A stretch of 64,000 bases of DNA from an uncultured Bacteroidota bacterium (GTDB taxonomy: Bacteria; Bacteroidota; Ignavibacteria; Kryptoniales; JAKASW01). Both the position numbers and the translations under genes were made by a program. The notes beneath the pieces are model-generated. The model saw only the letters and a list, made by a program, of their open reading frames with translations, was not told where the DNA came from and made no database searches. The DNA is taken from the NCBI GenBank assembly GCA_963704305.1, contig OY969888.1:3627247-3691246 (forward strand), read 5' to 3'. Positions 1 to 64,000 of the stretch are shown here, piece after piece (within the stretch, counting starts at the first letter, position 1; each line of letters begins with the position of its first letter).

Positions 1-691
1 CGAAGCGTCGAAATTGTTAGGCAGGGTCTCAAAACAGTTGAGTCTTGTCACCGCACCGTATCTCGGTGGTGCAATTTTGACGAAGGTCGAATTGGTATCG
101 TTAAACTCATCTAAAGTATTGGTCGTGATTTCTGTGGAAACAGGTTTGATAAAGACGATCGTGTTGGAGGTGCAATCTGAAGTGAACCCACAGAGATTGG
201 CGAAGATCAATTCTCTGCTCAACGAACGTCTGGCCGGATTAAAGCTGTCTCAGATTCGCGAAAGCATTCTTGAGCGCGTGGGCGATTACTCGGGTGAGGA
301 TGTGATAAACCGATTTGCTATCATGAGCGAAAGAATCTTCTCACCCTTGCCAGACATCGACAGAGTGCACATCGGCATGCCGGAAGGGATCCTTTCGCAC
401 CCGGAGTTCGTGTTGCCAGAGAACCTCAAGGGAATCCTGGAGATACTTGGCGATGAGAACGTCATCCTTCACGTGCTGGAGAAGAGTGACAGCGAGCCGA
501 TATCGGTGAAAGTCGGATCAGAGAACGACGAGGAGAAGTTGAAAGATTACAGTCTTATATCTGCCCGTTATGAAGTTGGCGGCATCAAAGGGACTGTTGG
601 TGTAATCGGTCCGCGGCGGATGCAATATTCGAGGCTCATACCTCTCGTCGATTTTGTTTCAAAGATTATTTCGAACAAATTAAGCTCGTGA
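1..691 (+). CDS. hrcA: Heat-inducible transcription repressor HrcA (5' end lies outside the window)
   Basis: C-terminal HrcA motifs (PEF; VKVGSEN; GTVGVIGPRRMQYS); directly upstream of grpE-dnaJ. Confidence 0.93.
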   Translation, partial: EASKLLGRVSKQLSLVTAPYLGGAILTKVELVSLNSSKVLVVISVETGLIKTIVLEVQSEVNPQRLAKINSLLNERLAGLKLSQIRESILERVGDYSGEDVINRFAIMSERIFSPLPDIDRVHIGMPEGILSHPEFVLPENLKGILEILGDENVILHVLEKSDSEPISVKVGSENDEEKLKDYSLISARYEVGGIKGTVGVIGPRRMQYSRLIPLVDFVSKIISNKLSS

Positions 692-692
692 T

Positions 693-1352
693 TTGTTTAT
701 GATAGATCACCAGCAAGATCCTCCGGATGAGGAAAACACGAACAAGGAACAACCACTTGAGATGAAGACAAAGCAAGAAATGCCTGAAGAAGAAAAAAAT
801 GCAGAGGAACGAACCATTGAAACTGCCGCATCTGGGACTGAATTGGATAACGATCTTGAAAAGCTTCAGAGGCAGCTGAGCGAATCAGAAGCTCTCATCG
901 GTTCATACAAGGACCAGCTGCTGAGGCTTGCGGCCGAGTTCGAGAACTTCAGAAAAAGAGTAGAGATCGACAAGGCGGACTTTGTGAAATTTTCAAATGA
1001 GAAGATCATAAGAGACCTCCTCCCTATTCTCGATGACTTCGAAAGAGCTCTCGAAAACGGCAAAAAGAATCCTGACACGGCGTCATTTCTGAAAGGTGTG
1101 GAACTGATCTATCAAAAGTTATTCAAGACGCTCGAGGAGAAGGGATTGCGACCGATCGATTCTGTCGGCAAGGAATTCGACGTCATGTACCATGATGTCT
1201 TGATGCAGATCCCGCGTCCCGATGTCAGGCCTCACACGATTGTTGAGGAAGTGGAGCGCGGGTACACGCTGCACGGCAAGGTCATTAAACATGCGAAGGT
1301 GATAGTGGCCGCTGAGGGCAAAGACGGATCGGATACCCAGAAATCAAATTGA
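693..1352 (+). CDS. grpE: Nucleotide exchange factor GrpE (start may be ATG 699 or later)
   Basis: LRLAAEFENFRKR, LLPILDDFERAL, FD..YH, GYTLHGKVIKHAKVIV. Confidence 0.96.
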   Translation: MFMIDHQQDPPDEENTNKEQPLEMKTKQEMPEEEKNAEERTIETAASGTELDNDLEKLQRQLSESEALIGSYKDQLLRLAAEFENFRKRVEIDKADFVKFSNEKIIRDLLPILDDFERALENGKKNPDTASFLKGVELIYQKLFKTLEEKGLRPIDSVGKEFDVMYHDVLMQIPRPDVRPHTIVEEVERGYTLHGKVIKHAKVIVAAEGKDGSDTQKSN

Positions 1353-1375
1353 ACCAAACCACTTAGTACAGGAAA

Positions 1376-2521
1376 ATGGCGAAGAGAGATTACTACGAAA
1401 TTCTTGGCGTTCAAAGAAATGCACCCATAGACGATGTCAAGAAAGCCTATCGCAAACTTGCGATGCAATACCATCCCGACCGCAATCCCGGAAATAAGGA
1501 AGCTGAGGAGAAATTCAAAGAGGCCACCGAAGCTTACGAGGTTCTGAGTGATCAAGACAAGAGATCTCGTTACGACAGATTCGGACATGAGGGCGTGCGT
1601 CAGGGCACGGACTTCCACGACTGGACCAACTCGAATTCAAGCGACATATTCAGTGTGTTCAACGACATTTTCAGCGGCGGCTTCGGCGGGTCGATCTTCG
1701 ATGACTTTTTCGGCGGCGGTACGCGCACCCGGTCGCCGAGCGGTTCAGCCGTCGGCGAACGCGGTACAGATCTGAAGATCTCAGTTAAGCTTACGCTTGA
1801 GGAAATCGCAGCCGGAGTGGAGAAGAAAATCAAGATCAAGCGTCAGGAGAAGTGTCAAACGTGCGGTGGGACCGGTGCCAAAGGCGGCTCCGGTATGACC
1901 ACCTGCACTACCTGTGGCGGCAGCGGTGAAATCCGGAGAGCATCTCGAACAATGTTCGGTCAGTTTGTGAACATCGTCCAGTGTACGACCTGTGGTGGTA
2001 CTGGGAGAATAATAAAAGAGCCCTGCCCGACCTGCAGCGGAGCGGGGCGAGTTGGAGGCGAGTCGACCATCAAAGTGAAGATACCTGCGGGTGTGAGTGA
2101 AGGCAACTATCTGACACTGCGCGGCGAAGGTAACGCGGGCAAACGCGGCGGGCCGGGCGGTGATCTGATCGTGATAATTGAAGAAGCTCCTCACGAGTTT
2201 TTCAAGCGCGACGGAGACGACGTAATCTATGAGCTCGACCTTAGTTTTCCCGAGGCAGCTCTGGGAAGCGAGGTCGAGGTGCCAACGCTCACAGGAAGAG
2301 CAAAGCTGAAAATCGAACCGGGCATCCAGTCGGGAAAGACTCTTCGAATGCGAGAGAAGGGTTTGCCGCACCTTAACAGTTACGGACGGGGTGACGAATT
2401 GGTGACGATAAATGTCTACACTCCGACCAAGCTCAATCAAAAAGAAAAAGAACTGTTGAAGGAACTTCTGCACAGCACCAATACCAAGCCACCGTCTCGA
2501 AATGGAAGCAGTTCAGCCTGA
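1376..2521 (+). CDS. dnaJ: Chaperone DnaJ
   Basis: J domain with HPD, G/F-rich region, four CxxCxGxG zinc-finger repeats. Confidence 0.98.
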
Positions 2522-2615
2522 CACCATGATCATTATTCAGATATCGCGTTCAATTTGAATCTTGGCTGTTCTTTGCCAATATTCAATCACGCGGAAGGAG
2601 TAGATCAATTCGATA

Positions 2616-3080
2616 ATGATGGCGAAGATCACACGGAGAATCCAGGAAAAGCTTGGCTTGACGAAAAGTGAGGCGGGGATAATCATGTTTCTCAGCTTTG
2701 GCCTGATCGTCGGCGGAACCGCCAAGATTCTGCATCTCGACAGATCCACCGAGCGCTACGATTTCCGTCAGTCGGACTCTCTGTTTGCCGCTGCCTCTTC
2801 GAAAATCGATTCTGTCATAGCTGTAGAAGAGGACACTCTGAAAACATCAACAAAATTGAATTCAAGATCCAAGCCGTCCGTACCTTTTCCGATCGACCTT
2901 AACAAAGCAACCTTGGATGAACTTATCGCGCTGCCAGGAATTGGGAGAGCAACCGCGCAGAAGATTATCGATTACAGAGTAGCGAACGGTAATTTCAAAT
3001 TTCCGGAGGACTTGAAGAAGATCAAAGGGATCGGGGCGAAAAAGTTTGAAAAGATCAGACCATTGATAAAAGTTGAGTAA
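2616..3080 (+). CDS. comEA: ComEA-family helix-hairpin-helix DNA-binding protein with N-terminal TM anchor
   Basis: IDLNKATLDELIALPGIGRATAQKII...DLKKIKGIGAKKFEKI. Confidence 0.85.
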   Translation: MMAKITRRIQEKLGLTKSEAGIIMFLSFGLIVGGTAKILHLDRSTERYDFRQSDSLFAAASSKIDSVIAVEEDTLKTSTKLNSRSKPSVPFPIDLNKATLDELIALPGIGRATAQKIIDYRVANGNFKFPEDLKKIKGIGAKKFEKIRPLIKVE

Positions 3081-3947
3081 ATGAAACAATACAGGATCGT
3101 TCTTGGGATAGAGATCGGAAAGAATGTTCTCCGGGCTGCCGAGATCGAGCACCGGGAAGGAAGCTTTTTCCTTTCAAGGGTCGCTGAGCGCCAGCTCGAG
3201 ACTTTGCAAGTGGACGAGCTGGTCCAAAAGATTTCAATGTTGATCAGCGAGGAAGTCATCCTGTCTCGCGTCGCATCAGTCGCCATTGATACAACGCTGT
3301 CGGAGCGAGACACCGTCGAAGTTGATTCAGATTTACAGCCGGAAGAGATCGTCGATTTCCTGAAGGCGGAAATAGATTTTCACAAGGACTTCACCGGTCA
3401 GGAATTCAGACCGGCATACGAAATAACCGGAACTTCTGAAGACGGTTACAAGGAAGTCTTCTATGCAGCACTCGATCGGAACCTTCTGAAATCGGTGAAA
3501 GATGCCTTTACCCGCTGTGGCATCAATCTGCAATTCATCGACCTGGATCACTCATGTACGGAACTGGCCGTGTACAAACTCATGCAATCACCGAAGAGCT
3601 ACGCACTGATCACTGTTAAAGAAAGCCAGATCGAAGGAAGCTTTTGCTTAGGTGGTGAAAGGAAGATTTATAAGTACATCGATTTTTCGGGAGAACCGTT
3701 TTATCACGTTACCAGAATCGCTCAAGAGCTTGAATCACTCGTAAGAAAGGATGCCGACACAATTTACGTGACCGGAACAAAAGTCGATAATTTCTTGATT
3801 GACCTGCTCAAGAAGAATGTGGACAAGAGATACGAGTTGTTTGTCCCGACTCAAAGCCTTCTCCTTTCCCCCGTCGTCTCGGCAAATGCGAAACTAAAGA
3901 CTCTTCCCCATCATTTCGCTTCCGCTATCGGCGCCGCCCTCAAATAA
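3081..3947 (+). CDS. PilM/FtsA-like actin-fold protein (divergent, orphan)
   Basis: N-terminal LGIEIGKN (cf. PilM GIDIG), late IYVTGT and C-terminal FASAIGAAL (cf. AxAIGLAL). Confidence 0.55.
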   Translation: MKQYRIVLGIEIGKNVLRAAEIEHREGSFFLSRVAERQLETLQVDELVQKISMLISEEVILSRVASVAIDTTLSERDTVEVDSDLQPEEIVDFLKAEIDFHKDFTGQEFRPAYEITGTSEDGYKEVFYAALDRNLLKSVKDAFTRCGINLQFIDLDHSCTELAVYKLMQSPKSYALITVKESQIEGSFCLGGERKIYKYIDFSGEPFYHVTRIAQELESLVRKDADTIYVTGTKVDNFLIDLLKKNVDKRYELFVPTQSLLLSPVVSANAKLKTLPHHFASAIGAALK

Positions 3948-3950
3948 GAA

Positions 3951-4496
3951 ATGAGAATCACCGGCGGACAACTGAGAAGCAGAAGACTGTTGTCAATTCG
4001 GACGCCTGGATTAAGGCCGGCGACTGACACCCTTCGGGTAACGATGTTTAATATCCTGAGTAACATGACAGAGATCGATGGTCGAAGTGCGCTTGATTTG
4101 TACGCCGGTACAGGCGGCGTCGGTTTCGAAGCCTTGAGTAGAGGTGCAAGGAGAGCAGTATTCGTTGAAGCAGATAGAAAGACCGCAGCTGTCCTGCGCA
4201 ACAATGCAATCAACCTTGGAGTTGACGACCGTTGCGACATTCTCATAACGAAGGTGGAGCTGTATTTGACCGAATGCGAGGAAAAGTTCGACATGATTTT
4301 CGTGGACCCCCCTTACGCGATCAACGAGACAACAGGGCAGATCATCGATGAGATTTTGTCACGCAACATATTGAACCGGGCAGGAATTATTTGTGTTGAA
4401 CACTCCAACGGCTACGTACCACCATCTTCGATTGTGTTCCGTCAGAGACATTTTGGCTCGACAATACTATCCTTCATAAAGCCGGAGATGAAATGA
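3951..4496 (+). CDS. rsmD: 16S rRNA (guanine966-N2) methyltransferase RsmD
   Basis: MRITGG...LRPATD, LDLYAGTGGVGFEALSRGA, FVDPPY; adjacent to coaD. Confidence 0.93.
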   Translation: MRITGGQLRSRRLLSIRTPGLRPATDTLRVTMFNILSNMTEIDGRSALDLYAGTGGVGFEALSRGARRAVFVEADRKTAAVLRNNAINLGVDDRCDILITKVELYLTECEEKFDMIFVDPPYAINETTGQIIDEILSRNILNRAGIICVEHSNGYVPPSSIVFRQRHFGSTILSFIKPEMK

Positions 4497-5002
4497 AAAT
4501 CGCAATCTATCCTGGTACATTCGATCCCGTCACGAACGGTCACGTTGATGTCGCTGCCCGCGCAGCCAAGCTGTTCGACAAGGTCATAATCTGCGTTGCA
4601 GTAAACTCAGGCAAGTCCCCGTTCTTCAGCAAGACGGAGAGAATCGAAATGGTCAAAGAGGCGGTCAAAAGCGTGAAGAACATAGAGGTCGAGGAATTCG
4701 ATGGACTGCTGGTAGATTACGCGAAGAAGAGAAACGCTGATGCGATCGTGCGCGGCCTGAGGGCAGTATCGGACTTTGAATATGAATTCCAGATGGCGTT
4801 GACGAATAGGAAACTGTGTTCAAGTGTTGACACAGTCTTCCTGATGCCGCATGAGAAGTACACTTATCTGAATAGCACGATAGTTCGGGAGATAGCGCGC
4901 TTCGGCGGTGATGTTGGTGAGTTTGTACCATTGCACGTGCAAAAAATGTTTGAAGATAAAATCAGAGATGCGAAAACAAAACGGAGGAGGAAGAAACATT
5001 AA
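4493..5002 (+). CDS. coaD: Pantetheine-phosphate adenylyltransferase
   Basis: YPGTFDPVTNGH, RGLRAVSDFEYE. Confidence 0.97.
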   Translation: MKIAIYPGTFDPVTNGHVDVAARAAKLFDKVIICVAVNSGKSPFFSKTERIEMVKEAVKSVKNIEVEEFDGLLVDYAKKRNADAIVRGLRAVSDFEYEFQMALTNRKLCSSVDTVFLMPHEKYTYLNSTIVREIARFGGDVGEFVPLHVQKMFEDKIRDAKTKRRRKKH

Positions 5003-6195
5003 TGACGTCTCTCTCGGAAAAGGTTGGCTTGATTGAAGAATCACAGACCATAGCAATAACTACCTTAGCCCGAAAGCTTCGCGCGCAGGGAAAGAACGTA
5101 ATAAGTCTGAGTGCAGGAGAACCTGATTTCCCTACTCCGGAGAACATCAAACAAGCTGCCATCGGCGCGATACAAGGCAATTTCACGAAGTACACTCAGA
5201 ACGAAGGAATTCCTGAACTTCGTGAAGCAGTCGCTGAGAAATTTCGGAAGGAGAACGGCCTGAAGGTGTCCGCAAACGACATCCTTATATCGAGCGGCGG
5301 GAAACATTCGATCTTCAATGCGCTCCAGACAATATGCAACCCGGGAGATGAGGTGATAATTCCTTCACCGTACTGGGTTAGCTTCCCCGAGATGGTGAAG
5401 CTCGCGGGAGCGACTCCGGTGATCCTTCGGACGAATGAAGAACATGGATTCACATTCACGGCAGAAGACCTGAGGCCGCTGGTATCACAAAAGACTAAAG
5501 CCTTGATCATTAACTCCCCTTCAAATCCTACGGGAACGATGTTGGACGAGGACGCTTTTTACGGAATTGCGAGTCTTGCAAGGGAAAAAGATTTTTTCAT
5601 TATCTCCGATGAGATTTACGAGAAGATTGTCTACGACGGCAACAAACATTTTTCGATCGGATCCATAGCAGAGGTTCAGGACAAAGTCATAACGATCGGC
5701 GGAGTTTCGAAGGCTTACTCGATGACAGGTTGGCGAATAGGTTTTATGGCAGCAAACGAGGAGATCATAAAAAGTGCTGCCAAAATCCAAAGCCAGATGA
5801 CTTCGAACGCTTCTTCAATTTCACAGGCCGCTGCACTCGAAGCCATCCGCGGCCCGCAGCGCGACATCGAAACGATGAGACTTGCATTTGAACACAGACG
5901 CGATCTTACATTGGCAATGTTAGAAAAAATGGATGGTTTCAAGACCGTTAAACCGAGCGGGGCATTCTATTTCTTCCCTTCTGTCAAGGACCTGTTCGGG
6001 AGGAAACATGACGGAACAGAACTGACAAACTCAGTCGACGTCGCTCATTACTTTCTCTCGGAAGCGCAGGTGGCGCTTGTTCCGGGAGCAGCATTCGGTT
6101 CCGATGAGCATATCAGAATCTCCTATGCGTATTCTGAAGAAGAGTTGAGGGAGGCGATGCGGAGGATAGCTGACGTTGTCTCGAAACTCCAATGA
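5002..6195 (+). CDS. aspC: PLP-dependent class I/II aminotransferase (aspartate aminotransferase-like)
   Basis: GEPDFPTP, NSPSNPTG, SDEIY, SKAYSMTGWRIG. Confidence 0.88.
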   Translation: MTSLSEKVGLIEESQTIAITTLARKLRAQGKNVISLSAGEPDFPTPENIKQAAIGAIQGNFTKYTQNEGIPELREAVAEKFRKENGLKVSANDILISSGGKHSIFNALQTICNPGDEVIIPSPYWVSFPEMVKLAGATPVILRTNEEHGFTFTAEDLRPLVSQKTKALIINSPSNPTGTMLDEDAFYGIASLAREKDFFIISDEIYEKIVYDGNKHFSIGSIAEVQDKVITIGGVSKAYSMTGWRIGFMAANEEIIKSAAKIQSQMTSNASSISQAAALEAIRGPQRDIETMRLAFEHRRDLTLAMLEKMDGFKTVKPSGAFYFFPSVKDLFGRKHDGTELTNSVDVAHYFLSEAQVALVPGAAFGSDEHIRISYAYSEEELREAMRRIADVVSKLQ

Positions 6196-7361
6196 CCATT
6201 CCGGTAATTCGACTCAAACCCAAAGAAGACAAACGAATCACATCAGGACATCAATGGGTGTTCAGCAACGAGATCGCTCAAATCGAGGGGAAACCCGAAA
6301 CGGGCGACGTCGTGGAAGTTAGAAGCAAAAGGGATGAGCAATTAGGATTCGGCTTCTATAATCAGAAGACCTTGATTGCGATCAGAATTTTCTCCCGAAA
6401 TTATGTTGAACCGGATAGAAACTTTTTCATTGATAGAATTCAATCCGCTCTTTCTTTGCGGCAAAAAATCTTCGGTACTCCTTTCTACCGGCTGACCTAC
6501 GGTGAAAGTGATTTCCTGCCAGGGCTTATCATCGACCGCTTCGATAATTTGTTCACTGTCCAGATGCTTTCTGCCGCGATTGAGAAGAGAAAAGAGATCA
6601 TCTATGATTCGCTTAACGATCTATTTTCACCCACAGCAATCTACGAACGCAATGACACCAGCGCAAGAGAACTCGAGGGTCTTGCTCAGACGAAGTCGAT
6701 AGTCTGCGGGCAAGAACAGACGATCGACTATGATGAGGAAGGCGTTATCTTTCGAATAAATCCGTTCCGCGGACAAAAGACCGGCTTCTATTTTGACCAG
6801 AGGATGAATAGAATTTTCTCACGCCGATTTGGTGATCGTTCAAGGGTCCTCGATCTTTTTTCAAACGAAGGCGGATTCGGATTAAACTTATCTCGCAGCG
6901 GAGCGACAAAAGTGATTGCCGTTGATTCATCAGAAGCAGCGACGAGGTCTGTGTCGCTGAACGCAAATCTAAATGGATTGACAAACATAGTTGCAGAGAC
7001 AGCCGATGTCCAAAGCTACCTGGAAAGAGCAGAAGATTCAGGCGAAAAGTATGATGTGATAATATGTGATCCTCCGAGTTTCGCGCGAAACAGAAGAAGT
7101 GTGGGAAGCGCAAAAGCTGGATATAGGCGCTTGCACGAAAGCCTGTTTAAGATCATTGACGCAAATGGGATCTTGCTTACGGCTTGTTGCTCACACCACA
7201 TTTATCGAGAGACCTTTGAAAAGGTAGTCTGGGAAGCGGCATTGAGGTCGGGAAGATCGCTGCAGCTTTTACACCGGGCGGGAGCTTCGCCCGATCATCC
7301 CGTGTTGCCGGCAATGCCAGAGACAGAATATTTGAAATTCAGCGCCTACAGAGTTCTGTAG
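6192..7361 (+). CDS. rlmI: RlmI-family rRNA m5C methyltransferase (PUA + SAM domains)
   Basis: GHQWVFSNEI, GESDFLPGLIIDRF, GQKTGFYFDQR, DPPSF, PDHP. Confidence 0.85.
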   Translation: MTIPVIRLKPKEDKRITSGHQWVFSNEIAQIEGKPETGDVVEVRSKRDEQLGFGFYNQKTLIAIRIFSRNYVEPDRNFFIDRIQSALSLRQKIFGTPFYRLTYGESDFLPGLIIDRFDNLFTVQMLSAAIEKRKEIIYDSLNDLFSPTAIYERNDTSARELEGLAQTKSIVCGQEQTIDYDEEGVIFRINPFRGQKTGFYFDQRMNRIFSRRFGDRSRVLDLFSNEGGFGLNLSRSGATKVIAVDSSEAATRSVSLNANLNGLTNIVAETADVQSYLERAEDSGEKYDVIICDPPSFARNRRSVGSAKAGYRRLHESLFKIIDANGILLTACCSHHIYRETFEKVVWEAALRSGRSLQLLHRAGASPDHPVLPAMPETEYLKFSAYRVL

Positions 7362-7511
7362 CCGTTCTCATTGGGAATTTCTCAGTATTCCTGCGGCTGT
7401 GGACAAAAGGTCGGAACTATCTTGGATGCGTTGGCATTTAATCTATTGAGGATGAGAAGCGTCTAAGACGAAGATGAAATACTCATGCACTTGTATTAGA
7501 TTATTGCAGGA

Positions 7512-8210
7512 GTGAAGAAAATGGTTATGAAAGCAATCCTGTTTGCCTTCGTGCTGGTGAGCGTTGCATCTGCTCAGCAGCCAAATCGATCCGTCGAGCC
7601 CGACTCCCAATACGCGTTTATGCCGATCAAGAGTCTTGCTCCTGACACTGCTGAAAAGTCAAATGCCCTTGGCTTGGACATAATGCTTGGCAACAGCGGT
7701 TTCGGTCTGGGGTTTTTCTACAGACAATCGTTGACAAGCACTTTGTCGTGGACTTTTTCTATCAGCGGCTCGGAAGCAAAAGCGCCGAACGAAATGGATA
7801 CATATTACTACGACTACTATACCGGCACCTACGAGAAGACAGTTATCGGAAAAGTCAATCAGCTGTTTGTCTTCCCCGCCATGATAGGACTTCAGTATCG
7901 GCTATTCAAAGATGAGATTACGGGCACCCTCCGTCCCTACATATTTGGTGGCATAGGGCCAAATGCTATCTTCGCTGCTCCATACAATGAGCCACTATCA
8001 ACGAGTCTTTCCCACGGTCGTGGATACTTTGGACCCGGAGCATACATTGGGTGCGGCGCCTATTTCGGTCCGGATCCGAATAGTCTAATCGGAGTGAGCG
8101 TCCGTTATTATATTCTGCCGATGTCGCACGGAATCGAGAGTCTGCAGAATGAGCCAATGGCTAACTTCAACACGTTCTTTATTTCGTTCAACGTCGCGAC
8201 TCAGTACTGA
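7512..8210 (+). CDS. Secreted protein, probable outer-membrane beta-barrel
   Basis: Signal peptide (ASA-QQ), alternating amphipathic strands, RPYIFGGIG, aromatic C-terminus. Confidence 0.6.
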   Translation: MKKMVMKAILFAFVLVSVASAQQPNRSVEPDSQYAFMPIKSLAPDTAEKSNALGLDIMLGNSGFGLGFFYRQSLTSTLSWTFSISGSEAKAPNEMDTYYYDYYTGTYEKTVIGKVNQLFVFPAMIGLQYRLFKDEITGTLRPYIFGGIGPNAIFAAPYNEPLSTSLSHGRGYFGPGAYIGCGAYFGPDPNSLIGVSVRYYILPMSHGIESLQNEPMANFNTFFISFNVATQY

Positions 8211-11017
8211 CCTTTCTCCAGCACGTTCTTAAGCACAGACCCGGTACTTGATCCTCTCGCCTTAACAATCTCTTCCGGAGTCCCGGCAGCAACTACCTTT
8301 CCACCTTCCTCGCCTGCATCCGGACCAAGATCAATCACGTAGTCTGCGCACTTAATAACATCGAGGTTGTGCTCAACAACGATGATGCTGTTTCCTCTGT
8401 CTCGAAGATCGAACAATACCTGCATGAGCTTGGCTATTTCTTCAAAGTGTAGACCTGTCGTGGGTTCATCGAGAATGAATAAGACTTCCGTTTCACTGCT
8501 GGTTGACAGATAATTCGAAATCTTGAGACGCTGTGCCTCGCCGCCTGACAGCGTTGACAGTCTTTGTCCGAGTTTCAGGTAAGCAAGCCCCACACGGTCG
8601 AGAAGATTTAGCGATCTCACAACCTCTTTGTTGTCGCTGAAGAGCTCCAGCGCTTCGGCAACGGTTAGGTCCAGGACTTCGGCTATGTTTTTTCCGCGGT
8701 ACTTAATCTCGAGCGCTTCAGAACTGTATCTTTTCCCATTGCAAACTTCGCAATCAAGGGTGACGTTGGCAAGAAACTGCATCTCGACGACCTGTATTCC
8801 CTCACCGTTGCATGCTTCACATCTGCCGCCCCACTCAACGTTAAAAGAGAAGTAGCTCGGAGACAGTCCTCTTTCTCTGGAAAGTGGGGTGCTGGCGAAA
8901 ATGCTTCTGATAGGATCGAATGCGCCGCTGTACGTCGCGACATTAGATCTCGATATTCTTCCGACAGCGCTCTGGTCGACAAGCTCGACGGATTGCGGCA
9001 GGTAGTCAAATGTTATCCCTTTTGCATGACTTGTTGAGATCTCGGCGTTTTCTCGCGAGCTCGCCACGGAGAGTTCAGCGAGATGGTCTTTGACGGCATC
9101 ATACAAAACATCATAGACCAGAGTGCTCTTCCCCGAACCGCTCACTCCGGTTATGCAGACAAAGGAATATAGTGGAATGTCCACATTCAAATTGAAAAGG
9201 TTATGCATCGTAGCTTCTTTGATGTGGATAAACTTGTCGACGGGCTTTCTTTTTGTGGGAATGGGAATTGTCCTTTCACCTCGCAAGTACTTGCCTGTCA
9301 AGGAGACTTTTGAGTTAAGCAATCCGTCAAAGGGTCCCTCATAAATTATCTGTCCGCCCAGCGTCCCTGATCCCGGACCGAGATCGATTATGTGATCAGC
9401 GCTTTTCATCGTCTCTGGGTCGTGCTCGACCACTATCACCGTGTTCTGGAAGGACTTCAGGTGCTTCAGGATTGAAACAAGTCTGTCAATATCCCGTGGA
9501 TGGAGGCCGATGCTCGGTTCATCGAGGACGTACGTGGTGGCAACCAATGTTGACGCCAGACTTGTCGATAGATTGACCCTCTGTGCTTCGCCACCTGACA
9601 GCGTTGAAGAAAGTCGATCTAAGGTCAGATATCCCAATCCAATTTGAAAAAGATAACCGACTCTCTTGCGAATTTCGTCAAGCACCTGAGTCGCGATCAG
9701 AGCGTTTTCTCCTTCGAGGTTTACCAATTCAAAGAACTTGTGAGCGCGTCCGACCGTCATGCCGACCGTGCTTGCGATATTCTGTCCGTCGACTTGTACA
9801 GCAAGCGCTTCCTGGCGCAATCGTGCTCCGTTGCAAGTCGGACATACAACGTAACCCCGGTATTTGTCGAGGAAGTATCTCACAGAAAAAGAATGAGATT
9901 TCTTCTCGAGCTGTTTAACAAATCCCCGCATACCCAGGAAAGTCTTATCACCTTCAACCAGAAATCTCCATTCGTCCGATGTCAGGTTGCTCACTGCCAC
10001 ATCGAGGCGAATCTTGCCGGAACTTGCTGCCTTGATTAGCGACCGACGATGCAAATCAAAGGCCGGTGCAGATATTAAGCTGACCCCTCCGTGAAGAATA
10101 CTGAGAAATGGATTAGTGATTGTCTTTTCCCAATCATAGCCCATAACTGTTCCGAATCCTTGGCAATCCGGACAGGCTCCGTAGGGATTGTTGAAAGAAA
10201 ACAATCTCGGTTCCGGCTCCAGATACGCTCTTCCACACTCTGAGCACTCGAATTTGTTGGAGTAACGCTTCATCATCTTACTATCGATGTCATAGACGAA
10301 AATGTTACCGGTGCCATTCAGGAATCCCTGCTCACATGCTTCGATCACTCTCTCGGCGTAGCCTTCGTTGCCAACCACTACTCTGTCTGCTAGAACCAAG
10401 AACTCGCCAGACGGGTCGAATTGATTCACGTTCGAGTCGATAATTAATCCGGGGGCGGTGAGATCAGCAAATCGGTAAAAGCCCCGCTTCTTCAGATCCG
10501 ATATGATTGCATCCGAGCTCTTACTCCTGATGTTGAAAAATATGTATAACTTTTTTCCGGGCGGCATATTACGGACTGCGCTTAAGATCAATTGCGGTGA
10601 GTACTTGACTACCGGGATGTGGCAATCGAGACAAACGACGGTGCCAGCCCTGCCGTAAAGCAGCCTGAGGTAGTCATAAATCTCTGTCATTGTCGCCACC
10701 GTAGAGCGCGGATTCCGCCTCAAGCGCCTCTGTTCAATTGCCACAGTTGGCGTAATACCGTGAACCGTGTCAAGATCCGGTTTTTCCATCCGCTCGAGAA
10801 ACTGTCTCACATAAGCCGAGAGGCTTTCTATGTACCTCCTTTGCCCTTCGGCGTAAATCGTGTCAAAGGCGAGGCTCGACTTGCCACTTCCGGACGGCCC
10901 GGTGATCACGGTGATCTGACCCTTCGGAATCTTGACAGTAATATTTTTTAAGTTGTGCGTCCGTACTCCTTCAAGGACGATGGATCCATCTACCGATACT
11001 TTTTTCGTTTCGCTCAT
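8201..11017 (-). CDS. uvrA: Excinuclease ABC subunit A
   Basis: Two Walker A motifs (GPSGSGKSS, GVSGSGKST), two LSGGEAQR signatures, LDEPSIGLH and LDEPTTGLH, CxxC zinc fingers. Confidence 0.95.
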   Translation of the reverse strand: MSETKKVSVDGSIVLEGVRTHNLKNITVKIPKGQITVITGPSGSGKSSLAFDTIYAEGQRRYIESLSAYVRQFLERMEKPDLDTVHGITPTVAIEQRRLRRNPRSTVATMTEIYDYLRLLYGRAGTVVCLDCHIPVVKYSPQLILSAVRNMPPGKKLYIFFNIRSKSSDAIISDLKKRGFYRFADLTAPGLIIDSNVNQFDPSGEFLVLADRVVVGNEGYAERVIEACEQGFLNGTGNIFVYDIDSKMMKRYSNKFECSECGRAYLEPEPRLFSFNNPYGACPDCQGFGTVMGYDWEKTITNPFLSILHGGVSLISAPAFDLHRRSLIKAASSGKIRLDVAVSNLTSDEWRFLVEGDKTFLGMRGFVKQLEKKSHSFSVRYFLDKYRGYVVCPTCNGARLRQEALAVQVDGQNIASTVGMTVGRAHKFFELVNLEGENALIATQVLDEIRKRVGYLFQIGLGYLTLDRLSSTLSGGEAQRVNLSTSLASTLVATTYVLDEPSIGLHPRDIDRLVSILKHLKSFQNTVIVVEHDPETMKSADHIIDLGPGSGTLGGQIIYEGPFDGLLNSKVSLTGKYLRGERTIPIPTKRKPVDKFIHIKEATMHNLFNLNVDIPLYSFVCITGVSGSGKSTLVYDVLYDAVKDHLAELSVASSRENAEISTSHAKGITFDYLPQSVELVDQSAVGRISRSNVATYSGAFDPIRSIFASTPLSRERGLSPSYFSFNVEWGGRCEACNGEGIQVVEMQFLANVTLDCEVCNGKRYSSEALEIKYRGKNIAEVLDLTVAEALELFSDNKEVVRSLNLLDRVGLAYLKLGQRLSTLSGGEAQRLKISNYLSTSSETEVLFILDEPTTGLHFEEIAKLMQVLFDLRDRGNSIIVVEHNLDVIKCADYVIDLGPDAGEEGGKVVAAGTPEEIVKARGSSTGSVLKNVLEKGQY

Positions 11018-11208
11018 GATTCCCGTGTATATAAATTGACCTCTCTGATAATCGCCAGATACCTGAGGAGGTACCTCGACATCAATTTAACAAAGCGCTC
11101 CCACTTTTTTATGGCATTGAAAGGCGTCAGGGTTTTCTTAACACACTTCCCTCTTGATTTGTCTTCCTCAATTGAGTCCTGGCGCTCTCGACGAGCCAAG
11201 TCGCTCAT
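11014..11208 (-). CDS. Possible small basic protein coupled to uvrA
   Basis: 64-aa ORF whose TGA overlaps the uvrA ATG (ATGA); no recognisable motif. Confidence 0.25.
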   Translation of the reverse strand: MSDLARRERQDSIEEDKSRGKCVKKTLTPFNAIKKWERFVKLMSRYLLRYLAIIREVNLYTRES

Positions 11209-11282
11209 TTGACGAACCTCGGCATCCTTTCATGACAACTTCCTTCGGTAGGCTTGCAACACGAATGAACCAGTTTGTAATC

Positions 11283-11317
11283 TTGAAACCGAGGGGTTTG
11301 AAAAGTATATTTTCAAA
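11283..11317 (+). promoter_or_regulatory. sigma70-type promoter, probably leaderless, with a palindrome over the -10
   Basis: TTGAAA(11283)-17 nt-TATATT(11306), then 6 nt to GTG 11318; inverted repeat TTTGAAAA-gtata-TTTTCAAA at 11297-11317. Confidence 0.6.
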
Positions 11318-12883
11318 GTGAAATGGAAATTGCCTGCCTTCTCACTGGGAACGAGGATCACCGCGGTAGTCATGCTCATTCTGTTTGCAGCGGGGCTGCT
11401 AATTACATATTTCAATTCGATCGCTACTGAACGCATGCTCTTCCGCGATGCAGAAAACAATGCCCAGTTGATCGCAGCTGAATTCAATCTGACAACGAGA
11501 TCCGCGCAAGGTGTTGATACATTGGTTTTAGCAGCAAGTGCACGGTTAGCCCTGAGACTTCTCCATGAGGCTGAGTTTATCGGATTTTTCCAAAGGGTAA
11601 CACCCGATTCGCTATCATTGATGGCGTTCGCAGGCAAGCCGCTTGACGCAGACGAACTTGTTTTTGTAGTGGCCACTTTGAAGAACGCGCGGCCAAACGG
11701 TCTCCCAGCGTTGTCGGTCAAGCACGGCAACTCCCTCTACTCATACTCGGTTTTGCTTTACGGCGCAGGGCAAGTCTGGGGATACGCGCTGACCGATGTG
11801 ACCCTGAGCAAGGTGCGTCAGACAGTTCGTCGGAACCTTGCGACCGGTGCGGCCATAACATTGGCGGTGAGCATTTTTGCCTCCGTACTACTTCTCCTTG
11901 CGATGCGCTTGACTTTTCTCAGGCCGTTTGACGATCTCGCTGAAAAGATGCGAGACGCAGCGGGGGGAAATTTGGGAGCTCGCCTGTCGCTGAGTTCAGG
12001 GACTGAGTTTAGAACGCTTTCATCGATATTCAACGAGATGATGAGCGAACTCGAGAAAGCTCATGGGATTATTAGATCTGAAGTAAAACGCCAAGCTGAA
12101 TATAACATCACGCTGCAAAAGGAAATCGCCGCCGCCACTGACTCACTGCGTGAGAAAACAGATGAGATTATTGCTCTCCAGGAGAAGCTCCGTCTCTTTG
12201 AGTCGCAAGCCGCACTCGGCAAGGTCGCATCGAGGATTGCTCACGAACTCGGAAGCCCACTAAATGCAATTTACACCTCCGTGCAACTTCTGCTGGAGAA
12301 TGACATTCCGGTTGATGCTAAGAAGAAGCTTAGACTCATCGAGCGACAGGCCGAGACGATGACTGCCATCATCAACAGTTCTCTTCAAGCCCGGAAGATC
12401 GCCATGCCGTCAAAGCAAAAGGTGCCTTTGAAAAACCTTGTTGAAGAAACCCGATTAGTGATGGAACCGAGGCTGAAGGGAAAATCCGTGGTCTTCAAGG
12501 TGCAGCTCGAAGAGTCTTCTGCCGTGATTAGCGCGGATCCGGTTCAGATTCAACAGGTACTGATGAATCTTTTGAATAATTCAATCGAGGCGATCGAATC
12601 AAGGAAGAAGAAAGAATCTCCCGGCAGGATTGATTTAAGAGCGTACAAAGACAAAGAGTCCGAATCCCCGAGCGTACGTATCGATGTCTCAGACAATGGA
12701 GAAGGCATTCCGCAGGAAATTGCCAATCAGTTGTTCAGCGATTTCATAGACAGCAAAAAGCCGGCCGGCAACGGAATTGGCCTGGTCATTTGCAAGGAGA
12801 TTGTTGACAGACACGGAGGGAAAATCTTTCTCGCAGAGAGTTCGGTCAAGGGCTCAACATTTTCAATGATACTGCCTGTTTGA
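11318..12883 (+). CDS. Membrane sensor histidine kinase (2 TM, HAMP, HisKA, HATPase)
   Basis: IAHELGSPL H-box, QVLMNLLNNSIEA N-box, DNGEGIP, GNGIGL. Confidence 0.92.
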   Translation: MKWKLPAFSLGTRITAVVMLILFAAGLLITYFNSIATERMLFRDAENNAQLIAAEFNLTTRSAQGVDTLVLAASARLALRLLHEAEFIGFFQRVTPDSLSLMAFAGKPLDADELVFVVATLKNARPNGLPALSVKHGNSLYSYSVLLYGAGQVWGYALTDVTLSKVRQTVRRNLATGAAITLAVSIFASVLLLLAMRLTFLRPFDDLAEKMRDAAGGNLGARLSLSSGTEFRTLSSIFNEMMSELEKAHGIIRSEVKRQAEYNITLQKEIAAATDSLREKTDEIIALQEKLRLFESQAALGKVASRIAHELGSPLNAIYTSVQLLLENDIPVDAKKKLRLIERQAETMTAIINSSLQARKIAMPSKQKVPLKNLVEETRLVMEPRLKGKSVVFKVQLEESSAVISADPVQIQQVLMNLLNNSIEAIESRKKKESPGRIDLRAYKDKESESPSVRIDVSDNGEGIPQEIANQLFSDFIDSKKPAGNGIGLVICKEIVDRHGGKIFLAESSVKGSTFSMILPV

Positions 12884-12884
12884 A

Positions 12885-14225
12885 ATGAAAGACAAGATCG
12901 CTGTCATCGACGACCATGCAGATTCGCTCGATCTTCTACGCGAAGCGCTTTCGCCAAACTATGACATTGAGACCTTCTCCGATCCCGTAATGGCTCTTCG
13001 GAGAATCAAGCAGGAGTCCTTCTCCGCTGTAGTCACGGATGTGAAAATGCCTGGTTTGAATGGCGTCGAGCTCATGCACATGATACTTGAGTCCGTGCCA
13101 ACTCTCCCGGTGATTCTCGTTACGGCGTTCGGAACACTTGACGCGGCAGCAAGCACTATCAAGAGCGGTGCTTTCGATTACATAAGCAAACCGCTGAACC
13201 TGAACGAGATAAGACTGGTAGTGTCGAACGCAGTGTCACACTTTCATGTCGCGAAGGAATCACAGCGCGTCAATTTGAGAAAGTCGGATGAGGCAGATGT
13301 TTCAAACGTTGTCGGGAAGAGCGAAGTCATGTTACGGGTCTTTAGGGTCATAGGTCGCGTCGCACCGACGAACTCAAGTGTGCTCATTCAAGGTGAAAGT
13401 GGTACGGGCAAGGAGATCGTGGCACGTTCCATTCACTTGAACAGCTTGCGTGCCGATAAGCCATTTGTGCCCATTAGTGTTGCTGCTATTCCGGAACAGC
13501 TTCTTGAGGCGGAACTCTTCGGACATGAGAAGGGAGCTTTCACCGGCGCACTGTTTGCCAGAGACGGATTGTTCACCGAAGCAGAAGGCGGCACTCTTTT
13601 TCTCGATGAAGTCGGCGAGATTCCGCTCCAGCTTCAGCCGAAGCTCTTGAGAGTTTTGCAGGAACATGAGGTCAGGAGGATTGGGAGCAGCGTATCGAGA
13701 ATTGTCGATGTTCGAATAATTGCGGCGACAAACCGCAACCTTGAAGAGCTTGTCCGAGATAAGGCTTTTCGCGAGGATCTTTTCTATAGATTGAGCGTGA
13801 TTCGCATCGAGCTTCCCCCGCTTAGAGAGAGGAAAGACGACATACCACTTCTGACCGATCACTTCATAGCCAAATATAATCGGTTGCACAATAAACAAGT
13901 TAAAGGACTATCCGGCGATCTACTCAGATACTTGTCCGGTTTCACCTGGCCGGGGAATGTCAGAGAGCTGGAGAATTTCATAGACAGAGGAGTCGCTCTA
14001 TCCACCGGTCCTATACTAACGTTGGAAGACGCCAACCTCACGACGATTCATCCCTTGGAGGTGTCATGGGTCGACAAACTTCCCGCTACCCTAAGTCTCG
14101 AAGAAATTGAAACTGAATATATAAAACATGTCCTCAAATCATGCAACAACAATTACGTCGATGCTGCAAAAGTCCTGAAGATAAACAAGAGCACTCTATA
14201 CAGAAAGCTTGGCAAACCGCAATGA
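12885..14225 (+). CDS. sigma54-dependent response regulator (NtrC/AtoC family)
   Basis: Receiver domain (DD...TDVKMP), GESGTGKE, ELFGHEKGAFTGA, LFLDE, WPGNVREL, Fis-type HTH. Confidence 0.95.
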   Translation: MKDKIAVIDDHADSLDLLREALSPNYDIETFSDPVMALRRIKQESFSAVVTDVKMPGLNGVELMHMILESVPTLPVILVTAFGTLDAAASTIKSGAFDYISKPLNLNEIRLVVSNAVSHFHVAKESQRVNLRKSDEADVSNVVGKSEVMLRVFRVIGRVAPTNSSVLIQGESGTGKEIVARSIHLNSLRADKPFVPISVAAIPEQLLEAELFGHEKGAFTGALFARDGLFTEAEGGTLFLDEVGEIPLQLQPKLLRVLQEHEVRRIGSSVSRIVDVRIIAATNRNLEELVRDKAFREDLFYRLSVIRIELPPLRERKDDIPLLTDHFIAKYNRLHNKQVKGLSGDLLRYLSGFTWPGNVRELENFIDRGVALSTGPILTLEDANLTTIHPLEVSWVDKLPATLSLEEIETEYIKHVLKSCNNNYVDAAKVLKINKSTLYRKLGKPQ

Positions 14226-15796
14226 TGAGACAGATGAGAACTTATTCGCTTTCAATGTTGATCATTCTCACGCTTCTGTTTCCGAATTTGGCTCGAGCAA
14301 GAGATACAAGGTCGCATCTGCTCTTGAGTCGAGAAATCAATTTCATGATCAAAAGGTCAAACACGCCAAGGACAATCAAAGCGATTGAGATTTATTCGCG
14401 CAAACATAACAAAGTCATTTTTCATTCCTATTCCGATCTCCTTCTTCGCCCGGCAAGCAACCTGAAGATCGTGACTTCTTCTTTTATTCTTCACAGCCTG
14501 GGAAGTAATTACATTTTCAGGACTCTGTTCAGCACGACAGGAACCCGGCAAGGTGGAACGGTTGACGGAGATCTCGTAATCACTGCGGCCGGAGATCCGA
14601 TAGTGGACCTAGCGGACATCGATTCAGCCGCAGGGATCATTTCGCAAAAGGGTGTCAAGACGATAGATGGCAACCTGATTGTCGACATTTCAAGATTCGA
14701 TTCGCTGCAGTGGGGATCAGGTTGGATGTGGGATGATGAGCCGGAATCATACGCGATGTTTATCAGTCCTGCCTGCCTCGATCACAATTCTATCGAGGTT
14801 TGCGTTTCGATTGATTCGACGACACACAAGCTTGTCGTTACAACTCAACCTAATACAGATTTCGTAAAAGTTGTCTGTACCGCCGTACAGGATACTGTTG
14901 ATAGTCTTTTCGTAACGAGAGTAATGATCAATGATGTGAATACGATCTTGGTCGAGGGTCGTTATCCTCCGCAACTGGAGCCTTCGACATACGAGTTTTC
15001 CGTGAGACATCCCGCAGAATATTTCGGGATAGTATTTAAGGAAATTCTTGAGAAACATGGTGTCGATTTGCGCGGCGATGTCGTCGTGAGATACCATCGC
15101 TCGACTTCAAACTCCAGCTCTGATCTATTCGCGCTCGAGCACTCTATCGACACTGTGATGACCTATACCAATAAGGTCTCGGACAACTTGGGTGCTGAGT
15201 GTCTCTTGAGACAAGTGCCAATGGCAGAAGAAGGTAAGGCTGGTGGCGCCGGGAACAGCATCGACCTTGAAAAGGGATTTCTGAAGGAGTGTGGAGTAGA
15301 TTCGACGGAATATTACATCGTTGACGGCTCCGGCTTGTCTCACTACGATCTGATAACTCCCGAGGCGATCGTCAAAATCCTGAATTATGATCTCGATCAG
15401 CGGACGAAGAATCTCTTCATGAAGACTCTGCCGATTGCGGGAGTTGATGGCACACTTAAGAGAAGAATGGAAGAGAATTTCCTGGTTGGAAGAGTCATAG
15501 CTAAGACCGGGTCAATCAGCGGAGTGAGCACGCTATCAGGTTATGTAATCGTGCCGAGAGATACTCTCATCTTTTCTATGATGATGCAGAATTTCATCGG
15601 GGATACAGATTCGATGCGCTCTTTGCAGGACAGCGTTTGCAGTGTCCTTGCGCTGTATGATGACAATGCAAAAGTCTTCACCCGGCACTTGAAAAAGCAT
15701 GACGTTGGAACTTACGGAGAGGCGAGACATAGGAGAGGTCGTCACATTATGGAAGCTAACTTTCGCAGAGCGAAGAAGAAGTCTTCGACCGATTGA
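14222..15796 (+). CDS. dacB: D-alanyl-D-alanine carboxypeptidase/endopeptidase (peptidase S13, PBP4)
   Basis: PASNLK (SxxK), SDN (SxN), DGSGLS, KTG; start placed at ATG 14222, which overlaps the NtrC stop and precedes a signal peptide. Confidence 0.9.
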   Translation: MMRQMRTYSLSMLIILTLLFPNLARARDTRSHLLLSREINFMIKRSNTPRTIKAIEIYSRKHNKVIFHSYSDLLLRPASNLKIVTSSFILHSLGSNYIFRTLFSTTGTRQGGTVDGDLVITAAGDPIVDLADIDSAAGIISQKGVKTIDGNLIVDISRFDSLQWGSGWMWDDEPESYAMFISPACLDHNSIEVCVSIDSTTHKLVVTTQPNTDFVKVVCTAVQDTVDSLFVTRVMINDVNTILVEGRYPPQLEPSTYEFSVRHPAEYFGIVFKEILEKHGVDLRGDVVVRYHRSTSNSSSDLFALEHSIDTVMTYTNKVSDNLGAECLLRQVPMAEEGKAGGAGNSIDLEKGFLKECGVDSTEYYIVDGSGLSHYDLITPEAIVKILNYDLDQRTKNLFMKTLPIAGVDGTLKRRMEENFLVGRVIAKTGSISGVSTLSGYVIVPRDTLIFSMMMQNFIGDTDSMRSLQDSVCSVLALYDDNAKVFTRHLKKHDVGTYGEARHRRGRHIMEANFRRAKKKSSTD

Positions 15797-15822
15797 TCGT
15801 TGAAAAAACAGCCTCCTGAGCG

Positions 15823-15851
15823 TTGAGCTTTTGGCGCCGTTTCGGTAAATT
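15823..15851 (+). promoter_or_regulatory. Putative sigma70 promoter of tRNA-His
   Basis: TTGAGC-17 nt-TAAATT, 22 nt before the tRNA. Confidence 0.5.
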
Positions 15852-15873
15852 AATGGACAAGGTCGTTGAATAT

Positions 15874-15948
15874 GCTGGCGTAGCTCAGCTTGGTTAGAGC
15901 ACTTGACTGTGGATCAAGGGGTCGACGGTTCGAGTCCGTCCGCCAGTA
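15874..15948 (+). tRNA. tRNA-His(GTG); CCA not encoded; no genomic G-1
   Basis: Full cloverleaf: acceptor GCTGGCG/CGCCAGT, D stem GCTC/GAGC, anticodon stem CTTGA/TCAAG with loop CT-GTG-GA, T stem GACGG/CCGTC with loop TTCGAGT, discriminator A. Confidence 0.96.
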
Positions 15949-15979
15949 CGAAAACTTGAACATTCGGGAGGCTGCGCAA

Positions 15980-16702
15980 ATGGAAACGGTTCAGGATAAG
16001 GCACAGGAATTTGTCATCCGGTTTGTCGGCGTTGCCGGAGTGAGCATTGCACTCGGCATCGCGATCTTCGGTCGTCGAGTATTTGTCATAACGGCTGCTC
16101 CGTTCCAATTCGTACAAAGTGGAGTGACCGCAGGATTGTTCTATGCATCGCTCAAGAACCTAACTTCCATCAAAAACAGCATCGCCGCACTCTTCGTGTG
16201 GTATGTTCTCCTGTTGACTCTTCTTGTGAAATTCAACACATGGCTTCCGATTCTTGACCTGGCATACCTCGGGGGCATTGCCGCCGCAATTTATCTTTGC
16301 AAGTATGTTGTCGACAAGGGGCTGATTCACGGAATTGTCCAGAGGCTTGCGACATCCATCGTGTTTCTTGGTCTTGCTAACGTCTTAATCATCGTCCTTC
16401 TGTCAACTATCCAATTCATATTCTACCACCATGCCAGGCAAGTCTCCATATTTTTCTCAGAGCTTCCTCTGAGAATTCGCGCTAACCTGATAATCGGTTG
16501 CGCGATTGGTTTTGGTGCTGGAGTTGGAATCGAGATTGTGGAATACTATTTCGACCGGCGGCATCGCCAGGATGAAGCGGTGACCACTGGAGGGCCTATC
16601 GTCAGGTGTGCATCATGCAGGCAGGAGCTCGAGCTGGAAGAAACTGAAATAGAACTTGGTGAATACACTTGCCCGGAGTGCGGCAACATGGGAAAGCTAT
16701 AA
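15980..16702 (+). CDS. Polytopic membrane protein with C-terminal zinc ribbon
   Basis: GGGAGG RBS before ATG 15980; about 6 hydrophobic segments; C-terminal CASC...CPEC. Confidence 0.7.
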   Translation: METVQDKAQEFVIRFVGVAGVSIALGIAIFGRRVFVITAAPFQFVQSGVTAGLFYASLKNLTSIKNSIAALFVWYVLLLTLLVKFNTWLPILDLAYLGGIAAAIYLCKYVVDKGLIHGIVQRLATSIVFLGLANVLIIVLLSTIQFIFYHHARQVSIFFSELPLRIRANLIIGCAIGFGAGVGIEIVEYYFDRRHRQDEAVTTGGPIVRCASCRQELELEETEIELGEYTCPECGNMGKL

Positions 16703-16782
16703 AGCCTTATCACATTTGACGTATTAGTTGGGGTGGAACAATTACTCGCGATTAGCTGGCGCCGGAGTAGATCGATAACGAT

Positions 16783-17229
16783 TTACTCCATCCACTTAAC
16801 TATCATCCTGTTTTGATGGTTACAGATATCCTTCCCTTCCGGAGTGAACATATACTCGAGTCGGTCTCTATAAAACTCAGAAATCTTGCCGCGCACCATC
16901 TTCATGGTGCTGTTTAGAAACTTGTTTTGTTCAGTGAACCCTTCACCTAATACGGCGATCGCAGCCGGCAACCAGCTCTCGGGAAATAGTCCCGCAAATT
17001 TGCCGCATTGTCTGTATTCCACAATTTCCGATTTTATGAGCTTGAGCGCCGCCGCCTGTCCTTCGTCTGAATGTGGCGACAAGTCGGCCTCCTTAAGATA
17101 TGCAAGCAGGGCGTCTCGGTTGGGAACTACCAGTGCAACTGCATACGGGGACTGGTTATTATACAGCATGATTTGATCGATGTATCGCGAGTTGTCGGTG
17201 ATTGCCTCTTCAATATACCAGCGCCGCAT
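16783..17229 (-). pseudogene. 3' fragment of a long-chain acyl-CoA synthetase (AMP-binding family)
   Basis: IEEAI...IDQIML...VALVVPN...FTEQNKFLNSTMKMVRGKI resembles the FadD-type C-terminus; the whole N-terminal adenylation domain is absent. Confidence 0.75.
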
Positions 17230-17528
17230 TTGAGAACAGACTTCCTGATATCACTATAGGTTGTGCCAGCATACTCATCTTCATTGTTTTCCCACATCAT
17301 AATGTTGGAAGAGAATCAAGAGACGCTTCTCTCAAACAAAAATGGTATAGTTCTGTTCTGTTTTGATTCGGACATGAAAGTTCCCTGACCATGGTTGATG
17401 TAGTTCTAATCAACCCTCTTGTGAAATACAAGATTAGTGCGGGATCGCAACATTTGATCAAGAGTGTTTGATCGTCTCGTCCCCTCAGCCTGGATTTCGC
17501 TCAGGTCCGCCAGACTTGCCACTCACAT

Positions 17529-17897
17529 TCATATGATGAGGTGATTTATTGCCGCCTCGCGATCCCTGAATAACGTCACATCCATTCCAGTATTTCTCGC
17601 CACCGTCTCAACGAAATCATGCGAATGGTCTTCCGGACTGACCAAGAGGGCCACTCGTGCATTTTTGTCGATCCCCTCTGGTGTCTTCATATCCTCATAT
17701 GCGAATTCGTATATCCTCGAGATAGTGTCAACATTTCTCGATTCAGTCACATCAACTAGGTACCGGTCTATGCCGAGCTCTCTGCCCAAAGCGTGTGCCT
17801 CAAGGTTTTGCTTTAGAGCCAGGTCGGAATTCATCTCTCCAATCACTTTCAACACTATGTAATTTCTGTCTGCGGAAGGTCCTATCGTGTATGGCAT
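17529..17897 (-). CDS. Small alpha/beta hypothetical protein (STAS/SpoIIAA-like)
   Basis: YLVDVT...RVALLV...FVETVARNTG...LFRDREAAINHL pattern typical of SpoIIAA-like proteins. Confidence 0.55.
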   Translation of the reverse strand: MPYTIGPSADRNYIVLKVIGEMNSDLALKQNLEAHALGRELGIDRYLVDVTESRNVDTISRIYEFAYEDMKTPEGIDKNARVALLVSPEDHSHDFVETVARNTGMDVTLFRDREAAINHLII

Positions 17898-18121
17898 GGA
17901 TGCGTCCCCGCCTTCTGTTCTCTTTTCATGTTCTCATCACCGGCGCATAACTGTCATCGTTCTCATTTTTACGAATCTTAGTCCATCCGCGAACACACGG
18001 TTATCCGAATTCTTGAGTAAGTCTCTTGGCGTGGCGGAAAAAAGCAACAATAGGTTCATTCACGGACAAACCTCCGACCCTTCATACAGCACATCCATCT
18101 TACCGTTGCTGTCTACACGAG

Positions 18122-18150
18122 ATTTTAACCTGTTGCACCCTGAAAGTCAA
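18122..18150 (-). promoter_or_regulatory. Putative sigma70 promoter
   Basis: Minus strand TTGACT-17 nt-TAAAAT; shares GCTTGACT...ACAGGTTA with the promoter at 30368-30396. Confidence 0.5.
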
Positions 18151-18374
18151 GCGTTTGTAGCGGCGTGATGAATCAGCTTATCGACATAGCTGCCAACACG
18201 TGACATCAATCCACGGCAGAGTACAATTCCAATCATGGATCCTCCGATCCCATTTCTCTTCATAGAATCGCTCACAGGTCACTCGACGACAACTATCGTC
18301 GAAAGGAGCAGAATGTTGTGAAATCCTCCCTCCCGGAAGGTTGGGTCGCGGAGACCGACCGGCTGTGCAGAGAT

Positions 18375-21300
18375 CTAACGAGCTCTGTAAGAAGCGAGGA
18401 CGCGGCCGTCCTTTTCTACGAGCAACAATGCCGCCCTGCTCGGTGGAAGGTCGACCATGAAAGCCTTGTCGCTCGCCTTGTCCAGAATTTTCACTTTGGC
18501 GGTATCCGCGCTCTCAGAAGTCAGAACGTAAAGCGTGGCGTCATGCAACTTCGTCGGAGAGATGAGGATGCCAGGATCCTTGCAGGAGGTCTCATAGACC
18601 GAGCTCACTCCCGCACGCTTCATGGCATATTCATAGATACGCCCTACTTCATCTATTTGATCGGCAAGCTCAAGTGGCAGTGAGAAGTAGAGAATGTTAC
18701 CTTTGCCAAGCGGGATGTCGGCAAAGGTCTTCCCATTTCCGAGCACACCGCGTTCGCAGTAGCTTGTCTTGTTCCCGGAATAACTTAAGTGTGCTATGCC
18801 GCCAGGCCAGCTGATTTCCGCTTCCCTCGTAATCAGCGACTCGTATGTATATTTCACATTCCAGTTGCGCGTCCGCTCTGGGATGGAATGCCAATGTTCG
18901 TCGGCATCAATTCTTCCCGAAATAAGCAGCGTTGCACCTTCGCTTACCCTTTTCATAAGTAAGTCCCAGGCATCCTGAGTGATCACCCATGGAGCCGGGA
19001 CGATGACAAGTTTAGCATCCGGCATTTGAGAGAGTTGATCCTCGCCGATCGCGAATGCCACTCCCCTTGCATAGTGGTACAGTGCACGGACCGCCTTCTG
19101 TTGCGCTTCGATTGCTCCTTCACTGTAGATTGAAAGTTGCAGTGACTGCGGCAACACCAGTGCGATGTCGGGCAGACTCGCTCCCACGGCGTATGGTTGC
19201 GCATCATGAGCGAATGCAGCTATCCCTTTCAGTGCCTGCATCCATTCCTTTTGAGAGCCATCGCGGCGCATGATCCCGTAATCATCACTTCGTGTCCAAT
19301 CCCAGTGAAGAACTCCTGCGTTCCCGTTGGCAAATGCGAGAGCGAGCTTCCGTTCCTCAAGCCCCATCCCTCTCTGGTCGGCCCAACGCCAGGAACCGTC
19401 CATTGCCCAAACCGGCTGTGCCCCGGTCTCTTCGATGAGGTTCGGCTTCTGAATGTTCTTGGCCGCAACCGAACCCCAGAGCAGTGCATCGTCGCGCCAC
19501 CAGGTATGATTCACGGTATAATTCACCTGTGAGTTTGCCCAGAACTGATTCAACACGCGGTCCACGATGCCGCCTTCATCCTGGCCGACGGTGACTTCTT
19601 GCTTCGAACCCGCGGCACGGATCGCCTGAATGACCGTGTCCACCCAACCGGTGAATGCATCCTGAGCAAACAGGTTGTAGTCTACAGCGCGAATAGTCTT
19701 CAGATTGCCGGAGCGGGTTGGAGCGAGATCGGAAGTGTCGGGCAAAGGCACCCTGCTGAATGTGCCCAGCTGGTCTGGAGGGACGCGCCATGACTCAGCA
19801 AGTTTGTCAATCACATGGTATCGTTTCTCGAGCCACTGCTGCCAAGCTGCAAGCTCTCTTGGATCTCCATTTGGTGAGTTTCCCTTCCAGATTCGGCCGG
19901 GATTGGAGAAGCTGGGTTCATTGATCAGATCGTAACTAAGAAATGGCACATCCCGGAAACGCGAGACGATTGAACGCACGTACTCGATCTCCGCATTGAC
20001 CATCATCGGATCAAGGTATGCGTTGGGACCTGACACTGCTCGTTCATCGTCGGGTCCCGATCCATGCCGAATGTCCAATTGTGGATTAAAGGCAAAGAAA
20101 GTGAAGATGACTTGCATGTGATGACGCGACGCCGCATCAAGGTAAGCTTCAATAGCTCTCAGCAGGCGTTCGTCCGCGGCACCGGTCACCTGATCGAGAT
20201 ACCTTGCCTGATTGTCCCAGGTTCCTGTGCGAACAATCGTGATTCCCTGCCGTTCCATCTCAGCAAAGTCGCGTTCCCAGACATGCGCATTTCCACCAAG
20301 ACTTCCACCGACAAAGAAATCGGAGGTGTATGGATCGGTTGAAAAATAATTCACACCCACCGGCAAGTACGGCATTCCATCCAGCCGGAAGTAATCGCGG
20401 CCCATATCAAGCTTTTTTCCCGACATCAACAGCGAGCTATCGCGCACATCCACTCCAGATGTGTATCTGTCGATCGTGGTATCGCCGACAGAAAGGGTCG
20501 CCCGCACCTGGTAGAATCCAGGTTTGCTTAGTGGTGCCTTGAGTCCAATTTCTTCGCGAAGTGAACTCTCACAGTCAACTGTCCTCGTCTCGAGCACGTC
20601 TGAACCCGATAACAATTCGAGCGTCAACTTTGCCGGTTCGCCTCTTCGGAGAACATCAACCGCACCCGTAACATGTTCGCCTGGGTCAATTGTGAGCTCC
20701 TGCATGTCAAGCCAGAGTCTGTCTCCGCCGTATGAAGCGTAAGTGGCTGCTTCACGCATCAGGTCCGTGCCGGCTTCAGAATTCCAGTAACTTGAGTCGG
20801 CATCGAAGCTGAGAAAGACTCCTCGCACCGGTGAGGAAGTGAGATTGACAAAATCTTCAGCAACGACGGGAGCAGCAAGGCGATCTCCGTTTGCGTCGAC
20901 AAGGAAACCGATTCCGCGGTACCTTCCTCCATATCCTGCGTTCACGAAGACGCGAGTTGGATTTAGCGATTCGTGGTGACCGGTTTGTGCCGCGTGAATC
21001 GAGTCCATCTGAGAAAAGAAGGGCGCATCTTCATCCCACTTCAAAGTCCACGGACCATGCTGCATTGCGGGATACGAGTACATTATGCCGAGATATCTGG
21101 AGTAGGTATTCTGAGGTGGCTCAACCCGCCAACCGCTGCTGTCACGGTAAACCGGAACGTAGAAAGGTCGCCCGCCCAGTATGAGGAGATTGCCGTTTCG
21201 AAGATGATGTTGTATGGCTTCCCAGGCATCAGCCGGGAATGCCGAGCCGTAAGGGAGCACAAGGAGATCGCCATCGGAGAGATTCTTCCCAAGATCAGCG

Positions 21301-21470
21301 ACCCCTGTGAAGCGCACGTCCGCTGAAGCAAAAGCTCGTTCAAGGGCGGCACGGCCAATTGCGCCGTTATCTACAGTCGGGAAACTCTTCTCGTAGAAAA
21401 CAACCGTCTTACAATAACCGGAGGAGACAGTGAACAATACAATGAACAGCAGAAAATTAATGTGCTTCAT
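18375..21470 (-). CDS. Large secreted clan GH-A glycoside hydrolase (GH42/GH5-like) with GATase-like trimerisation domains
   Basis: Signal peptide; VGVNY, YDLINEPSF (acid/base Glu), LIEETG (nucleophile Glu), GVLHWDW; GATase-like segments (LLILGGRPF, GATLLISG, LGKGNILYF). Confidence 0.75.
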   Translation of the reverse strand: MKHINFLLFIVLFTVSSGYCKTVVFYEKSFPTVDNGAIGRAALERAFASADVRFTGVADLGKNLSDGDLLVLPYGSAFPADAWEAIQHHLRNGNLLILGGRPFYVPVYRDSSGWRVEPPQNTYSRYLGIMYSYPAMQHGPWTLKWDEDAPFFSQMDSIHAAQTGHHESLNPTRVFVNAGYGGRYRGIGFLVDANGDRLAAPVVAEDFVNLTSSPVRGVFLSFDADSSYWNSEAGTDLMREAATYASYGGDRLWLDMQELTIDPGEHVTGAVDVLRRGEPAKLTLELLSGSDVLETRTVDCESSLREEIGLKAPLSKPGFYQVRATLSVGDTTIDRYTSGVDVRDSSLLMSGKKLDMGRDYFRLDGMPYLPVGVNYFSTDPYTSDFFVGGSLGGNAHVWERDFAEMERQGITIVRTGTWDNQARYLDQVTGAADERLLRAIEAYLDAASRHHMQVIFTFFAFNPQLDIRHGSGPDDERAVSGPNAYLDPMMVNAEIEYVRSIVSRFRDVPFLSYDLINEPSFSNPGRIWKGNSPNGDPRELAAWQQWLEKRYHVIDKLAESWRVPPDQLGTFSRVPLPDTSDLAPTRSGNLKTIRAVDYNLFAQDAFTGWVDTVIQAIRAAGSKQEVTVGQDEGGIVDRVLNQFWANSQVNYTVNHTWWRDDALLWGSVAAKNIQKPNLIEETGAQPVWAMDGSWRWADQRGMGLEERKLALAFANGNAGVLHWDWTRSDDYGIMRRDGSQKEWMQALKGIAAFAHDAQPYAVGASLPDIALVLPQSLQLSIYSEGAIEAQQKAVRALYHYARGVAFAIGEDQLSQMPDAKLVIVPAPWVITQDAWDLLMKRVSEGATLLISGRIDADEHWHSIPERTRNWNVKYTYESLITREAEISWPGGIAHLSYSGNKTSYCERGVLGNGKTFADIPLGKGNILYFSLPLELADQIDEVGRIYEYAMKRAGVSSVYETSCKDPGILISPTKLHDATLYVLTSESADTAKVKILDKASDKAFMVDLPPSRAALLLVEKDGRVLASYRAR

Positions 21471-21653
21471 GAAATTCTTCCGTTAGTTATCTCTTTGGTA
21501 GATGCAACTCTTCGTTTGTGATTGTTCATTACTGATGAATTGATTCCCGCAAACAATTTCGGGTTTCAACCCTTGGATAGAATTTTTCGTCGTCAAATTC
21601 GATGGGCGACGCCCGACGCCTTCGTTCCGTCTCGTCTCCCATCTAATCACGAC

Positions 21654-22076
21654 CTATTTCATCTTTCGTTTAATATCCATCAACAACTTGGTCGTTTCCA
21701 AATCAGATGCTTTCTTAATCTTCACGGTTATCCCTCTTATCTTACCGTAGTTCTTACCATTCATGAATTGGTCCTTGAATTCTTTTTTCAACTTACTGCC
21801 CTTCAATAGTTCTTCGGCCTTGTCACTGAAGTAGAAAGTGGTCCTAAACATTTTGTCATAGACAGAAACCCAGCACATTGTTTTCTTCTTCTCCGTGACT
21901 TTAAAAAGCCAACTCTTGCCATCGTTATAATATCGCCACTCAGTTGTTATTGCAGGATAGTCTTTCTTCATAAATTTGAGAAATGTGTCCCACGCTATCT
22001 TTGTTCTTCCAAGATGGTGAAGCAAGACATCATCACGGGGATACTCGTCTTTGTTATTCAGACATCGCTCTTCCAT
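21654..22076 (-). CDS. DUF3788-like protein
   Basis: EWRYYNDGKSWLFKV..KKKTMCWVSV...FRTTFYF. Confidence 0.7.
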   Translation of the reverse strand: MEERCLNNKDEYPRDDVLLHHLGRTKIAWDTFLKFMKKDYPAITTEWRYYNDGKSWLFKVTEKKKTMCWVSVYDKMFRTTFYFSDKAEELLKGSKLKKEFKDQFMNGKNYGKIRGITVKIKKASDLETTKLLMDIKRKMK

Positions 22077-22100
22077 TGACTCATTCTTCCTTTTGCAGAA

Positions 22101-22688
22101 CTAAATGTGAACTTCAAATTTGCATTCATGTGCGCCCGTTACGACCGACTGAATGAGGTCAACCTTCACAGGTCTTTCAAGAACTTTTTCCCAGAGTTTC
22201 CCGACAAATCCCTGCGAGCAATGACAATAAGTAATTGAGACCTTTTCATCGGCTGGCAAGCCTCTTAGCAAGGCGCAATAACACCGCATTGGTCTCGTAA
22301 ACGATTGCGGCGTGTAATACTGATAGAGGGTATTCCCTATTCTTTCTAACCTTGTTCCGGTAATAGGATGTTTCTGTTCAGCCATCAGAAAGTCATCCAT
22401 GCTTCTGTATTTCTTGCGTCTCGCTTTCGCTCTTTCAATCACTCCGTTGTTTATCATGGAACATTTATAGCCGCAGTTTTCCATTATCTGAAATCTTGTT
22501 TTCTCATCGACTAGCTCGTCTAGCTTTTCCATCGCGCCTTTCACCCACTCGGCCGTTTTGCCTTTGCTCGCGCCTCGAGAAGTTATCTGCTCGCTTCCCT
22601 CCATCACCTTCTCCCGCACCCTCTTCCCGGCGAATCGTTCTACATTTCCTCCGATTTCTTTTATCATGCTGCCAATCATTTTCGCCAT
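22101..22688 (-). CDS. Cys-rich DUF6144/V4R-like protein
   Basis: CGYKC, CYC, YCHCSQGF...PVKVDLIQSV.TG..EC.F; AAGGAGG RBS. Confidence 0.65.
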   Translation of the reverse strand: MAKMIGSMIKEIGGNVERFAGKRVREKVMEGSEQITSRGASKGKTAEWVKGAMEKLDELVDEKTRFQIMENCGYKCSMINNGVIERAKARRKKYRSMDDFLMAEQKHPITGTRLERIGNTLYQYYTPQSFTRPMRCYCALLRGLPADEKVSITYCHCSQGFVGKLWEKVLERPVKVDLIQSVVTGAHECKFEVHI

Positions 22689-22732
22689 GCAACGAGCCTC
22701 CTTCCTTTCCTTCTAATCCTTGGGTCAGATGT

Positions 22733-22843
22733 TCAAACTCCCTTGAAAGTGAATAGCCTTCGGTAGTTGTCGCGCTGTTCAGCCACCCTATATGACCATA
22801 TGCCCATCGAGTAAAATGTAGCCCGCGGCTCGTGCATTGTCAA
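22733..22843 (-). promoter_or_regulatory. Promoter + leaderless micro-ORF module, copy 1
   Basis: TTGACA-17 nt-TACATT-ttactcg-ATG(22807); ORF MGIWSYRVAEQRDNYRRLFTFKGV*. Confidence 0.6.
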
Positions 22844-23017
22844 GCTTCTCCGCTCTGAAGAATACCCGTTTGTTACCCAATTGTCGTGGTATTAACGATC
22901 ACGCAGAATGAATCTCATGAGCAGTGCTTTGCAAGATCTGGACATAGACTCAAACGGGAAGAGTCGTTCTTGAACATGTCACCTGCTCATGGCGCAGCGC
23001 AGGGGATGTCTGCTATT

Positions 23018-23203
23018 CTATTGTTCTCCCTTTTTTGCCCTAAGGGCCGAGATGATCGGATACAATGAAATTCCAAAGAGTGCACCGCAAACGAACAAGC
23101 CGAGGACTTGAACCGTCCTCACATTCTCTGCATACATTACGATAGCCAGCGCAATAGAAAAAACCATCAATGCAACTCTGCTCCAGAATGGTTTTGAATC
23201 CAT
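23018..23203 (-). CDS. Small two-TM membrane protein
   Basis: Strong GAGGAGGAG RBS; two hydrophobic helices. Confidence 0.65.
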   Translation of the reverse strand: MDSKPFWSRVALMVFSIALAIVMYAENVRTVQVLGLFVCGALFGISLYPIISALRAKKGEQ

Positions 23204-23236
23204 CCTATTCTCCTCCTCGATATTTGGTTGGTTAAT

Positions 23237-23316
23237 GTATAACGTCTAGAACATTTTTCTGCTTCGAATTGCTCGCATACATTGCACGTAACGCGAAGAA
23301 AGCTCAGATGTTAGCC
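23237..23316 (-). other. attC-like imperfect palindrome
   Basis: Minus strand GGCTAAC (overlapping the end of the SnoaL gene)...GTTATAC, 80 bp, with nested complementary arms. Confidence 0.35.
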
Positions 23317-23729
23317 ACCTTGACTGCACCGATCTCGAGCAACGGACCGAGCAGATTGGCGGCACCACCATGCTCGGCGATTCGACCTTCAACGACTTTG
23401 TCAATGTTGACGCCCGTGTACGCTACGAGCTTGCCCGTCGGTTTCATGCCGAGCCAAATGCCATTGTGAGTGCCACGCGCCGTGATCGAAGTCGCGACAT
23501 AGTCACCCTCGGCTATCTGATGTTCAACAGTTAGTTTGAGATCCGGATAGGTGTTGCGAACTCCGAGGACGTGCTCCCTGGCTCCCGCAATGCCTATTGC
23601 GTATCGCTTACCTTCGAAGACTTCAGTGTAATCCGCCGATATGTATTTCTCTATTTCACTAACATTACCAGTGTTGATGACCTCTTCGATGTATTTCCGG
23701 ACAAGCAACTTGTTATCGGTCGTAGACGT
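23304..23729 (-). CDS. SnoaL-like ester cyclase (NTF2 fold); apparent ACG start codon
   Basis: YPDLKLTVEHQIAEGDYV...GTH.G.WLG..PTGK; GGAGG + 6 nt + ACG-TCT-ACG-ACC-GAT-AAC-AAG gives the family-typical MSTTDNKLLVR N-terminus. Confidence 0.8.
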   Translation of the reverse strand, partial: TSTTDNKLLVRKYIEEVINTGNVSEIEKYISADYTEVFEGKRYAIGIAGAREHVLGVRNTYPDLKLTVEHQIAEGDYVATSITARGTHNGIWLGMKPTGKLVAYTGVNIDKVVEGRIAEHGGAANLLGPLLEIGAVKVANI

Positions 23730-23793
23730 GGCTCGCCTCCCTGTTGAGTATCAATTTGCGGAGTTTCGTTTTGCGTCCCGAACAATTCAATAT

Positions 23794-25548
23794 CTAATTA
23801 ATGTATTTGCTTCTCCACCAATTGCTCCACTCTTTCGGTGTCCTTAATACAAACCCGCTCATTCTCTCCAACTCAGAGCGTGCCCTATCCTGTTCTTGTG
23901 TATTCCCCACCCACATAAGTCCGACTAAGAGATACTCTTTCAATTCCCCGTCATATCGCCTCGCGACCGTTTTCAACCTTTCACCGAGAGAAATGTTCCG
24001 AATCTCATCGCGATCCTCTTCCGATATTGAGGGAAGATTTTCGATGACGGCTTTCAACATACTAAGATGAGTTGTCGAATCTCTAAGTGGCATTGCCATC
24101 CAATCTTCTAACGAGTCTATGTTCTGAACGGCGTCGAAGCGCTCTATGAATTTATCAGACAACTCGGTGAATCTCTTTTTCGCAGTCGCAGTTGAATCGT
24201 GCCCATCAGTTAATAGAGAATCCAATAATGGCCGAATGTGCGAATCGGTATTCAGATAGGACCGCTTCAGCTGATAATACAGCCTGGAGGTATAAATGCT
24301 GTAATATATCTGCTCCTGTTCGTTGCTTTTTTCAATGTATTTCTTCCTCAGCTCAGAAAGAGGCAGTAGCGTGTTTTGGCTTCTGATGAATTCCAATGGG
24401 AATGGGAGCGTAGTCTCCGGTTTACACAACACGATATAATCAGGAGAGTCCGACTTTTCCTCATATCTTATTATCTTGATTTCTTCTCTCAGTGGAGTAA
24501 TCCCGGTAACGAAGGTTGATACACTGTCGCGAGAAAAGTATTGATCCAGATAATGAACAAGATAATATCCTTCCTTCTGCTCTTTGGGAAGATCCTCCTC
24601 TGCTCGTACGTCTTCTTTTGAATTGGAGGAATTCTCCTCCACTGAGACATCCGCATCTATGAACACGTCTCCTATGTCATGCTTCCCGCGACCAAGATGA
24701 GCATCGCCGTAAAAGATCAAAGCCTTATACTGGGGATTGGCATCAAGAAGATGTCTAATACTTTCTGAAGTGAGTCCATCTCTTTGCTGAGCGTCATATT
24801 TTACTCTTCCTTTTCTAAATTCTCTGAGCCGCTGCCTGGACAATGCCGTATCTCTTGTCAACTTATAATCACGCCAATATTGTGGAATGATCTCCGGACC
24901 TACCAGGCGAAAATCATAAGGTCGTGAGGAGTCTTGCGCGTTCAACTTTTCAACTCTCTCTTCAACATGCCTGAGGTCATTTAGATACTCAAGCCAGTCG
25001 ACCGAATACAATCCTGCGAAGTAGACTCTTTGATCATACCGTGTTAACATGTTTACCGGATCTCCGGTTTGAAAATACTCATCCATCGCGGCCACTCCCC
25101 CGCTATCCTGCTCCACGAAGAGAAAGAGCTTCTTAGGTAAGCTAAGTTGCGAGTGCAAAGTTGCCCAATCAATTTCTTTGTCCTTGATCTTTGCTGATTG
25201 ATCTCTCCGTTCATTTTCCAATTCACTAACCCAGCTGTCAAGCACACCTGTTACCAGTCTCATGTAATACCCCGTACCGTGCCTTCTGTCTCCCATCATA
25301 ACGATCCTCTTGTCGGTGAAGTTATTTAGGACAAGAGCGTTCAGCGAATCGAATCGAAAGATATTCGTAATGCGCAGTTGAGGCTCGGGATTTCGTGCAC
25401 ATCCAGCGATAAGGATCAACAAGGCAGAGAAGCAAAACGCTGCTTCTAACATCTTCCTCGTTAATGAGGCACTATCAGGTTTACTGCGGACCTTTCTTCT
25501 TTGCATTATCCCAGCCCTTTGACTGAAAAACGTTTGCCTGGAAGCCAT
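23794..25548 (-). CDS. Lipoprotein with ChaN/erythromycin-esterase-like motifs (true start probably downstream of 25548)
   Basis: Lipobox LIAGC; VMMGDRRHG, LFVEQ, QRDGLT, ALIFYGDAHL in the order seen in the EreA/ChaN superfamily. Confidence 0.5.
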   Translation of the reverse strand: MASRQTFFSQRAGIMQRRKVRSKPDSASLTRKMLEAAFCFSALLILIAGCARNPEPQLRITNIFRFDSLNALVLNNFTDKRIVMMGDRRHGTGYYMRLVTGVLDSWVSELENERRDQSAKIKDKEIDWATLHSQLSLPKKLFLFVEQDSGGVAAMDEYFQTGDPVNMLTRYDQRVYFAGLYSVDWLEYLNDLRHVEERVEKLNAQDSSRPYDFRLVGPEIIPQYWRDYKLTRDTALSRQRLREFRKGRVKYDAQQRDGLTSESIRHLLDANPQYKALIFYGDAHLGRGKHDIGDVFIDADVSVEENSSNSKEDVRAEEDLPKEQKEGYYLVHYLDQYFSRDSVSTFVTGITPLREEIKIIRYEEKSDSPDYIVLCKPETTLPFPLEFIRSQNTLLPLSELRKKYIEKSNEQEQIYYSIYTSRLYYQLKRSYLNTDSHIRPLLDSLLTDGHDSTATAKKRFTELSDKFIERFDAVQNIDSLEDWMAMPLRDSTTHLSMLKAVIENLPSISEEDRDEIRNISLGERLKTVARRYDGELKEYLLVGLMWVGNTQEQDRARSELERMSGFVLRTPKEWSNWWRSKYIN

Positions 25549-25568
25549 CGTGGAAATCAGCTCGTGTC

Positions 25569-25670
25569 TTAGGCTATATCAACACGGTTGTTAATCTCCC
25601 CCTCCTCAATACCCCCGCACTGTCGCACGGTCATCGTTGAAAATGTAAGAGGCGGTTCATGAACTATCAA
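25569..25670 (-). promoter_or_regulatory. Promoter + leaderless micro-ORF module, copy 2
   Basis: TTGATA-17 nt-TACATT-ttcaacg-ATG(25634); ORF MTVRQCGGIEEGEINNRVDIA*. Confidence 0.6.
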
Positions 25671-25729
25671 GTATGGCTGCTACGTTGGTCGATGGCCGCT
25701 TCGAAGGGAGCCGCGTTCGCCACCGACGG

Positions 25730-26543
25730 TCAGCGGGCCGTGCTTTCAAGGTGAGAATCCGTCCGTGTTGCCCCCTTTTTCAACTTCCATATCATGAAGG
25801 GACTCGATTGCTCTTGGAATGGATCACAATTGTAGTCGCCGTACAGAGTGATTACCTCGAATCCGACTTCGCGAACAAGGGACTCAAACTCATCTCTGTG
25901 GAACAGATAAAAGCAGATGTCGAGAGTACGATGATCAATCACTTTGCCGCCGGTAGCGTAGCGATCATATGTCTGTTCACCTTGAGATAACTGAGAACGT
26001 CGGATCAAATGAAAGTCTCGAATTGACGACGAGCTTCCCGCCATCTGACATCGGAAACTCGCCGACCAAATGCATCGCACCATCCATTGAGGCAATTCGA
26101 ACGGTCGGGTTCTGGAGCGTGCAAATGAAAATACCATTATCCGTCAGGTGATCCCGGATTCTTTCAAGGGCTGGTTTTCGATTGTGCGCGTCGACGAGTT
26201 CTGAAAAAGAATGGAATGGAATAAAGATAAGCTCGAAACGTTCTTGAAGTTTGAGATCCGCAATATCCTGGCACATGATCGGACAAGATAGATTGTTCTT
26301 TTCCAACTTCTTCCGGAAACGGGCGAGCATCTCAGGGGCATAGTCGACACAGGCAAGATTTACGCCGGCTTTCAACAAAGGTATGGATACTCGTCCGGTG
26401 CCGCAGGTGAGTTCGAGAACTTTTCCATGAATTGCCTTTGCTTCAGCGAGCCAGAACGGGATGTCGAAGTCCGTCCGGACATAGTCGTCATATATGTCCG
26501 CCACGGCGTCGAAGTGGATTGGTTGAGGAGTGGGAGAGATCAT
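25730..26543 (-). pseudogene. Class I SAM methyltransferase split by a +1 frameshift
   Basis: ORF 25977-26543 (VLELTCGTGRV, VDYAPEML) continues in ORF 25730-26137 (GFEV..LYGDY); removing one base at 25996-25997 joins FDPT to SQLSQGEQ. Confidence 0.8.
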
Positions 26544-26773
26544 GGCCTTTTTGTCTCCGTTGAGAAATCCTCCCTAGTATTTGTCGTACTGAAGCATCAA
26601 TATCTATATTGACAAAGTGTTTCTTGGTGCTAAGTCTTTTTCAATCGATAACTACTACAAATATATTTTTGCCATTGTATTAAGCTGAATTTGTTTTTTG
26701 AAGCCGAAGCATATCATTGAGCTAAATTCTTAATCCAAACGAATACCATGCTCAGTTATATAGTCCAATGATG

Positions 26774-28873
26774 CTAATGAATAACCTGTATGTAGCCATC
26801 TAAATTCTTTTGACTCCCACATCCTGCAATTGTAAGAGTAAAATAATAAACACCATCAACTACTTGTTGCCCGGAAACTGCATTGCGTCTGCCGAGAAAA
26901 GTTCTATCCCACCAATTGTAATTTACCGTTTCGGTGGCTACGCCGTTCCAGTTAATGCTTGGTATTGTAGGATCATTGTTATTTACTTTAGCTCTGAACG
27001 GACAGCAAGTTGAAGAATTGGCCGACAGATGGTAGACTCTGTCACCCCATCTGTTAAAAATCTGCAAGTTAAAATATTGAGCATTATATGCGCAAAAAGG
27101 ATAATTGTGATCGTTTATAAACCATGTATCGTTTATCCCATCGCCGTTTGGTGTAAACACATTTGGTATGGGATCGTATGTAATTCCCGGAAAATGAGAG
27201 CAACAGTCCTCACAATCGGTAATGCAAGTATTCGGGTCAACCAATCCTGTGAATCCAGGGCCCGCAGTAAATCCCGGGTTGAGTATTATTTGATGGCCTG
27301 CCTTAAAAGTTACATTTGCCGAACCTGTGTTTACAGGCCCATCCGTTTGATTGGGATCGACGCTCTGCCCTGCAAAAATATCGTTTCCTGCTTTTGTAAA
27401 TGAAGGTAACGGATTATTGTTTGGTGATCTGTTTTCGTAATAAACATTTGGCGGGCAACTTGCACAACCGACCCTGATAGTGAAATTAGCACTATCTGAT
27501 AACGATCCACAAGCGTTATTATCTTTGAATCTTACGGTAAACGTATGATCACCAATCGCACTTGCAGGCGGCGTCCAACAAAATTGACCAACCTGTTGGC
27601 CATTGCCTTGAGGTAAGAATGTAGAGCCTGCAGGCAAATTAGTGCAAGCAAGAAACGTAACGTTTTCGTTTGGTGTGTCAAAAGTAGGAATATAAAAGCA
27701 AGTGCTTACGCCGGCCTGTGCGTAGAACAAATAATCTCCCGTGTTATTAATTCCATTTACATAAGGAGCGACATTTTGAGGTGTATGTATAATCGCATTG
27801 ATGCTTCTTGTAATCTGGCAGCCATCAGCATTTGTAACCGTTACCGAATAAGGATTCCCTGAAGCTGATGCGGTAGTCGTAATCGTATTTAATCCTACTC
27901 CATTTTGTCCGGTACTCCAATTGTAGTTGTAAGTTGCGCTACCTTGAATTGACAATGTAAATGATTGACCTGCGCACACAGGCTGAGGGCTTGCTGTAAT
28001 TTGACCAATACTAAAATCTGAATTCAAACTGCCAGCCTTCAGTATGATTCCGGAATCATATTTATCGTCGTTAATATTTGAAATCACAATTTTGCAATGA
28101 TAAGTCGCATTGGGATTGCATGAAATTAATAATGCTTTTGCCTGAATTACTGTAGTAAATCCATTATAAGGAATATTATGATTGTTAAGACTGGGAGCTG
28201 TTGATGAACAACTTCCGCTTTGTTGGCTTATACAATTGCCATTATTATTTAGCCAGCAATTATTTCTATAATAAGCACTATTTGTGCAGGCATTTATAGT
28301 ATTTACGGAAACGGGAGTAGGAGTATTAGTATTAGGTACGGTTGCAATGTTGATAGCTCCATTTGAAAAAGGACCGCTAATAATTCCTGGTCCGCTAATA
28401 AAAAAACCAAAGCCATCATGGAATGCTGATTGCGCATAGGCATTGTATTCATCACTCAAGAAAACATAATCAAATGAAGGATGAGCACCTGTAGTAGTAA
28501 AGTCAAACTCGAAAATTGCCGGACTAAATTGAGTACCGCCTCCCAATAATTGTTGCAAGTCAATATCCGGCGTGGCGTTGCCGGACACAGCTAAATTATC
28601 TCCCACGTTAGTAGTATTCCCGGTATGTGCAAAGGCGCTGGAGCCGGTCGTAATAATTATACCACTAGTAAAGCCGATAGTTCCATTTACATCAGTAATT
28701 AATGCCAGCTGTGTTGGATTACCGTTGAATGTTGCACCGCTTATCGTAATTCCATTCGAGCCTTTCAACGTATTAGCCGCCGTGGCAGCATCAGTATAAG
28801 TTACGCTGAACTCCTGTGCGACAATTCGCGAAGTTGTGATCAAAACGATACTTAACAGAATCAATTTTCTCAT
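26774..28873 (-). CDS. T9SS type-B CTD (gliding motility-associated C-terminal domain) surface protein with choice-of-anchor L-like N-terminus
   Basis: Signal peptide; [10 protein letters not shown]...[14 protein letters not shown]...NIA.VP...YNGFT...YDSG; C-terminal [16 protein letters not shown]...IFNRWG...WNG...GVYYF. Confidence 0.85.
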
Positions 28874-28897
28874 AAAAGTTTTCTTTTAGTAGATCGA

Positions 28898-30130
28898 TTA
28901 GTTATTTCCTTTTTTCAATGCAGTTAATTCATTTTGTATTGCTTCAATACGTTTGTTTTGCTGGATGATATAAAGGGTCAACTCTTCTATTTTTTGCATC
29001 TGCAGTTTTACTAGTTGACCGAGATCCCCGCCATTGCTCTCAACTTCATTCGTGCTTGGCATTCCCGGTAAGTGTCCGTTTTGTTCTATGTATTGTTCAA
29101 CTTCTTCTAATGACTTTAGTTCATAACTTCTTTCAAAAACGAAATCGCTCCAACCTGTTTCAACCACAATTCTTTTTGTTCTGATATCTCCATTTACAGA
29201 TAGTCTGTATGACGAATTATTTGAATGCGGACCGATTTCCACATTGCCGCCTTCCGGTTGAAGGTCCAATGCGTAAGGTGAGTTTCCTATGGTATTTGCA
29301 TTGCCCTGTGAATACACCTGTATAACTCCTGCATTGGTTGCTGGCTGGTTATATATGCAGGTATATACGTCACCCCGATTTATTGAAAAGCCACTGGTTT
29401 TATCTGTGCCACCAAGTATGGATAATTTTGAAGGAGGAGAAACAAGACCAATTCCTGTATTCCCATTTTTTAAAACAGTTAATGCATTTGATGGGGATTG
29501 ATAATTTACCCCATTGCCAATTACAAATAATGGATCTGTTGCTACCCATGTTGTTGGACTGTAATTTCCAGGATTCGTATTGGACCTTCCTATCACGAAT
29601 GAACAATAGGCTTGAGCCGTTGTTCCTGTTCCAAAAGCTGAAGCATTATCTCCCGGCGCAAAATTACCCTGCCCGGCTCCAAATGAAGCAACACCACTGG
29701 CAATATTTATTGCTCCAACCGCAAATGAATAGTTGCCACGAGCTCCGGTATTATACCCAAATGCAGTAGACCCGATTCCAATATATTGATCATCCCAGGC
29801 ATTTGTACCCAGCATACTTGATGTAATTGCACCCGCCCTAAAAGCACTTTTGGAAGGAATCCACATCATTCTTGTTCCTAAGCCACTCACTGGAGTAGTT
29901 CCTGTATTGCCATTTAATAGAAAGCTGCCGGTGGATAGAATCCTCATTCTCTCTGTACCACCAGTTCTTACTATCCAGTCGGAAGAATTGATCGTGCCTA
30001 TCCACCCATTTGGTGACGATGGAGGTCCGGTCAATGTATTGCCTGCTAAGTTCCATTGCGCCATGGACACATTCGCAGCAAATAAGAAACTTGTTGCTGT
30101 TACAAGCAAGATTTTAATTGATGTTCTCAT
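28898..30130 (-). CDS. Secreted fibre-like protein (YadA-head-like repeats, Bacteroidetes tail-fibre/S74-chaperone-like C-terminus)
   Basis: Signal peptide; WNLAGN..IGT..ERMRI; A.G..SFA.G repeats; WSDFVF..Y.L..L.EVE.YI..NGHLP..PS...KIEELTLY plus coiled coil. Confidence 0.75.
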   Translation of the reverse strand: MRTSIKILLVTATSFLFAANVSMAQWNLAGNTLTGPPSSPNGWIGTINSSDWIVRTGGTERMRILSTGSFLLNGNTGTTPVSGLGTRMMWIPSKSAFRAGAITSSMLGTNAWDDQYIGIGSTAFGYNTGARGNYSFAVGAINIASGVASFGAGQGNFAPGDNASAFGTGTTAQAYCSFVIGRSNTNPGNYSPTTWVATDPLFVIGNGVNYQSPSNALTVLKNGNTGIGLVSPPSKLSILGGTDKTSGFSINRGDVYTCIYNQPATNAGVIQVYSQGNANTIGNSPYALDLQPEGGNVEIGPHSNNSSYRLSVNGDIRTKRIVVETGWSDFVFERSYELKSLEEVEQYIEQNGHLPGMPSTNEVESNGGDLGQLVKLQMQKIEELTLYIIQQNKRIEAIQNELTALKKGNN

Positions 30131-30312
30131 AATGATCCTGGTTTTAGGTTCGTTGTTCGAAAAACAGTTAGATTCGGATTAGCTGACCTATCAGATAACA
30201 TTTTTTCTGCGTAATAGTGCCCGACAAATAGTCCTTTAACGATTATAATTTCATCCGGGCTTGAAAGAAAAGAGACATGCTTACACGCAACCCTCAAGAG
30301 CACGGATGAACT

Positions 30313-30396
30313 TTGGTTTCCTTCACTTTCCATAACACCCCTGTATCCTGGCACGCTCATCGCTGAAAATGTAACCTGTCATTCCTGCACAGTCAA
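30313..30396 (-). promoter_or_regulatory. Promoter + leaderless ORF module, copy 3
   Basis: TTGACT-17 nt-TACATT-ttcagcg-ATG(30360); ORF MSVPGYRGVMESEGN... runs 77 aa to 30127. Confidence 0.6.
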
Positions 30397-30633
30397 GCTC
30401 CCGATGAGTTCTGCGGTCCGTGTCCTGAGCCCGGTCATTCGAGCCCGGTGCACCATCGTTCTTCCTCAGAACTCAGTCGATCTTGCTGTCCGAACTTCCT
30501 TCAGCCTCAGAAGCAAAAAAATGTTACCTTGTCATTTCTTGTAGATTCTGCCCTAGCTCACTCCGACTTAATACCTGCTCCCTCCAGATGCAACCTGAGC
30601 AGCTGTTTGCGGATGCTGGGTAGTAGCAACCTT

Positions 30634-30671
30634 AAAAACAAAAGCCCGTCCATTGTTGCTGGGACGGGCTT
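30634..30671 (-). terminator. Intrinsic terminator downstream of clpB
   Basis: 10-bp stem AAGCCCGTCC/GGACGGGCTT with a 10-nt loop, running into TTTTGTTTTT on the minus strand. Confidence 0.8.
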
Positions 30672-30696
30672 AAGGAGAGATAGAGTAAGAGCAAAA

Positions 30697-30724
30697 CCTA
30701 AACTCTAAACACGAAATCCTAAAC
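30697..30724. repeat. Degenerate heptamer tandem repeat (x4)
   Basis: CCTAAAC TCTAAAC ACGAAAT CCTAAAC. Confidence 0.55.
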
Positions 30725-30789
30725 GTTATCTTGACAGAATCTTTCTATGCTTCCATAAGCGCTTTTACGCATCCACCTAAAGTGATGTT

Positions 30790-33432
30790 TCATTTCACCA
30801 CTTCGGCAGTCTGAGGTACCTTCTTGAATTCAATCTTCCCCGATTCAGGAATGTCGACCTCAACCGTCTCGCCGGGCTCGAACTCGCCTGCGAGAACCTT
30901 TTCAGCAAGTGGATTCGAAATATATTTCTGGATGGTTCTCTTCAACGGTCGAGCTCCGTATGTCGGATCGTAACCAGCATCCGCGAGAAACAACTTTGCC
31001 CTTTCACTCAGATCCAATTTCATGCTGTTGTTCTCGCTTACTCTGGCTATGATGCTCCTGAGCTGCATGTCGACGATGGCGCGGATTTCGTTTCTCGTCA
31101 GCGGCTTGAACACAATTATCTCGTCGATCCGATTTAGAAATTCCGGCCTGATCGTTTGTTTCAAGAGATTGAATAAGTCGTTTCGCAGACTCTCCATCAT
31201 CTCGGCGCGATCCCGTTCCCGTGTCGTCTCAATTTTCTGTTGAACCAGCTGCGAGCCGAGATTGGACGTCATGATTATTATCGTGTTCTTGAAATTGACA
31301 GTCCTCCCTTTGCTGTCTGTCAATCTTCCTTCATCCAGGACCTGCAATAAGACGTTGAAAACCTCCGGATGAGCCTTTTCAATCTCGTCGAGAAGAACGA
31401 CCGAATACGGCTTTCTTCTGACTGCCTCAGTCAATTGACCGCCTTCTTCATAACCGACATATCCCGGAGGTGCACCGATCAATCGAGAGACTGAGAACTT
31501 CTCCATGTATTCAGACATGTCGATGCGTACCATGGCGTCTTCGTCATCGAATAGGGCTTCAGCCAGGGCACGCGCCAGCTCAGTCTTACCGACGCCGGTC
31601 GAGCCGATAAATATGAACGACCCGATCGGACGTTTCTCATCCTGCAGTCCGGCCCTTGCGCGTCTAACTGCATTCCCGACGGCTGCCACCGCCTCCTCCT
31701 GATCCACCAACCGTTGATGTATCTTCTCTTCAATATGAAGAAGCTTGCTCCTCTCGCTTTCAAGCATCCGTGAGACGGGGATTCCTGTCCAGCGCGATAC
31801 GATCTCCGCTATGTCTTCGGAATCGACCTCTTCTTTCAACATCTTGGTATTTTTCTGAACTTCCCTGAGGCGTTGTGTTGATTCCTTTATCCTTTTCTCA
31901 AGCTCGGTAATCTTCCCATACCTGATTTCGGCGACCTTGCCGAGGTTCCCTTCACGCTCGGCCTTGTCCGATTCCGTCTTCAGGCGATCGATATCCTCTT
32001 TTGATTTCCGAATCGACAGAATCAGATCTTTTTCAATTTGCCAGTGCGCCTTGAGCTGTCCGCTTTGCTCTCTCAAATCGGCGAGCTCCTGTTCGATAAC
32101 GGAGAGTCGCTTCTTGGACTCCTCGTCCTTTTCTCTTCGCACCGCCTCTTTCTCGATCTCGAGTTGCTTGATTTTCCGTTCGACCTCGTCGAGCTCTTCC
32201 GGCAGTGAGTCCATTTCGATTCTCAGCTTCGAGGCAGCCTCGTCGATCAAGTCGATAGCCTTGTCCGGCAGGAACCTGTCTGTGATATATCGATTGCTCA
32301 ATTGTGCTGCTGCTACGATCGCGCCATCGGTAATCCTCACGCCATGATGAACTTCATAACGTTCTTTCAAGCCTCTAAGAATCGATACCGTATCTTCGAC
32401 CGAAGGTTCATCGATCATGATTGGCTGGAATCTTCTTTCAAGCGCCGGATCCTTCTCAATGTACTTGCGATATTCGTTGATAGTCGTGGCTCCGATCGCT
32501 CTCAGTTCACCTCGCGCAAGTGCGGGCTTCAACATGTTCGAGGCATCGACCGAACCCTGAGCGGCTCCAGCTCCCACAAGCGTATGAAGCTCATCCATGA
32601 AAAGTATGATCTCGCCTTCGGACTCGACTACCTCTTTGATAATCGACTTCAGTCTGTCTTCGAATTGTCCCCGGAACGAGGTGCCTGCGACAAGTGTGCC
32701 CATGTCGAGCTGGATAATTCGCTTCGACTTGAGACCGTCAGGTACATCGCCGCTCGCAATTCTCCTGGCAATTCCTTCCACAACCGCCGTCTTTCCTACG
32801 CCCGGATCTCCGATCAGCACAGGATTGTTTTTTGTTCTCCTCGCCAGAACTTGCAGCACTCTCCGTATCTCGTCATCGCGACCTATAACAGGATCGAGCT
32901 TTCCCTTCCTTGCAAGGTCGGTTAAGTCTCTCCCGAACTTCTGCAACGATTGATACTTCTCTTCCGGATTCTGATCCACTACTCTGTTTGTGCCGCGAAT
33001 TTCGCGGAGAGCTTTCAAAACCAAATCCCGGTTGATTCCCTGCGCTGTGAGGATCTTATACGAGTCAGTGTTCCGATCGGTCAGGAAACCGAGGAGCAGA
33101 TGCTCGGTGCTGACGAATTCGTCGCGCATCTGATTGGCTTCCTTCTCTGCAGAATCCAAAAGCTTTGACAGAGGCTGCGAGAGATATTGACTCGCCGTTC
33201 CTCCAGTGGAGATTGTCGGAAACTTCTTTACGGATTCGTTTGTCTTGGAACGAATATAATCGAGATTGGCTCCCGCTTTTTTCAGGATTGAAGCAGGAAT
33301 GCCCTCTTCATCCTGCAGAAGCGCGAGAAGCAGATGCTCGGGCTCGATTGCCTGGTTCTGATTTTCTGTAGCGATAGACTGCGCTCGCTCCAGAGCTTCT
33401 TGCGATTTGATTGTAAGTTTATTTGGGTTCAT
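30790..33432 (-). CDS. clpB: ATP-dependent disaggregase ClpB
   Basis: Two AAA+ modules ([16 protein letters not shown]), long coiled-coil M domain, [14 protein letters not shown]. Confidence 0.97.
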
Positions 33433-33464
33433 AGTATTTTCCTAATACCTTAAGGACCCGGATA

Positions 33465-33493
33465 CCTTGCGAAGGTTTGGAACCTTCGCAAGG
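33465..33493. repeat. Perfect 13-bp inverted repeat (REP-like) between dnaK and clpB
   Basis: CCTTGCGAAGGTT-tgg-AACCTTCGCAAGG; no U-tract. Confidence 0.8.
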
Positions 33494-33504
33494 CGGTGCC
33501 GGAG

Positions 33505-35427
33505 TTATTTCTTATCCTTGTCATCAATTATTTCATAGTCTGCGTTTTCTGCTGAAGCTTCCTTCTTTTCACCCGGAGCCTGCTGAGGGCCTTCCTTTGG
33601 CTGGCCGCCCTGTTGGGTCGAGGAAGCTTGCTGTTGATACATATAGGTCGCAGCTTCGCTCCACACTTTGTTTAGCGTTTCGATATCGGATTTCAGTTGA
33701 GAAAGCGGAGCGGTCTTAGCTGAGGCTTCTAACTTCGCGATCGCATCTTCAAGCGGCTTCTTTTTGTCCGCCGGGATCTTGTCGCCGAATTCGGTCAGCT
33801 GTTTCTTGCTCTGGAAGATGAGATTGTCCGCCTGGTTACGCGTCTCGACTTCCTCGCGACGTGTCTTGTCTTCGGCGGCGTGCTCTTCGGCTGCCTTTTT
33901 CATCTTCTCGATTTCCTCTCGGCTCAGTCCACTCGAAGACGTTATCCTGATGCTCTGCTCCTTGCCAGTCGCTTTGTCTTTTGCAGAGACGTGCAAGATG
34001 CCGTTCGCATCGATGTCAAACGCGACTTCGATTTGCGGAACTCCACGCGGTGCCGGCGGCAGACCATCGAGAATGAACCTGCCAAGCGTCCTATTGTCTA
34101 AAGCCATCGGACGTTCGCCCTGCAAGACATTAATCTCGACAGAAGTCTGGCTGTCCGCAGCCGTCGAAAAGATCTCGCTCTTGCGCGTGGGTATGGTAGT
34201 ATTCGCCGGTATCAATGGAGTCATCACACCGCCGAGCGTTTCGATGCCGAGCGAAAGCGGAGTAACATCGAGGAGCAATACATCTTTTATTTCTCCAGTC
34301 AGTACTGCGCCCTGAATGCTCGCACCAACTGCGACGACTTCATCCGGGTTAACTCCCTTGTGAGGCTCTTTGTTGAAAAAGTTTTTTACTACTTCCTGGA
34401 CCTTCGGCATTCGAGTCATTCCGCCGACAAGAATCACTTCGTCAATTTCAGATGGAGTCAACTTCGCATCTGCAAGTGCCTTCTTGACAGGCTCGACTGT
34501 CCTTTGCACCAAGGCATCCACGAGCTGCTCCAGTTTCGCACGGGTCAAAGTCATGTTGAGGTGCTTCGGTCCGTCGGCGGTCGCAGTGATGAATGGCAGA
34601 TTGATCTCCGTCTGAAGCTGCGAGGAAAGTTCCATCTTTGCTTTCTCTGCGGCGTCTCTCAATCTCTGCAATGCCATAGGGTCTTTCCGCAAGTCGATCT
34701 GCTCGAGCTTGTAAAATTCATCAGCGATGTAATCCAGAACCTTCATGTCGAAGTCGTCACCGCCAAGATGGGTATCTCCATTTGTCGATTTGACTTCAAA
34801 CACACCATCGCCGAGTTCGAGAATAGATATGTCAAACGTTCCCCCGCCCAGATCGTAGACTGCGACTTTCAGGTTCTTATTCTTTTTGTCAAGGCCGTAT
34901 GCGAGTGAAGCGGCGGTCGGCTCATTAATGATCCTGCGGACATTAAGACCGGCAATTTCTCCTGCTTCCTTGGTTGCCTGCCGCTGTGCATCGTTGAAAT
35001 ATGCAGGCACGGTTACGACAGCTTCCGTGATCTTTTCACCTAAATAATCTTCCGCGGTCTGCTTCATCTTCTGCAGTATCATCGCGCTGATTTCAGGCGG
35101 TGAATATTGTCTTCCCACAATTTCAACTCGGGCAGAATCGTTTGGTCCGCGCACCACTTTGTACGGAACGCGCGACATCTCTTCTGTCACTTCGTTGTAG
35201 AAGCGTCCCATGAAACGTTTGATTGAAAAGACCGTGTTCTGCGGATTGGTAATACCCTGACGTTTTGCAGGCGATCCTACTAACCACTCGCCAGTCTTAG
35301 ATTGTGCAACCACCGACGGCGTGGTCCGCGCTCCCTCTGAGTTCGCTATCACGGTGGGCGTATTTCCCTCCATGACCGCAACGCACGAGTTCGTCGTGCC
35401 GAGGTCAATGCCAATTATCTTTGCCAT
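33505..35427 (-). CDS. dnaK: Chaperone DnaK
   Basis: [43 protein letters not shown]. Confidence 0.99.
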
Positions 35428-35551
35428 CTCGTATCTCTCCTTTAATTATTTTCTTTCGATCTTTCTTTCCCGATAACCTCGCAACAGGCGTGCCGCTCGG
35501 GATCTACGTTTTTTCTCGATTCTAACATACTTTAGCGGAACCTTTCTCAGT

Positions 35552-35610
35552 GAGTTTGCCAATTGCTTACCGGAGACTGCCATTATGGCAAACTCTGGCA
35601 ACCCTGTCAA
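35552..35610 (-). promoter_or_regulatory. dnaK promoter with overlapping inverted repeat
   Basis: Minus strand TTGACA-17 nt-CATAAT (35610-35582); GAGTTTGCCA-N24-TGGCAAACTC at 35552-35595. Confidence 0.65.
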
Positions 35611-35620
35611 GAAGCCGAAA

Positions 35621-35649
35621 TTGAATTTTCGTCTGCGGGACTTTATATT
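35621..35649 (+). promoter_or_regulatory. Putative promoter of lutABC, back-to-back with the dnaK promoter
   Basis: TTGAAT-17 nt-TATATT, 11 nt before ATG 35661; no SD. Confidence 0.55.
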
Positions 35650-35660
35650 TTCAAATCTGA

Positions 35661-36431
35661 ATGCGCGTTTTCCTATTCGTTCCATGTTTTGTCGACCAAC
35701 TTTTCCCTAATGTCGCCGTGAGCACGCTCAAGGTACTGAGGCATTTGGGTTGTGAGGTTGTCTTCCCCGAGAATCAGACATGTTGCGGTCAGCCGGCATA
35801 CAACTCCGGCTACTTTGATGAGACACGTCTCATGGCAATCCATGAGATTAATTCATTCCTGAAATTCCGATCTTCGTTGAGTGGTAAAGAAATAGAATTT
35901 GATTTCGAGCATGACTACATCGTTGGTCCATCGGGCTCATGCATAGCGATGATCCGCAATTTTTATCCCAAGTTACTTGCGGATGATCAACGCTACTCCA
36001 ACGTGATGGCAAAATTCACGTCTCGAGTTTTGGAATTCACGGAGTTCATTGCAAACATAATCAAGGTCGAAAACTTCAAAGGGAAATTGGAGGTTTGTGT
36101 ATCATATCATGACTCATGCCATGGTTTGCGCGAACTTGGATTGAAGCAGGAGCCGCGAGATATCCTGAAAAGAATCGAAGGATTGAAATTAACTGAGCTT
36201 CCATTCAAGGAAGTCTGCTGTGGGTTCGGCGGCACATTCTCCATCAAGTTCCCGGAGATCTCTGTCGCAATGGCAGATGACAAGTTAAGCTGCTTCCGCG
36301 ACACAGAGGCAGATATTTTAGTTTCGACAGACACGAGCTGCCTGATGCATTTGCAAGGCCGGGCGAAGCGCATCGGGATGGCAAAGAGATTTGCACACAT
36401 TGCTGAGATCATGGCGGAAAGCATCTCCTGA
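35661..36431 (+). CDS. lutA: Lactate utilisation protein A (CCG-domain Fe-S protein)
   Basis: PCFVD, QTCCGQPAYNSG, YHDSCH, CCGFGGTF, SCLMH. Confidence 0.9.
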   Translation: MRVFLFVPCFVDQLFPNVAVSTLKVLRHLGCEVVFPENQTCCGQPAYNSGYFDETRLMAIHEINSFLKFRSSLSGKEIEFDFEHDYIVGPSGSCIAMIRNFYPKLLADDQRYSNVMAKFTSRVLEFTEFIANIIKVENFKGKLEVCVSYHDSCHGLRELGLKQEPRDILKRIEGLKLTELPFKEVCCGFGGTFSIKFPEISVAMADDKLSCFRDTEADILVSTDTSCLMHLQGRAKRIGMAKRFAHIAEIMAESIS

Positions 36432-37810
36432 TGGAATTAGAAACAAAGCATTTCAAGGAACTGTACAAGAAGGAAATCGCGAACGAGCGACTTCGCCTGA
36501 ACCTCAGGAAGGCAATGATCCAGTCCGTCGACAAACGTGACAAATCACTTGAGGAAGTAGATTTTGAATTTCTGAGAGATCAGGCGAGGATGATCAGACG
36601 GGAGTCGATCACTCATCTTAACGAGTTCCTATCTGAATTTGAAGATGCGGCACAGAAGAATGGTTGCAAGATCTTCTATGCACAGACACCTGAGAAAGCG
36701 AGAGCTTATGTGCTTGACGTTGCGTTGAGACACAAAGCGAAGACGGTCGTCAAGTCGAAGTCGATGGTCACGGAAGAAATTGAGTTGGTTCCCTTTCTCA
36801 GCAAACATGGCGTAGATGCAGTGGAGACTGATCTCGGGGAATATATAGTTCAGCTTGCAGGTGAGAAGCCCTCACACATCACGGCCCCCGCCGTGCACAA
36901 ATCTCGTAAAGAAATTGCGGAGTTATTTCACGAGAAGATCGGCGCTGAGGTCAACTCTGATCCTAAGTATTTGACTTCTGTCGCGCGAAAAGTCCTGAGG
37001 GAGAAATTTCTTTCTGCGGATATGGGAATTTCGGGAGCTAATTTTCTTATTGCTGAGACCGGCGACATAGTCATCGTAGAGAATGAGGGGAACGCACGGC
37101 TGTCAACCTCGTCGGCGAAGGTACACATCGTTGTAACAGGGATCGAAAAGGTAATACCGAAGTTTTCAGATCTGCGGATCTTCATGCGGCTTCTTGGCAG
37201 AAGCAGCACGGGACAGAAGCTGACCAGTTATGTTTCGATCATTCGAAGTGCAAAGAGAAGTGAAGAACCTGATGGCCCGGAAGAGGTTCACATCGTACTT
37301 CTTGACAACGGTCGTAGCGGACTTCTTGGCACCGAGTACCAGGACGTCCTTCACTGCATCAGGTGCGGCGCATGTTTGAATGTCTGTCCTGTGTACCGCA
37401 ACATCGGAGGTCATGCTTACGGTTCAGTTTATCCGGGCCCGATTGGCTCTCTGGTAACGCCCTTATATTATGGGTTGGGAAATGCTCCTGATTTGCCGTT
37501 TGCATCTTCTCTTTGCGGAAATTGCACCGAAGTCTGCCCGGTAGGAATTGATATACACCATCATCTACTTTCTCTCCGCTACGACATTATCCAGGTGAAG
37601 AAGTCATTCCCTGAAAGGTTCTTGTTCAGGAGCTTCAGGAAGACCATGTTGAGACCGGGCCGGTATGAATTGCTGGGACGGCTGGCGCGCCTGTTTTCAA
37701 AGACGATTCTGTTCAACCGGCTTGCGAAGAACTGGACGGCGCATCGAGAGTTCCCGAATATCCCAGCGGCTTCGTTCCGGGAGCTTTACAAATCGAAAAG
37801 ACTCAATTGA
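36431..37810 (+). CDS. lutB: Lactate utilisation protein B (LUD + 4Fe-4S)
   Basis: KSKSMVTEEI, ETDLGEY, PSHITAPA, ENEGN, CIRCGACLNVCP, SLCGNCTEVCP. Confidence 0.92.
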   Translation: MELETKHFKELYKKEIANERLRLNLRKAMIQSVDKRDKSLEEVDFEFLRDQARMIRRESITHLNEFLSEFEDAAQKNGCKIFYAQTPEKARAYVLDVALRHKAKTVVKSKSMVTEEIELVPFLSKHGVDAVETDLGEYIVQLAGEKPSHITAPAVHKSRKEIAELFHEKIGAEVNSDPKYLTSVARKVLREKFLSADMGISGANFLIAETGDIVIVENEGNARLSTSSAKVHIVVTGIEKVIPKFSDLRIFMRLLGRSSTGQKLTSYVSIIRSAKRSEEPDGPEEVHIVLLDNGRSGLLGTEYQDVLHCIRCGACLNVCPVYRNIGGHAYGSVYPGPIGSLVTPLYYGLGNAPDLPFASSLCGNCTEVCPVGIDIHHHLLSLRYDIIQVKKSFPERFLFRSFRKTMLRPGRYELLGRLARLFSKTILFNRLAKNWTAHREFPNIPAASFRELYKSKRLN

Positions 37811-38457
37811 TGGAAGACGATCGCGAAAGAATATTTGCATCGATAAGACGCGGGATCCGCGGCATCGAGAAATTCACTGCGGCAAGAAGCAACCGATCGC
37901 CGATGAAAAGTACGATCAGTCACGACTTCCAATCTCTTTTCGATGCCTTCTCTTCGGAATTGAGGTCACTCGGCGGAGATGCGGTCGCGCTCGAAAGGGA
38001 GGCAGACATTTTGGAATTCGTGCTCGAAAAAACCGGATCCACTGACAACGTTTTTGTTTATGATGGAATATCACGGGACTATGGAACAACCGTTCGAAAA
38101 ATCGGAGAGCAAAGAGCAATAAAGATCTCCACAGAGTTTGATGGGAGCAGACACAGCGCTTCCCTATTCGATGCGGCGATCTCCTCTTGCGCTGCTTGCA
38201 TTGCCGAGACTGGAACTGTCGTGATTGAAAACAGCCCGCGCCTTCCGGCCGCCCTGGCTCCGAAGCTTTTCGTGTTCGCCGACCCGGGAAAACTAATTCC
38301 ATCTTTAGATGATTTTTTCGCTGCTGAATATCGCGATTTTGTCGGTAGTAATTTGTTCCTGATCACCGGGCCGAGTCGAACAGCAGATATAGAGAAAGAG
38401 CTCGTGACAGGCGTGCACGGGCCGAAGGAAGTTTACATAATATTTCTTCAACATTAG
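37807..38457 (+). CDS. lutC: Lactate utilisation protein C (LUD domain)
   Basis: IAETGT, ITGPSRTADIE..LV.GVHGP. Confidence 0.88.
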   Translation: MMEDDRERIFASIRRGIRGIEKFTAARSNRSPMKSTISHDFQSLFDAFSSELRSLGGDAVALEREADILEFVLEKTGSTDNVFVYDGISRDYGTTVRKIGEQRAIKISTEFDGSRHSASLFDAAISSCAACIAETGTVVIENSPRLPAALAPKLFVFADPGKLIPSLDDFFAAEYRDFVGSNLFLITGPSRTADIEKELVTGVHGPKEVYIIFLQH

Positions 38458-38467
38458 CGAGAGGCTG

Positions 38468-40663
38468 ATGAAACAAGTTGTTCAGAACATGAAGTCGGGC
38501 GAGCTGACAGTTGACAAAGTTCCAGCTCCAGCGATCAAGTCAGGTGGAATCCTTGTCAAGAATCATTTTTCCCTGATCAGTGCCGGTACTGAAAAGAGTT
38601 CCGTTGACCTCGGAAAGATGAACATGCTTCAAAAGGCGCGTTCGCGACCCGAGGACGTGAAAAAAGTCTTGCAGGAAATAAAACAGACCGGCTTCCTCGC
38701 AACCTACAGAAAGGTGATGTCGAAGTTAGATTCCGGAAAACCTCTGGGATACAGCAGCGCCGGTATTGTGCTGGCAGTCGATCCTTCCATTACCGAGTTC
38801 AAAGTTGGAGATCGAGTTGCCTGCGGCGGAGTAGGATATGCGAATCACGCCGATATTATTTTTATTCCCAAGAATCTTGCGGTGAAAGTCCCGCATGAAG
38901 TTGGCCTCGATGAGGCAGCTTATACGACTGTAGGTGCGATAGCAATGCAGGGAGTAAGGCAGGCTCAACCCACTCTCGGAGAAATCGTTGCCGTCATCGG
39001 ACTTGGTCTCGTTGGATTGTTAGCAGCTCAGATTCTCAAGGCAAACGGGTGCAGAGTCTTCGGTGTGGACGTTGATCCGAGCAATGTCGAGCTCGCGAAG
39101 AAGTTGGGCGTCGATAGAGCGTGTGTGAGATCTGCAGACGTTCGGTCGCTTGTGTACTCCTTCAGTGAGGGTTACGGTGCTGATGCCGTCGTGATCGCTG
39201 CAGCCACAAAGTCGAGCGACCCCGTTTCCCTCGCCGGCGAGATTGCAAGGGACCGGTCGCGTATCGTCATGATTGGGGCCACGGGGATGAATATTCCGCG
39301 CCCACCCTATTACATGAAGGAACTTGAGTTTAAACTTTCGCGCTCATATGGGCCCGGCAGATATGATCCCGGCTACGAAGAGAAAGGCAACGACTATCCC
39401 ATCGGGCATGTTCGCTGGACCGAGAACAGGAACATGAAGGAATTTGTGCATCTGCTCGCAGATAGGAAGTTGGATGTAAGATCTCTTACGACTCACCGCT
39501 TCTCCATCGATGCTGCAACGCAAGCCTACCAACTCATCAGCGGAGAGCGAACCGAGAAGTACGTCGGAATTCTTCTCGAATATGAAAAGGAAAGCGCGGA
39601 GGTAAGAGGCAAAGCTGGAGAAATCAGAAGCGGCAGCAAAAGTGAGCCGACGCTACGAACGGAGAGTTACAAGAATAATCCTTTGACCGTTGGCTTCATC
39701 GGTGCGGGGAGTTTTGCACAAGCAAATCTTCTTCCAATTCTGAAAGCCACGCCGAACGTAGTTCTTGACACAGTGTGTACTGCTTCCGGAGTCAGCGCAA
39801 GGTCGGCGCAGAGACAATTTGGATTCACATCGGCTTCAACAGATCCTGGAGAAATCTTCTCGAGAGATGAGATTGGTACGGTTTTCATAGCCACCCGTCA
39901 TAATCTACATGCCTCTCTCGTTGTTGCTGCGCTTCGCGCGGGAAAGAATGTCTTCGTTGAGAAACCGCTGGCATTGAATGAAGAGGAGCTTGTTTCACTC
40001 GGACAATTCTACCGGGCAAGCGATGAAAAGGACACACCAGCACTAATGGTAGGATTCAACCGCAGGTTTGCTCCGCTGACTGTCGCGCTCAAGGAGTTTT
40101 TCATCGATAGCGGTGATCCTCTCGTAATCAATTATCGGATTAATGCCGGCTACATACCGAAGAATCACTGGACACAGGACCCGGTTGAAGGGGGCGGAAG
40201 AATTATCGGCGAGGTGTGCCATTTTGTTGACCTGATCCAGTTCCTTTCCGGTTCGAAAGTGAAGAAAGTTTACGCTGAATCCATTTCCGGCAATAGTTCC
40301 GAATTGATTAATAATGACAATGTGAATATTACACTAGGAATGAAAGATGGCTCCCTTGGCGTTATTACATATATTGCAAATGGAGACACTGCACTTCCTA
40401 AGGAGAGAATCGAAGTTACGTCAGGAGGGCGAGCAGGTATCATAGACAATTTTCAGCGCGCACATTTCTACGAGAATGGAAAGGAGAAGAAGATCGGAAC
40501 AGGGAAGATTGACAAGGGCATCGCAAATGAAGTCAGAGCTTTCATGCGGTCTGCAAGTTCCGATCGACATTCGTTGATCACTTTCGATGAGCTCATTAAC
40601 ACTACGCTAACCACTTTCAGAATTTTAAGCTCGCTTTCTGTCGGTGAGCCTGTTATCTTGTGA
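38468..40663 (+). CDS. Bi-domain oxidoreductase (MDR dehydrogenase + Gfo/Idh/MocA)
   Basis: SLISAGTE, GLGLVG, SRSYGPGRYD, RWTENRN; then GFIGAGSF, VFVEKP, VGFNRRF, GEVCHF. Confidence 0.88.
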   Translation: MKQVVQNMKSGELTVDKVPAPAIKSGGILVKNHFSLISAGTEKSSVDLGKMNMLQKARSRPEDVKKVLQEIKQTGFLATYRKVMSKLDSGKPLGYSSAGIVLAVDPSITEFKVGDRVACGGVGYANHADIIFIPKNLAVKVPHEVGLDEAAYTTVGAIAMQGVRQAQPTLGEIVAVIGLGLVGLLAAQILKANGCRVFGVDVDPSNVELAKKLGVDRACVRSADVRSLVYSFSEGYGADAVVIAAATKSSDPVSLAGEIARDRSRIVMIGATGMNIPRPPYYMKELEFKLSRSYGPGRYDPGYEEKGNDYPIGHVRWTENRNMKEFVHLLADRKLDVRSLTTHRFSIDAATQAYQLISGERTEKYVGILLEYEKESAEVRGKAGEIRSGSKSEPTLRTESYKNNPLTVGFIGAGSFAQANLLPILKATPNVVLDTVCTASGVSARSAQRQFGFTSASTDPGEIFSRDEIGTVFIATRHNLHASLVVAALRAGKNVFVEKPLALNEEELVSLGQFYRASDEKDTPALMVGFNRRFAPLTVALKEFFIDSGDPLVINYRINAGYIPKNHWTQDPVEGGGRIIGEVCHFVDLIQFLSGSKVKKVYAESISGNSSELINNDNVNITLGMKDGSLGVITYIANGDTALPKERIEVTSGGRAGIIDNFQRAHFYENGKEKKIGTGKIDKGIANEVRAFMRSASSDRHSLITFDELINTTLTTFRILSSLSVGEPVIL

Positions 40664-40706
40664 CCTGATAGTTTTCAGCATCGATTTATTATTGATCGAG
40701 GAGGAC

Positions 40707-41393
40707 ATGAACATAAGTGATGCCAATTGCCGGCTCGCCTCCGGTCGATTAGGCGTAAGGGGACCGTCAAAGGTGATCTACATTAAGTGCTTCGTCCTGT
40801 TTTCATTTGCACTTTCTCTTTCATTCCAGAATGCAAGTGCGCAGGACTTTTCAGTGAACGCGGGAATTGGATTGGAATATTACAATACTCCTTCCCTGTC
40901 CAGGTATCTTTCCGCGAGAACCGGAGGCGTGACTCCTGGAGTATATACTACATCGGTCCAACTGGAAGCCGGCGCCGAATATTTCATTTTAAACGACTGG
41001 CTCGTGGGAATCGAATACGGCTATCTACCAAGTCAAAGCACAGGCAACGGCTACCAGATTAGTTATTCCTATTCGCTCCCTTGCTTGACAATTAGGAAAG
41101 TTCTTGCAGGAGATAATTATTATCTGAGAATTGGTGGGGGGATTGGCTATCACTTTTTCTCCCTAAATCAGACCGATCCCTATGGAGGCAATATAGCTTA
41201 TTCTTCGAGTGGCATCGGCTTGAAATTCGATGCCGCTCTTGACTCAAAATTAGGAGAGAACTTCTATGCACGAGTTGAAGGCGATGCGCACGCGGAGTTC
41301 ACTGGCAGCTTCAAATCAGTAGATAATGGAACACATTACAGCAGCAATCTTTCGGGGGTCGGGGTCACTTTTGGTTTAGTCTATTACTTTTGA
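40707..41393 (+). CDS. Probable outer-membrane beta-barrel protein
   Basis: GAGGAGG RBS, signal peptide (ASA-QD), amphipathic strands, C-terminal GLVYYF. Confidence 0.65.
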   Translation: MNISDANCRLASGRLGVRGPSKVIYIKCFVLFSFALSLSFQNASAQDFSVNAGIGLEYYNTPSLSRYLSARTGGVTPGVYTTSVQLEAGAEYFILNDWLVGIEYGYLPSQSTGNGYQISYSYSLPCLTIRKVLAGDNYYLRIGGGIGYHFFSLNQTDPYGGNIAYSSSGIGLKFDAALDSKLGENFYARVEGDAHAEFTGSFKSVDNGTHYSSNLSGVGVTFGLVYYF

Positions 41394-41417
41394 AAAAACA
41401 CAAATTGATGGAGCAAT

Positions 41418-42239
41418 ATGAGCCTATCCATTGAAAGCATAATACTTGGTATCATACAGGGATTGACCGAATTCTTGCCCGTGAGCAGCACGGCGCATCT
41501 TGTTATAATCCCCGAACTTTTCAAATGGAATTCACCTCTGCTTAACAGCCTCACCTTCGATGTCGCACTGCATACTGGAACACTCCTTGCTGTCGTGGCG
41601 TATTTCTTCCGGGATGTGGTCGAGTTAATATCGGGCTTCTTCCGCGGCCTGGCAAAAAGGAATTTTAATGCTGATCCACGGACAAGATTATCGATCCTGG
41701 TTTTCTTGGGGACGATTCCGGCAGGGGTGTTAGGTGTTTTATTGGACAAGTGGGTAGAAGACCAATTCAGAACGCCGGCGGTGCTTGCTACGAGCATGGT
41801 AGTAATTGGTGTCCTGATGTGGTATGCAGAACGGGTTGCTACTCGAATAAGACGCACTGAGAGCATGTCCATAAGAGATGCTTTGATCGTCGGGCTCTCT
41901 CAGGCCCTTGCATTAGTCCCCGGCACTTCTCGCTCGGGAATAACAATCTCCTCAGGCCTTCTCCTCGGTTTTCAACGTGAAGACGCGGCACGTTTCTCGT
42001 TTCTACTTTCCATACCGGTTATTGCGGGTGCAGCATTCGTGAAATTGAGAAGCTTTGTGCATGGAATTCCGAGTAATGAAATTGCACCCATCTTACTCGG
42101 AACTCTGTTCTCCGCCATCTTCGGCTTCCTATCAATAAAGTATTTCATGAAATATCTGCAGCGTCATACTCTGAACGTGTTTGTTTGGTACAGATTCTTA
42201 TTGGCGGCTGTGATCGTAATTTTCATTTACATCATTTGA
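41418..42239 (+). CDS. uppP: Undecaprenyl-diphosphate phosphatase
   Basis: GIIQGLTEFLPVSSTAH, PGTSRSGITI, ARFSFLLSIP. Confidence 0.96.
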   Translation: MSLSIESIILGIIQGLTEFLPVSSTAHLVIIPELFKWNSPLLNSLTFDVALHTGTLLAVVAYFFRDVVELISGFFRGLAKRNFNADPRTRLSILVFLGTIPAGVLGVLLDKWVEDQFRTPAVLATSMVVIGVLMWYAERVATRIRRTESMSIRDALIVGLSQALALVPGTSRSGITISSGLLLGFQREDAARFSFLLSIPVIAGAAFVKLRSFVHGIPSNEIAPILLGTLFSAIFGFLSIKYFMKYLQRHTLNVFVWYRFLLAAVIVIFIYII

Positions 42240-42246
42240 GGACAAG

Positions 42247-42798
42247 ATGAAATCACTCTTCTTGATTCTAACAACTTCCCTGCTCATTTGGGGATGCAGC
42301 TCGAAAGGGAAAAACGTGATCCTCGAAACAAGCTACGGAACAATTGAGATCAAATTATATGACGACGAGGCACCGGTTCACAGCGAAAACTTTCGCAAGC
42401 TTGTCATCCAAGGCTTCTATGACAGCCTGCAATTCCATCGCATCGTTCCCGGTTTTGTAATTCAGGGCGGAGACCCAAACACCAGGACTGCTGACAAACT
42501 GAGTTACGGAGAAGGAGGACCGGGTTACACACTACCCGCAGAAATAGGAAAGCTGCATCTTAGGGGCTCCGTTGGTATGGCGCGCGAAGGCGATCAAGTG
42601 AATCCTCAACGCAGATCCAGCGGGAGCCAGTTCTACATTTGCATTCAGAACCTACCACGCCTCGATGGGAAGTACACGGTCTTTGGAGAGGTCGTGAAAG
42701 GCATGGATGTTGTCGACAAGATTTCGCAACTCCCACGGGACGAAAGAGATGTACCACTAAAGCCTGCCTATATTCTGAAGGCTTACGTAGAGAAATGA
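42247..42798 (+). CDS. Cyclophilin-type peptidyl-prolyl isomerase, lipoprotein
   Basis: Lipobox IWGC; FHRIVPGFVIQGGDP, SGSQFYI, LDGKYTVFGEV. Confidence 0.92.
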   Translation: MKSLFLILTTSLLIWGCSSKGKNVILETSYGTIEIKLYDDEAPVHSENFRKLVIQGFYDSLQFHRIVPGFVIQGGDPNTRTADKLSYGEGGPGYTLPAEIGKLHLRGSVGMAREGDQVNPQRRSSGSQFYICIQNLPRLDGKYTVFGEVVKGMDVVDKISQLPRDERDVPLKPAYILKAYVEK

Positions 42799-43811
42799 GT
42801 GACTTCAAGAAATTCTCCGCTGCAATAAAGAAGAAAGATTTCGGAAAGGTTTATCTGATTTATGGCAGCGAGGATTATTTCGTTTCAAAGGCTGTCGACT
42901 TGCTCATAGAGAGCGTCGTGGAACCTGAACAGCGGTCTTTTAACCTTGATATATTCGACGGAAGCGAAGCGACCTCCGAAGATGTACTCTCGTCCGTACT
43001 GAGCTTCCCCTTTGTCGGCAAATACAGGTTGACAGTTATAAGGCGTTTCGACAAGATGGAGAGAAAATATCGCGTGGATGTTGCCGAGCACGTTTCCAGC
43101 TTGCCCGAGTCCAGCATTCTCTGTCTCGTCGCTGGAGAGATAAAGACATCTGAAGAAACGTATAAGAAGATTTCCTCGTTTGCAGACACAATCTCGTTCA
43201 ACAGGCTGAAGGGCACGGATCTCACTGACTTCATGAAAGAAACTGCAAGCTCGCTGGGCAAAGAACTCGGAGATGGGGCGCTCGATCTTCTTCTTGATTT
43301 AGCCGGCGACTCCGCAGGAGATCTGGCTTCGGAACTTGAGAAGCTTGCGATGTATGTCGGCGAAAGAAAAAAGATTGAAGTCGACGATGTTGGGACCGTG
43401 GTTGGAAAGTCCAGGGCCTACAATATATTTGAGCTGCAGCGAGCGATCGGGCAAAAGGATGCGAGGCGTGCCCAGGAAATTGCAGACAAGATGTTGGAGA
43501 CGGGCGAGAAACCTGTGTACCTGACTTTCATGCTTACCCGTTACTTTTTGAATCTTCTTAGAGTGAAACATCTTCTCCGAAAAGGCGCAAGTACAAATGA
43601 TATCTCTTCAAACATATTCGGAAGATGGAATCCATTCATAAACGAATACACTTCAGCGGCTCGAGCTTATTCAATTTACGAGATTAAGAATGCGATGAGC
43701 GTGTTGCTAGATGTCGATTCCAAATTGAAAAACGGCGGCTATAAGGACGCCGATGCAATCATGTTGCTCGTTTCAGAGATACTCAACAACGGGGTTCCTC
43801 GAACTACTTAG
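42795..43811 (+). CDS. holA: DNA polymerase III delta subunit
   Basis: VYLIYGSEDYF, FNLDIFDG, ELEKLAMY, YNIFEL; start placed at ATG 42795, overlapping the upstream stop. Confidence 0.88.
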   Translation: MSDFKKFSAAIKKKDFGKVYLIYGSEDYFVSKAVDLLIESVVEPEQRSFNLDIFDGSEATSEDVLSSVLSFPFVGKYRLTVIRRFDKMERKYRVDVAEHVSSLPESSILCLVAGEIKTSEETYKKISSFADTISFNRLKGTDLTDFMKETASSLGKELGDGALDLLLDLAGDSAGDLASELEKLAMYVGERKKIEVDDVGTVVGKSRAYNIFELQRAIGQKDARRAQEIADKMLETGEKPVYLTFMLTRYFLNLLRVKHLLRKGASTNDISSNIFGRWNPFINEYTSAARAYSIYEIKNAMSVLLDVDSKLKNGGYKDADAIMLLVSEILNNGVPRTT

Positions 43812-43871
43812 CGGCCGGGAATATGGAAACATCTCTCCCGGCAATGTCTTCATCCGAACCTTCAAACTGTG

Positions 43872-44333
43872 TTACGGGCTTTCAGTCGCGTTCTCCGATT
43901 TGATAACAGGTTCCTTTCTTGAAAGCACTGCCAGCGTCAGCCGACTTATGCAAACGAGTCGTTGCCTCTCATCCTCTATCCTGATCTCCCACACTTGCGT
44001 TTTACTTCCGACATGAATGGGACGGGCCGTCCCGTAGACAAATCCGCTGCTCACCCGCCTGATGTGATTTGCGTTTATCTCGAGTCCGACGCAATACTCT
44101 CTCTCGGGATCGAGCGTCAATATCCCTGCAATGCTGCCAAGCGTTTCCGCCAGCGCTGCGGATGCACCACCGTGGAGTATACCGTACGATTGAACCGTTC
44201 TGTTATCGACAGGCATTTTCCCTTTGAGGTAGTCGCTACCGACCTCTGTGATTTCAATACCGATGCGCTCGGCCATCGTCTTTTTACCCAACCCATTTAA
44301 GAAGTCTACACTCACATCTTTGAAGAGGGACAT
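43872..44333 (-). CDS. Hotdog-fold thioesterase (MenI/YdiI-like)
   Basis: QSYGILHGGASAALAETLGS, GLEINANH, TQVWEIRI. Confidence 0.9.
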   Translation of the reverse strand: MSLFKDVSVDFLNGLGKKTMAERIGIEITEVGSDYLKGKMPVDNRTVQSYGILHGGASAALAETLGSIAGILTLDPEREYCVGLEINANHIRRVSSGFVYGTARPIHVGSKTQVWEIRIEDERQRLVCISRLTLAVLSRKEPVIKSENATESP

Positions 44334-44410
44334 AGTTATTCCTAAACTGCCTTAGATTTTTTTGATTCCGTCAAACCGACTATTTACTCTTGCTCTGCTC
44401 AGATCGTATG

Positions 44411-46870
44411 CTATCTCTCGACCCACGATTTCAGTCCTAACGAGAATGACGGTGCTGATATGATCCAACCATTATCAAATGCGACAGCATCGACAAGGTT
44501 TGTCATTTCTATGTTGTTAGGCGAGATAACGTCCTTAGCAACTTTCCAGCTGCTGTCCGTTTTCAGAGTATCATCTCCTATTTGCGCGAAGACATTGCAG
44601 CCGGCTGAACCATGCTCGTCGTAGTTAGCAGCCTCAATCACGAACGTGTTGTCTCCACTGTGGAGGAATTTCGTGATGTCAAATAGCTTCACTCTTTTCA
44701 CCTCAACATCCAACGTCAGTGTACGTCTCGCCTCCACTTCACCGACATATTCCCCATTTATGAATAACTTGCAGTAAGTATCACCGATTAATTGTAGCGT
44801 TGACTGTTTGGGCACCCCTGAGAGATGAATCGTTTTGACGAAAGTCGCTGAATCTACCTTCGAACCCTCACGGTTGTACGGACGGCTGCCGGGATAATAG
44901 ATGAATTGTGAATCGAGAAGCTGGTCGAATGTGCAATCGCCAGCAAGAAGCTTTTCGGTTCCCGCTTCGAGAGCCTTCTCCTGATCGTCGAACCGAGACT
45001 CCAGCAGCTGAAGCATCGGATACCGGTTTGTACGCAGATACAGCTTCGTATACTCTCTTCTTGATTCCGCAAGTTCGTTCAGCAAGGAGTTCTTCAAAAA
45101 GTTGATTCGATCCTTTTTCATTTGATTGTTCATAAGACTGTCAGAGCAGACATTTCGCATTTCATTGACATCAACAACTCTGTCAGCCCAATATTGATTG
45201 AGCCGCGCCACCAAGTCATAGATGTCGAGTATATCCTTGTTTGCTTTGACAACCTTGCGCGCCTCTCCGATAAGAGAGCGGATTTCGGGCATCGACGACA
45301 GTATGCTGGATGTCCGCAGAGGAACACTGTAATTGATTTTGTCGATGTATGGCGCCAGCCAGAACTCGTACCAGTTTATTTGATTGGATGTCGAACTCAA
45401 CATTTGATAGATGATGCGGGGCAAATCAGAATTGGTATTGAAGTATTGGTTGAAGAAGGTGTTCTCAAATCTTTCGGCTGATGGATCGGAGGGATTCCAA
45501 GCACATTGGGCACCCCACGCATAACCTGGATAGTTCAGTTCGCGGAGCTCGGCGCCACCGTTATCATTCCATGTTGATACGATTACTCCGGCTGCTCCCG
45601 CTTTGTAGCCTTGCTGGACGAAATACTGGATGTTAGCGTAACTGTTATAAAAACTCGGGAATGGTCCGGTGAAATTCCAAACCGCCGGCGAAACCACGAA
45701 CCTAAAACCGGACTGTCTAAATATCCGGACACTTGGATAATCGAAAGTCGCACCGTAATGCCAGTCAACGATCGTGATATCCTTCGGGATCTCGGAGAGT
45801 ATCGCCTGATTTTTCAAAATTATGTCGCCGTACATTATCACTTCTTTTCCAAGTGACTTCAAAATGTCGTAGACCCTCTTGTAGTATTGTGCATGCGCCT
45901 GGTCGATCCCGATAGAATCCACGAGGTGCTTGCTCCGACCCAATCCGACATCGAAACTTTCGTCCGCTGCCATGTTGAAGTACTTGCTTGAAAATGCGGG
46001 TGCGATATCGGAAAGGAGGTTCTTCATGAACACGTACGTCGATTCATCGGAAACACTGACGCATGTGGCTCCCGGAAATTCGGCATACTTCTCGAATTCA
46101 GGTTTCTGCAATACGTCTTCCATGTGACCGAGCGTCTCAAAAATTGGTATGATATCAACATGGTACAGTCGTGCATAGTCGTCAAGCTCCTTTATCTCTG
46201 CTGCCGTTAGCGGTGCCCGGCCTTCGCTGAAGGCAGGATAAGATTTGAAGTCGAATTCATTTTCAATGTATGGCATATAGACATCCATCTTATACATTGC
46301 TATGAACCTGATGATCTTTTTGAAGTTCGCTGTCGTAGAGATCTGTCCCCGACTTATGTCGTCACTAATTCCACGCACTTGCATAGATGGATAATCAGCT
46401 ATCGTCGTGGTCGGAATACTGTAGCCGCGTTTTCCCTTTTCGATGAGCTGAAGCAGGGTTGTCGCGCCATAGAAGATACCGGTCCTGCTCTTTGCGAGAA
46501 GGGTTATCTGTCTGCCTTTCGTACTAAGGAAATATCCGCCGTCAGATGACATGATGCTGTCTCTGATTTCCGGGGGAACGTCGTGTTCGAGCAACTTATC
46601 GCTGTCGACAAGTCGAGCGTCCAGCGTTATCGTGTTTGAGCCCGGTATCTCGCCTTCGACGAAGTTCTTTCCGAAGTATCTGGAAAGTTCAATCGACGTC
46701 CCGCTGTCTCTTGCTTCGTTTGTGAAATTTCCGACAAGCTTTACGAATTCGATTTTTGTATTGCTCTGGCGGACAAATTTTGGTGTCGGCAGAACGCGGA
46801 CTTCCGCCGTGATAGGTGATGCTATGATTGTCAGAGCCATAAGTTGTATCAGTAAGTTATTTCTAATCAT
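44411..46870 (-). CDS. Secreted GH20-family beta-N-acetylhexosaminidase-like protein with C-terminal beta-sandwich
   Basis: GIFYGATTLLQ, DYPSMQVRG..DISRG, ETLGHM, ADES catalytic pair; start 46870 or 46900. Confidence 0.85.
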   Translation of the reverse strand: MIRNNLLIQLMALTIIASPITAEVRVLPTPKFVRQSNTKIEFVKLVGNFTNEARDSGTSIELSRYFGKNFVEGEIPGSNTITLDARLVDSDKLLEHDVPPEIRDSIMSSDGGYFLSTKGRQITLLAKSRTGIFYGATTLLQLIEKGKRGYSIPTTTIADYPSMQVRGISDDISRGQISTTANFKKIIRFIAMYKMDVYMPYIENEFDFKSYPAFSEGRAPLTAAEIKELDDYARLYHVDIIPIFETLGHMEDVLQKPEFEKYAEFPGATCVSVSDESTYVFMKNLLSDIAPAFSSKYFNMAADESFDVGLGRSKHLVDSIGIDQAHAQYYKRVYDILKSLGKEVIMYGDIILKNQAILSEIPKDITIVDWHYGATFDYPSVRIFRQSGFRFVVSPAVWNFTGPFPSFYNSYANIQYFVQQGYKAGAAGVIVSTWNDNGGAELRELNYPGYAWGAQCAWNPSDPSAERFENTFFNQYFNTNSDLPRIIYQMLSSTSNQINWYEFWLAPYIDKINYSVPLRTSSILSSMPEIRSLIGEARKVVKANKDILDIYDLVARLNQYWADRVVDVNEMRNVCSDSLMNNQMKKDRINFLKNSLLNELAESRREYTKLYLRTNRYPMLQLLESRFDDQEKALEAGTEKLLAGDCTFDQLLDSQFIYYPGSRPYNREGSKVDSATFVKTIHLSGVPKQSTLQLIGDTYCKLFINGEYVGEVEARRTLTLDVEVKRVKLFDITKFLHSGDNTFVIEAANYDEHGSAGCNVFAQIGDDTLKTDSSWKVAKDVISPNNIEMTNLVDAVAFDNGWIISAPSFSLGLKSWVER

Positions 46871-47062
46871 CGGGGACCCTCTGAAATTTGTTATACGCAT
46901 TCACGGGAGTTGGATTCAACAAATTAAGCTACCACATACTTCTGCATCTATTAATTTATTCATTCGCTTCCGGTGGAAGGAAGAAAAGAGTCAGATGATA
47001 CCTTTCCTGTCATCCAAGATTGCCTCGCGACGACAAGGTGAGTCGCCGCTTGACGGTAGGTA

Positions 47063-48211
47063 TCATTTTAGATCCAGAACTTCCCGTGCGATGACTATAT
47101 GCTGGATCTCGGAAGTGCCCTCGTATATTTCAGTTATCTTTGCATCCCTCAGGTATCGTTCGACCGGGAAGTCTTTGAGGTATCCATAGCCACCATGGAT
47201 TTGAATTGCCTCAAGGGCGGAATTCACAGCTACTCTGGATGCGAACAGCTTTGCCATGGCAGCTTCCTTCGTAAAGCGTTCACCGCGGTCTTTCTTCAAC
47301 GCTGCGTTTAATGTAAGGAGATGTGCTGCCTCGATGTTTGTGTGCATTTCGGCGAGCTTGAACTGTATCGCCTGAAATTCATAAAGAAGCTGGTCGAATG
47401 CTTTTCTCTGCTTCACATACTTCAATGATGCGTCAAGCGCCGCACGAGCAATTCCAACTGCTTGCGCTGCAATTCCAATTCGTCCTCCGTCTAGTGTCAT
47501 CATGGCAAACTTGAAACCGAAGCCTTCATCACCGATACGATTCTCGGTCGGCACGCGACAATCCTGAAATACTATCTGGGCGGTGTCTGAACTTCGAATT
47601 CCCAGCTTGTGCTCCTTCTTTGAAACTGCAACTCCCGGGAATTTCTTCTCGACGATGAAAGCGCTTACGCCGCGTGCCCCCTTCGTTTTGTCGGTGGTTG
47701 CCATCACGAGAAGAATGTCGGCATTTGCACCGTTTGTAATGAAATTCTTGGTGCCATTCAGAACGTAGCAGTTGCCGTCATGCACTGCAACGGTCCGCTG
47801 GTTCACGGCGTCGCTGCCTGCCTCCGGCTCGGACAGACAGAAAGCGCCAAGCTTATTTCCTGACGCAAGAGGTATCAAGTACTTCTCCTTTTGTGAAGGG
47901 GTACAGAATTTCTCGATCCCCCAGCAAACAAGGGAATTATTCACGCTCATGATTACTCCAGCAGATGCGTCAGCTCTGCTGATCTCTTCGAGAGCGAGGA
48001 CGTAACTTACGGTATCGAGTCCGGCGCCGCCATATTCGTGAGGAACCATCATCCCCATGAAGCCAAGTCGCGACATCTTCCTTATTTCGTCAGATGGAAA
48101 CTGTTCTTTTTCATCCCGTTCGGCCGCCCCTTTTGCAAGTTCGTTATCCGCAAAATCGCGAGCGACTTCCTTGATCATAGTTTGTTCTTCCGTGAAATCG
48201 AAATCGGCCAT
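47063..48211 (-). CDS. Acyl-CoA dehydrogenase (butyryl-CoA type)
   Basis: FCLSEPEAGSD, GTKNFITN, LDGGRIGIAAQ, QIHGGYGY, EIYEGTSEIQ. Confidence 0.95.
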   Translation of the reverse strand: MADFDFTEEQTMIKEVARDFADNELAKGAAERDEKEQFPSDEIRKMSRLGFMGMMVPHEYGGAGLDTVSYVLALEEISRADASAGVIMSVNNSLVCWGIEKFCTPSQKEKYLIPLASGNKLGAFCLSEPEAGSDAVNQRTVAVHDGNCYVLNGTKNFITNGANADILLVMATTDKTKGARGVSAFIVEKKFPGVAVSKKEHKLGIRSSDTAQIVFQDCRVPTENRIGDEGFGFKFAMMTLDGGRIGIAAQAVGIARAALDASLKYVKQRKAFDQLLYEFQAIQFKLAEMHTNIEAAHLLTLNAALKKDRGERFTKEAAMAKLFASRVAVNSALEAIQIHGGYGYLKDFPVERYLRDAKITEIYEGTSEIQHIVIAREVLDLK

Positions 48212-48253
48212 TGCATCTCTCCTGTTTTGAGTAATCGTGCTTCGAACTAAAAT

Positions 48254-49120
48254 CTATGCCTGTCGTAATTCGTAGGTGTAGAAGCCCCTGCCGGATTTTC
48301 GGCCGAGATAGCCGGCTGCCACCATCTTTTTGAGAAGTGGGCAGGGCCTGTATTTCTGATCACCCGTTCCATGAAATAGCACGTTCAGTATGTCGAGACA
48401 AACGTCAAGTCCGATCAAGTCTGCAAGTGCAAGAGGTCCCATCGGATGATTCATTCCGAGCTTCATGACAGTATCGATGGATTCTGCCGAAGCGACGTTT
48501 TCCATCACGCAGAAGACCGCTTCATTTATCATCGGCATCAAAATACGATTTGACACAAAGCCGGGATAATCCTGGACCTCGACGGGAACCTTGTCGACCT
48601 TGTAAGCAAGATTTCTTACAGTCTCATATGTTTCGTTGGACGTTGCAATCCCGCGGACAATTTCGATCAGCTTCATTACCGGAACGGGATTGAAAAAATG
48701 CATGCCGATCACCTTGTCCGGTTTTGATGTCGATGCGGCGAGATCAGTTATTGAGATGGAAGAAGTGTTGCTCGCCAGGACAGCTTCCTGCCTGCAAATA
48801 TCGCTCAAAGTGTGAAAGAGATCCTTTTTGACTTTGAGGTTTTCGGTCGCTGCTTCAATGACGAAATCCGCGTCTCGGACACCACTTTCGAGTGAAGTCG
48901 ATTGCGTTATCCTACTCAAAGCCTCATTCTTCTGTTCTTCTGAAATGATGCCTTTGCCTAACTGCCTGTCCATATTATGTCGGATATATCCCATTCCCCT
49001 TTCCACCGCATCTCGCCTCACATCGATCAGGTTAACATTGAACTTTGCGAGCGATAAGACATGAGCGATTCCATTCCCCATCGTCCCCGCTCCGATAACT
49101 CCAACGTGACTAATTTCCAT
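48254..49120 (-). CDS. hbd: 3-hydroxybutyryl-CoA dehydrogenase
   Basis: GAGTMGNG, ASNTSSISIT, GMHFFNP, PMGPL. Confidence 0.93.
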   Translation of the reverse strand: MEISHVGVIGAGTMGNGIAHVLSLAKFNVNLIDVRRDAVERGMGYIRHNMDRQLGKGIISEEQKNEALSRITQSTSLESGVRDADFVIEAATENLKVKKDLFHTLSDICRQEAVLASNTSSISITDLAASTSKPDKVIGMHFFNPVPVMKLIEIVRGIATSNETYETVRNLAYKVDKVPVEVQDYPGFVSNRILMPMINEAVFCVMENVASAESIDTVMKLGMNHPMGPLALADLIGLDVCLDILNVLFHGTGDQKYRPCPLLKKMVAAGYLGRKSGRGFYTYELRQA

Positions 49121-49123
49121 TCT

Positions 49124-50299
49124 TCACCTTTCGATTAATAAACCTGCTGCCTCTCCTCCACCTATGCAGATGGCCGCTATGCCTTTGCGAGCATTTATTC
49201 TCTGCATCGCATAGATGAGTGTGGTCAATATCCTCGTGCCGCTCGCACCGATTGGATGTCCTAATGCAACGGCGCCGCCTTGTATATCGACCTTATTCAG
49301 ATCCAGCTCAAGTATCTTCGTGACAGCAAGAGAAACGACAGAGAATGCTTCGTTGATTTCGAAAAGGTCTATGTTTTCCTTTGTAAGACCAGTCTTGTTC
49401 AAGAGCTTCTGAATCACCGTTGCAGGAGCCGTCGTGAACCACTCAGGTGCCTGCGCGGCCGACGCTTGCGCAACAATTCTCGCGAGAGGTTTGACACCGA
49501 GCTCGATTGCCTTTTCCTCCGACATCAGCACAACCGCAGCGGCGCCGTCGTTCAGCTTGCTGGCGTTTGCTGCAGTCACTGTACCATCTTTCTGAAATGC
49601 CGGTTTCAGCTGTGGAATTTTTTCAAATTTCACTTTGCGCGGTTCCTCATCCTCTTCAATGAGCACCGGCAAGCCATCTTTCCCCTTCACCGGGACTGAG
49701 ACGATTTCTGCTTTGAAGTAGCCCTTCTCAATCGCATCCAGGGTACGGCGATAGCTCGTTGCCGCGAACTCGTCTTGAGCTTCGCGAGGGACATGACACT
49801 CCCGCGCGCACAACTCTGCTGCATTGCCCATGTGGTAATTGTTGTAGACATCCCACAGACCGTCCTTCACCATTGAGTCCACAAGCTTTCCGTCGCCCAT
49901 CCTGTAACCGGTTCTCGCCTTCTCAAGCAAGTACGGAGCATTTGACATACTTTCCATGCCGCCAGCGACCATGATGTCGGCCTCGCCTGTCATAATCGTG
50001 AGAGCTCCCATCATCACCGATTTCAGACCTGACCCGCAGACCTTATTTATGGTGGTACACGGAGTAGTGTCGGGTAGTCCGGCGAAAATCGCTGCCTGCC
50101 TTGCAGGTGCTTGTCCGACCCCAGCCGTCAAGACGCATCCCATGAAAACTTCCTCGACTTGCTGCGGACTGATTCCTGCACGCCTGACTGCCTCTTGAAT
50201 TACGATTGAACCTAACCCCGGTGCGGTAAGACTACTCAATGCCCCTTGGAAAGAGCCGATTGGAGTGCGACAGGCGCTGGCTATGACCACCTGCCTCAT
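49124..50299 (-). CDS. Acetyl-CoA C-acetyltransferase (thiolase)
   Basis: INKVCGSG, NEAF, GHPIGASG, CIGGG. Confidence 0.95.
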   Translation of the reverse strand: MRQVVIASACRTPIGSFQGALSSLTAPGLGSIVIQEAVRRAGISPQQVEEVFMGCVLTAGVGQAPARQAAIFAGLPDTTPCTTINKVCGSGLKSVMMGALTIMTGEADIMVAGGMESMSNAPYLLEKARTGYRMGDGKLVDSMVKDGLWDVYNNYHMGNAAELCARECHVPREAQDEFAATSYRRTLDAIEKGYFKAEIVSVPVKGKDGLPVLIEEDEEPRKVKFEKIPQLKPAFQKDGTVTAANASKLNDGAAAVVLMSEEKAIELGVKPLARIVAQASAAQAPEWFTTAPATVIQKLLNKTGLTKENIDLFEINEAFSVVSLAVTKILELDLNKVDIQGGAVALGHPIGASGTRILTTLIYAMQRINARKGIAAICIGGGEAAGLLIER

Positions 50300-50313
50300 G
50301 TCAACCTCCTTTC

Positions 50314-51615
50314 TTAGCTGTTCATCGCTTTGAGGAATTCCTTATTGTTTTTCGTGCCCCTCATTTTGTCAAGCAAGAATTCCATGGCATCGACCGGCGC
50401 GTAATCGCTAAGTATTTTCCGCAAGACCCAGATCCTGTTGAGTTCATCAGGTGAAAGAAGAAGTTCTTCATGTCTGGTCGAGCTTTTGTTAACGTCGATG
50501 GCCGGAAATACTCTCTTGTCGGCGAGCTCGCGGGTTAATACTACTTCCATATTACCTGTTCCCTTGAACTCCTCGAAGATTACTTCGTCCATCCTGCTTC
50601 CGGTCTCAATCAGAGCTGTCCCCATGATCGTCAGGCTCCCGCCTTCTTCGATATTTCTGGCCGCACCAAAGAACCTCTTTGGTTTGATGAGTGCGTTTGA
50701 GTCGATACCGCCCGACAGGATTTTGCCGCTATGTGGCACCGTGGCATTGTAGGCTCTGGCAAGTCGAGTGATGCTGTCGAGAAGAATGACCACGTGGTTC
50801 TTCGACTCTACGAGCCGTCTGGCTTTTTCCAAAACCATCTCCGCAACCTGAGTATGCCTTTGCGGTTCTTCGTCAAATGTCGAGCTGACGACTTCGGCAT
50901 TCACCGACCTTTCCATATCTGTGACTTCTTCAGGCCGCTCATCGATCAAAAGAACGATCAGCCGGACATCCGGATGGTTGCGGGTTATGCTATTCGCAAT
51001 CTTCTGAAGCAAGATCGTTTTGCCGGCCTTCGGCGGAGAAACTATCATTCCGCGCTGCCCTTTGCCGATCGGCGCGAGGAGATCGATAATCCTCATCGAG
51101 TACTCACCGGGGACACTTTCAAGATGCATCTTCTCATTCGGATACAGCGGTGTGAGATTATCGAACATCACTCTCTCACGAGTGAACTCAGGATCGCGGA
51201 AGTTTACTCGCTCGACGCGCAGGAGAGCGAAGAACTTCTCACCTTCCTTCGGGGGACGAATTTGTCCGCTGACCGTGTCTCCGGTCATAAGGCTGAACTT
51301 CTTGATTTGCGACGGCGAAACGTAGATGTCATCAGGCGATGAGAGATAATTATATTTCGGCGAGCGCAGGAATCCGTAGCCGTCTCCATGGACATCGAGA
51401 ACCCCTGCACTGACAGAGATGCCCGGCGATTCCGGTTGAAATGGTGTCTCGCTTTGAGGCACCTCTCTCACGGCTGCTGTGCTCTGCTTTTCCATAATCT
51501 TAAAAATCACTTCCTCTTTCCTGAGTCCGCTGAATCCGGGAATCTCGAGCTCTCTCGCCAACTTATGCAATTCTGCAACTTTCATTCCCTGCAGCTCTGC
51601 AAGATCTACAGTCAT
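50314..51615 (-). CDS. rho: Transcription termination factor Rho
   Basis: [44 protein letters not shown]. Confidence 0.98.
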
Positions 51616-51762
51616 TGAAACCTACCTCCTAAAGGTTTTTGTTACGACCAAAACATTGAAAGAATCCTGACGGCAGTGTTGTGCACACTACAATGAGAAG
51701 CTTGTTGTGTGTGATCTATTTACCCTTCATCAGGTTCGGATGGAATTAAATAAGAACGGATT

Positions 51763-51790
51763 AATATAGTTATAGACTTTCAAAAGTCAA
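51763..51790 (-). promoter_or_regulatory. Putative rho promoter, giving a leader of about 140 nt
   Basis: Minus strand TTGACT-16 nt-TATATT overlapping the folC 3' end. Confidence 0.45.
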
Positions 51791-53080
51791 TACCCTCTTT
51801 TCCAATATCGGCAGGATCTCACCCGCCAGATAATGGGAGCCCGTAATCAAGAGAAATCTATCATTGTTAATTTGGGTTAATGCGAATCTTAACGCCTCAG
51901 AGGAATTGTCGAAGACTTGCGAATTTAATTTAACATGCTCGGATAACTTTTTCAACTCCGCAACGTTCAGCGATCGCCCGGTCTGAAGCTGAGTCAAGAT
52001 AACTTTTGCGATCCTTTCGTGCAAGATGGTCAGCATCGTTGCCGCATCCTTATCCCTCATCGCAGCGAAAAGCAACACGCCTTCCCTCTCGGTATCGCTT
52101 AACAACGGACAACCATCGATTAGTGCCCGCATGGCGTCCGGGTTGTGAGCAACGTCAAGAATTATGAGTGGGTCACGAGACAGGATGTCGAACCTTCCCC
52201 TGTGTCCCGTGTTTTTCCCTATCTTCTCCATTCCTTCGTAAACTGCATCGGTAGGAACCTCGATACCCGATTCGGCCATGAGATGAAGTGTGGTTAGCGC
52301 AGTAAGCGCATTGCCAATCTGATGTCTTCCTCCAAGCCCAACCTTCAAGTCAGGGTATGTGGTCCCAAACACGGTTGCGTCGAAAACAGAGTTATCGGCA
52401 TCAGCCCTCAAGTTGTCAAATTTTGCAACGTCCTGCACAAAGTACATGTCAGACCCGCGGTCAGCACTGACTTTGTTGAAGACTTCTCTCAAAGATCCTG
52501 ATTCGACATTTGCGACCGCGGGACGACCGGACTTTATGATCCCCGCCTTCTCTCCTGCAATTTCATTGATCGAACGTCCGAGAATTTCAGTGTGGTCAAG
52601 TCCAATCCCGGTTATGACTGAAATCAAAGGATCGACAATATTGGTTGAGTCCAACCTTCCACCCAGACCTGTTTCAATTACGGCAAAGTCGACTCCTTCG
52701 TCTGCGAAGTACTTGAACATCATGGCAGTCGTGGCCTCGAAGAACGTCGCCTTCAGATCCATGATAGCTGGCTGAAAAAAACCGGTCAAGGCGACAACGT
52801 CCTTTTCCGGTATTTGCTTGCCGCCAATTTTGATTCGCTCTGTGAAACTCACCATATGCGGAGAAGTATACAGGCCAACGTTGAATCCTGCCGATGTCAA
52901 CACGCTGGCTATTGCCGAACATGTGCTTCCCTTGCCGTTTGTCCCGGCGACATGCACCACTCTCAAGTTTGTATGGGGCTCGCCAGCATACTTCATCAGA
53001 GAAGTGATGTTCTGCAAGTTCAACTTCATTCCAAACTTTTCCAGACCGAAGAGAAAATCCGTTGCTGCCTGATAATTCAA
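51770..53080 (-). CDS. folC: Folylpolyglutamate synthase/dihydrofolate synthase
   Basis: HVAGTNGKGST, YTSPH, ETGLGGRLDSTN, DVAHNP. Confidence 0.96.
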   Translation of the reverse strand: MNYQAATDFLFGLEKFGMKLNLQNITSLMKYAGEPHTNLRVVHVAGTNGKGSTCSAIASVLTSAGFNVGLYTSPHMVSFTERIKIGGKQIPEKDVVALTGFFQPAIMDLKATFFEATTAMMFKYFADEGVDFAVIETGLGGRLDSTNIVDPLISVITGIGLDHTEILGRSINEIAGEKAGIIKSGRPAVANVESGSLREVFNKVSADRGSDMYFVQDVAKFDNLRADADNSVFDATVFGTTYPDLKVGLGGRHQIGNALTALTTLHLMAESGIEVPTDAVYEGMEKIGKNTGHRGRFDILSRDPLIILDVAHNPDAMRALIDGCPLLSDTEREGVLLFAAMRDKDAATMLTILHERIAKVILTQLQTGRSLNVAELKKLSEHVKLNSQVFDNSSEALRFALTQINNDRFLLITGSHYLAGEILPILEKRVLTFESL

Positions 53081-53200
53081 TCTTACTCCTGACTAGCTAA
53101 ACAAGAATCCGAACTGGTGAGTTCAATGGCACAGAGATGGCGTCGATAACTTGATGTCAAAAATTATCAATGACGAAACCGTCCGCTCTTCAGGGGAGCT

Positions 53201-54154
53201 TCAGTGCAAGTTCCGGCTAAGATGTGGAACTACGCCTCTCTGGACGTCAACGTTTCCGATGAGTTGACTGATCTCTGTAATATTCATCCGAGAAAGATAT
53301 TCTTCGATTCCCTCCAGGAACTCAGATGGAGCGCGCGGTTTGCTAAATAATACTGTTCCTATTTGCACAGCCGTCGCTCCTGTGAGAAGATACTCGACAA
53401 CGTCTTGCCAATTAAACACGCCTCCGCTGGCGATGATGGGAATCTTCACTGAGTTGTGAACTTCGAAGACTTTCGCCATCGTTAGGGGTCTGATCGCCGG
53501 ACCAGACAGACCGCCAGTGACCGTATGAATCTTCGGCCTGCGTTTGTAAATGTCCACTGCCATGCCGACATAGGTGTTTGCAACTGTCAGAGCATTGGCA
53601 CCCGATGCCTCCGCGGCCATGGCAAACTCACTTATCCTGGTTACATTCGGCGTAAGCTTAACAATGAGAATTCTGCGGAAAACATCCCTGACCCTTTTCA
53701 CGATTTCACTCAATGTCTTCAGATCAGTCCCAAATTCGATTCCCCCTTCCTTCACATTCGGGCAGGATAAGTTCAGCTCAAGTGCTTTTACATCGTCATG
53801 GGTAGACAATCTCGATGCAAGCTCGACATAATCTTCAATTCTTTTCGCAGCGATGTTTGCTATGACAAGGGCACCGAGATCCTTCAATCGAGGAAGCTTA
53901 TCTTCGAGGAATTTCTGAATTCCAATATTTGATAGCCCAATGGAATTAAGCATACCGCAGGCGACCTCGGTAACGCGCGGCGGCTCATTGCCAATCTTCG
54001 GTTTGAGCGTGAGCGATTTCGACACGACCGCCCCGAGTATTGAAATGTCAAAGTAGGATTCCAGTTCATCGCCGTACCCGCATGTTCCGGAGGCGGTCAT
54101 CAACGGGTTTTTCAGTTCAAGGCCGGAGAGATTGACCTTCAAGCTTGGTTTCAT
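53201..54154 (-). CDS. pyrD: Dihydroorotate dehydrogenase, class 1B catalytic subunit
   Basis: ASGTCG, MLNSIGL, ELNLSCPNV, KLTPN, GGLSGPAI; paired with pyrK. Confidence 0.94.
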   Translation of the reverse strand: MKPSLKVNLSGLELKNPLMTASGTCGYGDELESYFDISILGAVVSKSLTLKPKIGNEPPRVTEVACGMLNSIGLSNIGIQKFLEDKLPRLKDLGALVIANIAAKRIEDYVELASRLSTHDDVKALELNLSCPNVKEGGIEFGTDLKTLSEIVKRVRDVFRRILIVKLTPNVTRISEFAMAAEASGANALTVANTYVGMAVDIYKRRPKIHTVTGGLSGPAIRPLTMAKVFEVHNSVKIPIIASGGVFNWQDVVEYLLTGATAVQIGTVLFSKPRAPSEFLEGIEEYLSRMNITEISQLIGNVDVQRGVVPHLSRNLH

Positions 54155-54159
54155 GTTCT

Positions 54160-54936
54160 CTATTTCTGAGTTAGAAGTTCAATCTTTCCTGCCTCGAAGA
54201 CGGGGCCATCCTTACATGCAAGGTAATAACCTTCCTCCTCATTTTTTTTGACAGGACATCCCTGGCATAACCCCATCCCGCATGCCATCGGAGTTTCGAC
54301 CGACAGGTACGTCTTTACGACCAGTCCAACCTCTCGTTGAAGTGCTACCAGCATAGGCGTCGGTCCGCATGCGAAAATCTTGTCCGGGGTTTTCGTCTTT
54401 AGATATTTCAGCGCCAGGTCCACGACCGTACCATGATAACCTCGTGAGCCATCATCCGTTGCATAATGGATTGAATTCTTCTTGACATGGATCAGTTGAG
54501 CTTTCGTTCTTGCTCCATAGAATATCTCGAGCTTCGCTCCGGATTTCACCGCGGTCTTGATCAGAATCGGAATCAAAGCGGCCCCCGATCCTCCGACGAT
54601 ACTCCAAACAGCCTCCCCCTTTGACAACTTTGGAAATCCTTTCCCGAGCGGACCGTTCAATATTGCAGTGTCGCCGGGCCTGAGTCGCGAGAGTCTGGTA
54701 GTTCCCTTTCCAATTGCAACATACAAGAGCGAGAGACTAACCCTTCCAACATCGCAGACCGAGAAAGCCCTTGGCAGCAAAGGATCTTCGCATAGCGGGA
54801 AAGAAACCATGACAAACTGCCCGGCCTTCACACGGGAAGCGATTTTCCTGGAATGGAACTCCGTCAAAAAAGTTCTGTCGGCCACCTTGCGAGTTCTTAT
54901 CACAGAAGCAGTCTCGAGGAACAAAGTGTCCGACAA
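54160..54936 (-). CDS. pyrK: Dihydroorotate dehydrogenase electron-transfer subunit
   Basis: GQFVM, GPLGKGF, ACGPTPM, MACGMGLCQGC...CKDGPVF. Confidence 0.92.
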   Translation of the reverse strand: MSDTLFLETASVIRTRKVADRTFLTEFHSRKIASRVKAGQFVMVSFPLCEDPLLPRAFSVCDVGRVSLSLLYVAIGKGTTRLSRLRPGDTAILNGPLGKGFPKLSKGEAVWSIVGGSGAALIPILIKTAVKSGAKLEIFYGARTKAQLIHVKKNSIHYATDDGSRGYHGTVVDLALKYLKTKTPDKIFACGPTPMLVALQREVGLVVKTYLSVETPMACGMGLCQGCPVKKNEEEGYYLACKDGPVFEAGKIELLTQK

Positions 54937-54938
54937 AT

Positions 54939-57083
54939 TTATTTCTCTGGTCTGTTCACTTCTTTTTGTTTTTCGCGATGTGCGGTCAGAGAATCCGCGG
55001 CTCGCAACGAATCCAATTTCAGAAGATTTAATGGAACCACCAGCTGCCTGCTCGAGTCGGAGATCGTCTTCGTCCTGTCACCGGACAGTCCGCGGCGCAC
55101 AGCAAGTGAATCCAGTGCTGCTCGAATCGGAGTCGCTGCGGAGTCTGATCTCTGTGGTGTCACCGTACCTGGGGAGGTAACAGGCTTGTCTCGTTCGATA
55201 GTATTGGGGATTGTCAATTTTTGGGCGGCCGCTATCGAGTCTGCAATACGTTTTCTTGCAGCTATGCTGTCTTGCTCCGCCTGCTGGTAACCGGCTAGCG
55301 CCAAAGTCACGTTCGAGCTGAAGTTACTTGATGGATACAGCGTCGACAGCTTTTTGTAATATACAAACGCTGAATCCAGCTGTACCATCTTGTTCTCGTA
55401 AATCCAACCTATCGAGTAAAGGACCTGAGGAACTATCGATGACTTCGGGTTCTGCAGCAAGCTCTTCAACATGACCACCGCGGAATCATATTTATTCCGG
55501 TTTTCAAGACTCATCGCTTCGGAGTATTTGTCCTGTGAAGAATCCACCGTTGTCTTGATGGCTGTTCCCAAAAGCGAACTTGCCGAGACTGCAAATGATG
55601 ACTCCGGACGTTCTCTAAGGAGCTGATCCAGGTAGTTCTTTCCCGTGGCAGTGTCCCCTGATGAATAATAATATTCACCGAGCGTATACAGCGCGGACGG
55701 ATAATCTCTCGACTTCGGGAAATCCTTGAGTATAATCTTGTAGTGATTTATCGCAGAGTCAGAGTTCTGAAGCTTGAACATGAAGAAGCCGGCAAGCGAC
55801 TGATTCGCATCCGCATCCTGTTCATAGAGTGTGTCAACTTTGGCGGCATACGATGCCGCTGCCGAATCTTTCTGCTGCGACAAAAGAACGGCCTTGTCAT
55901 ATGAACTGTCGGCGAGCAGCATCCTATATTCCGTAATGAAATACTCTTGTAGCGTTGAAGCCATCAGCTGAGCTCTGGTGTTCAGATTGCCGGCTTGTGG
56001 ATGGGACCCACACTTCTGGAAGAATTTCAGGGCCAATTGGTAATCGCCAACTTTATGAAGATAGACATTGGCGAGCCGGTAGGCGCTCCGTGTTGAAGCT
56101 TCGCTCGTCGCGTAGGCGGTGTCTATGCGCTGGAATTCCGCGACTGCTGAGGAGACCGCGCCCGAATCGTAGAGGACTTCTGCCTTTTGATATTCGACGA
56201 TCGGGAAGAATTGGTAATACTTGTCATCATCTCTGAGATAGTTCAGATATCCCAGAGCGACGTAAAATTTCCCCTGCACTCTCTGTGTACGGGCAAGATA
56301 ATACCTAGAATAAAACTTAAGCCGTACGTCCCTCGCTTGATCCCATGCTCTCTCATAGGCACGCTGCGCTCGATCGTAGCTTCCGATGATCTCGAGTAGA
56401 TTCCCTTCATCACAAGCATAGATGGCAGCGGCATCATCCTCAGAAAAAGTCATGGCTGAATCGAGGTAAGCAGCGGCAGTTACGGTATCGCCTTGTCCGA
56501 GGAAATAGTCCGAAAGGTCATTTGCGGTTTGTGCGGCCACTTCCCGATTCTTCTGCTTTTCTGCCAGCGCAATGGCTTTGAGCAGATCAGCATAACCGCT
56601 CTGGTAGTTTCTATCTTTTACCTCAAGACTTCCATAGTACATCTGAGCTTCGGCGAATCGATTGCTGTTCGGGAATTTTGACTCGGCCTCGACAAATTTT
56701 CTTCCCGCGCGAAGATTATCTTCCTCGTAATAATAGCTTATCCCGATTATGAAGAGACAGTCTTCAGTAAACTCGGAAGTCGGATAAAGCTGTAGGACCT
56801 TGGACGCTTTCTCTATCGCCTGGTCAAAATTCTGTCGGGCAGTTGCGCTTATTTGAAATGCAGTGACCGGCTGCCCGGAAATTATTGCGATCTCCCGATC
56901 TCTGATCGCATTCTCGACATCCTTCAGAGCCAGTTCATAAGCATGTTTCCCGATGTAGAATGTATTGAAGTAAGCTGAAAAATTCTCGTATCCGTCTTTC
57001 ACAGAGCTCCAAACAAAGCAGCCCGCGAAGACTGCGGAGATGAGAGCGAGAACCGGGATGATAATGTGAGATTTTTTGCGCAC
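54939..57083 (-). CDS. TPR-repeat lipoprotein, PorW/SprE-like
   Basis: Lipobox FAGC; ENFSAYFNTFY and AIEKASKVLQLYPTS N-terminal pattern; many TPRs; low-complexity tail. Confidence 0.6.
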   Translation of the reverse strand: MRKKSHIIIPVLALISAVFAGCFVWSSVKDGYENFSAYFNTFYIGKHAYELALKDVENAIRDREIAIISGQPVTAFQISATARQNFDQAIEKASKVLQLYPTSEFTEDCLFIIGISYYYEEDNLRAGRKFVEAESKFPNSNRFAEAQMYYGSLEVKDRNYQSGYADLLKAIALAEKQKNREVAAQTANDLSDYFLGQGDTVTAAAYLDSAMTFSEDDAAAIYACDEGNLLEIIGSYDRAQRAYERAWDQARDVRLKFYSRYYLARTQRVQGKFYVALGYLNYLRDDDKYYQFFPIVEYQKAEVLYDSGAVSSAVAEFQRIDTAYATSEASTRSAYRLANVYLHKVGDYQLALKFFQKCGSHPQAGNLNTRAQLMASTLQEYFITEYRMLLADSSYDKAVLLSQQKDSAAASYAAKVDTLYEQDADANQSLAGFFMFKLQNSDSAINHYKIILKDFPKSRDYPSALYTLGEYYYSSGDTATGKNYLDQLLRERPESSFAVSASSLLGTAIKTTVDSSQDKYSEAMSLENRNKYDSAVVMLKSLLQNPKSSIVPQVLYSIGWIYENKMVQLDSAFVYYKKLSTLYPSSNFSSNVTLALAGYQQAEQDSIAARKRIADSIAAAQKLTIPNTIERDKPVTSPGTVTPQRSDSAATPIRAALDSLAVRRGLSGDRTKTISDSSRQLVVPLNLLKLDSLRAADSLTAHREKQKEVNRPEK

Positions 57084-57251
57084 TGAACTAATAAGACAAA
57101 ATAGGTTTCCGGAGAAATTAAAATCAAGCCGGCTATTGAACTCCTGTGCATGCGCGATGTTTCTGAGAACTTCATTACTATTCTTTCATTCAAAAGAAGT
57201 TGCGGATTTGTGGCAGCGATAGTTAACTTGAAATGTTATCTGGGCAAAACG

Positions 57252-58868
57252 ATGTATTCCTTATTTGATGGCTTGACCGAGGACGAAATCCAAGAAGTAT
57301 TGAAGGGATCCAGCGAAGAGACTGTTCCCGCCGGTAAGGTCATTTTCGAAGAAGGCAGTGTTGTCACCGCGCTGTATATCTTGAAGTCGGGCAGGATTGA
57401 AATCCGCAAACAAATTGACAGCAAAGACGAGACGATAGCTGTGCTTAACGCAGGGGATTTCGTGGGGGAATCTGTGGTGCTTGACGGCGGACACTTGCCC
57501 GTTGCCACGATCTCCGCCATCGCTGTTTCAAATTCGATAATAATCCGATTTGGCAGAGAGCAAATTCTTCCCCTTCTACGAGAGTTTCCGCAGATATACT
57601 GGAACATCGCCAAGACGTTGTCGAACAGGCTTCGCGCGTCCGATGAAACCCTCAAGATGCAAGCTCAGGTTCAACATCAATTCTCGAGAAGAGAAATCTC
57701 GAGGTTGAATGCGCTCATCGAAGCCACGCAATCGGTAAATTCCTCCCTGGAGTTGGAAAAGGTTTTGCAGCTCATTCTCGACGAGGCCATGCGGATCACA
57801 GACGCGGAGCGCGGGACGATCTATCTCGTTGACGAGAACACGAATGAGATTTGGTCGCGGGTTCTCGTTGGAAAAGAGATGAGCGAAATCAGACAGCCTA
57901 TCGGAAAAGGTATTTCCGGACATGTGGCCGAGACGGGCGAGACAATCAATATCCGGGATGCATACAATGACGCGAGGTTCAATCCGGAGTTCGACAAGAG
58001 AAGCGGTTTCAGGACAAAGAACATACTTTGCGTTCCGATGCGGAACAAGACGAACAAGATCATCGGCGTCTTCCAGCTTATTAATAAGAGGCAGGGCAAC
58101 TTCGACTCGGATGACGAAACATTCTTGAATGCATTCTCCATCCACGCCTCGATTGCAATCGAGAACTCACGTCTTGCACTTGAGATGGTGAAGAGCGAGC
58201 GACTTTCTGCGGTTGGGCGGATGGCCGGCACGATTATCCACGACATAAAGAATCCAATGTCGACCATTCGGGTTTACGCACAGGTATTGAAGAAGAAAGC
58301 AGGAAACGAGGAAGCAGCAAACCTCGTGGACGAGATAACCAAGCAGATCGACAGGCTCGTCAATATGGCACAAGAGGTCCTTGACTTTTCGCGCGGTGTC
58401 TCGCAAATGAACGTTCAAAAGCTGAAGTTCAATGAATTCCTGTCAGGTGTCCTCTGGTTCTTGCAGAAAGATTTCGAGAAACGGAACATAGAGCTCCATA
58501 ACGAAAGCACTTTCGACGGCGAAATCGAAATTGACGCCGACAAGATGACAAGAGTTATTCTCAACATCGCCGGTAACGCGGCTGATGCAATGCCTGGTGG
58601 AGGAAAGTTTTACGTCCGTTCAAATGTTAAAGATGACGATGTTGCAATCGAGATCGAGTTGGAAGATACCGGAAGTGGCATGCCGGAAGAAGTCCGAAGG
58701 AAGATCTTCGAGCCATTTGTCACTTACGGTAAGAAACATGGTACAGGGCTGGGCATGGCAATCGTGAAGAAGATAATGGACGATCATAGAGGCAGCATCG
58801 ACGTATCGAGTGAAGTAGGAAGGGGGACTAAGATGGTTTTGAGGCTACCGATCAGGCAGACAAAATGA
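57252..58868 (+). CDS. Cytoplasmic histidine kinase with cNMP-binding and GAF domains
   Basis: IFEEG..LYILKSG...GDFVGE; GAF with DAYNDARFN..D.RSGFRTKNILCVP and NK..G.F...DE; HDIKNP, DTGSG, GTGLG. Confidence 0.9.
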   Translation: MYSLFDGLTEDEIQEVLKGSSEETVPAGKVIFEEGSVVTALYILKSGRIEIRKQIDSKDETIAVLNAGDFVGESVVLDGGHLPVATISAIAVSNSIIIRFGREQILPLLREFPQIYWNIAKTLSNRLRASDETLKMQAQVQHQFSRREISRLNALIEATQSVNSSLELEKVLQLILDEAMRITDAERGTIYLVDENTNEIWSRVLVGKEMSEIRQPIGKGISGHVAETGETINIRDAYNDARFNPEFDKRSGFRTKNILCVPMRNKTNKIIGVFQLINKRQGNFDSDDETFLNAFSIHASIAIENSRLALEMVKSERLSAVGRMAGTIIHDIKNPMSTIRVYAQVLKKKAGNEEAANLVDEITKQIDRLVNMAQEVLDFSRGVSQMNVQKLKFNEFLSGVLWFLQKDFEKRNIELHNESTFDGEIEIDADKMTRVILNIAGNAADAMPGGGKFYVRSNVKDDDVAIEIELEDTGSGMPEEVRRKIFEPFVTYGKKHGTGLGMAIVKKIMDDHRGSIDVSSEVGRGTKMVLRLPIRQTK

Positions 58869-58927
58869 AGTTGCGGAAGGAAGCAGCTGGCCAGCGGTTG
58901 GCTCTTGGCGACCTGTAGTTTAGTGAG

Positions 58928-59452
58928 ATGATAGAGGCAATAAGAGGGGACATCACAGATTATGACGGAGATGCGATAGTCAACGCTGCGAACAACCATT
59001 TCTGGATGGGAGGCGGAGTTGCAGGAGCAATAAAACGGAAAGGCGGAGCGGCAATCGAACAGGAGGCAATTCAGCAAGGGCCGAGGCCTGTCGGAGAATC
59101 AGTTATTACGGGCGGCGGCGCTCTCAAGGCAAAATTCATAATTCACGCTGCTGTCATGGGACAGGAACTTCAGACCGATGGAACCAAGATTCGCGCAGCA
59201 ACACGATCGGCACTTCAGCTTGCAGACTCGAGAAAGTTACGTTCCATCGCATTCCCCGCTCTCGGAACCGGCGTTGGCGGATTTCCGCTGCGGGAAGCAG
59301 CAGAGATCATGGTCGGAGAAGCTGCATCATTCCTTCAGTCCTCACAATCGCTGTCTCGTGTCACATTCGTTTTGTTTGACGAAGAGGCGTACACCAGTTT
59401 CGCGAAAGAGGTCGATCGCGTGCACGAACGATCTGTTCGGGACAAGAAGTGA
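58928..59452 (+). CDS. Macro domain protein (YmdB/MacroD-like ADP-ribose hydrolase)
   Basis: GDIT...DAIVNAAN...GGGVAGAI, IIHA, FPALGTGVGGFP. Confidence 0.93.
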   Translation: MIEAIRGDITDYDGDAIVNAANNHFWMGGGVAGAIKRKGGAAIEQEAIQQGPRPVGESVITGGGALKAKFIIHAAVMGQELQTDGTKIRAATRSALQLADSRKLRSIAFPALGTGVGGFPLREAAEIMVGEAASFLQSSQSLSRVTFVLFDEEAYTSFAKEVDRVHERSVRDKK

Positions 59453-60147
59453 ACCGCTGCTCGGATTACATAAATCATTATAGGTTGGACGCCGAGCATT
59501 TCGATTACTTCACCAATCCGAACTTGTCGGAGCGCGCCTACGACGAACTGTTCAGAAGATTTGTCTGCAGGCTGGCCGGCAAGCAAAAAGCAGTTCTCGA
59601 TATCGGAAGCGGAAGCGGATGGACTTCCCGGATTCCTCACGAAAGAATTTACTTCGTTGATCTTTCTGCAAAAAACCTATCTGCTTTAAAACCGCCTTTT
59701 GAAAGCGCCTCTTCTCCCGTGTTAGCAGACGCACAACATCTCCCCTTCAAGACCGAGAGCCTGGAATTTGTAATCGCATCGGAAATTCTGGAACATCTCA
59801 ATTACCCCGAAGACGCATCGAAGGAGATCTGGAGAGTTCTGAAAAAAGGAGGTAAAGCAATCGTATCCACTCCATACAAAGAAAGAATTCGCTACTCGCT
59901 TTGCATTCACTGCAACCAGGTCACACCCATGAATGCTCATTTGCATAGCTTTGACCGGCAGGACCTCCTATCAATGTTTGCCAATGCAAAAAAGAAATAC
60001 TATCTGTTTGGGAGCAAGCTTCTTTCGCTGTTTCGAGCAGCTTCGGTATTCGAGAAGCTTCCTCTTTGGATGTGGAGACTTTTTGACTATCCGTTAACGA
60101 AACTTATTGACAAGGCTCAGCACATAATAGTCGTTCTTGAAAAGTAG
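59449..60147 (+). CDS. Class I SAM-dependent methyltransferase
   Basis: VLDIGSGSG, ADAQHLPF, SEILEHL, RVLKKGG; embedded CIHC. Confidence 0.85.
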   Translation: MNRCSDYINHYRLDAEHFDYFTNPNLSERAYDELFRRFVCRLAGKQKAVLDIGSGSGWTSRIPHERIYFVDLSAKNLSALKPPFESASSPVLADAQHLPFKTESLEFVIASEILEHLNYPEDASKEIWRVLKKGGKAIVSTPYKERIRYSLCIHCNQVTPMNAHLHSFDRQDLLSMFANAKKKYYLFGSKLLSLFRAASVFEKLPLWMWRLFDYPLTKLIDKAQHIIVVLEK

Positions 60148-60169
60148 GATCATGCGCGAACCGATCTGC

Positions 60170-60577
60170 TTACTGCTGAAGTAATTTAGAAAACAACCGT
60201 CCCATCTCGTCCGCGTCTGCTTTCGCCTTGGGATAATACACTGCACCAAACTTCTGCGCCATAGGGCCCAACGTGTTGTATGGATCACCGCTGCAGAAGA
60301 TGATTGGTGAAGATATGTTAGGTCCGCCCTTTCGCATCAATTGCAGAACTGCAATCCCGGGCAGGTGTCCCTGCTTTAAATCGTCCTTGAATTCGTTGTC
60401 AAGAATAATCAGGTCGTATTCCTTTCCATTCGCAAACTTTCTCGCTTCAATACTATCGACGGCTTCGTCGACTTCAATATCTGCATTCATTTCTTTTGCG
60501 ACTTCCTTCAGTACCAGCTTCTGCACAAGTCGCTGTGAATCATCATCGTCGGCGATCAGAACTGAATATTTTGCCAT
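60170..60577 (-). CDS. Single-domain response regulator
   Basis: LIADDD, DLIILD, IFCSG, YYPK. Confidence 0.8.
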   Translation of the reverse strand: MAKYSVLIADDDDSQRLVQKLVLKEVAKEMNADIEVDEAVDSIEARKFANGKEYDLIILDNEFKDDLKQGHLPGIAVLQLMRKGGPNISSPIIFCSGDPYNTLGPMAQKFGAVYYPKAKADADEMGRLFSKLLQQ

Positions 60578-60578
60578 T

Positions 60579-61691
60579 TCAGTTCAGCACTCTCGAGATA
60601 ATGCCGCCCGCTACAACGTCGTCATCCTCATATAACACAACGCTCTGTCCCGGAGTTATCGCCCTTCGAGGACTGACAAATTCCACTTCAATCTGTCCAT
60701 CGCCAACTCGCCGGGCAATGCAATCTACTCCGCCATCTTTGTATCTGATTTTTCCTTTGTAAACTTTTCCTTCGGAGAAAACTGAGTACTTGACCATATT
60801 AACGCTCTCAGCTATGAGGCCTTTTGCATACAGACCCTCCTCAAGGTCCAACTCAACAACATTTCTGACAGGATCAATGCTTTTCACGTACAACGGCTTC
60901 TCATAACTGACGCCGAGTCCTTTTCTCTGGCCTATCGTATAGAACGGATAACCGTGATGCTCACCGATGTGCTTGCCGTTGAAGATAATCTCACCGCGTT
61001 CAGTTCGCGACTCCAGCCCTGTCACCGATTCCTTCAAAAATCTCGTGTAATCATTGTCGGCTACGAAGCAAATTTCGTAGCTCTCGGGTTTCTTAGCGTT
61101 CGCTAATTCGTATTTCTCCGCCAGTCGGCGAACCTCCGGCTTTGTCAATTCAGCGAGTGGAAGGAGTGTCCTGCTAAGGCTCTCCTGTGACAGTCTGTAA
61201 AGCGCGTACGACTGGTCCTTCGTTGCGTCTATTCCCCTTGACAGCACAAATCTTTGCGCGTGATCATCAAACCTTACCTTCGCATAATGACCCGTGCAGA
61301 TATATTCGGCACCGAGGCCGTCCGCCTTCTCAATCAGATATTCCCACTTGATCTTCTGGTTACAGACGACACAAGGGTTGGGAGTACGTCCGGCAATATA
61401 TCCTGAAACGAACTCGTCGATGACTTCCTTTTTGAATCGCTCAGTGAAGTCGAAAACGTAGTGAGGAAAATCGAGTTTCCTTGCGACGGCCCTTGCCATG
61501 TTTATCGAGTCAATTGAACAGCAGCTCGAGTCTCGGCTAACATTCCCCCCGACATCTTCATAGTTGTAGGTTTTGATCGTGATACCTATAACTTCGTAGC
61601 CCCGTTCGACCATAAGCGCGGCGGCGACGGATGAATCCACACCACCACTCATGGCTACAACGACCCTCGACTTTTTGACGCTATTCTCCAT
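60579..61691 (-). CDS. mnmA: tRNA 2-thiouridine(34) synthase
   Basis: AMSGGVDSS, TPNPCVVCN, TGHYA, KDQSY, YTIGQRKGLG, TPGQ. Confidence 0.97.
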   Translation of the reverse strand: MENSVKKSRVVVAMSGGVDSSVAAALMVERGYEVIGITIKTYNYEDVGGNVSRDSSCCSIDSINMARAVARKLDFPHYVFDFTERFKKEVIDEFVSGYIAGRTPNPCVVCNQKIKWEYLIEKADGLGAEYICTGHYAKVRFDDHAQRFVLSRGIDATKDQSYALYRLSQESLSRTLLPLAELTKPEVRRLAEKYELANAKKPESYEICFVADNDYTRFLKESVTGLESRTERGEIIFNGKHIGEHHGYPFYTIGQRKGLGVSYEKPLYVKSIDPVRNVVELDLEEGLYAKGLIAESVNMVKYSVFSEGKVYKGKIRYKDGGVDCIARRVGDGQIEVEFVSPRRAITPGQSVVLYEDDDVVAGGIISRVLN

Positions 61692-61754
61692 TACATTTTA
61701 ATTTAGGAAAAATCACGCGGTTATGAAAGGGAGGTCAGATTGTATAGATACTTC

Positions 61755-62537
61755 TCAGGCGCCTTTCCAAACGGGTTTACGCTTTTCAAGAAATGCCAAT
61801 ACACCTTCCTTCTGATCAGCGGTACTGCAAGATAACGCGAAGAGTTGCGATTCGATCTTCATTCCCTCGTTTTGCGGCAATTGAACTGCGGCGTCAATCG
61901 CCTGCAACGCCAGTGTGACGGCAAAGGGTGCTCGCTCAGCAACGGACTCAGTAATCTGCATTGCTTCGTCGATGAGCCGGGGCTGCTCCACTATTTTGTT
62001 TACCAAACGAAGTTGCAGGGCAGTTTCCGAATCGATCTGCTTCCCCGTCACAATCATTTCACTCGCAACACCGCGGCCCACGAGCCTGACTAATCTCTGT
62101 GTGCCACCATAGCCCGGGATTATCCCGAGGTTCACTTCTGGCTGACCGAATCTTGCGTTTGGAGACGCGATCCTCAGGTGGCATGCACATGCAAGCTCAC
62201 TCCCTCCGCCAAGAGCATAACCATTTACTGCGGCGATCACCGGCTTCTTAAACCTCTCGATGTAATTGAAGAGGGCCTGCCCACGAACAGAGAAGTCCTT
62301 TGCTGAAATGATATCCAGTTGCTGCAATTCTGTAATGTCGGCTCCCGCTACGAAGGCTTTGTCGCCCGCGCCGGTTATGATTACAGCTGAAACGGTGTTG
62401 TCATCCTCAGCAACACTCAGTGCCATTCCAAGTTCCTCAATGACAGTTTTGTTCAGCGAATTAAGTTTCTCCGGACGGTTGATAGTGATAATTGCGGCAT
62501 GTGCTCTTTTCTCATAAATAATGCATTCAAAATTCAT
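61755..62537 (-). CDS. crt: Enoyl-CoA hydratase (crotonase)
   Basis: AFVAGADI, NGYALGGGSEL, PEVNLGIIPGYGGTQRL. Confidence 0.9.
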   Translation of the reverse strand: MNFECIIYEKRAHAAIITINRPEKLNSLNKTVIEELGMALSVAEDDNTVSAVIITGAGDKAFVAGADITELQQLDIISAKDFSVRGQALFNYIERFKKPVIAAVNGYALGGGSELACACHLRIASPNARFGQPEVNLGIIPGYGGTQRLVRLVGRGVASEMIVTGKQIDSETALQLRLVNKIVEQPRLIDEAMQITESVAERAPFAVTLALQAIDAAVQLPQNEGMKIESQLFALSCSTADQKEGVLAFLEKRKPVWKGA

Positions 62538-62600
62538 AACTGTTTTTTCCTCCGGTTGAGTGACTAATCAGGTTTTGAGTTAGTATTAGATGGGCACTGG

Positions 62601-63677
62601 TTAAGGTACCTCGACGCGACTCTGATCACCGATCATGAATCGTTGGACGCGAGGCTTGCCGTCAGTCCTAACAATCTCGACGCCGACGCCGAGCAAACTT
62701 CCCTCTATCCTGAGTCCGGCATCCACGATCTTGCACTCTTTCAGAATTATACTGTACTCGACCTCGCTGTTTGCCATATATGTATCCCGGCCAATAGAGG
62801 TGAAAGGTCCCACGTAACTATTCTCTATCACTGCACCTTCTCCGATAATGGCAGGACCTCTGACCTTGCTCTTGATTATCTTGCAGCCTTTCTGCAACAC
62901 AACCCTTCCTGCAATATCGCTTTGAGAGTCGATTTCAACATTGGGCTCGACGAGAGGTTCAGTGTTTTCCAATATCAATCTGTTGGCTTCAAGAAGATCG
63001 ATCGGCTTTCCGGTGTCTTTCCACCATCCGGTTATCTCCGCAAAACCGATCTTGAAGTTGTGATCAATGAGATACTGATGCGCGTCCGATATCTCCAGTT
63101 CACCGCGGGCACTTGGCTGGATATTATTCACAGCCTGAAAAATGTTTTTGTCGTAGATATAAATGCCGGCGACTGCATAATTGCTCTTAGGATCTTGAGG
63201 CTTTTCTTCAACCCCAACGATCACGCCGTCCTTAATCTCGGGAACGCCGAAGCGTCCCGGCTCTTTCACTTTTGCGAGTGTCAAGAAACAATTGGCACTA
63301 CTTTTTTCAAACGCTTCCAGATAGCGCCTGATCCCGCCGACAACCATATTGTCGCCGAGATAAAAAATGAAATTGTCACTTCCAATAAATGGCTCTGCAA
63401 TTTTGACGACATGAGCAAGGCCAAGAGGTGCATTTTGCGGAATAAAGGTTATTCTCGCTCCCCATTTCGATCCGTCTCCAATCGCACGAGGCACTTCATC
63501 ACTGTCAGCATTTGTAACGATTCCTATCTCGGTGACCCCGGCGGTGACTGCAGCCTCGATCGCGTAATGCAAAATAGGTTTGTTCGCTATTGGGATTAGA
63601 TGTTTGTTGTGAGTGTGCGTTATAGGCCTGAGACGAGTCCCTCTCCCGCCGCTGGCAATGAGAGCTTTAAATTTCAC
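62601..63677 (-). CDS. Glucose-1-phosphate thymidylyltransferase (long form)
   Basis: GGRGTRLRPIT, PLGLAH, YLGDN, EEKP, RGELEISDA, WKDTG; start placed at GTG 63677 after GGAGG. Confidence 0.9.
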   Translation of the reverse strand: MKFKALIASGGRGTRLRPITHTHNKHLIPIANKPILHYAIEAAVTAGVTEIGIVTNADSDEVPRAIGDGSKWGARITFIPQNAPLGLAHVVKIAEPFIGSDNFIFYLGDNMVVGGIRRYLEAFEKSSANCFLTLAKVKEPGRFGVPEIKDGVIVGVEEKPQDPKSNYAVAGIYIYDKNIFQAVNNIQPSARGELEISDAHQYLIDHNFKIGFAEITGWWKDTGKPIDLLEANRLILENTEPLVEPNVEIDSQSDIAGRVVLQKGCKIIKSKVRGPAIIGEGAVIENSYVGPFTSIGRDTYMANSEVEYSIILKECKIVDAGLRIEGSLLGVGVEIVRTDGKPRVQRFMIGDQSRVEVP

Positions 63678-64000
63678 TTTCCCTCCAGAAGTTTCCATAT
63701 TTCTTTCAGTCGAGCACGCTGAAACTTATCTCGCTCAACTTCGAGCAACATCTTAGTACCGAGGAGTGACCATGATCTGTAAAAACGCAGGACGTCAACA
63801 TCGCTCTGAAGTATCTTCATATGCTCCGCGACCACTCCCACATCACCTCGCTTCAACGGACCTGTCAACGAATCCATTCTCCTCTTCTCTCTCAGATTCT
63901 CGACGGTAGATGACAAAAGACTTTCAATCAAACCGGTCGCATTTTTTGAATCGATAAATGTTGAGATTAGTCGTTCAGCACTTCTGACAGCGACGACCGT
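63674..64000 (-). CDS. Rossmann-like/DUF2520 family protein (C-terminal part; continues beyond the window)
   Basis: LTGPLKRGD..VV..H motif. Confidence 0.75.
   Translation of the reverse strand, partial: TVVAVRSAERLISTFIDSKNATGLIESLLSSTVENLREKRRMDSLTGPLKRGDVGVVAEHMKILQSDVDVLRFYRSWSLLGTKMLLEVERDKFQRARLKEIWKLLEGK

Follow-up and report, generated by a model that had tools for sequence, protein, structure and literature searches.

A tRNA-His gene without an encoded G-1 and a Caulobacter-type histidyl-tRNA synthetase in a Kryptonia-related genome

The G-1 of tRNA-His is often called a nearly universal exception to tRNA architecture. In canonical bacteria such as E. coli and Thermus, G-1 is encoded and paired with C73, and RNase P cuts the precursor at -1. 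In eukaryotes and some archaea, G-1 is added after transcription by Thg1. The alphaproteobacterial RRCH clade, in contrast to the canonical bacteria, does not encode G-1; it comprises Caulobacter crescentus, Rhizobiales, Rhodobacterales, Caulobacterales, and most of SAR11. The relevant passages of earlier papers ascribe the bacterial loss of G-1 to one alphaproteobacterial clade with a single origin (PMC3937112, PMC3245924, PMC9976931, PMC7590224), and the only bacteria listed in the relevant passages of an identity review from 2023 are 'some groups of alpha-Proteobacteria' (PMC9976931). Within the clade of G-1-independent histidyl-tRNA synthetases (HisRS), charging without G-1, dependent on U72, A73, and the anticodon, is known only for the Caulobacter enzyme and two other alphaproteobacterial ones (PMC3064791, PMC7590224). 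As reported for Caulobacter, kinetics identify the anticodon, U72, and A73 as the identity elements, and an added G-1 brings no gain (PMC3064791). G-1 independence with a noncanonical HisRS is also described for Trypanosoma brucei and Acanthamoeba castellanii (PMC4338351, PMC9976931). No report of a G-1-less pair outside the alphaproteobacteria and their phages was found in the full-text literature searched; mentions in earlier papers or in subscription journals are possible.

The window analyzed here is a stretch of 64,000 nucleotides from a genome designated G000, and it contains a tRNA-His gene (Table 1). ARAGORN reported a tRNA-His with anticodon GTG at 15874-15949. Rfam model RF00005 matched 15874-15948 with 68.7 bits (E 9e-15) and gave an acceptor stem identical to that of a preliminary description of this DNA. 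The stem is formed by GCTGGCG at 15874-15880 and CGCCAGT at 15941-15947, with pairs running from G1:T72 and C2:G71 to G7:C66, and the discriminator is A73 (15948). The whole layout is GCTGGCG-TA-GCTC-(10-nt D-loop)-GAGC-A-CTTGA-CTGTGGA-TCAAG-GGGTC-GACGG-TTCGAGT-CCGTC-CGCCAGT-A. The preliminary description had reported T at 15873, a G1:T72 pair, and A at 15948, and all three were confirmed by the sequence, ARAGORN, and Rfam. A register in which G15874 serves as G-1 was tried and rejected; it puts A at position 8 and creates stem mismatches. Because the shifted register breaks the stem and loses U8, the numbering used in the preliminary description holds.

Table 1. Positions of the tRNA-His locus in the window and of associated genes elsewhere in G000 (positions with the prefix G000:C1 refer to the genome contig)
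Feature	Position	Strand	Evidence or remark
tRNA-His(GUG), G-1-less type	15874..15948	+	ARAGORN, Rfam, read from sequence
Anticodon of tRNA-His(GUG)	15909-15911	+	Within the tRNA at 15874..15948
Position -1, T; G-1 not encoded	15873	+	Sequence; RNase P cut expected between 15873 and 15874
C74, encoded; remainder of CCA not encoded	15949	+	Sequence; enzymatic addition required
D-Ala-D-Ala carboxypeptidase (Peptidase_S13), 5' neighbor of tRNA-His	14141..15796	+	Domain match, synteny
240-aa ORF 3' of tRNA-His, no Pfam family	15980..16702	+	Outside the system
hisS, sole HisRS gene, 465 aa	G000:C1:4304989-4306383		660 kb from tRNA-His, outside the window
RNase P RNA, type A	G000:C1:3805544-3805957		244.6 bits

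The tRNA shares with the RRCH system the absence of an encoded G-1, the G1:U72 and C2:G71 pairs, A73, and U20a, the last in a 10-nt D-loop (GGUUA), as far as these features are described for that system (PMC3064791). U20a is not discriminating, because canonical tRNA-His in the same phylum also carries it. The amino acid, the anticodon, and the class IIa enzyme family are the same as in the canonical bacterial system, but the window's tRNA-His lacks G-1, C72, and C73. Upstream of the carboxypeptidase gene lie genes for a histidine kinase and a sigma-54 response regulator. No mobile-element gene was seen among the annotated neighbors of the tRNA gene. A sigma-70 promoter scan of the upstream region gave no match; other promoter types were outside its scope. 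The window's tRNA-His is real, of a known kind, and in all likelihood functional.

The genome consists of one closed contig of 4,529,109 bases with 48.8% G+C and is 100% complete. ARAGORN detected 47 tRNAs and a one-piece tmRNA in the whole genome; alphaproteobacteria have a two-piece tmRNA. The preliminary description had left it to a whole-genome check whether another tRNA-His exists, and the window's gene proved to be the only one among the 47. C74 is encoded by 47/47 of the tRNA genes and the full CCA by only 5/47, and one gene of the CCA-adding/poly(A) polymerase family is present. The HisRS model TIGR00442 gave a single match above the cutoff (C1:4305007-4306269, 393.8 bits), and three further matches, of 24 to 29.5 bits and below the cutoff, lie at two other places. 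The HisRS of G000 carries the Pfam domains tRNA-synt_His and HGTP_anticodon. The canonical system, an encoded G-1:C73 together with a canonical HisRS, is absent from G000 and present in the sister family (f2).

Neither a second, canonical tRNA-His with a canonical HisRS nor a chimeric or alphaproteobacterial genome, both of which the preliminary description had held up against its own reading, was found on checking. The probability that the finding is an artifact of chimeric assembly, of a contaminant contig, or of a pseudogene, with the true tRNA-His overlooked, is close to nil. The related genomes are mostly MAGs, and one gammaproteobacterial MAG seems to carry a contaminating alphaproteobacterial pair, but G000 is a single 4.53-Mb contig, the tRNA folds into a perfect cloverleaf at 68.7 bits, and the same pair occurs in 22 genomes of the window's family (f1). 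The carboxypeptidase gene is syntenic with tRNA-His in 12 of the 16 f1 loci examined.

The closest relatives of the HisRS also place the host. Proteins 66 to 81% identical to it, as far as they are labeled at all, carry the depositors' labels Candidatus Kryptonia, Kryptoniota, and Bacteroidetes, with one Candidatus Acidoferrales, and the next tier, 52 to 55% identical, is labeled Ignavibacteria, Ignavibacteriae, Bacteroidota, Acidobacteriota, and Sphingobacteriales; these host labels are those given by depositors to related proteins. The window's genome belongs to a Kryptonia-related bacterium in the FCB group, and the suspicion in the preliminary description that an FCB-group rather than an alphaproteobacterial genome was at hand is borne out by the labels of the nearest HisRS relatives. 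In its host, the system thus differs from that of the RRCH clade.

The preliminary description had offered a Thg1-like enzyme, adding a nontemplated G-1, as one way in which this tRNA could work. Addition of G-1 opposite A73 by Thg1 or an unrecognized enzyme, with a HisRS that still requires G-1, is very improbable. A73 is indeed the eukaryotic discriminator, the window's tRNA shares with Thg1 systems both A73 and the lack of an encoded G-1, and bacterial Thg1-like proteins exist (PMC3245924). However, the Thg1 domains PF04446 and PF14413 gave 0 matches in the closed, 100%-complete G000, and the Methanosarcina control was positive. The HisRS, moreover, has neither the Gly-Gly pocket for G-1 nor the motif-2 Gln, and it clusters with enzymes that, in the Caulobacter case described, are unaided by G-1 (PMC3064791). 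The Thg1-like option is therefore not supported.

The diagnostic residues of the HisRS were compared across the aligned sequences. The motif-2 loop reads KPDP-GRFREF in f1 and KPGP in alphaproteobacteria, while it is RPQA-GRLRQFHQ in f2 and KPQK, RPQR, or similar in other enzymes outside the G-1-less clade. The Gln that contacts G-1:C73 is described as replaced by Gly (Gln123 -> Gly) uniquely in the RRCH clade (PMC3937112). In the HisRS of G000 it is replaced by Asp, versus Gly in the alphaproteobacterial enzymes. A comparison of this loop with the Caulobacter and E. coli types had been proposed in the preliminary description, and the G000 enzyme turned out to be Caulobacter-like in that the Gln is absent. 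The G-1 pocket, Gly72-Gly73 in Thermus, is KGGT in f2 and xGGR in most other rows outside the clade. Within the clade it is PEEQ in f1, PEEE in f4, another family of the class, PEGE or PEKE in Acidobacteriota, and DDEQ in alphaproteobacteria; the Caulobacter enzyme is described as having two Asp in place of Gly72-Gly73 (PMC4357726). The sister clade nearest to the G-1-less clade has also lost Gly-Gly and has kept the Gln. Loss of Gly-Gly alone is not clade-defining because of this sister clade.

The third feature is an anticodon-binding-domain insert of roughly 20 residues (query residues about 434-452), EAMSKDASQREEWLKKSREIQ in the G000 enzyme. It was present in 67/67 rows of the clade and in 0/31 others, and alignments of the G000 enzyme to nonclade proteins end near residue 425-430. 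In the sections cited, an insert in this domain is considered the probable source of anticodon discrimination (PMC3064791, PMC3245924). All three features are thus tied in the literature to a HisRS that does not recognize G-1. The G000 enzyme is thus like the RRCH HisRS in its clade, in the lost motif-2 Gln, in acidic residues in place of Gly-Gly, and in the domain insert, and unlike it in having Asp instead of Gly in the loop and Pro-Glu-Glu instead of Asp-Asp-Glu in the pocket.

Relatives of G000 were surveyed for both partners. The order sample consisted of 39 genomes, 27 of f1 (G000 included) and 12 of f2. The tRNA-His could be read in 22 of the 27 f1 genomes, and each of these genes reads GCTGGCG...CGCCAGT-A-C, preceded by T or C at -1; the pattern search gave no match in the other five (G032, G004, G034, G015, and G016). 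One HisRS match was found in each of the 27 genomes, 60 to 100% identical to that of G000, the 60% case being a partial gene at a contig end. In f2, the tRNA-His is g-GTGAGTA...TACTCAC-C, i.e., with G-1, G1:C72, and C73, in 8/8 loci read, and the HisRS is 29 to 38% identical (about 30%) to that of G000 over partial matches, with 10/12 genomes at E<=1e-20. The survey of positions -1, 72, and 73 that had been suggested at the outset separated the G-1-less f1 (22/22) from its sister family. BLAST with the tRNA-His query was abandoned for this purpose, since in f2 it returned mostly tRNA-Pro, tRNA-Thr, and tRNA-Met; IUPAC patterns were used instead. These patterns demand AGAGC or a GTTCRA T-loop, so that variants can be missed, and they gave no match in G505, G075, G629, G642, and G654.

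The class sample covered 401 genomes from 176 genera. With carriers of the G000-type HisRS set at E<=1e-60, 47 genomes (G000 counted) carry it and 354 do not. Their distribution in the class is patchy: the carriers are 27 genomes of f1, 13/14 of f4 (52 to 55% identity), 1/1 of f11, 5/23 of f13, and 1/23 of f52 (42 to 44%). The f4 genome without the clade HisRS, G075, gave only a 31% partial match containing a TGA. A tRNA-His was found in 19 of the 20 carriers outside f1, and all 19 end in G71-U72-A73, with T (12), C (6), or G (1) at -1. Other members of f13 have a tRNA-His ending in ...CACC, and five genomes of the class that were missed by the first tRNA pattern are canonical too.

In the phylum sample, 249/301 genomes matched the general tRNA-His pattern. 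The U72-A73 pattern was found in 10/301, all belonging to the window's class (74 sampled), and in 0/227 genomes of the other classes, where G at -1 with C73 was present in 30/30 loci read. A tally of 81 G-1-less loci, made without deduplication, shows T at -1 in 53, C in 25, G in 2, and A in 1, i.e., a pyrimidine in 78/81. The named genomes, an arbitrary sample consisting of the best 80 of at least 600 stretches, gave a corresponding picture. Among the matches listed, 15/17 genomes with a clade-type HisRS have a tRNA-His ending in ...GTA (2 no match), and 11/13 with a sister-type HisRS have C73 (2 no match). Six more clade-type named genomes among these matches were typed from the hisS flanks. 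The tRNA type matched the HisRS type in all typed rows, 35 G-1-less and 13 canonical.

Against solved structures, the G000 HisRS scored 238 bits with 6nhi and 172 to 198 bits with eight more chain sets (3net, 4g84, 4phc, 4g85, 5w6m, 1wu7, 3hrk, and 3hri), of which 4g84, 4phc, 4g85, and 5w6m are labeled 'cytoplasmic' HisRS. Only 113 to 130 bits were obtained with 1qe0, 1kmm/1htt/2el9, 4rdx, and 1adj; 4RDX is the Thermus HisRS-tRNA complex (PMC4357726). The trypanosomatid structures, 3hrk and 3hri, scored below the human ones. The system is like those of T. brucei and A. castellanii in doing without G-1 on a noncanonical HisRS and unlike them in that those hosts are eukaryotic.

For the phylogeny, HisRS relatives were taken from the best 150 matches of a HMMER scan over 1.84 billion representatives, together with the sequences of the relatives and of the named genomes. 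In all three trees, one clade contains every HisRS whose genome has a G-1-less tRNA-His. This clade holds 47/161 rows in the FastTree tree (support 100), 67/98 rows in the quick IQ-TREE tree (98 SH-aLRT), and 33/51 rows in the careful IQ-TREE tree (99/99). The alphaproteobacterial HisRS is nested inside it at 100/99, with Rhodobacter, Shimia, Caulobacteraceae, Phenylobacterium, Hyphomonadaceae, Hyphomicrobium, Methyloligella, and Alsobacter, and this anchor was strengthened by named matches from Parvibaculum, Methyloligella, Lutibaculum, and Hyphomicrobiaceae. Among the matches listed, the clade also includes Acidobacteriota (Bryobacterales, Thermoanaerobaculia, Vicinamibacteria, Blastocatellia, and an unclassified Acidobacteria bacterium) and one 'Bacteroidetes bacterium'. 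Some representatives in the clade have cluster mates labeled Zixibacteria, Planctomycetes, Phycisphaerales, Ca. Uabimicrobium amorphum, Ca. Lernaella stagnicola, and Parvibaculales. On the 98-row tree, the tRNA type changes once over 48 typed rows; L204, whose adjacent tRNA is of neither type, and L147, L205, and L217, where no tRNA was found, were excluded from this count.

The HisRS of f13 and f52 fall in the alphaproteobacterial half of the clade (99/97), and that of G000 falls in the other, poorly resolved half, so that the class received the gene at least twice. In this placement, and in being only 36 to 42% identical to the alphaproteobacterial enzymes among the matches listed, the G000 enzyme is unlike the RRCH HisRS. 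It is extremely improbable that the lineage gained G-1 independence by itself from its ancestral HisRS. In its favor, a passage of one paper reports a study that gave no support to a eukaryotic origin of the alphaproteobacterial enzyme, and suggests convergence with eukaryotes (PMC5370408); yet the G000 HisRS is about 30% identical to that of f2 versus 36 to 55% to clade members of other families and phyla (partly among the matches listed), and the clade, supported at 99/99, is marked by three derived features that its members share. The preliminary description had offered, as its first option, an independently acquired G-1-independent pair and had named an alphaproteobacterial clade as the known exception. 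The acquisition of such a pair and the match in identity type stand. A separate invention does not, because this HisRS and the alphaproteobacterial enzyme belong to one clade, and neither does the restriction to alphaproteobacteria, as the clade spans several phyla.

The linkage of the two genes bears on whether the tRNA traveled with the enzyme. In at least 10 genomes from at least two phyla, a G-1-less tRNA-His precedes hisS by 3 to 135 nt in the same orientation: G266 (f4), G127 (f11), G389 (f52), L142 ('Bacteroidetes bacterium'), the Acidobacteriota L143, L144, L145 (two tandem copies), and L146, and further L154 (Blastocatellia) and L155 (uncultured). The two genes are head to head in G567, 1.4 kb apart in G619, and 3 to 34 kb apart on one contig in at least 7 more carriers. 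Many nonalphaproteobacterial carriers thus differ from the RRCH clade, since no tRNA-His lies within 10 kb of hisS in the alphaproteobacterial loci among the matches listed, save L157 (8 kb). In f1, tRNA-His and hisS are unlinked, at 77 to 650 kb and more apart in closed or large-contig relatives. Because the genes are unlinked in G000, co-transfer of its tRNA is inferred from other lineages.

The tRNA sequences are consistent with such co-transfer. The acceptor stem GCTGGCG/CGCCAGT is common to f1, five f4 genomes, and at least one Bryobacterales MAG. Over about 58 columns, the f1 tRNA core (positions 8-65) is 82.7% identical to the other G-1-less tRNAs of the class, 82.0% to Acidobacteriota and unclassified G-1-less tRNAs, 77.2% to alphaproteobacterial ones, and 72.0% to the canonical tRNA of f2. 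In the tRNA tree, the type changes once when the acceptor stem is included and three times when it is not. The f1 tRNA-His is at a different locus from that of f2, whose flanking genes correspond to two distant sites in G000, at 4.05 Mb and 2.28 Mb, neither of which has a tRNA. Transfer by a phage vector was considered and dropped: of 56 viral-contig loci that encode a HisRS relative, 0 carry a G-1-less tRNA-His within 3 kb of it. A single tRNA-His turned up at these loci, in a giant-virus MAG.

It is unlikely that HisRS alone was transferred and that the resident canonical tRNA-His then mutated in place by loss of G-1, C72 -> U, and C73 -> A. The distance between the two genes in G000 and in its closed or large-contig relatives would fit this course of events, the tRNA trees are weak, and the analysis cited for the alphaproteobacteria derives their tRNA from an ancestral alphaproteobacterial gene (PMC3064791). 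Against it stand the tRNA-hisS cassettes described above, the identical acceptor stems across phyla, an f1 core nearer to foreign G-1-less tRNAs than to that of f2, and, as a suggestive point, the lack of a tRNA at the sites in G000 that match the f2 flanks. From these comparisons, co-transfer of tRNA-His appears favored over conversion in place, although the evidence from the tRNA sequences is slender. The canonical and Caulobacter-type histidine systems are described as mutually orthogonal (PMC3064791, PMC3875453), and a cassette with both genes would therefore be expected to gain a foothold in a new host.

Taken together, the window's gene is very probably the sole working tRNA-His of a Caulobacter-type identity system, the pair having been acquired horizontally and having replaced the canonical one. 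Gene content, covariation, clade membership, diagnostic residues, and the linkage in other genomes are direct observations. We infer from them where the precursor is cleaved, that the mature tRNA lacks G-1, which identity elements this enzyme reads, and in which direction and as what unit the transfer took place. RNase P would cleave the precursor at +1, as in ordinary tRNAs, since a pyrimidine at -1 has no partner in A73. The 5' end would receive no G-1, and the CCA end would be finished by enzymatic addition. The single HisRS of G000 presumably charges this tRNA while ignoring G-1, reading G1:U72, A73, and the GUG anticodon, with an anticodon weight that differs between enzymes; this mechanism is drawn by homology from the work on Caulobacter (PMC3064791) and on Consotaella and Afifella (PMC7590224). 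The f1 ancestor would have taken the HisRS, probably with its tRNA gene, by horizontal transfer from a multiphylum pool of pairs, and the acquired pair would have displaced a canonical G-1:C73 tRNA and a canonical HisRS of the sort still kept in f2.

The system is of a known kind, in a host phylum for which the literature searched does not describe that kind. The results suggest that this kind is a horizontally mobile synthetase-tRNA pair present in several phyla, the alphaproteobacterial system being one of its branches. On balance, though with less assurance than for G000 itself, we favor a broader reading in which the G-1-less pair is a mobile, self-sufficient, orthogonal tRNA-hisS cassette. 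It would have displaced the canonical identity set on several occasions, with two as the minimum and three as the probable number within one class of Bacteroidota. Further replacements would have occurred in several classes of Acidobacteriota and, with HisRS as the sole guide, in Planctomycetota, Zixibacteria, and Ca. Lernaella. The pair of the alphaproteobacteria would then be a derived branch of this bacterial pool and not of eukaryotic origin. In the passage cited, a 2017 paper mentions a subsequent phylogenetic study whose results gave no support to a donor among the eukaryotes (PMC5370408).

The G-1-less system thus also occurs in a phylum unrelated to the alphaproteobacteria, and several phyla are represented in its synthetase clade. 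The finding is relevant to where the alphaproteobacterial HisRS came from, a question on which a eukaryotic donor and convergence have been set against each other. The alphaproteobacterial branch nests among bacterial sequences. The G-1-less trait cannot be used as an alphaproteobacterial synapomorphy unless transfer is checked, and gene models that expect G-1 on tRNA-His will misdescribe G-1-less genomes. Many natural HisRS/tRNA pairs of the clade are also candidates for use as orthogonal pairs in the engineering of the genetic code. The tRNA-hisS cassette suggests a route by which an identity rule may pass across phyla. If the enzyme and the tRNA move together, the incoming pair would be independent of the host's rule and could displace it.

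The cytosine that follows the discriminator base of the tRNA-His gene (C74, position 15949 of the window) was found at the same place in all 47 tRNA genes of the genome, while the full CCA was encoded by only 5 of them, which makes the conserved terminal "AC" of tRNA-His a general habit of the genome and not a histidine-specific feature. The tmRNA of this genome is of the one-piece type, with the tag ANYNYALAA.

The HisRS of the G-1-independent clade was missing from only one of the 14 genomes of family f4, G075. The best match in that genome (L250) was a frame of 347 amino acids with 31% identity and an in-frame TGA. No tRNA-His was found in G075 with any of the sequence patterns used.

Copies of tRNA-His without encoded G-1 were also present in other bacterial MAGs. 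A Thermoanaerobaculia MAG carries two of them in tandem upstream of hisS. The gammaproteobacterial Luminiphilus MAG G633 contains an alphaproteobacterial-type HisRS and a G-1-less tRNA-His (L168 and L245), located on contigs of 8.6 and 2.4 kb, and its HisRS adjoins Rhodobacter in the HisRS tree. This pair probably reflects bin contamination rather than transfer.

In a giant-virus MAG, one contig encodes a HisRS relative and, about 2 kb downstream of it, a tRNA-His.

Coordinates of the tRNA-His genes in other MAGs and of the tmRNA
Feature	Location	Strand	Context
tRNA-His, Lutibacter MAG	L204:11386-11462 (= L222, G655:C33)		90 nt downstream of sister-type hisS
tRNA-His tandem, Thermoanaerobaculia MAG	L145:9558-9634 and 9808-9884		
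tRNA-His, giant-virus MAG contig	L290:6297-6369	-	viral_contigs
tmRNA	G000:C1:3800846-3801266	-	

In the Lutibacter MAG, C73 and CCA are both encoded in the tRNA-His gene next to the sister-type hisS, yet the base at -1 is T, so that G-1 is not encoded. The HisRS of the sister clade has lost the Gly-Gly pocket and retained the motif-2 Gln. A second, canonical tRNA-His of this MAG is located on a separate contig (L247). The noncanonical tRNA-His and its hisS may represent either a foreign contig in the bin or a third kind of histidine identity.

Follow-up and report, generated by a model that had tools for sequence, protein, structure and literature searches.

A probable portable promoter-plus-leader module ahead of unrelated accessory genes in an uncultured bacterial genus

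Three short homologous sequences on the minus strand of the window, by which we mean the whole 64-kb stretch of DNA that was analysed, probably belong to a genus-wide family of portable promoter-plus-leader modules placed before unrelated accessory genes. We hold this reading, with moderate confidence, to be the best one because the genes behind the copies (the cargo) are unrelated to each other and mostly lack orthologues, because the window block lies at a synteny break, and because the orthologues of one cargo esterase do not carry the unit. The portable expression module of the original prediction is retained in this form; a conserved micro-protein and an intact parent gene are not supported.

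Copies in the window and in the genome

The pattern TTGA-N19-TACATTTT-N3-CGATG has exactly three matches in the window, all on the minus strand, with starts at 22843, 25670 and 30396. Allowing up to two mismatches leaves the count at three, where shuffled sequences are expected to give 0.04 and reached three in 0 of 100 cases. As predicted, the promoter spacer is 17 nt and the gap from TACATT to ATG is 7 nt in all three copies. Copy 1 (22764..22851), the most diverged, has its -35 box TTGACA at 22843-22838, its -10 box TACATT at 22820-22815 and its ATG at 22807-22805, which opens an ORF of 24 codons to 22733. Copy 2 (25591..25678) has TTGATA at 25670-25665, TACATT at 25647-25642 and an ATG at 25634-25632 that opens a 21-codon ORF to 25569, and copy 3 (30317..30404) has TTGACT at 30396-30391, TACATT at 30373-30368 and an ATG at 30360-30358, with a conserved transcribed part that reaches about 30319. 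The alignment of copies 2 and 3 is gapless, with GAG/GAA differences at two codons. A family model built from sequence only (R1) scores copies 3, 2 and 1 at 70, 62 and 53 bits (E 5e-21, 1.7e-18 and 8e-16), and the next window site at 6.6 bits. The ORF opened by copy 3 (30360..30127, 77 codons) is a putative coding orphan that joins the following 410-aa gene (30130..28898) through an ATGA overlap; it matches itself alone among 5.8 billion proteins, and its hexamer score is -0.01, against a coding mean of 0.48 and an off-frame mean of -0.80.

Two further elements of the original prediction fell away. The promoter-like site TTGACT-17-TAAAAT at 18122..18150 (minus strand), put forward as a relative, is not shown to be a family member because it scores 4.3 bits (E 1.7) against R1. 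The stem-loops noted upstream of the three copies are not supported as module parts: these stretches do form hairpins but fold no better than shuffles (z = -0.57, +0.13 and -1.35), as do four further upstream stretches (z = -0.64, -0.97, -0.26 and +0.12) and one in the other array (z = -1.75); some of these hairpins look like terminators of the preceding genes. A conserved RNA fold of the module itself was likewise unsupported.

A profile scan of the 4.5-Mb host genome (G000) found 12 copies, and the exact full motif occurs only eight times. Eight of the 12 stand in two co-oriented arrays, five within 14 kb (121.8-135.5 kb) and three in the window. The unit is about 70-95 bp long with sharp edges, and holds a TTGACA-17-TACATT promoter, an ATG 7-9 nt past the -10 box and, in the transcribed part, about 25-50 conserved bases. 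Pairwise similarity begins at -2 to -10 of TTGA (-30 in one pair) and stops at +58 to +91, only three copies being longer segmental duplicates, and among 19 copies from 8 genomes there is no shared upstream flank. The copies gave no sign of a transposase, of terminal inverted repeats or of a target duplication, and a search of four for inverted repeats gave none in two and arms flanking the unit in only one, so that "mobile" here describes a distribution.

Could these likenesses reflect a generic promoter consensus or chance? Promoters of the form TTGACA-17-TAnnnT are common in this genome, and the promoter part alone has weak matches in many genomes. However, TTGAC-N17-TAnnnT occurs without the remaining family bases at dnaK and at about 15 native leaderless genes, the likeness extends about 50 nt into the transcribed region, and copies score 53-83 bits in the genome profile where other window promoters score below 7. 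The shared bases thus exceed the general promoter consensus of the genome, and on the shuffles, profile scores, pairwise edges and family-model scores we rule out this explanation as extremely improbable.

Cargo genes and distribution across the genus

The genes behind the three window copies are mutually unrelated by Pfam. Copy 1 precedes a block (18375..22688, minus strand, as are the other two) encoding DUF6144 and DUF3788 proteins and a 1031-aa glycoside-hydrolase-like protein. Behind copy 2 (23304..25548) lie a SnoaL-like protein and a 584-aa protein with a lipoprotein-like N-terminus and no Pfam match; a full-length orthologue of the copy 2 cargo is absent from 25 congeners. The copy 3 block (26774..30130) encodes proteins with signal-like N-terminal sequences, namely an exported protein of 410 aa that weakly matches the YadA head and for which the 25 congeners hold no orthologue (best 46% over part), and a 699-aa protein carrying a CHU_C type IX secretion tail. 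Upstream, this block is bounded by the intrinsic terminator of clpB (30636..30680, minus strand), which is kept in relatives, where hisB comes next after it. The module here stands at a synteny break after clpB.

Throughout the family the cargo is mutually unrelated and mostly accessory. The arrays consist of co-oriented blocks in which small orphan genes stand with genes for SnoaL-like and secreted proteins, and relatives also have a DRT8 reverse transcriptase, a TIR protein and a type II methylase among their cargo. Three of five tested host-genome cargo proteins have no orthologues in the 25 congeners, and for the 702-aa esterase, orthologues and one paralogue exist whose upstream regions lack the module.

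Within the genus sample of 26 genomes (the host genome and its 25 congeners), R1 also finds copies in G018 and G014. A second model, R2, which reaches diverged relatives, gives matches at E<=0.001 in nine of the 26 (G014 8, G018 5, G006 3, G010 3, G013 3, G001 2, G022 1, G017 1, and six in the host genome, one of them new at C1:3391419). The other 17 have no copy at this threshold, which counts against the module reading. Co-oriented arrays recur in G014 (five copies) and G018 (three copies). Also counting against it, a search of 185,579 species genomes, the host's own excluded, gave no match to the strict host-genome motif, and its only nine matches in metagenome contigs look like chance. For 21 of 36 copies the nearest relative lies within the same genome, and the expansions are lineage-specific. 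Part of the distribution is nevertheless vertical, as shown by one orthologous locus (G014:C39:102582 and G010:C1:3276141, ahead of the same 408-aa gene) where both species keep the copy.

One widespread module type, found ahead of different genes, has a between-species identity of 0.776 (73 pairs, range 0.625-0.929), and clpB DNA reaches 0.756 overall and 0.451 at third codon positions. The module is thus conserved about as well as clpB DNA and far above third codon positions, and its conservation goes beyond drift. That conservation could also come from selection on the binding site of one dedicated regulator that co-controls the accessory genes, whether a repressor sitting across -35/-10/+1 or a protein like CsrA that binds RNA at a GGA-rich 5' leader, in which case the family would be a regulon and not a spreading element. 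The widespread-type spacer TATATGGTGGAGACAAATTAGA with the first ~25 transcribed bases has an identity of 0.78 between species, against 0.45 at third codon positions, as an operator of a shared regulator might. The host-genome leader GUACAGGGGAAGGAAGG carries GGA motifs in nearly all copies and resembles the CsrA SELEX consensus, and this genome has csrA adjoining fliW and a flagellin leader with textbook GGA sites. But FliW-type CsrA is known chiefly for flagellin control, GGA arises by chance in purine-rich tracts, and the copies travel without any regulator gene; a regulator site would moreover leave unexplained about 90 bp of contiguous sharp-edged homology, the genome-specific subfamilies and the co-oriented arrays. 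We consider a regulon unlikely, and it is compatible with a portable module.

The leader and its possible origins

Leaderless translation is native to this organism. In genes of the LexA, CDP-OH-transferase, TetR and AsmA families the start codon lies 5-8 nt past a -10 box and the Pfam domains begin at residues 1-13, and since true leaderless genes of equal geometry occur in the genome, the module ATG is probably translated. It is retained in 10 of the 12 host-genome copies and in most others; in two of these 10 the short upstream ORF (uORF) is ATGA-coupled to the cargo gene, and most uORFs end 20-290 nt upstream of it.

The conserved part of the leaderless micro-ORF might code for an N-terminal peptide, M-x-x-V-[VP]-[WR]-[YH]-x-[RG]-G, that functions as a small protein or a regulatory nascent peptide. 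In keeping with this, the distance from the ATG to (A)GGGG in the G000, G018 and G014 subfamilies is 9, 18, 21 or 24 nt, always a multiple of three, the block CGTG..G.GG.AC stands in the same reading frame in all three, and synonymous differences (GTC/GTG, TAT/TAC, ACA/ACT) are present; mycobacterial leaderless short ORFs are known as first cistrons and attenuators, according to the available text of 10.1101/834739. The substitution pattern argues otherwise: non-majority letters show no third-position excess (9, 14 and 13 at codon positions 1, 2 and 3), and synonymous against non-synonymous pairs stand at 47:146 in the reading frame and 37:148 in a shifted one. The ORFs vary in length between 2 and 118 codons and their tails are unrelated. 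The start position is GTG, ATA or AGG, or lacks a start, in several copies, and one copy with a good promoter, at 1046758, has no ATG. A 1-nt indel in the widespread type (ATGAATGG versus ATGAAATGG) shifts the frame in three copies whose bases are still conserved, and the host-genome copy at 3398554 retains GTGGTGGC in another frame. We regard a conserved peptide as very unlikely.

A different origin would tie the module to a leaderless Xer-like tyrosine recombinase gene, either as its docking site or as a copy of its 5' end, with cargo inserted behind the module. Integron platforms (Pc/Pint-attI) are promoter-bearing units before co-oriented accessory and defence blocks, and relics that lack the recombinase exist. 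The module resembles them in heading such blocks from copies without a recombinase, and a cassette system of this kind, likened to an attI/Pc platform, would leave recombinase-free arrays; the array make-up, with its orphan, SnoaL-like and secreted proteins and the defence-type cargo in relatives, fits. The search for an intact parent gene starting M[ST]VxxYxG came up empty. Parent candidates, all of them weakly scoring, exist only in two other species, where a leaderless tyrosine-recombinase gene follows a module-like promoter. In one (G018:C21), a 315-aa recombinase (Phage_int_SAM_4 and Phage_integrase) has an in-frame ATG 8 nt past a promoter scoring 16.5 bits with R1 (E 1e-4 in 25 kb, 3.9e-4 in 96 kb); in the other (G014:C4), a homologue has the same arrangement at 10.9 bits (E 0.006-0.02). 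A G010 homologue begins ATGATTATGGAAAGTGG and has an 11-mer in common with the host-genome leader, a match for which the chance expectation is estimated at ~0.03-0.2 for the sequences examined. Against the link, only about 6 of 27 recombinase loci give a match, weak and in the promoter part only. The host genome has no integron integrase (best 123 bits, cut-off 265), and its Xer-like gene has lost the leaderless start. No recombinase lies within or beside the arrays, no tRNA-end duplicate bounds the window block, and G006 has three modules yet no such recombinase at E<=1e-40. Unlike an integron, with one promoter per array, each block here has its own 5' module copy. The recombinase connection is a weak lead, and we judge an origin of this kind distinctly unlikely.

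Known counterparts and the proposed role of the module

The closest published counterpart of the portable module is the class of putative mobile promoters (Matus-Garcia, Nijveen & van Passel 2012, via PMC3575422). As the available text describes them, these are non-coding sequences of high similarity (>=80% over >=50 nt) that lie upstream of non-paralogous genes within one genome; some are common to several taxa, none corresponds to an Rfam family or a known mobile element, and their spreading route is unknown. Module pairs likewise have at least 80% identity over at least 50 nt ahead of non-paralogous genes. The family predicted as an undescribed system is therefore new, but its kind is not, because putative mobile promoters are already in print (PMC3575422). 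The available text also places the original screen at -150..-50 from the start codon, mostly excluding the -10 box, whereas the module family includes the -10 box, transcript start and start codon. It further differs in its co-oriented arrays, in having genome-specific subfamilies beside one widespread type, and in belonging to an uncultured lineage absent from the 2011 genome set. Correia elements, ERIC and REPIN (PMC3575422) are also short repeated intergenic units with possible outward promoters and unrelated neighbour genes, but they have terminal inverted repeats or hairpins and, in Correia elements, a TA duplication as well; the module copies showed neither shared inverted repeats nor conserved flanks.

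Mycobacterial leaderless ORFs, as far as the available text of 10.1101/834739 and PMC4633059 describes them, share a 5'-terminal AUG after a promoter that opens a short unannotated first cistron. They were defined by transcription-start and ribosome data, and in some, conserved polycysteine codons sense a metabolite; the module uORFs, in contrast, are known from sequence, have no conserved peptide, and come with a whole promoter-plus-start unit repeated ahead of unrelated genes. An engineered leaderless bicistronic design for context-independent expression in Corynebacterium, outlined in the available text of PMC10367133, places a leaderless promoter and a short first cistron before any gene for reliable expression, as the module would do. 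Two host-genome copies are likewise coupled to their cargo by ATGA, but the natural units differ in that only two of 10 show such coupling.

In the proposed mechanism, the module would extend from about -45 to +25/+50 of the presumed transcription start, with a near-consensus sigma-70-type promoter (GCTTGAC(A/T), a 17-nt spacer, TA(C/G/T)ATTTT), the ATG 7-9 nt past the -10 box, and a short run of conserved bases at the start of the transcript that ends in (A)GGGG(A). Copies may have been set before unrelated, mostly accessory genes by duplication or recombination, and in co-oriented arrays each would start its own transcription unit, supplying host-type transcription to its cargo. Because the organism uses leaderless mRNAs, the module probably provides a 5'-terminal AUG as well, where ribosomes would load to translate a short uORF of arbitrary sequence; in some copies this uORF would be coupled with the cargo gene through the ATGA overlap. 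Copied ahead of so many unrelated accessory genes, the unit is likely a portable "on switch" for newly gained genes.

A compact promoter-leader unit ahead of unrelated genes

The motif TTGA-N19-TACATTTT-N3-CGATG has three exact matches in the window, all on the minus strand and starting at 22843, 25670 and 30396 (hereafter copies 1, 2 and 3), and the count stayed at three when two mismatches were allowed, against a mean of 0.04 in shuffled sequences, none of whose 100 versions reached three. The geometry described in the original prediction was confirmed, with a -35 box (TTGACA, TTGATA or TTGACT), a 17-nt spacer, TACATT, seven bases and an ATG; as also described, this ATG opens short ORFs (uORFs) of 24, 21 and 77 codons, the longest of which (copy 3) ends in an ATGA shared with the beginning of the gene that follows. 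The genes behind the three copies (their cargo) are, as claimed, mutually unrelated in Pfam content: one block carries DUF6144, DUF3788 and a glycosidase-like protein, another a 584-aa orphan and a SnoaL-like protein, and the third a fibre-like exported protein and a CHU_C type IX secretion substrate. Other parts of the prediction fell away: the stem-loops proposed upstream of the three copies folded no better than shuffles (z -0.57, +0.13 and -1.35), a supposedly related promoter at 18122-18150 scored 4.3 bits (E 1.7) against the family model compared with 53-70 bits for true copies, and for the idea of a parent gene we found no homologue of the 77-aa ORF. Two minus-strand ORFs of the window, at 25730-26137 and 25977-26543, overlap by 160 nt; in this pair the hexamer score is coding-like for the methyltransferase ORF (0.27) and not for the 135-aa ORF (-0.04), which is therefore probably spurious.

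The genome holding the window (G000) is a single contig of 4,529,109 bp with 48.8% G+C, in which the full motif occurs 8 times. An nhmmer profile scan extended the family to 12 copies, 11 of them at E <= 1.4e-8 and one, decayed, at E 7e-4. Five share a 14-kb stretch (121,793-135,544) and all have plus-strand orientation, three are those of the window, and four are solitary. To delimit the repeated unit, we compared the copies all against all by blastn with 1 kb and 1.5 kb of flank, and found that pairwise similarity starts 2-10 nt before the TTGA (30 nt in one pair) and ends 58-91 nt after it. Copies 129148, 135544 and 2869674 (named, like the others outside the window, by genome coordinate) are the only longer duplications, comprising a small ORF and a beta-lactamase-family gene, and they alone show blastn similarity further downstream. 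By these similarity limits, the unit is compact, about 70-95 bp, with its ends at about -45 and +50 relative to the presumed transcription start. Identity within it is high in some pairs (93.9% over 82 nt for 123463/129148, 90.8% over 65 nt for 123463/126546, 82.3% over 62 nt for 2869674/copy 3); copies 1 and 2 form no blastn pair at 80% and belong to the family through the profile only. In the five-copy array, the first and second copies are each preceded by a terminator-like hairpin (L001:1650-1792 and L001:3376-3462 in the extracted array locus); the two hairpins have the motif GCGCGGCATTTTTCG in common, and the stretch duplicated there may have included a terminator.

Elsewhere in G000 the cargo comprises a BNR/sortilin-like protein, orphans, a PMT_2 glycosyltransferase, beta-lactamase-family proteins, a hybrid histidine kinase and a glucuronyl esterase with a Por secretion tail. 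Among the 25 other species of the genus we found no full-length orthologues of the 584-aa, 410-aa and 877-aa cargo proteins, and only partial or split matches to the kinase. The esterase has orthologues (67-69%) in three congeners, G006, G010 and G001, and a paralogue in G000 (81%); the module is absent upstream of all of these, and the paralogue has only the proximal 170 nt of the upstream region in common. The original prediction had raised the question of whether copies sit at boundaries of variable genes, and we compared the clpB neighbourhood. In three relatives (G006, G010, G019) the hisB block directly follows the clpB terminator. The same terminator stands behind clpB in G000 (window 30.7 kb, the end of clpB), where the clpB-hisB neighbourhood is broken and the hisB block lies 237 kb from clpB (C1:3406618-3420211); the 20 kb behind clpB in G000 contain no ORF that matches anything in the 16 kb following the gene in five relatives. 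On the basis of this break in gene order, we assign the copies to non-syntenic, accessory DNA. Copy 3398554 sits 8 kb upstream of the displaced hisB block.

Diverged members of the family across the genus

Searches with exact patterns gave an almost empty picture. A strict-pattern scan of 41 relatives returned 7 matches outside G000, none with a -35 box or leader; blastn in the 25 congeners gave no match below E 0.01; an exact-pattern scan of metagenome contigs gave 9 loci, all chance-like; and the strict pattern was absent from 185,579 species genomes (G000 itself left out), as were module matches from the phage and plasmid collections. A looser pattern occurs at at least 116 loci. When 80 looser-pattern loci (L063-L142) were scored with the family HMM, 10 reached E <= 1e-3 (best 21.8 bits), aligning only over about profile positions 3-53, which is the typed promoter pattern, and the six loci inspected had no leader in common. 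In two Zixibacteria MAG contigs (L091 and L109), an orthologous gene starts 7 nt after TTGACA-17-TACATT; it is apparently leaderless and unrelated to the module family.

The exact-pattern scans had missed diverged relatives, which profile models later detected. A sequence-only covariance model built from 11 good G000 copies (R1, alignment A3) gave near-full-length matches among 61 relatives in G014 and in G018, the latter with three copies in the same orientation on a single 12-kb contig. A second model, from six G018 and G014 copies (R2, alignment A5; threshold E <= 0.001), found matches in 9 of the 26 genus genomes: 8 in G014 (five co-oriented within 12.7 kb), 5 in G018, 3 each in G006, G010 and G013, 2 in G001, 1 each in G022 and G017, and 6 in G000, including a new copy at 3,391,419. 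The G014 array adjoins argB/argC and contains no recombinase. The widespread module type reads about CGCAAAGCTTGACTATATGGTGGAGACAAATTAGATTTTTGGCGAGATGAATGGCGTGGGA. No common sequence was found in the 90 nt upstream of 19 copies, and thus the left edge is sharp beyond G000 too.

We then asked how well the unit is kept, using an alignment of 36 copies (the decayed G000 copy and two matches on contig 4 of G014 were left out). Between species, 73 pairs of the widespread type compared across the first 58 columns have 0.776 identity (range 0.625-0.929), with different genes behind them; clpB DNA from six of these genomes has 0.756 identity overall and 0.451 at third codon positions. These values point to a well-kept non-coding unit, explained by purifying selection or else by recent exchange, and we take it to be selectively maintained. 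For 21 of the 36 copies the nearest relative lies in the same genome, and G000, G014 and G018 each have a private subfamily. At one orthologous locus, where the same 408-aa gene follows the module in both G014 and G010, either copy looks like the type found in its own genome. This distribution fits lineage-specific propagation or homogenisation of copies, apparently atop an older common type.

As in G000, the genes behind the copies are diverse. Of the first long ORFs behind 25 copies of the R2 set, 17 have no Pfam match, and among the other 8 are a reverse transcriptase, a TIR protein, a DNA methylase, and proteins of the HEAT-repeat, BNR, DUF and SnoaL types. PADLOC gave 4 matches among 36 cargo proteins (DRT8, TIR, type II MTase and, in the window, a weak match to a methyltransferase), and the cargo is therefore only partly made up of defence genes. 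The module-headed defence genes in relatives are a DRT8-type reverse transcriptase with HEAT repeats, a TIR-domain protein and a type II DNA methylase (loci L245, G010:C1:3065288-3068360; L255, G001:C1; L261, G013:C1).

The 5' AUG and the leader

In 10 of 12 G000 copies the ATG lies 7 nt after TACATT, and in most copies of other species the distance is 9 nt, which matches the layout of a leaderless gene (a -10 box 5-9 nt before the AUG or GUG, and no Shine-Dalgarno sequence). A strict scan of G000 for leaderless genes (TTGA[CT], 17-19 nt, TAnnnT, 5-8 nt, start codon) found 24 ORFs of at least 100 codons. Four native genes among these ORFs have N-termini supported by Pfam, with the domain starting at residues 1-13, and encode LexA-, CDP-alcohol-phosphatidyltransferase-, TetR- and AsmA-family proteins (C1:2139265(-), 4016239(-), 3218538(+) and 3486414(-)); they start 5-8 nt after the -10, with a TTGAC -35 box at 17-19 nt. 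Since the module has the geometry of these native leaderless genes, ribosomes probably initiate at its 5' AUG.

Whether the peptide itself matters is a separate question. uORF lengths range from 15 to 77 codons in G000 and from 2 to 118 elsewhere, with unrelated tails. Variation at codon positions 1, 2 and 3 (9, 14 and 13) shows no third-position excess, and the ratio of synonymous to non-synonymous pairs is 47:146 when read in frame and 37:148 when the frame is shifted. Three copies of the widespread type carry a 1-nt indel that breaks the reading frame, and their bases are nonetheless conserved; several copies have GTG, ATA, AGG or nothing in place of the ATG, and one G000 copy has a perfect promoter and no ATG. 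A hint of a conserved product comes from the block CGTG..G.GG.AC, which would be read in the same frame in the G000, G018 and G014 subfamilies, the distance from ATG to (A)GGGG always being a multiple of three. Lengths, tails, the third-position test and the frame breaks together nevertheless failed to establish such a product. We thus take the module AUG to be probably in use, and treat the peptide as a putative functional product only. An ATGA overlap with the cargo gene occurs in 2 of 10 G000 uORFs (copy 3 and copy 121793), and the others stop about 20-290 nt before the cargo gene.

A structured leader RNA was not supported. Rfam 15 gave only a tRNA at gathering score in the window, and the copies had no match at E <= 1 (22000-31000). 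Single folds were inconsistent, the RNAalifold consensus was a 4-bp hairpin of -2.3 kcal/mol with covariation from one copy, and the upstream hairpins were no more stable than shuffles. The conserved G000 leader, GUACAGGGGAAGGAAGG, is a GGA-rich purine tract with no supported hairpin, which we take to resemble the CsrA SELEX consensus. The G000 csrA gene adjoins fliW and motAB (motA-motB-fliW-csrA, C1:2,332-2,334 kb, L200), and the flagellin leader near C1:927.9 kb has the classic layout of a FliW-CsrA target, with a sigma-28-like promoter and with GGA both in the loop of a hairpin and within the Shine-Dalgarno sequence. CsrA may have a link to the module leader. We also considered recognition of an ops-like element by a NusG paralogue, and set this aside, as the sole paralogue heads a polysaccharide locus far from any copy. 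This second NusG-family gene (C1:894.3-894.9 kb; L191:12273-12890, minus strand) precedes an epimerase, a UDP-glucose dehydrogenase and GT11, in the manner of UpxY-type antiterminators.

Spread of the module and its relation to known systems

How the copies spread was approached through known kinds of mobile DNA. A MITE or Correia-like element would carry terminal inverted repeats and a target-site duplication at its edges, and we found no such repeats common to the four copies searched: two have no inverted repeat, one has internal palindromes only, and one (G018:C9:6827) is flanked by 15-nt arms that do not occur in the other three. The flanks of 19 copies likewise have nothing in common. 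No transposase is tied to the copies. An IS110-family transposase (C1:133117-134418; L001:13117-14418) lies inside the five-copy array, and about 190 nt at the upstream end of its gene are 78% like C1:137925-138120; we rejected a link to it, as it is single-copy and splits no module. A tRNA-targeting island was dismissed as well: the tRNA end does not recur anywhere in 15850-31000, the tRNA has no integrase next to it, and the other arrays have no tRNA nearby. In three DNA runs we found only short contigs of low depth and no joints. The integron idea was set aside, as no G000 protein reaches the TIGR02249 cut-off of 265 bits for IntI (best score 123 bits). A true IntI occurs in G010 (434 bits, G010:C1:3493885-3494820), with no module match within 1.5 kb.

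A further lead is an Xer-like tyrosine recombinase (Phage_int_SAM_4 and Phage_integrase) found in 19 of the 26 genus genomes (for example G000 C1:3340670-3341593, G018:C21:52721-53665 and G014:C4 about 169644-170852), which in some species is leaderless and has an N-terminal extension. In G018:C21 the gene has its in-frame start codon, an ATG, 8 nt behind a module-like promoter that matches through ATGAT and scores 16.5 bits with R1 (E 1e-4 in 25 kb, 3.9e-4 in 96 kb). The G014:C4 gene has the same arrangement (10.9 bits), and about four further recombinase loci score 7-8 bits. The G010 homologue starts ATGATTATGGAAAGTGG, an 11-mer also present in the G000 leader, and the G000 gene has an N-terminal stretch with two stops and a restart at a Shine-Dalgarno-led ATG. 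The matches at these loci are weak and lie mainly over the promoter. It would be a long shot, in our estimate, for the module to be the promoter-bearing recombination site of an undescribed gene-capture system, derived from the leaderless 5' end of this recombinase gene and with incoming blocks inserted behind it. Under such a scheme each captured block would arrive with a native promoter and a ribosome-loading AUG; the logic would resemble that of an integron, with the repeated boundary being the promoter at the cassette's 5' end rather than an attC at its 3' end.

The closest known counterpart is the putative mobile promoter, defined by at least 80% identity over at least 50 nt upstream of non-paralogous genes in one genome; more than 4000 such families have been described, 6% of them common to taxa and most without known function or means of spread (PMC3575422). 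Several G000 pairs likewise reach at least 80% over at least 50 nt, and, apart from the segmental duplicates 129148, 135544 and 2869674, the adjacent coding sequences are not paralogous. For putative mobile promoters the similar stretch is expected at -150 to -50 from the translation start of an annotated gene; the distance from the module ATG to the first long ORF is about 45 to 510 nt, and only some copies would fall in that range. In mycobacteria, short leaderless ORFs are reported as first cistrons (10.1101/834739, PMC4633059), and a synthetic leaderless bicistronic cassette is reported for context-independent expression (PMC10367133). We found no such family in the open-access literature on Kryptonia or on putative mobile promoters from 2013, bearing in mind that word searches prove no absence.

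The module is thus a new family of a known but poorly understood kind, putative mobile promoters: it is real and multi-copy, and heads unrelated accessory genes across a genus, and its micro-ORF is probably translated. It has long been asked how a new host comes to express the genes it has acquired, and here one compact unit seems to serve repeatedly, kept across species more strongly than near-neutral sites; it does so in an uncultured lineage of which little is known, where it precedes unrelated genes with accessory, secreted or defence products. If it acts as a promoter with a ribosome-loading AUG, it would be nature's equivalent of the context-independent cassettes that have been engineered, and an expression part ready for use in this lineage. 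If it also marks points of gene exchange, the mechanism of 'promoter reuse', open since 2012, would become directly testable.
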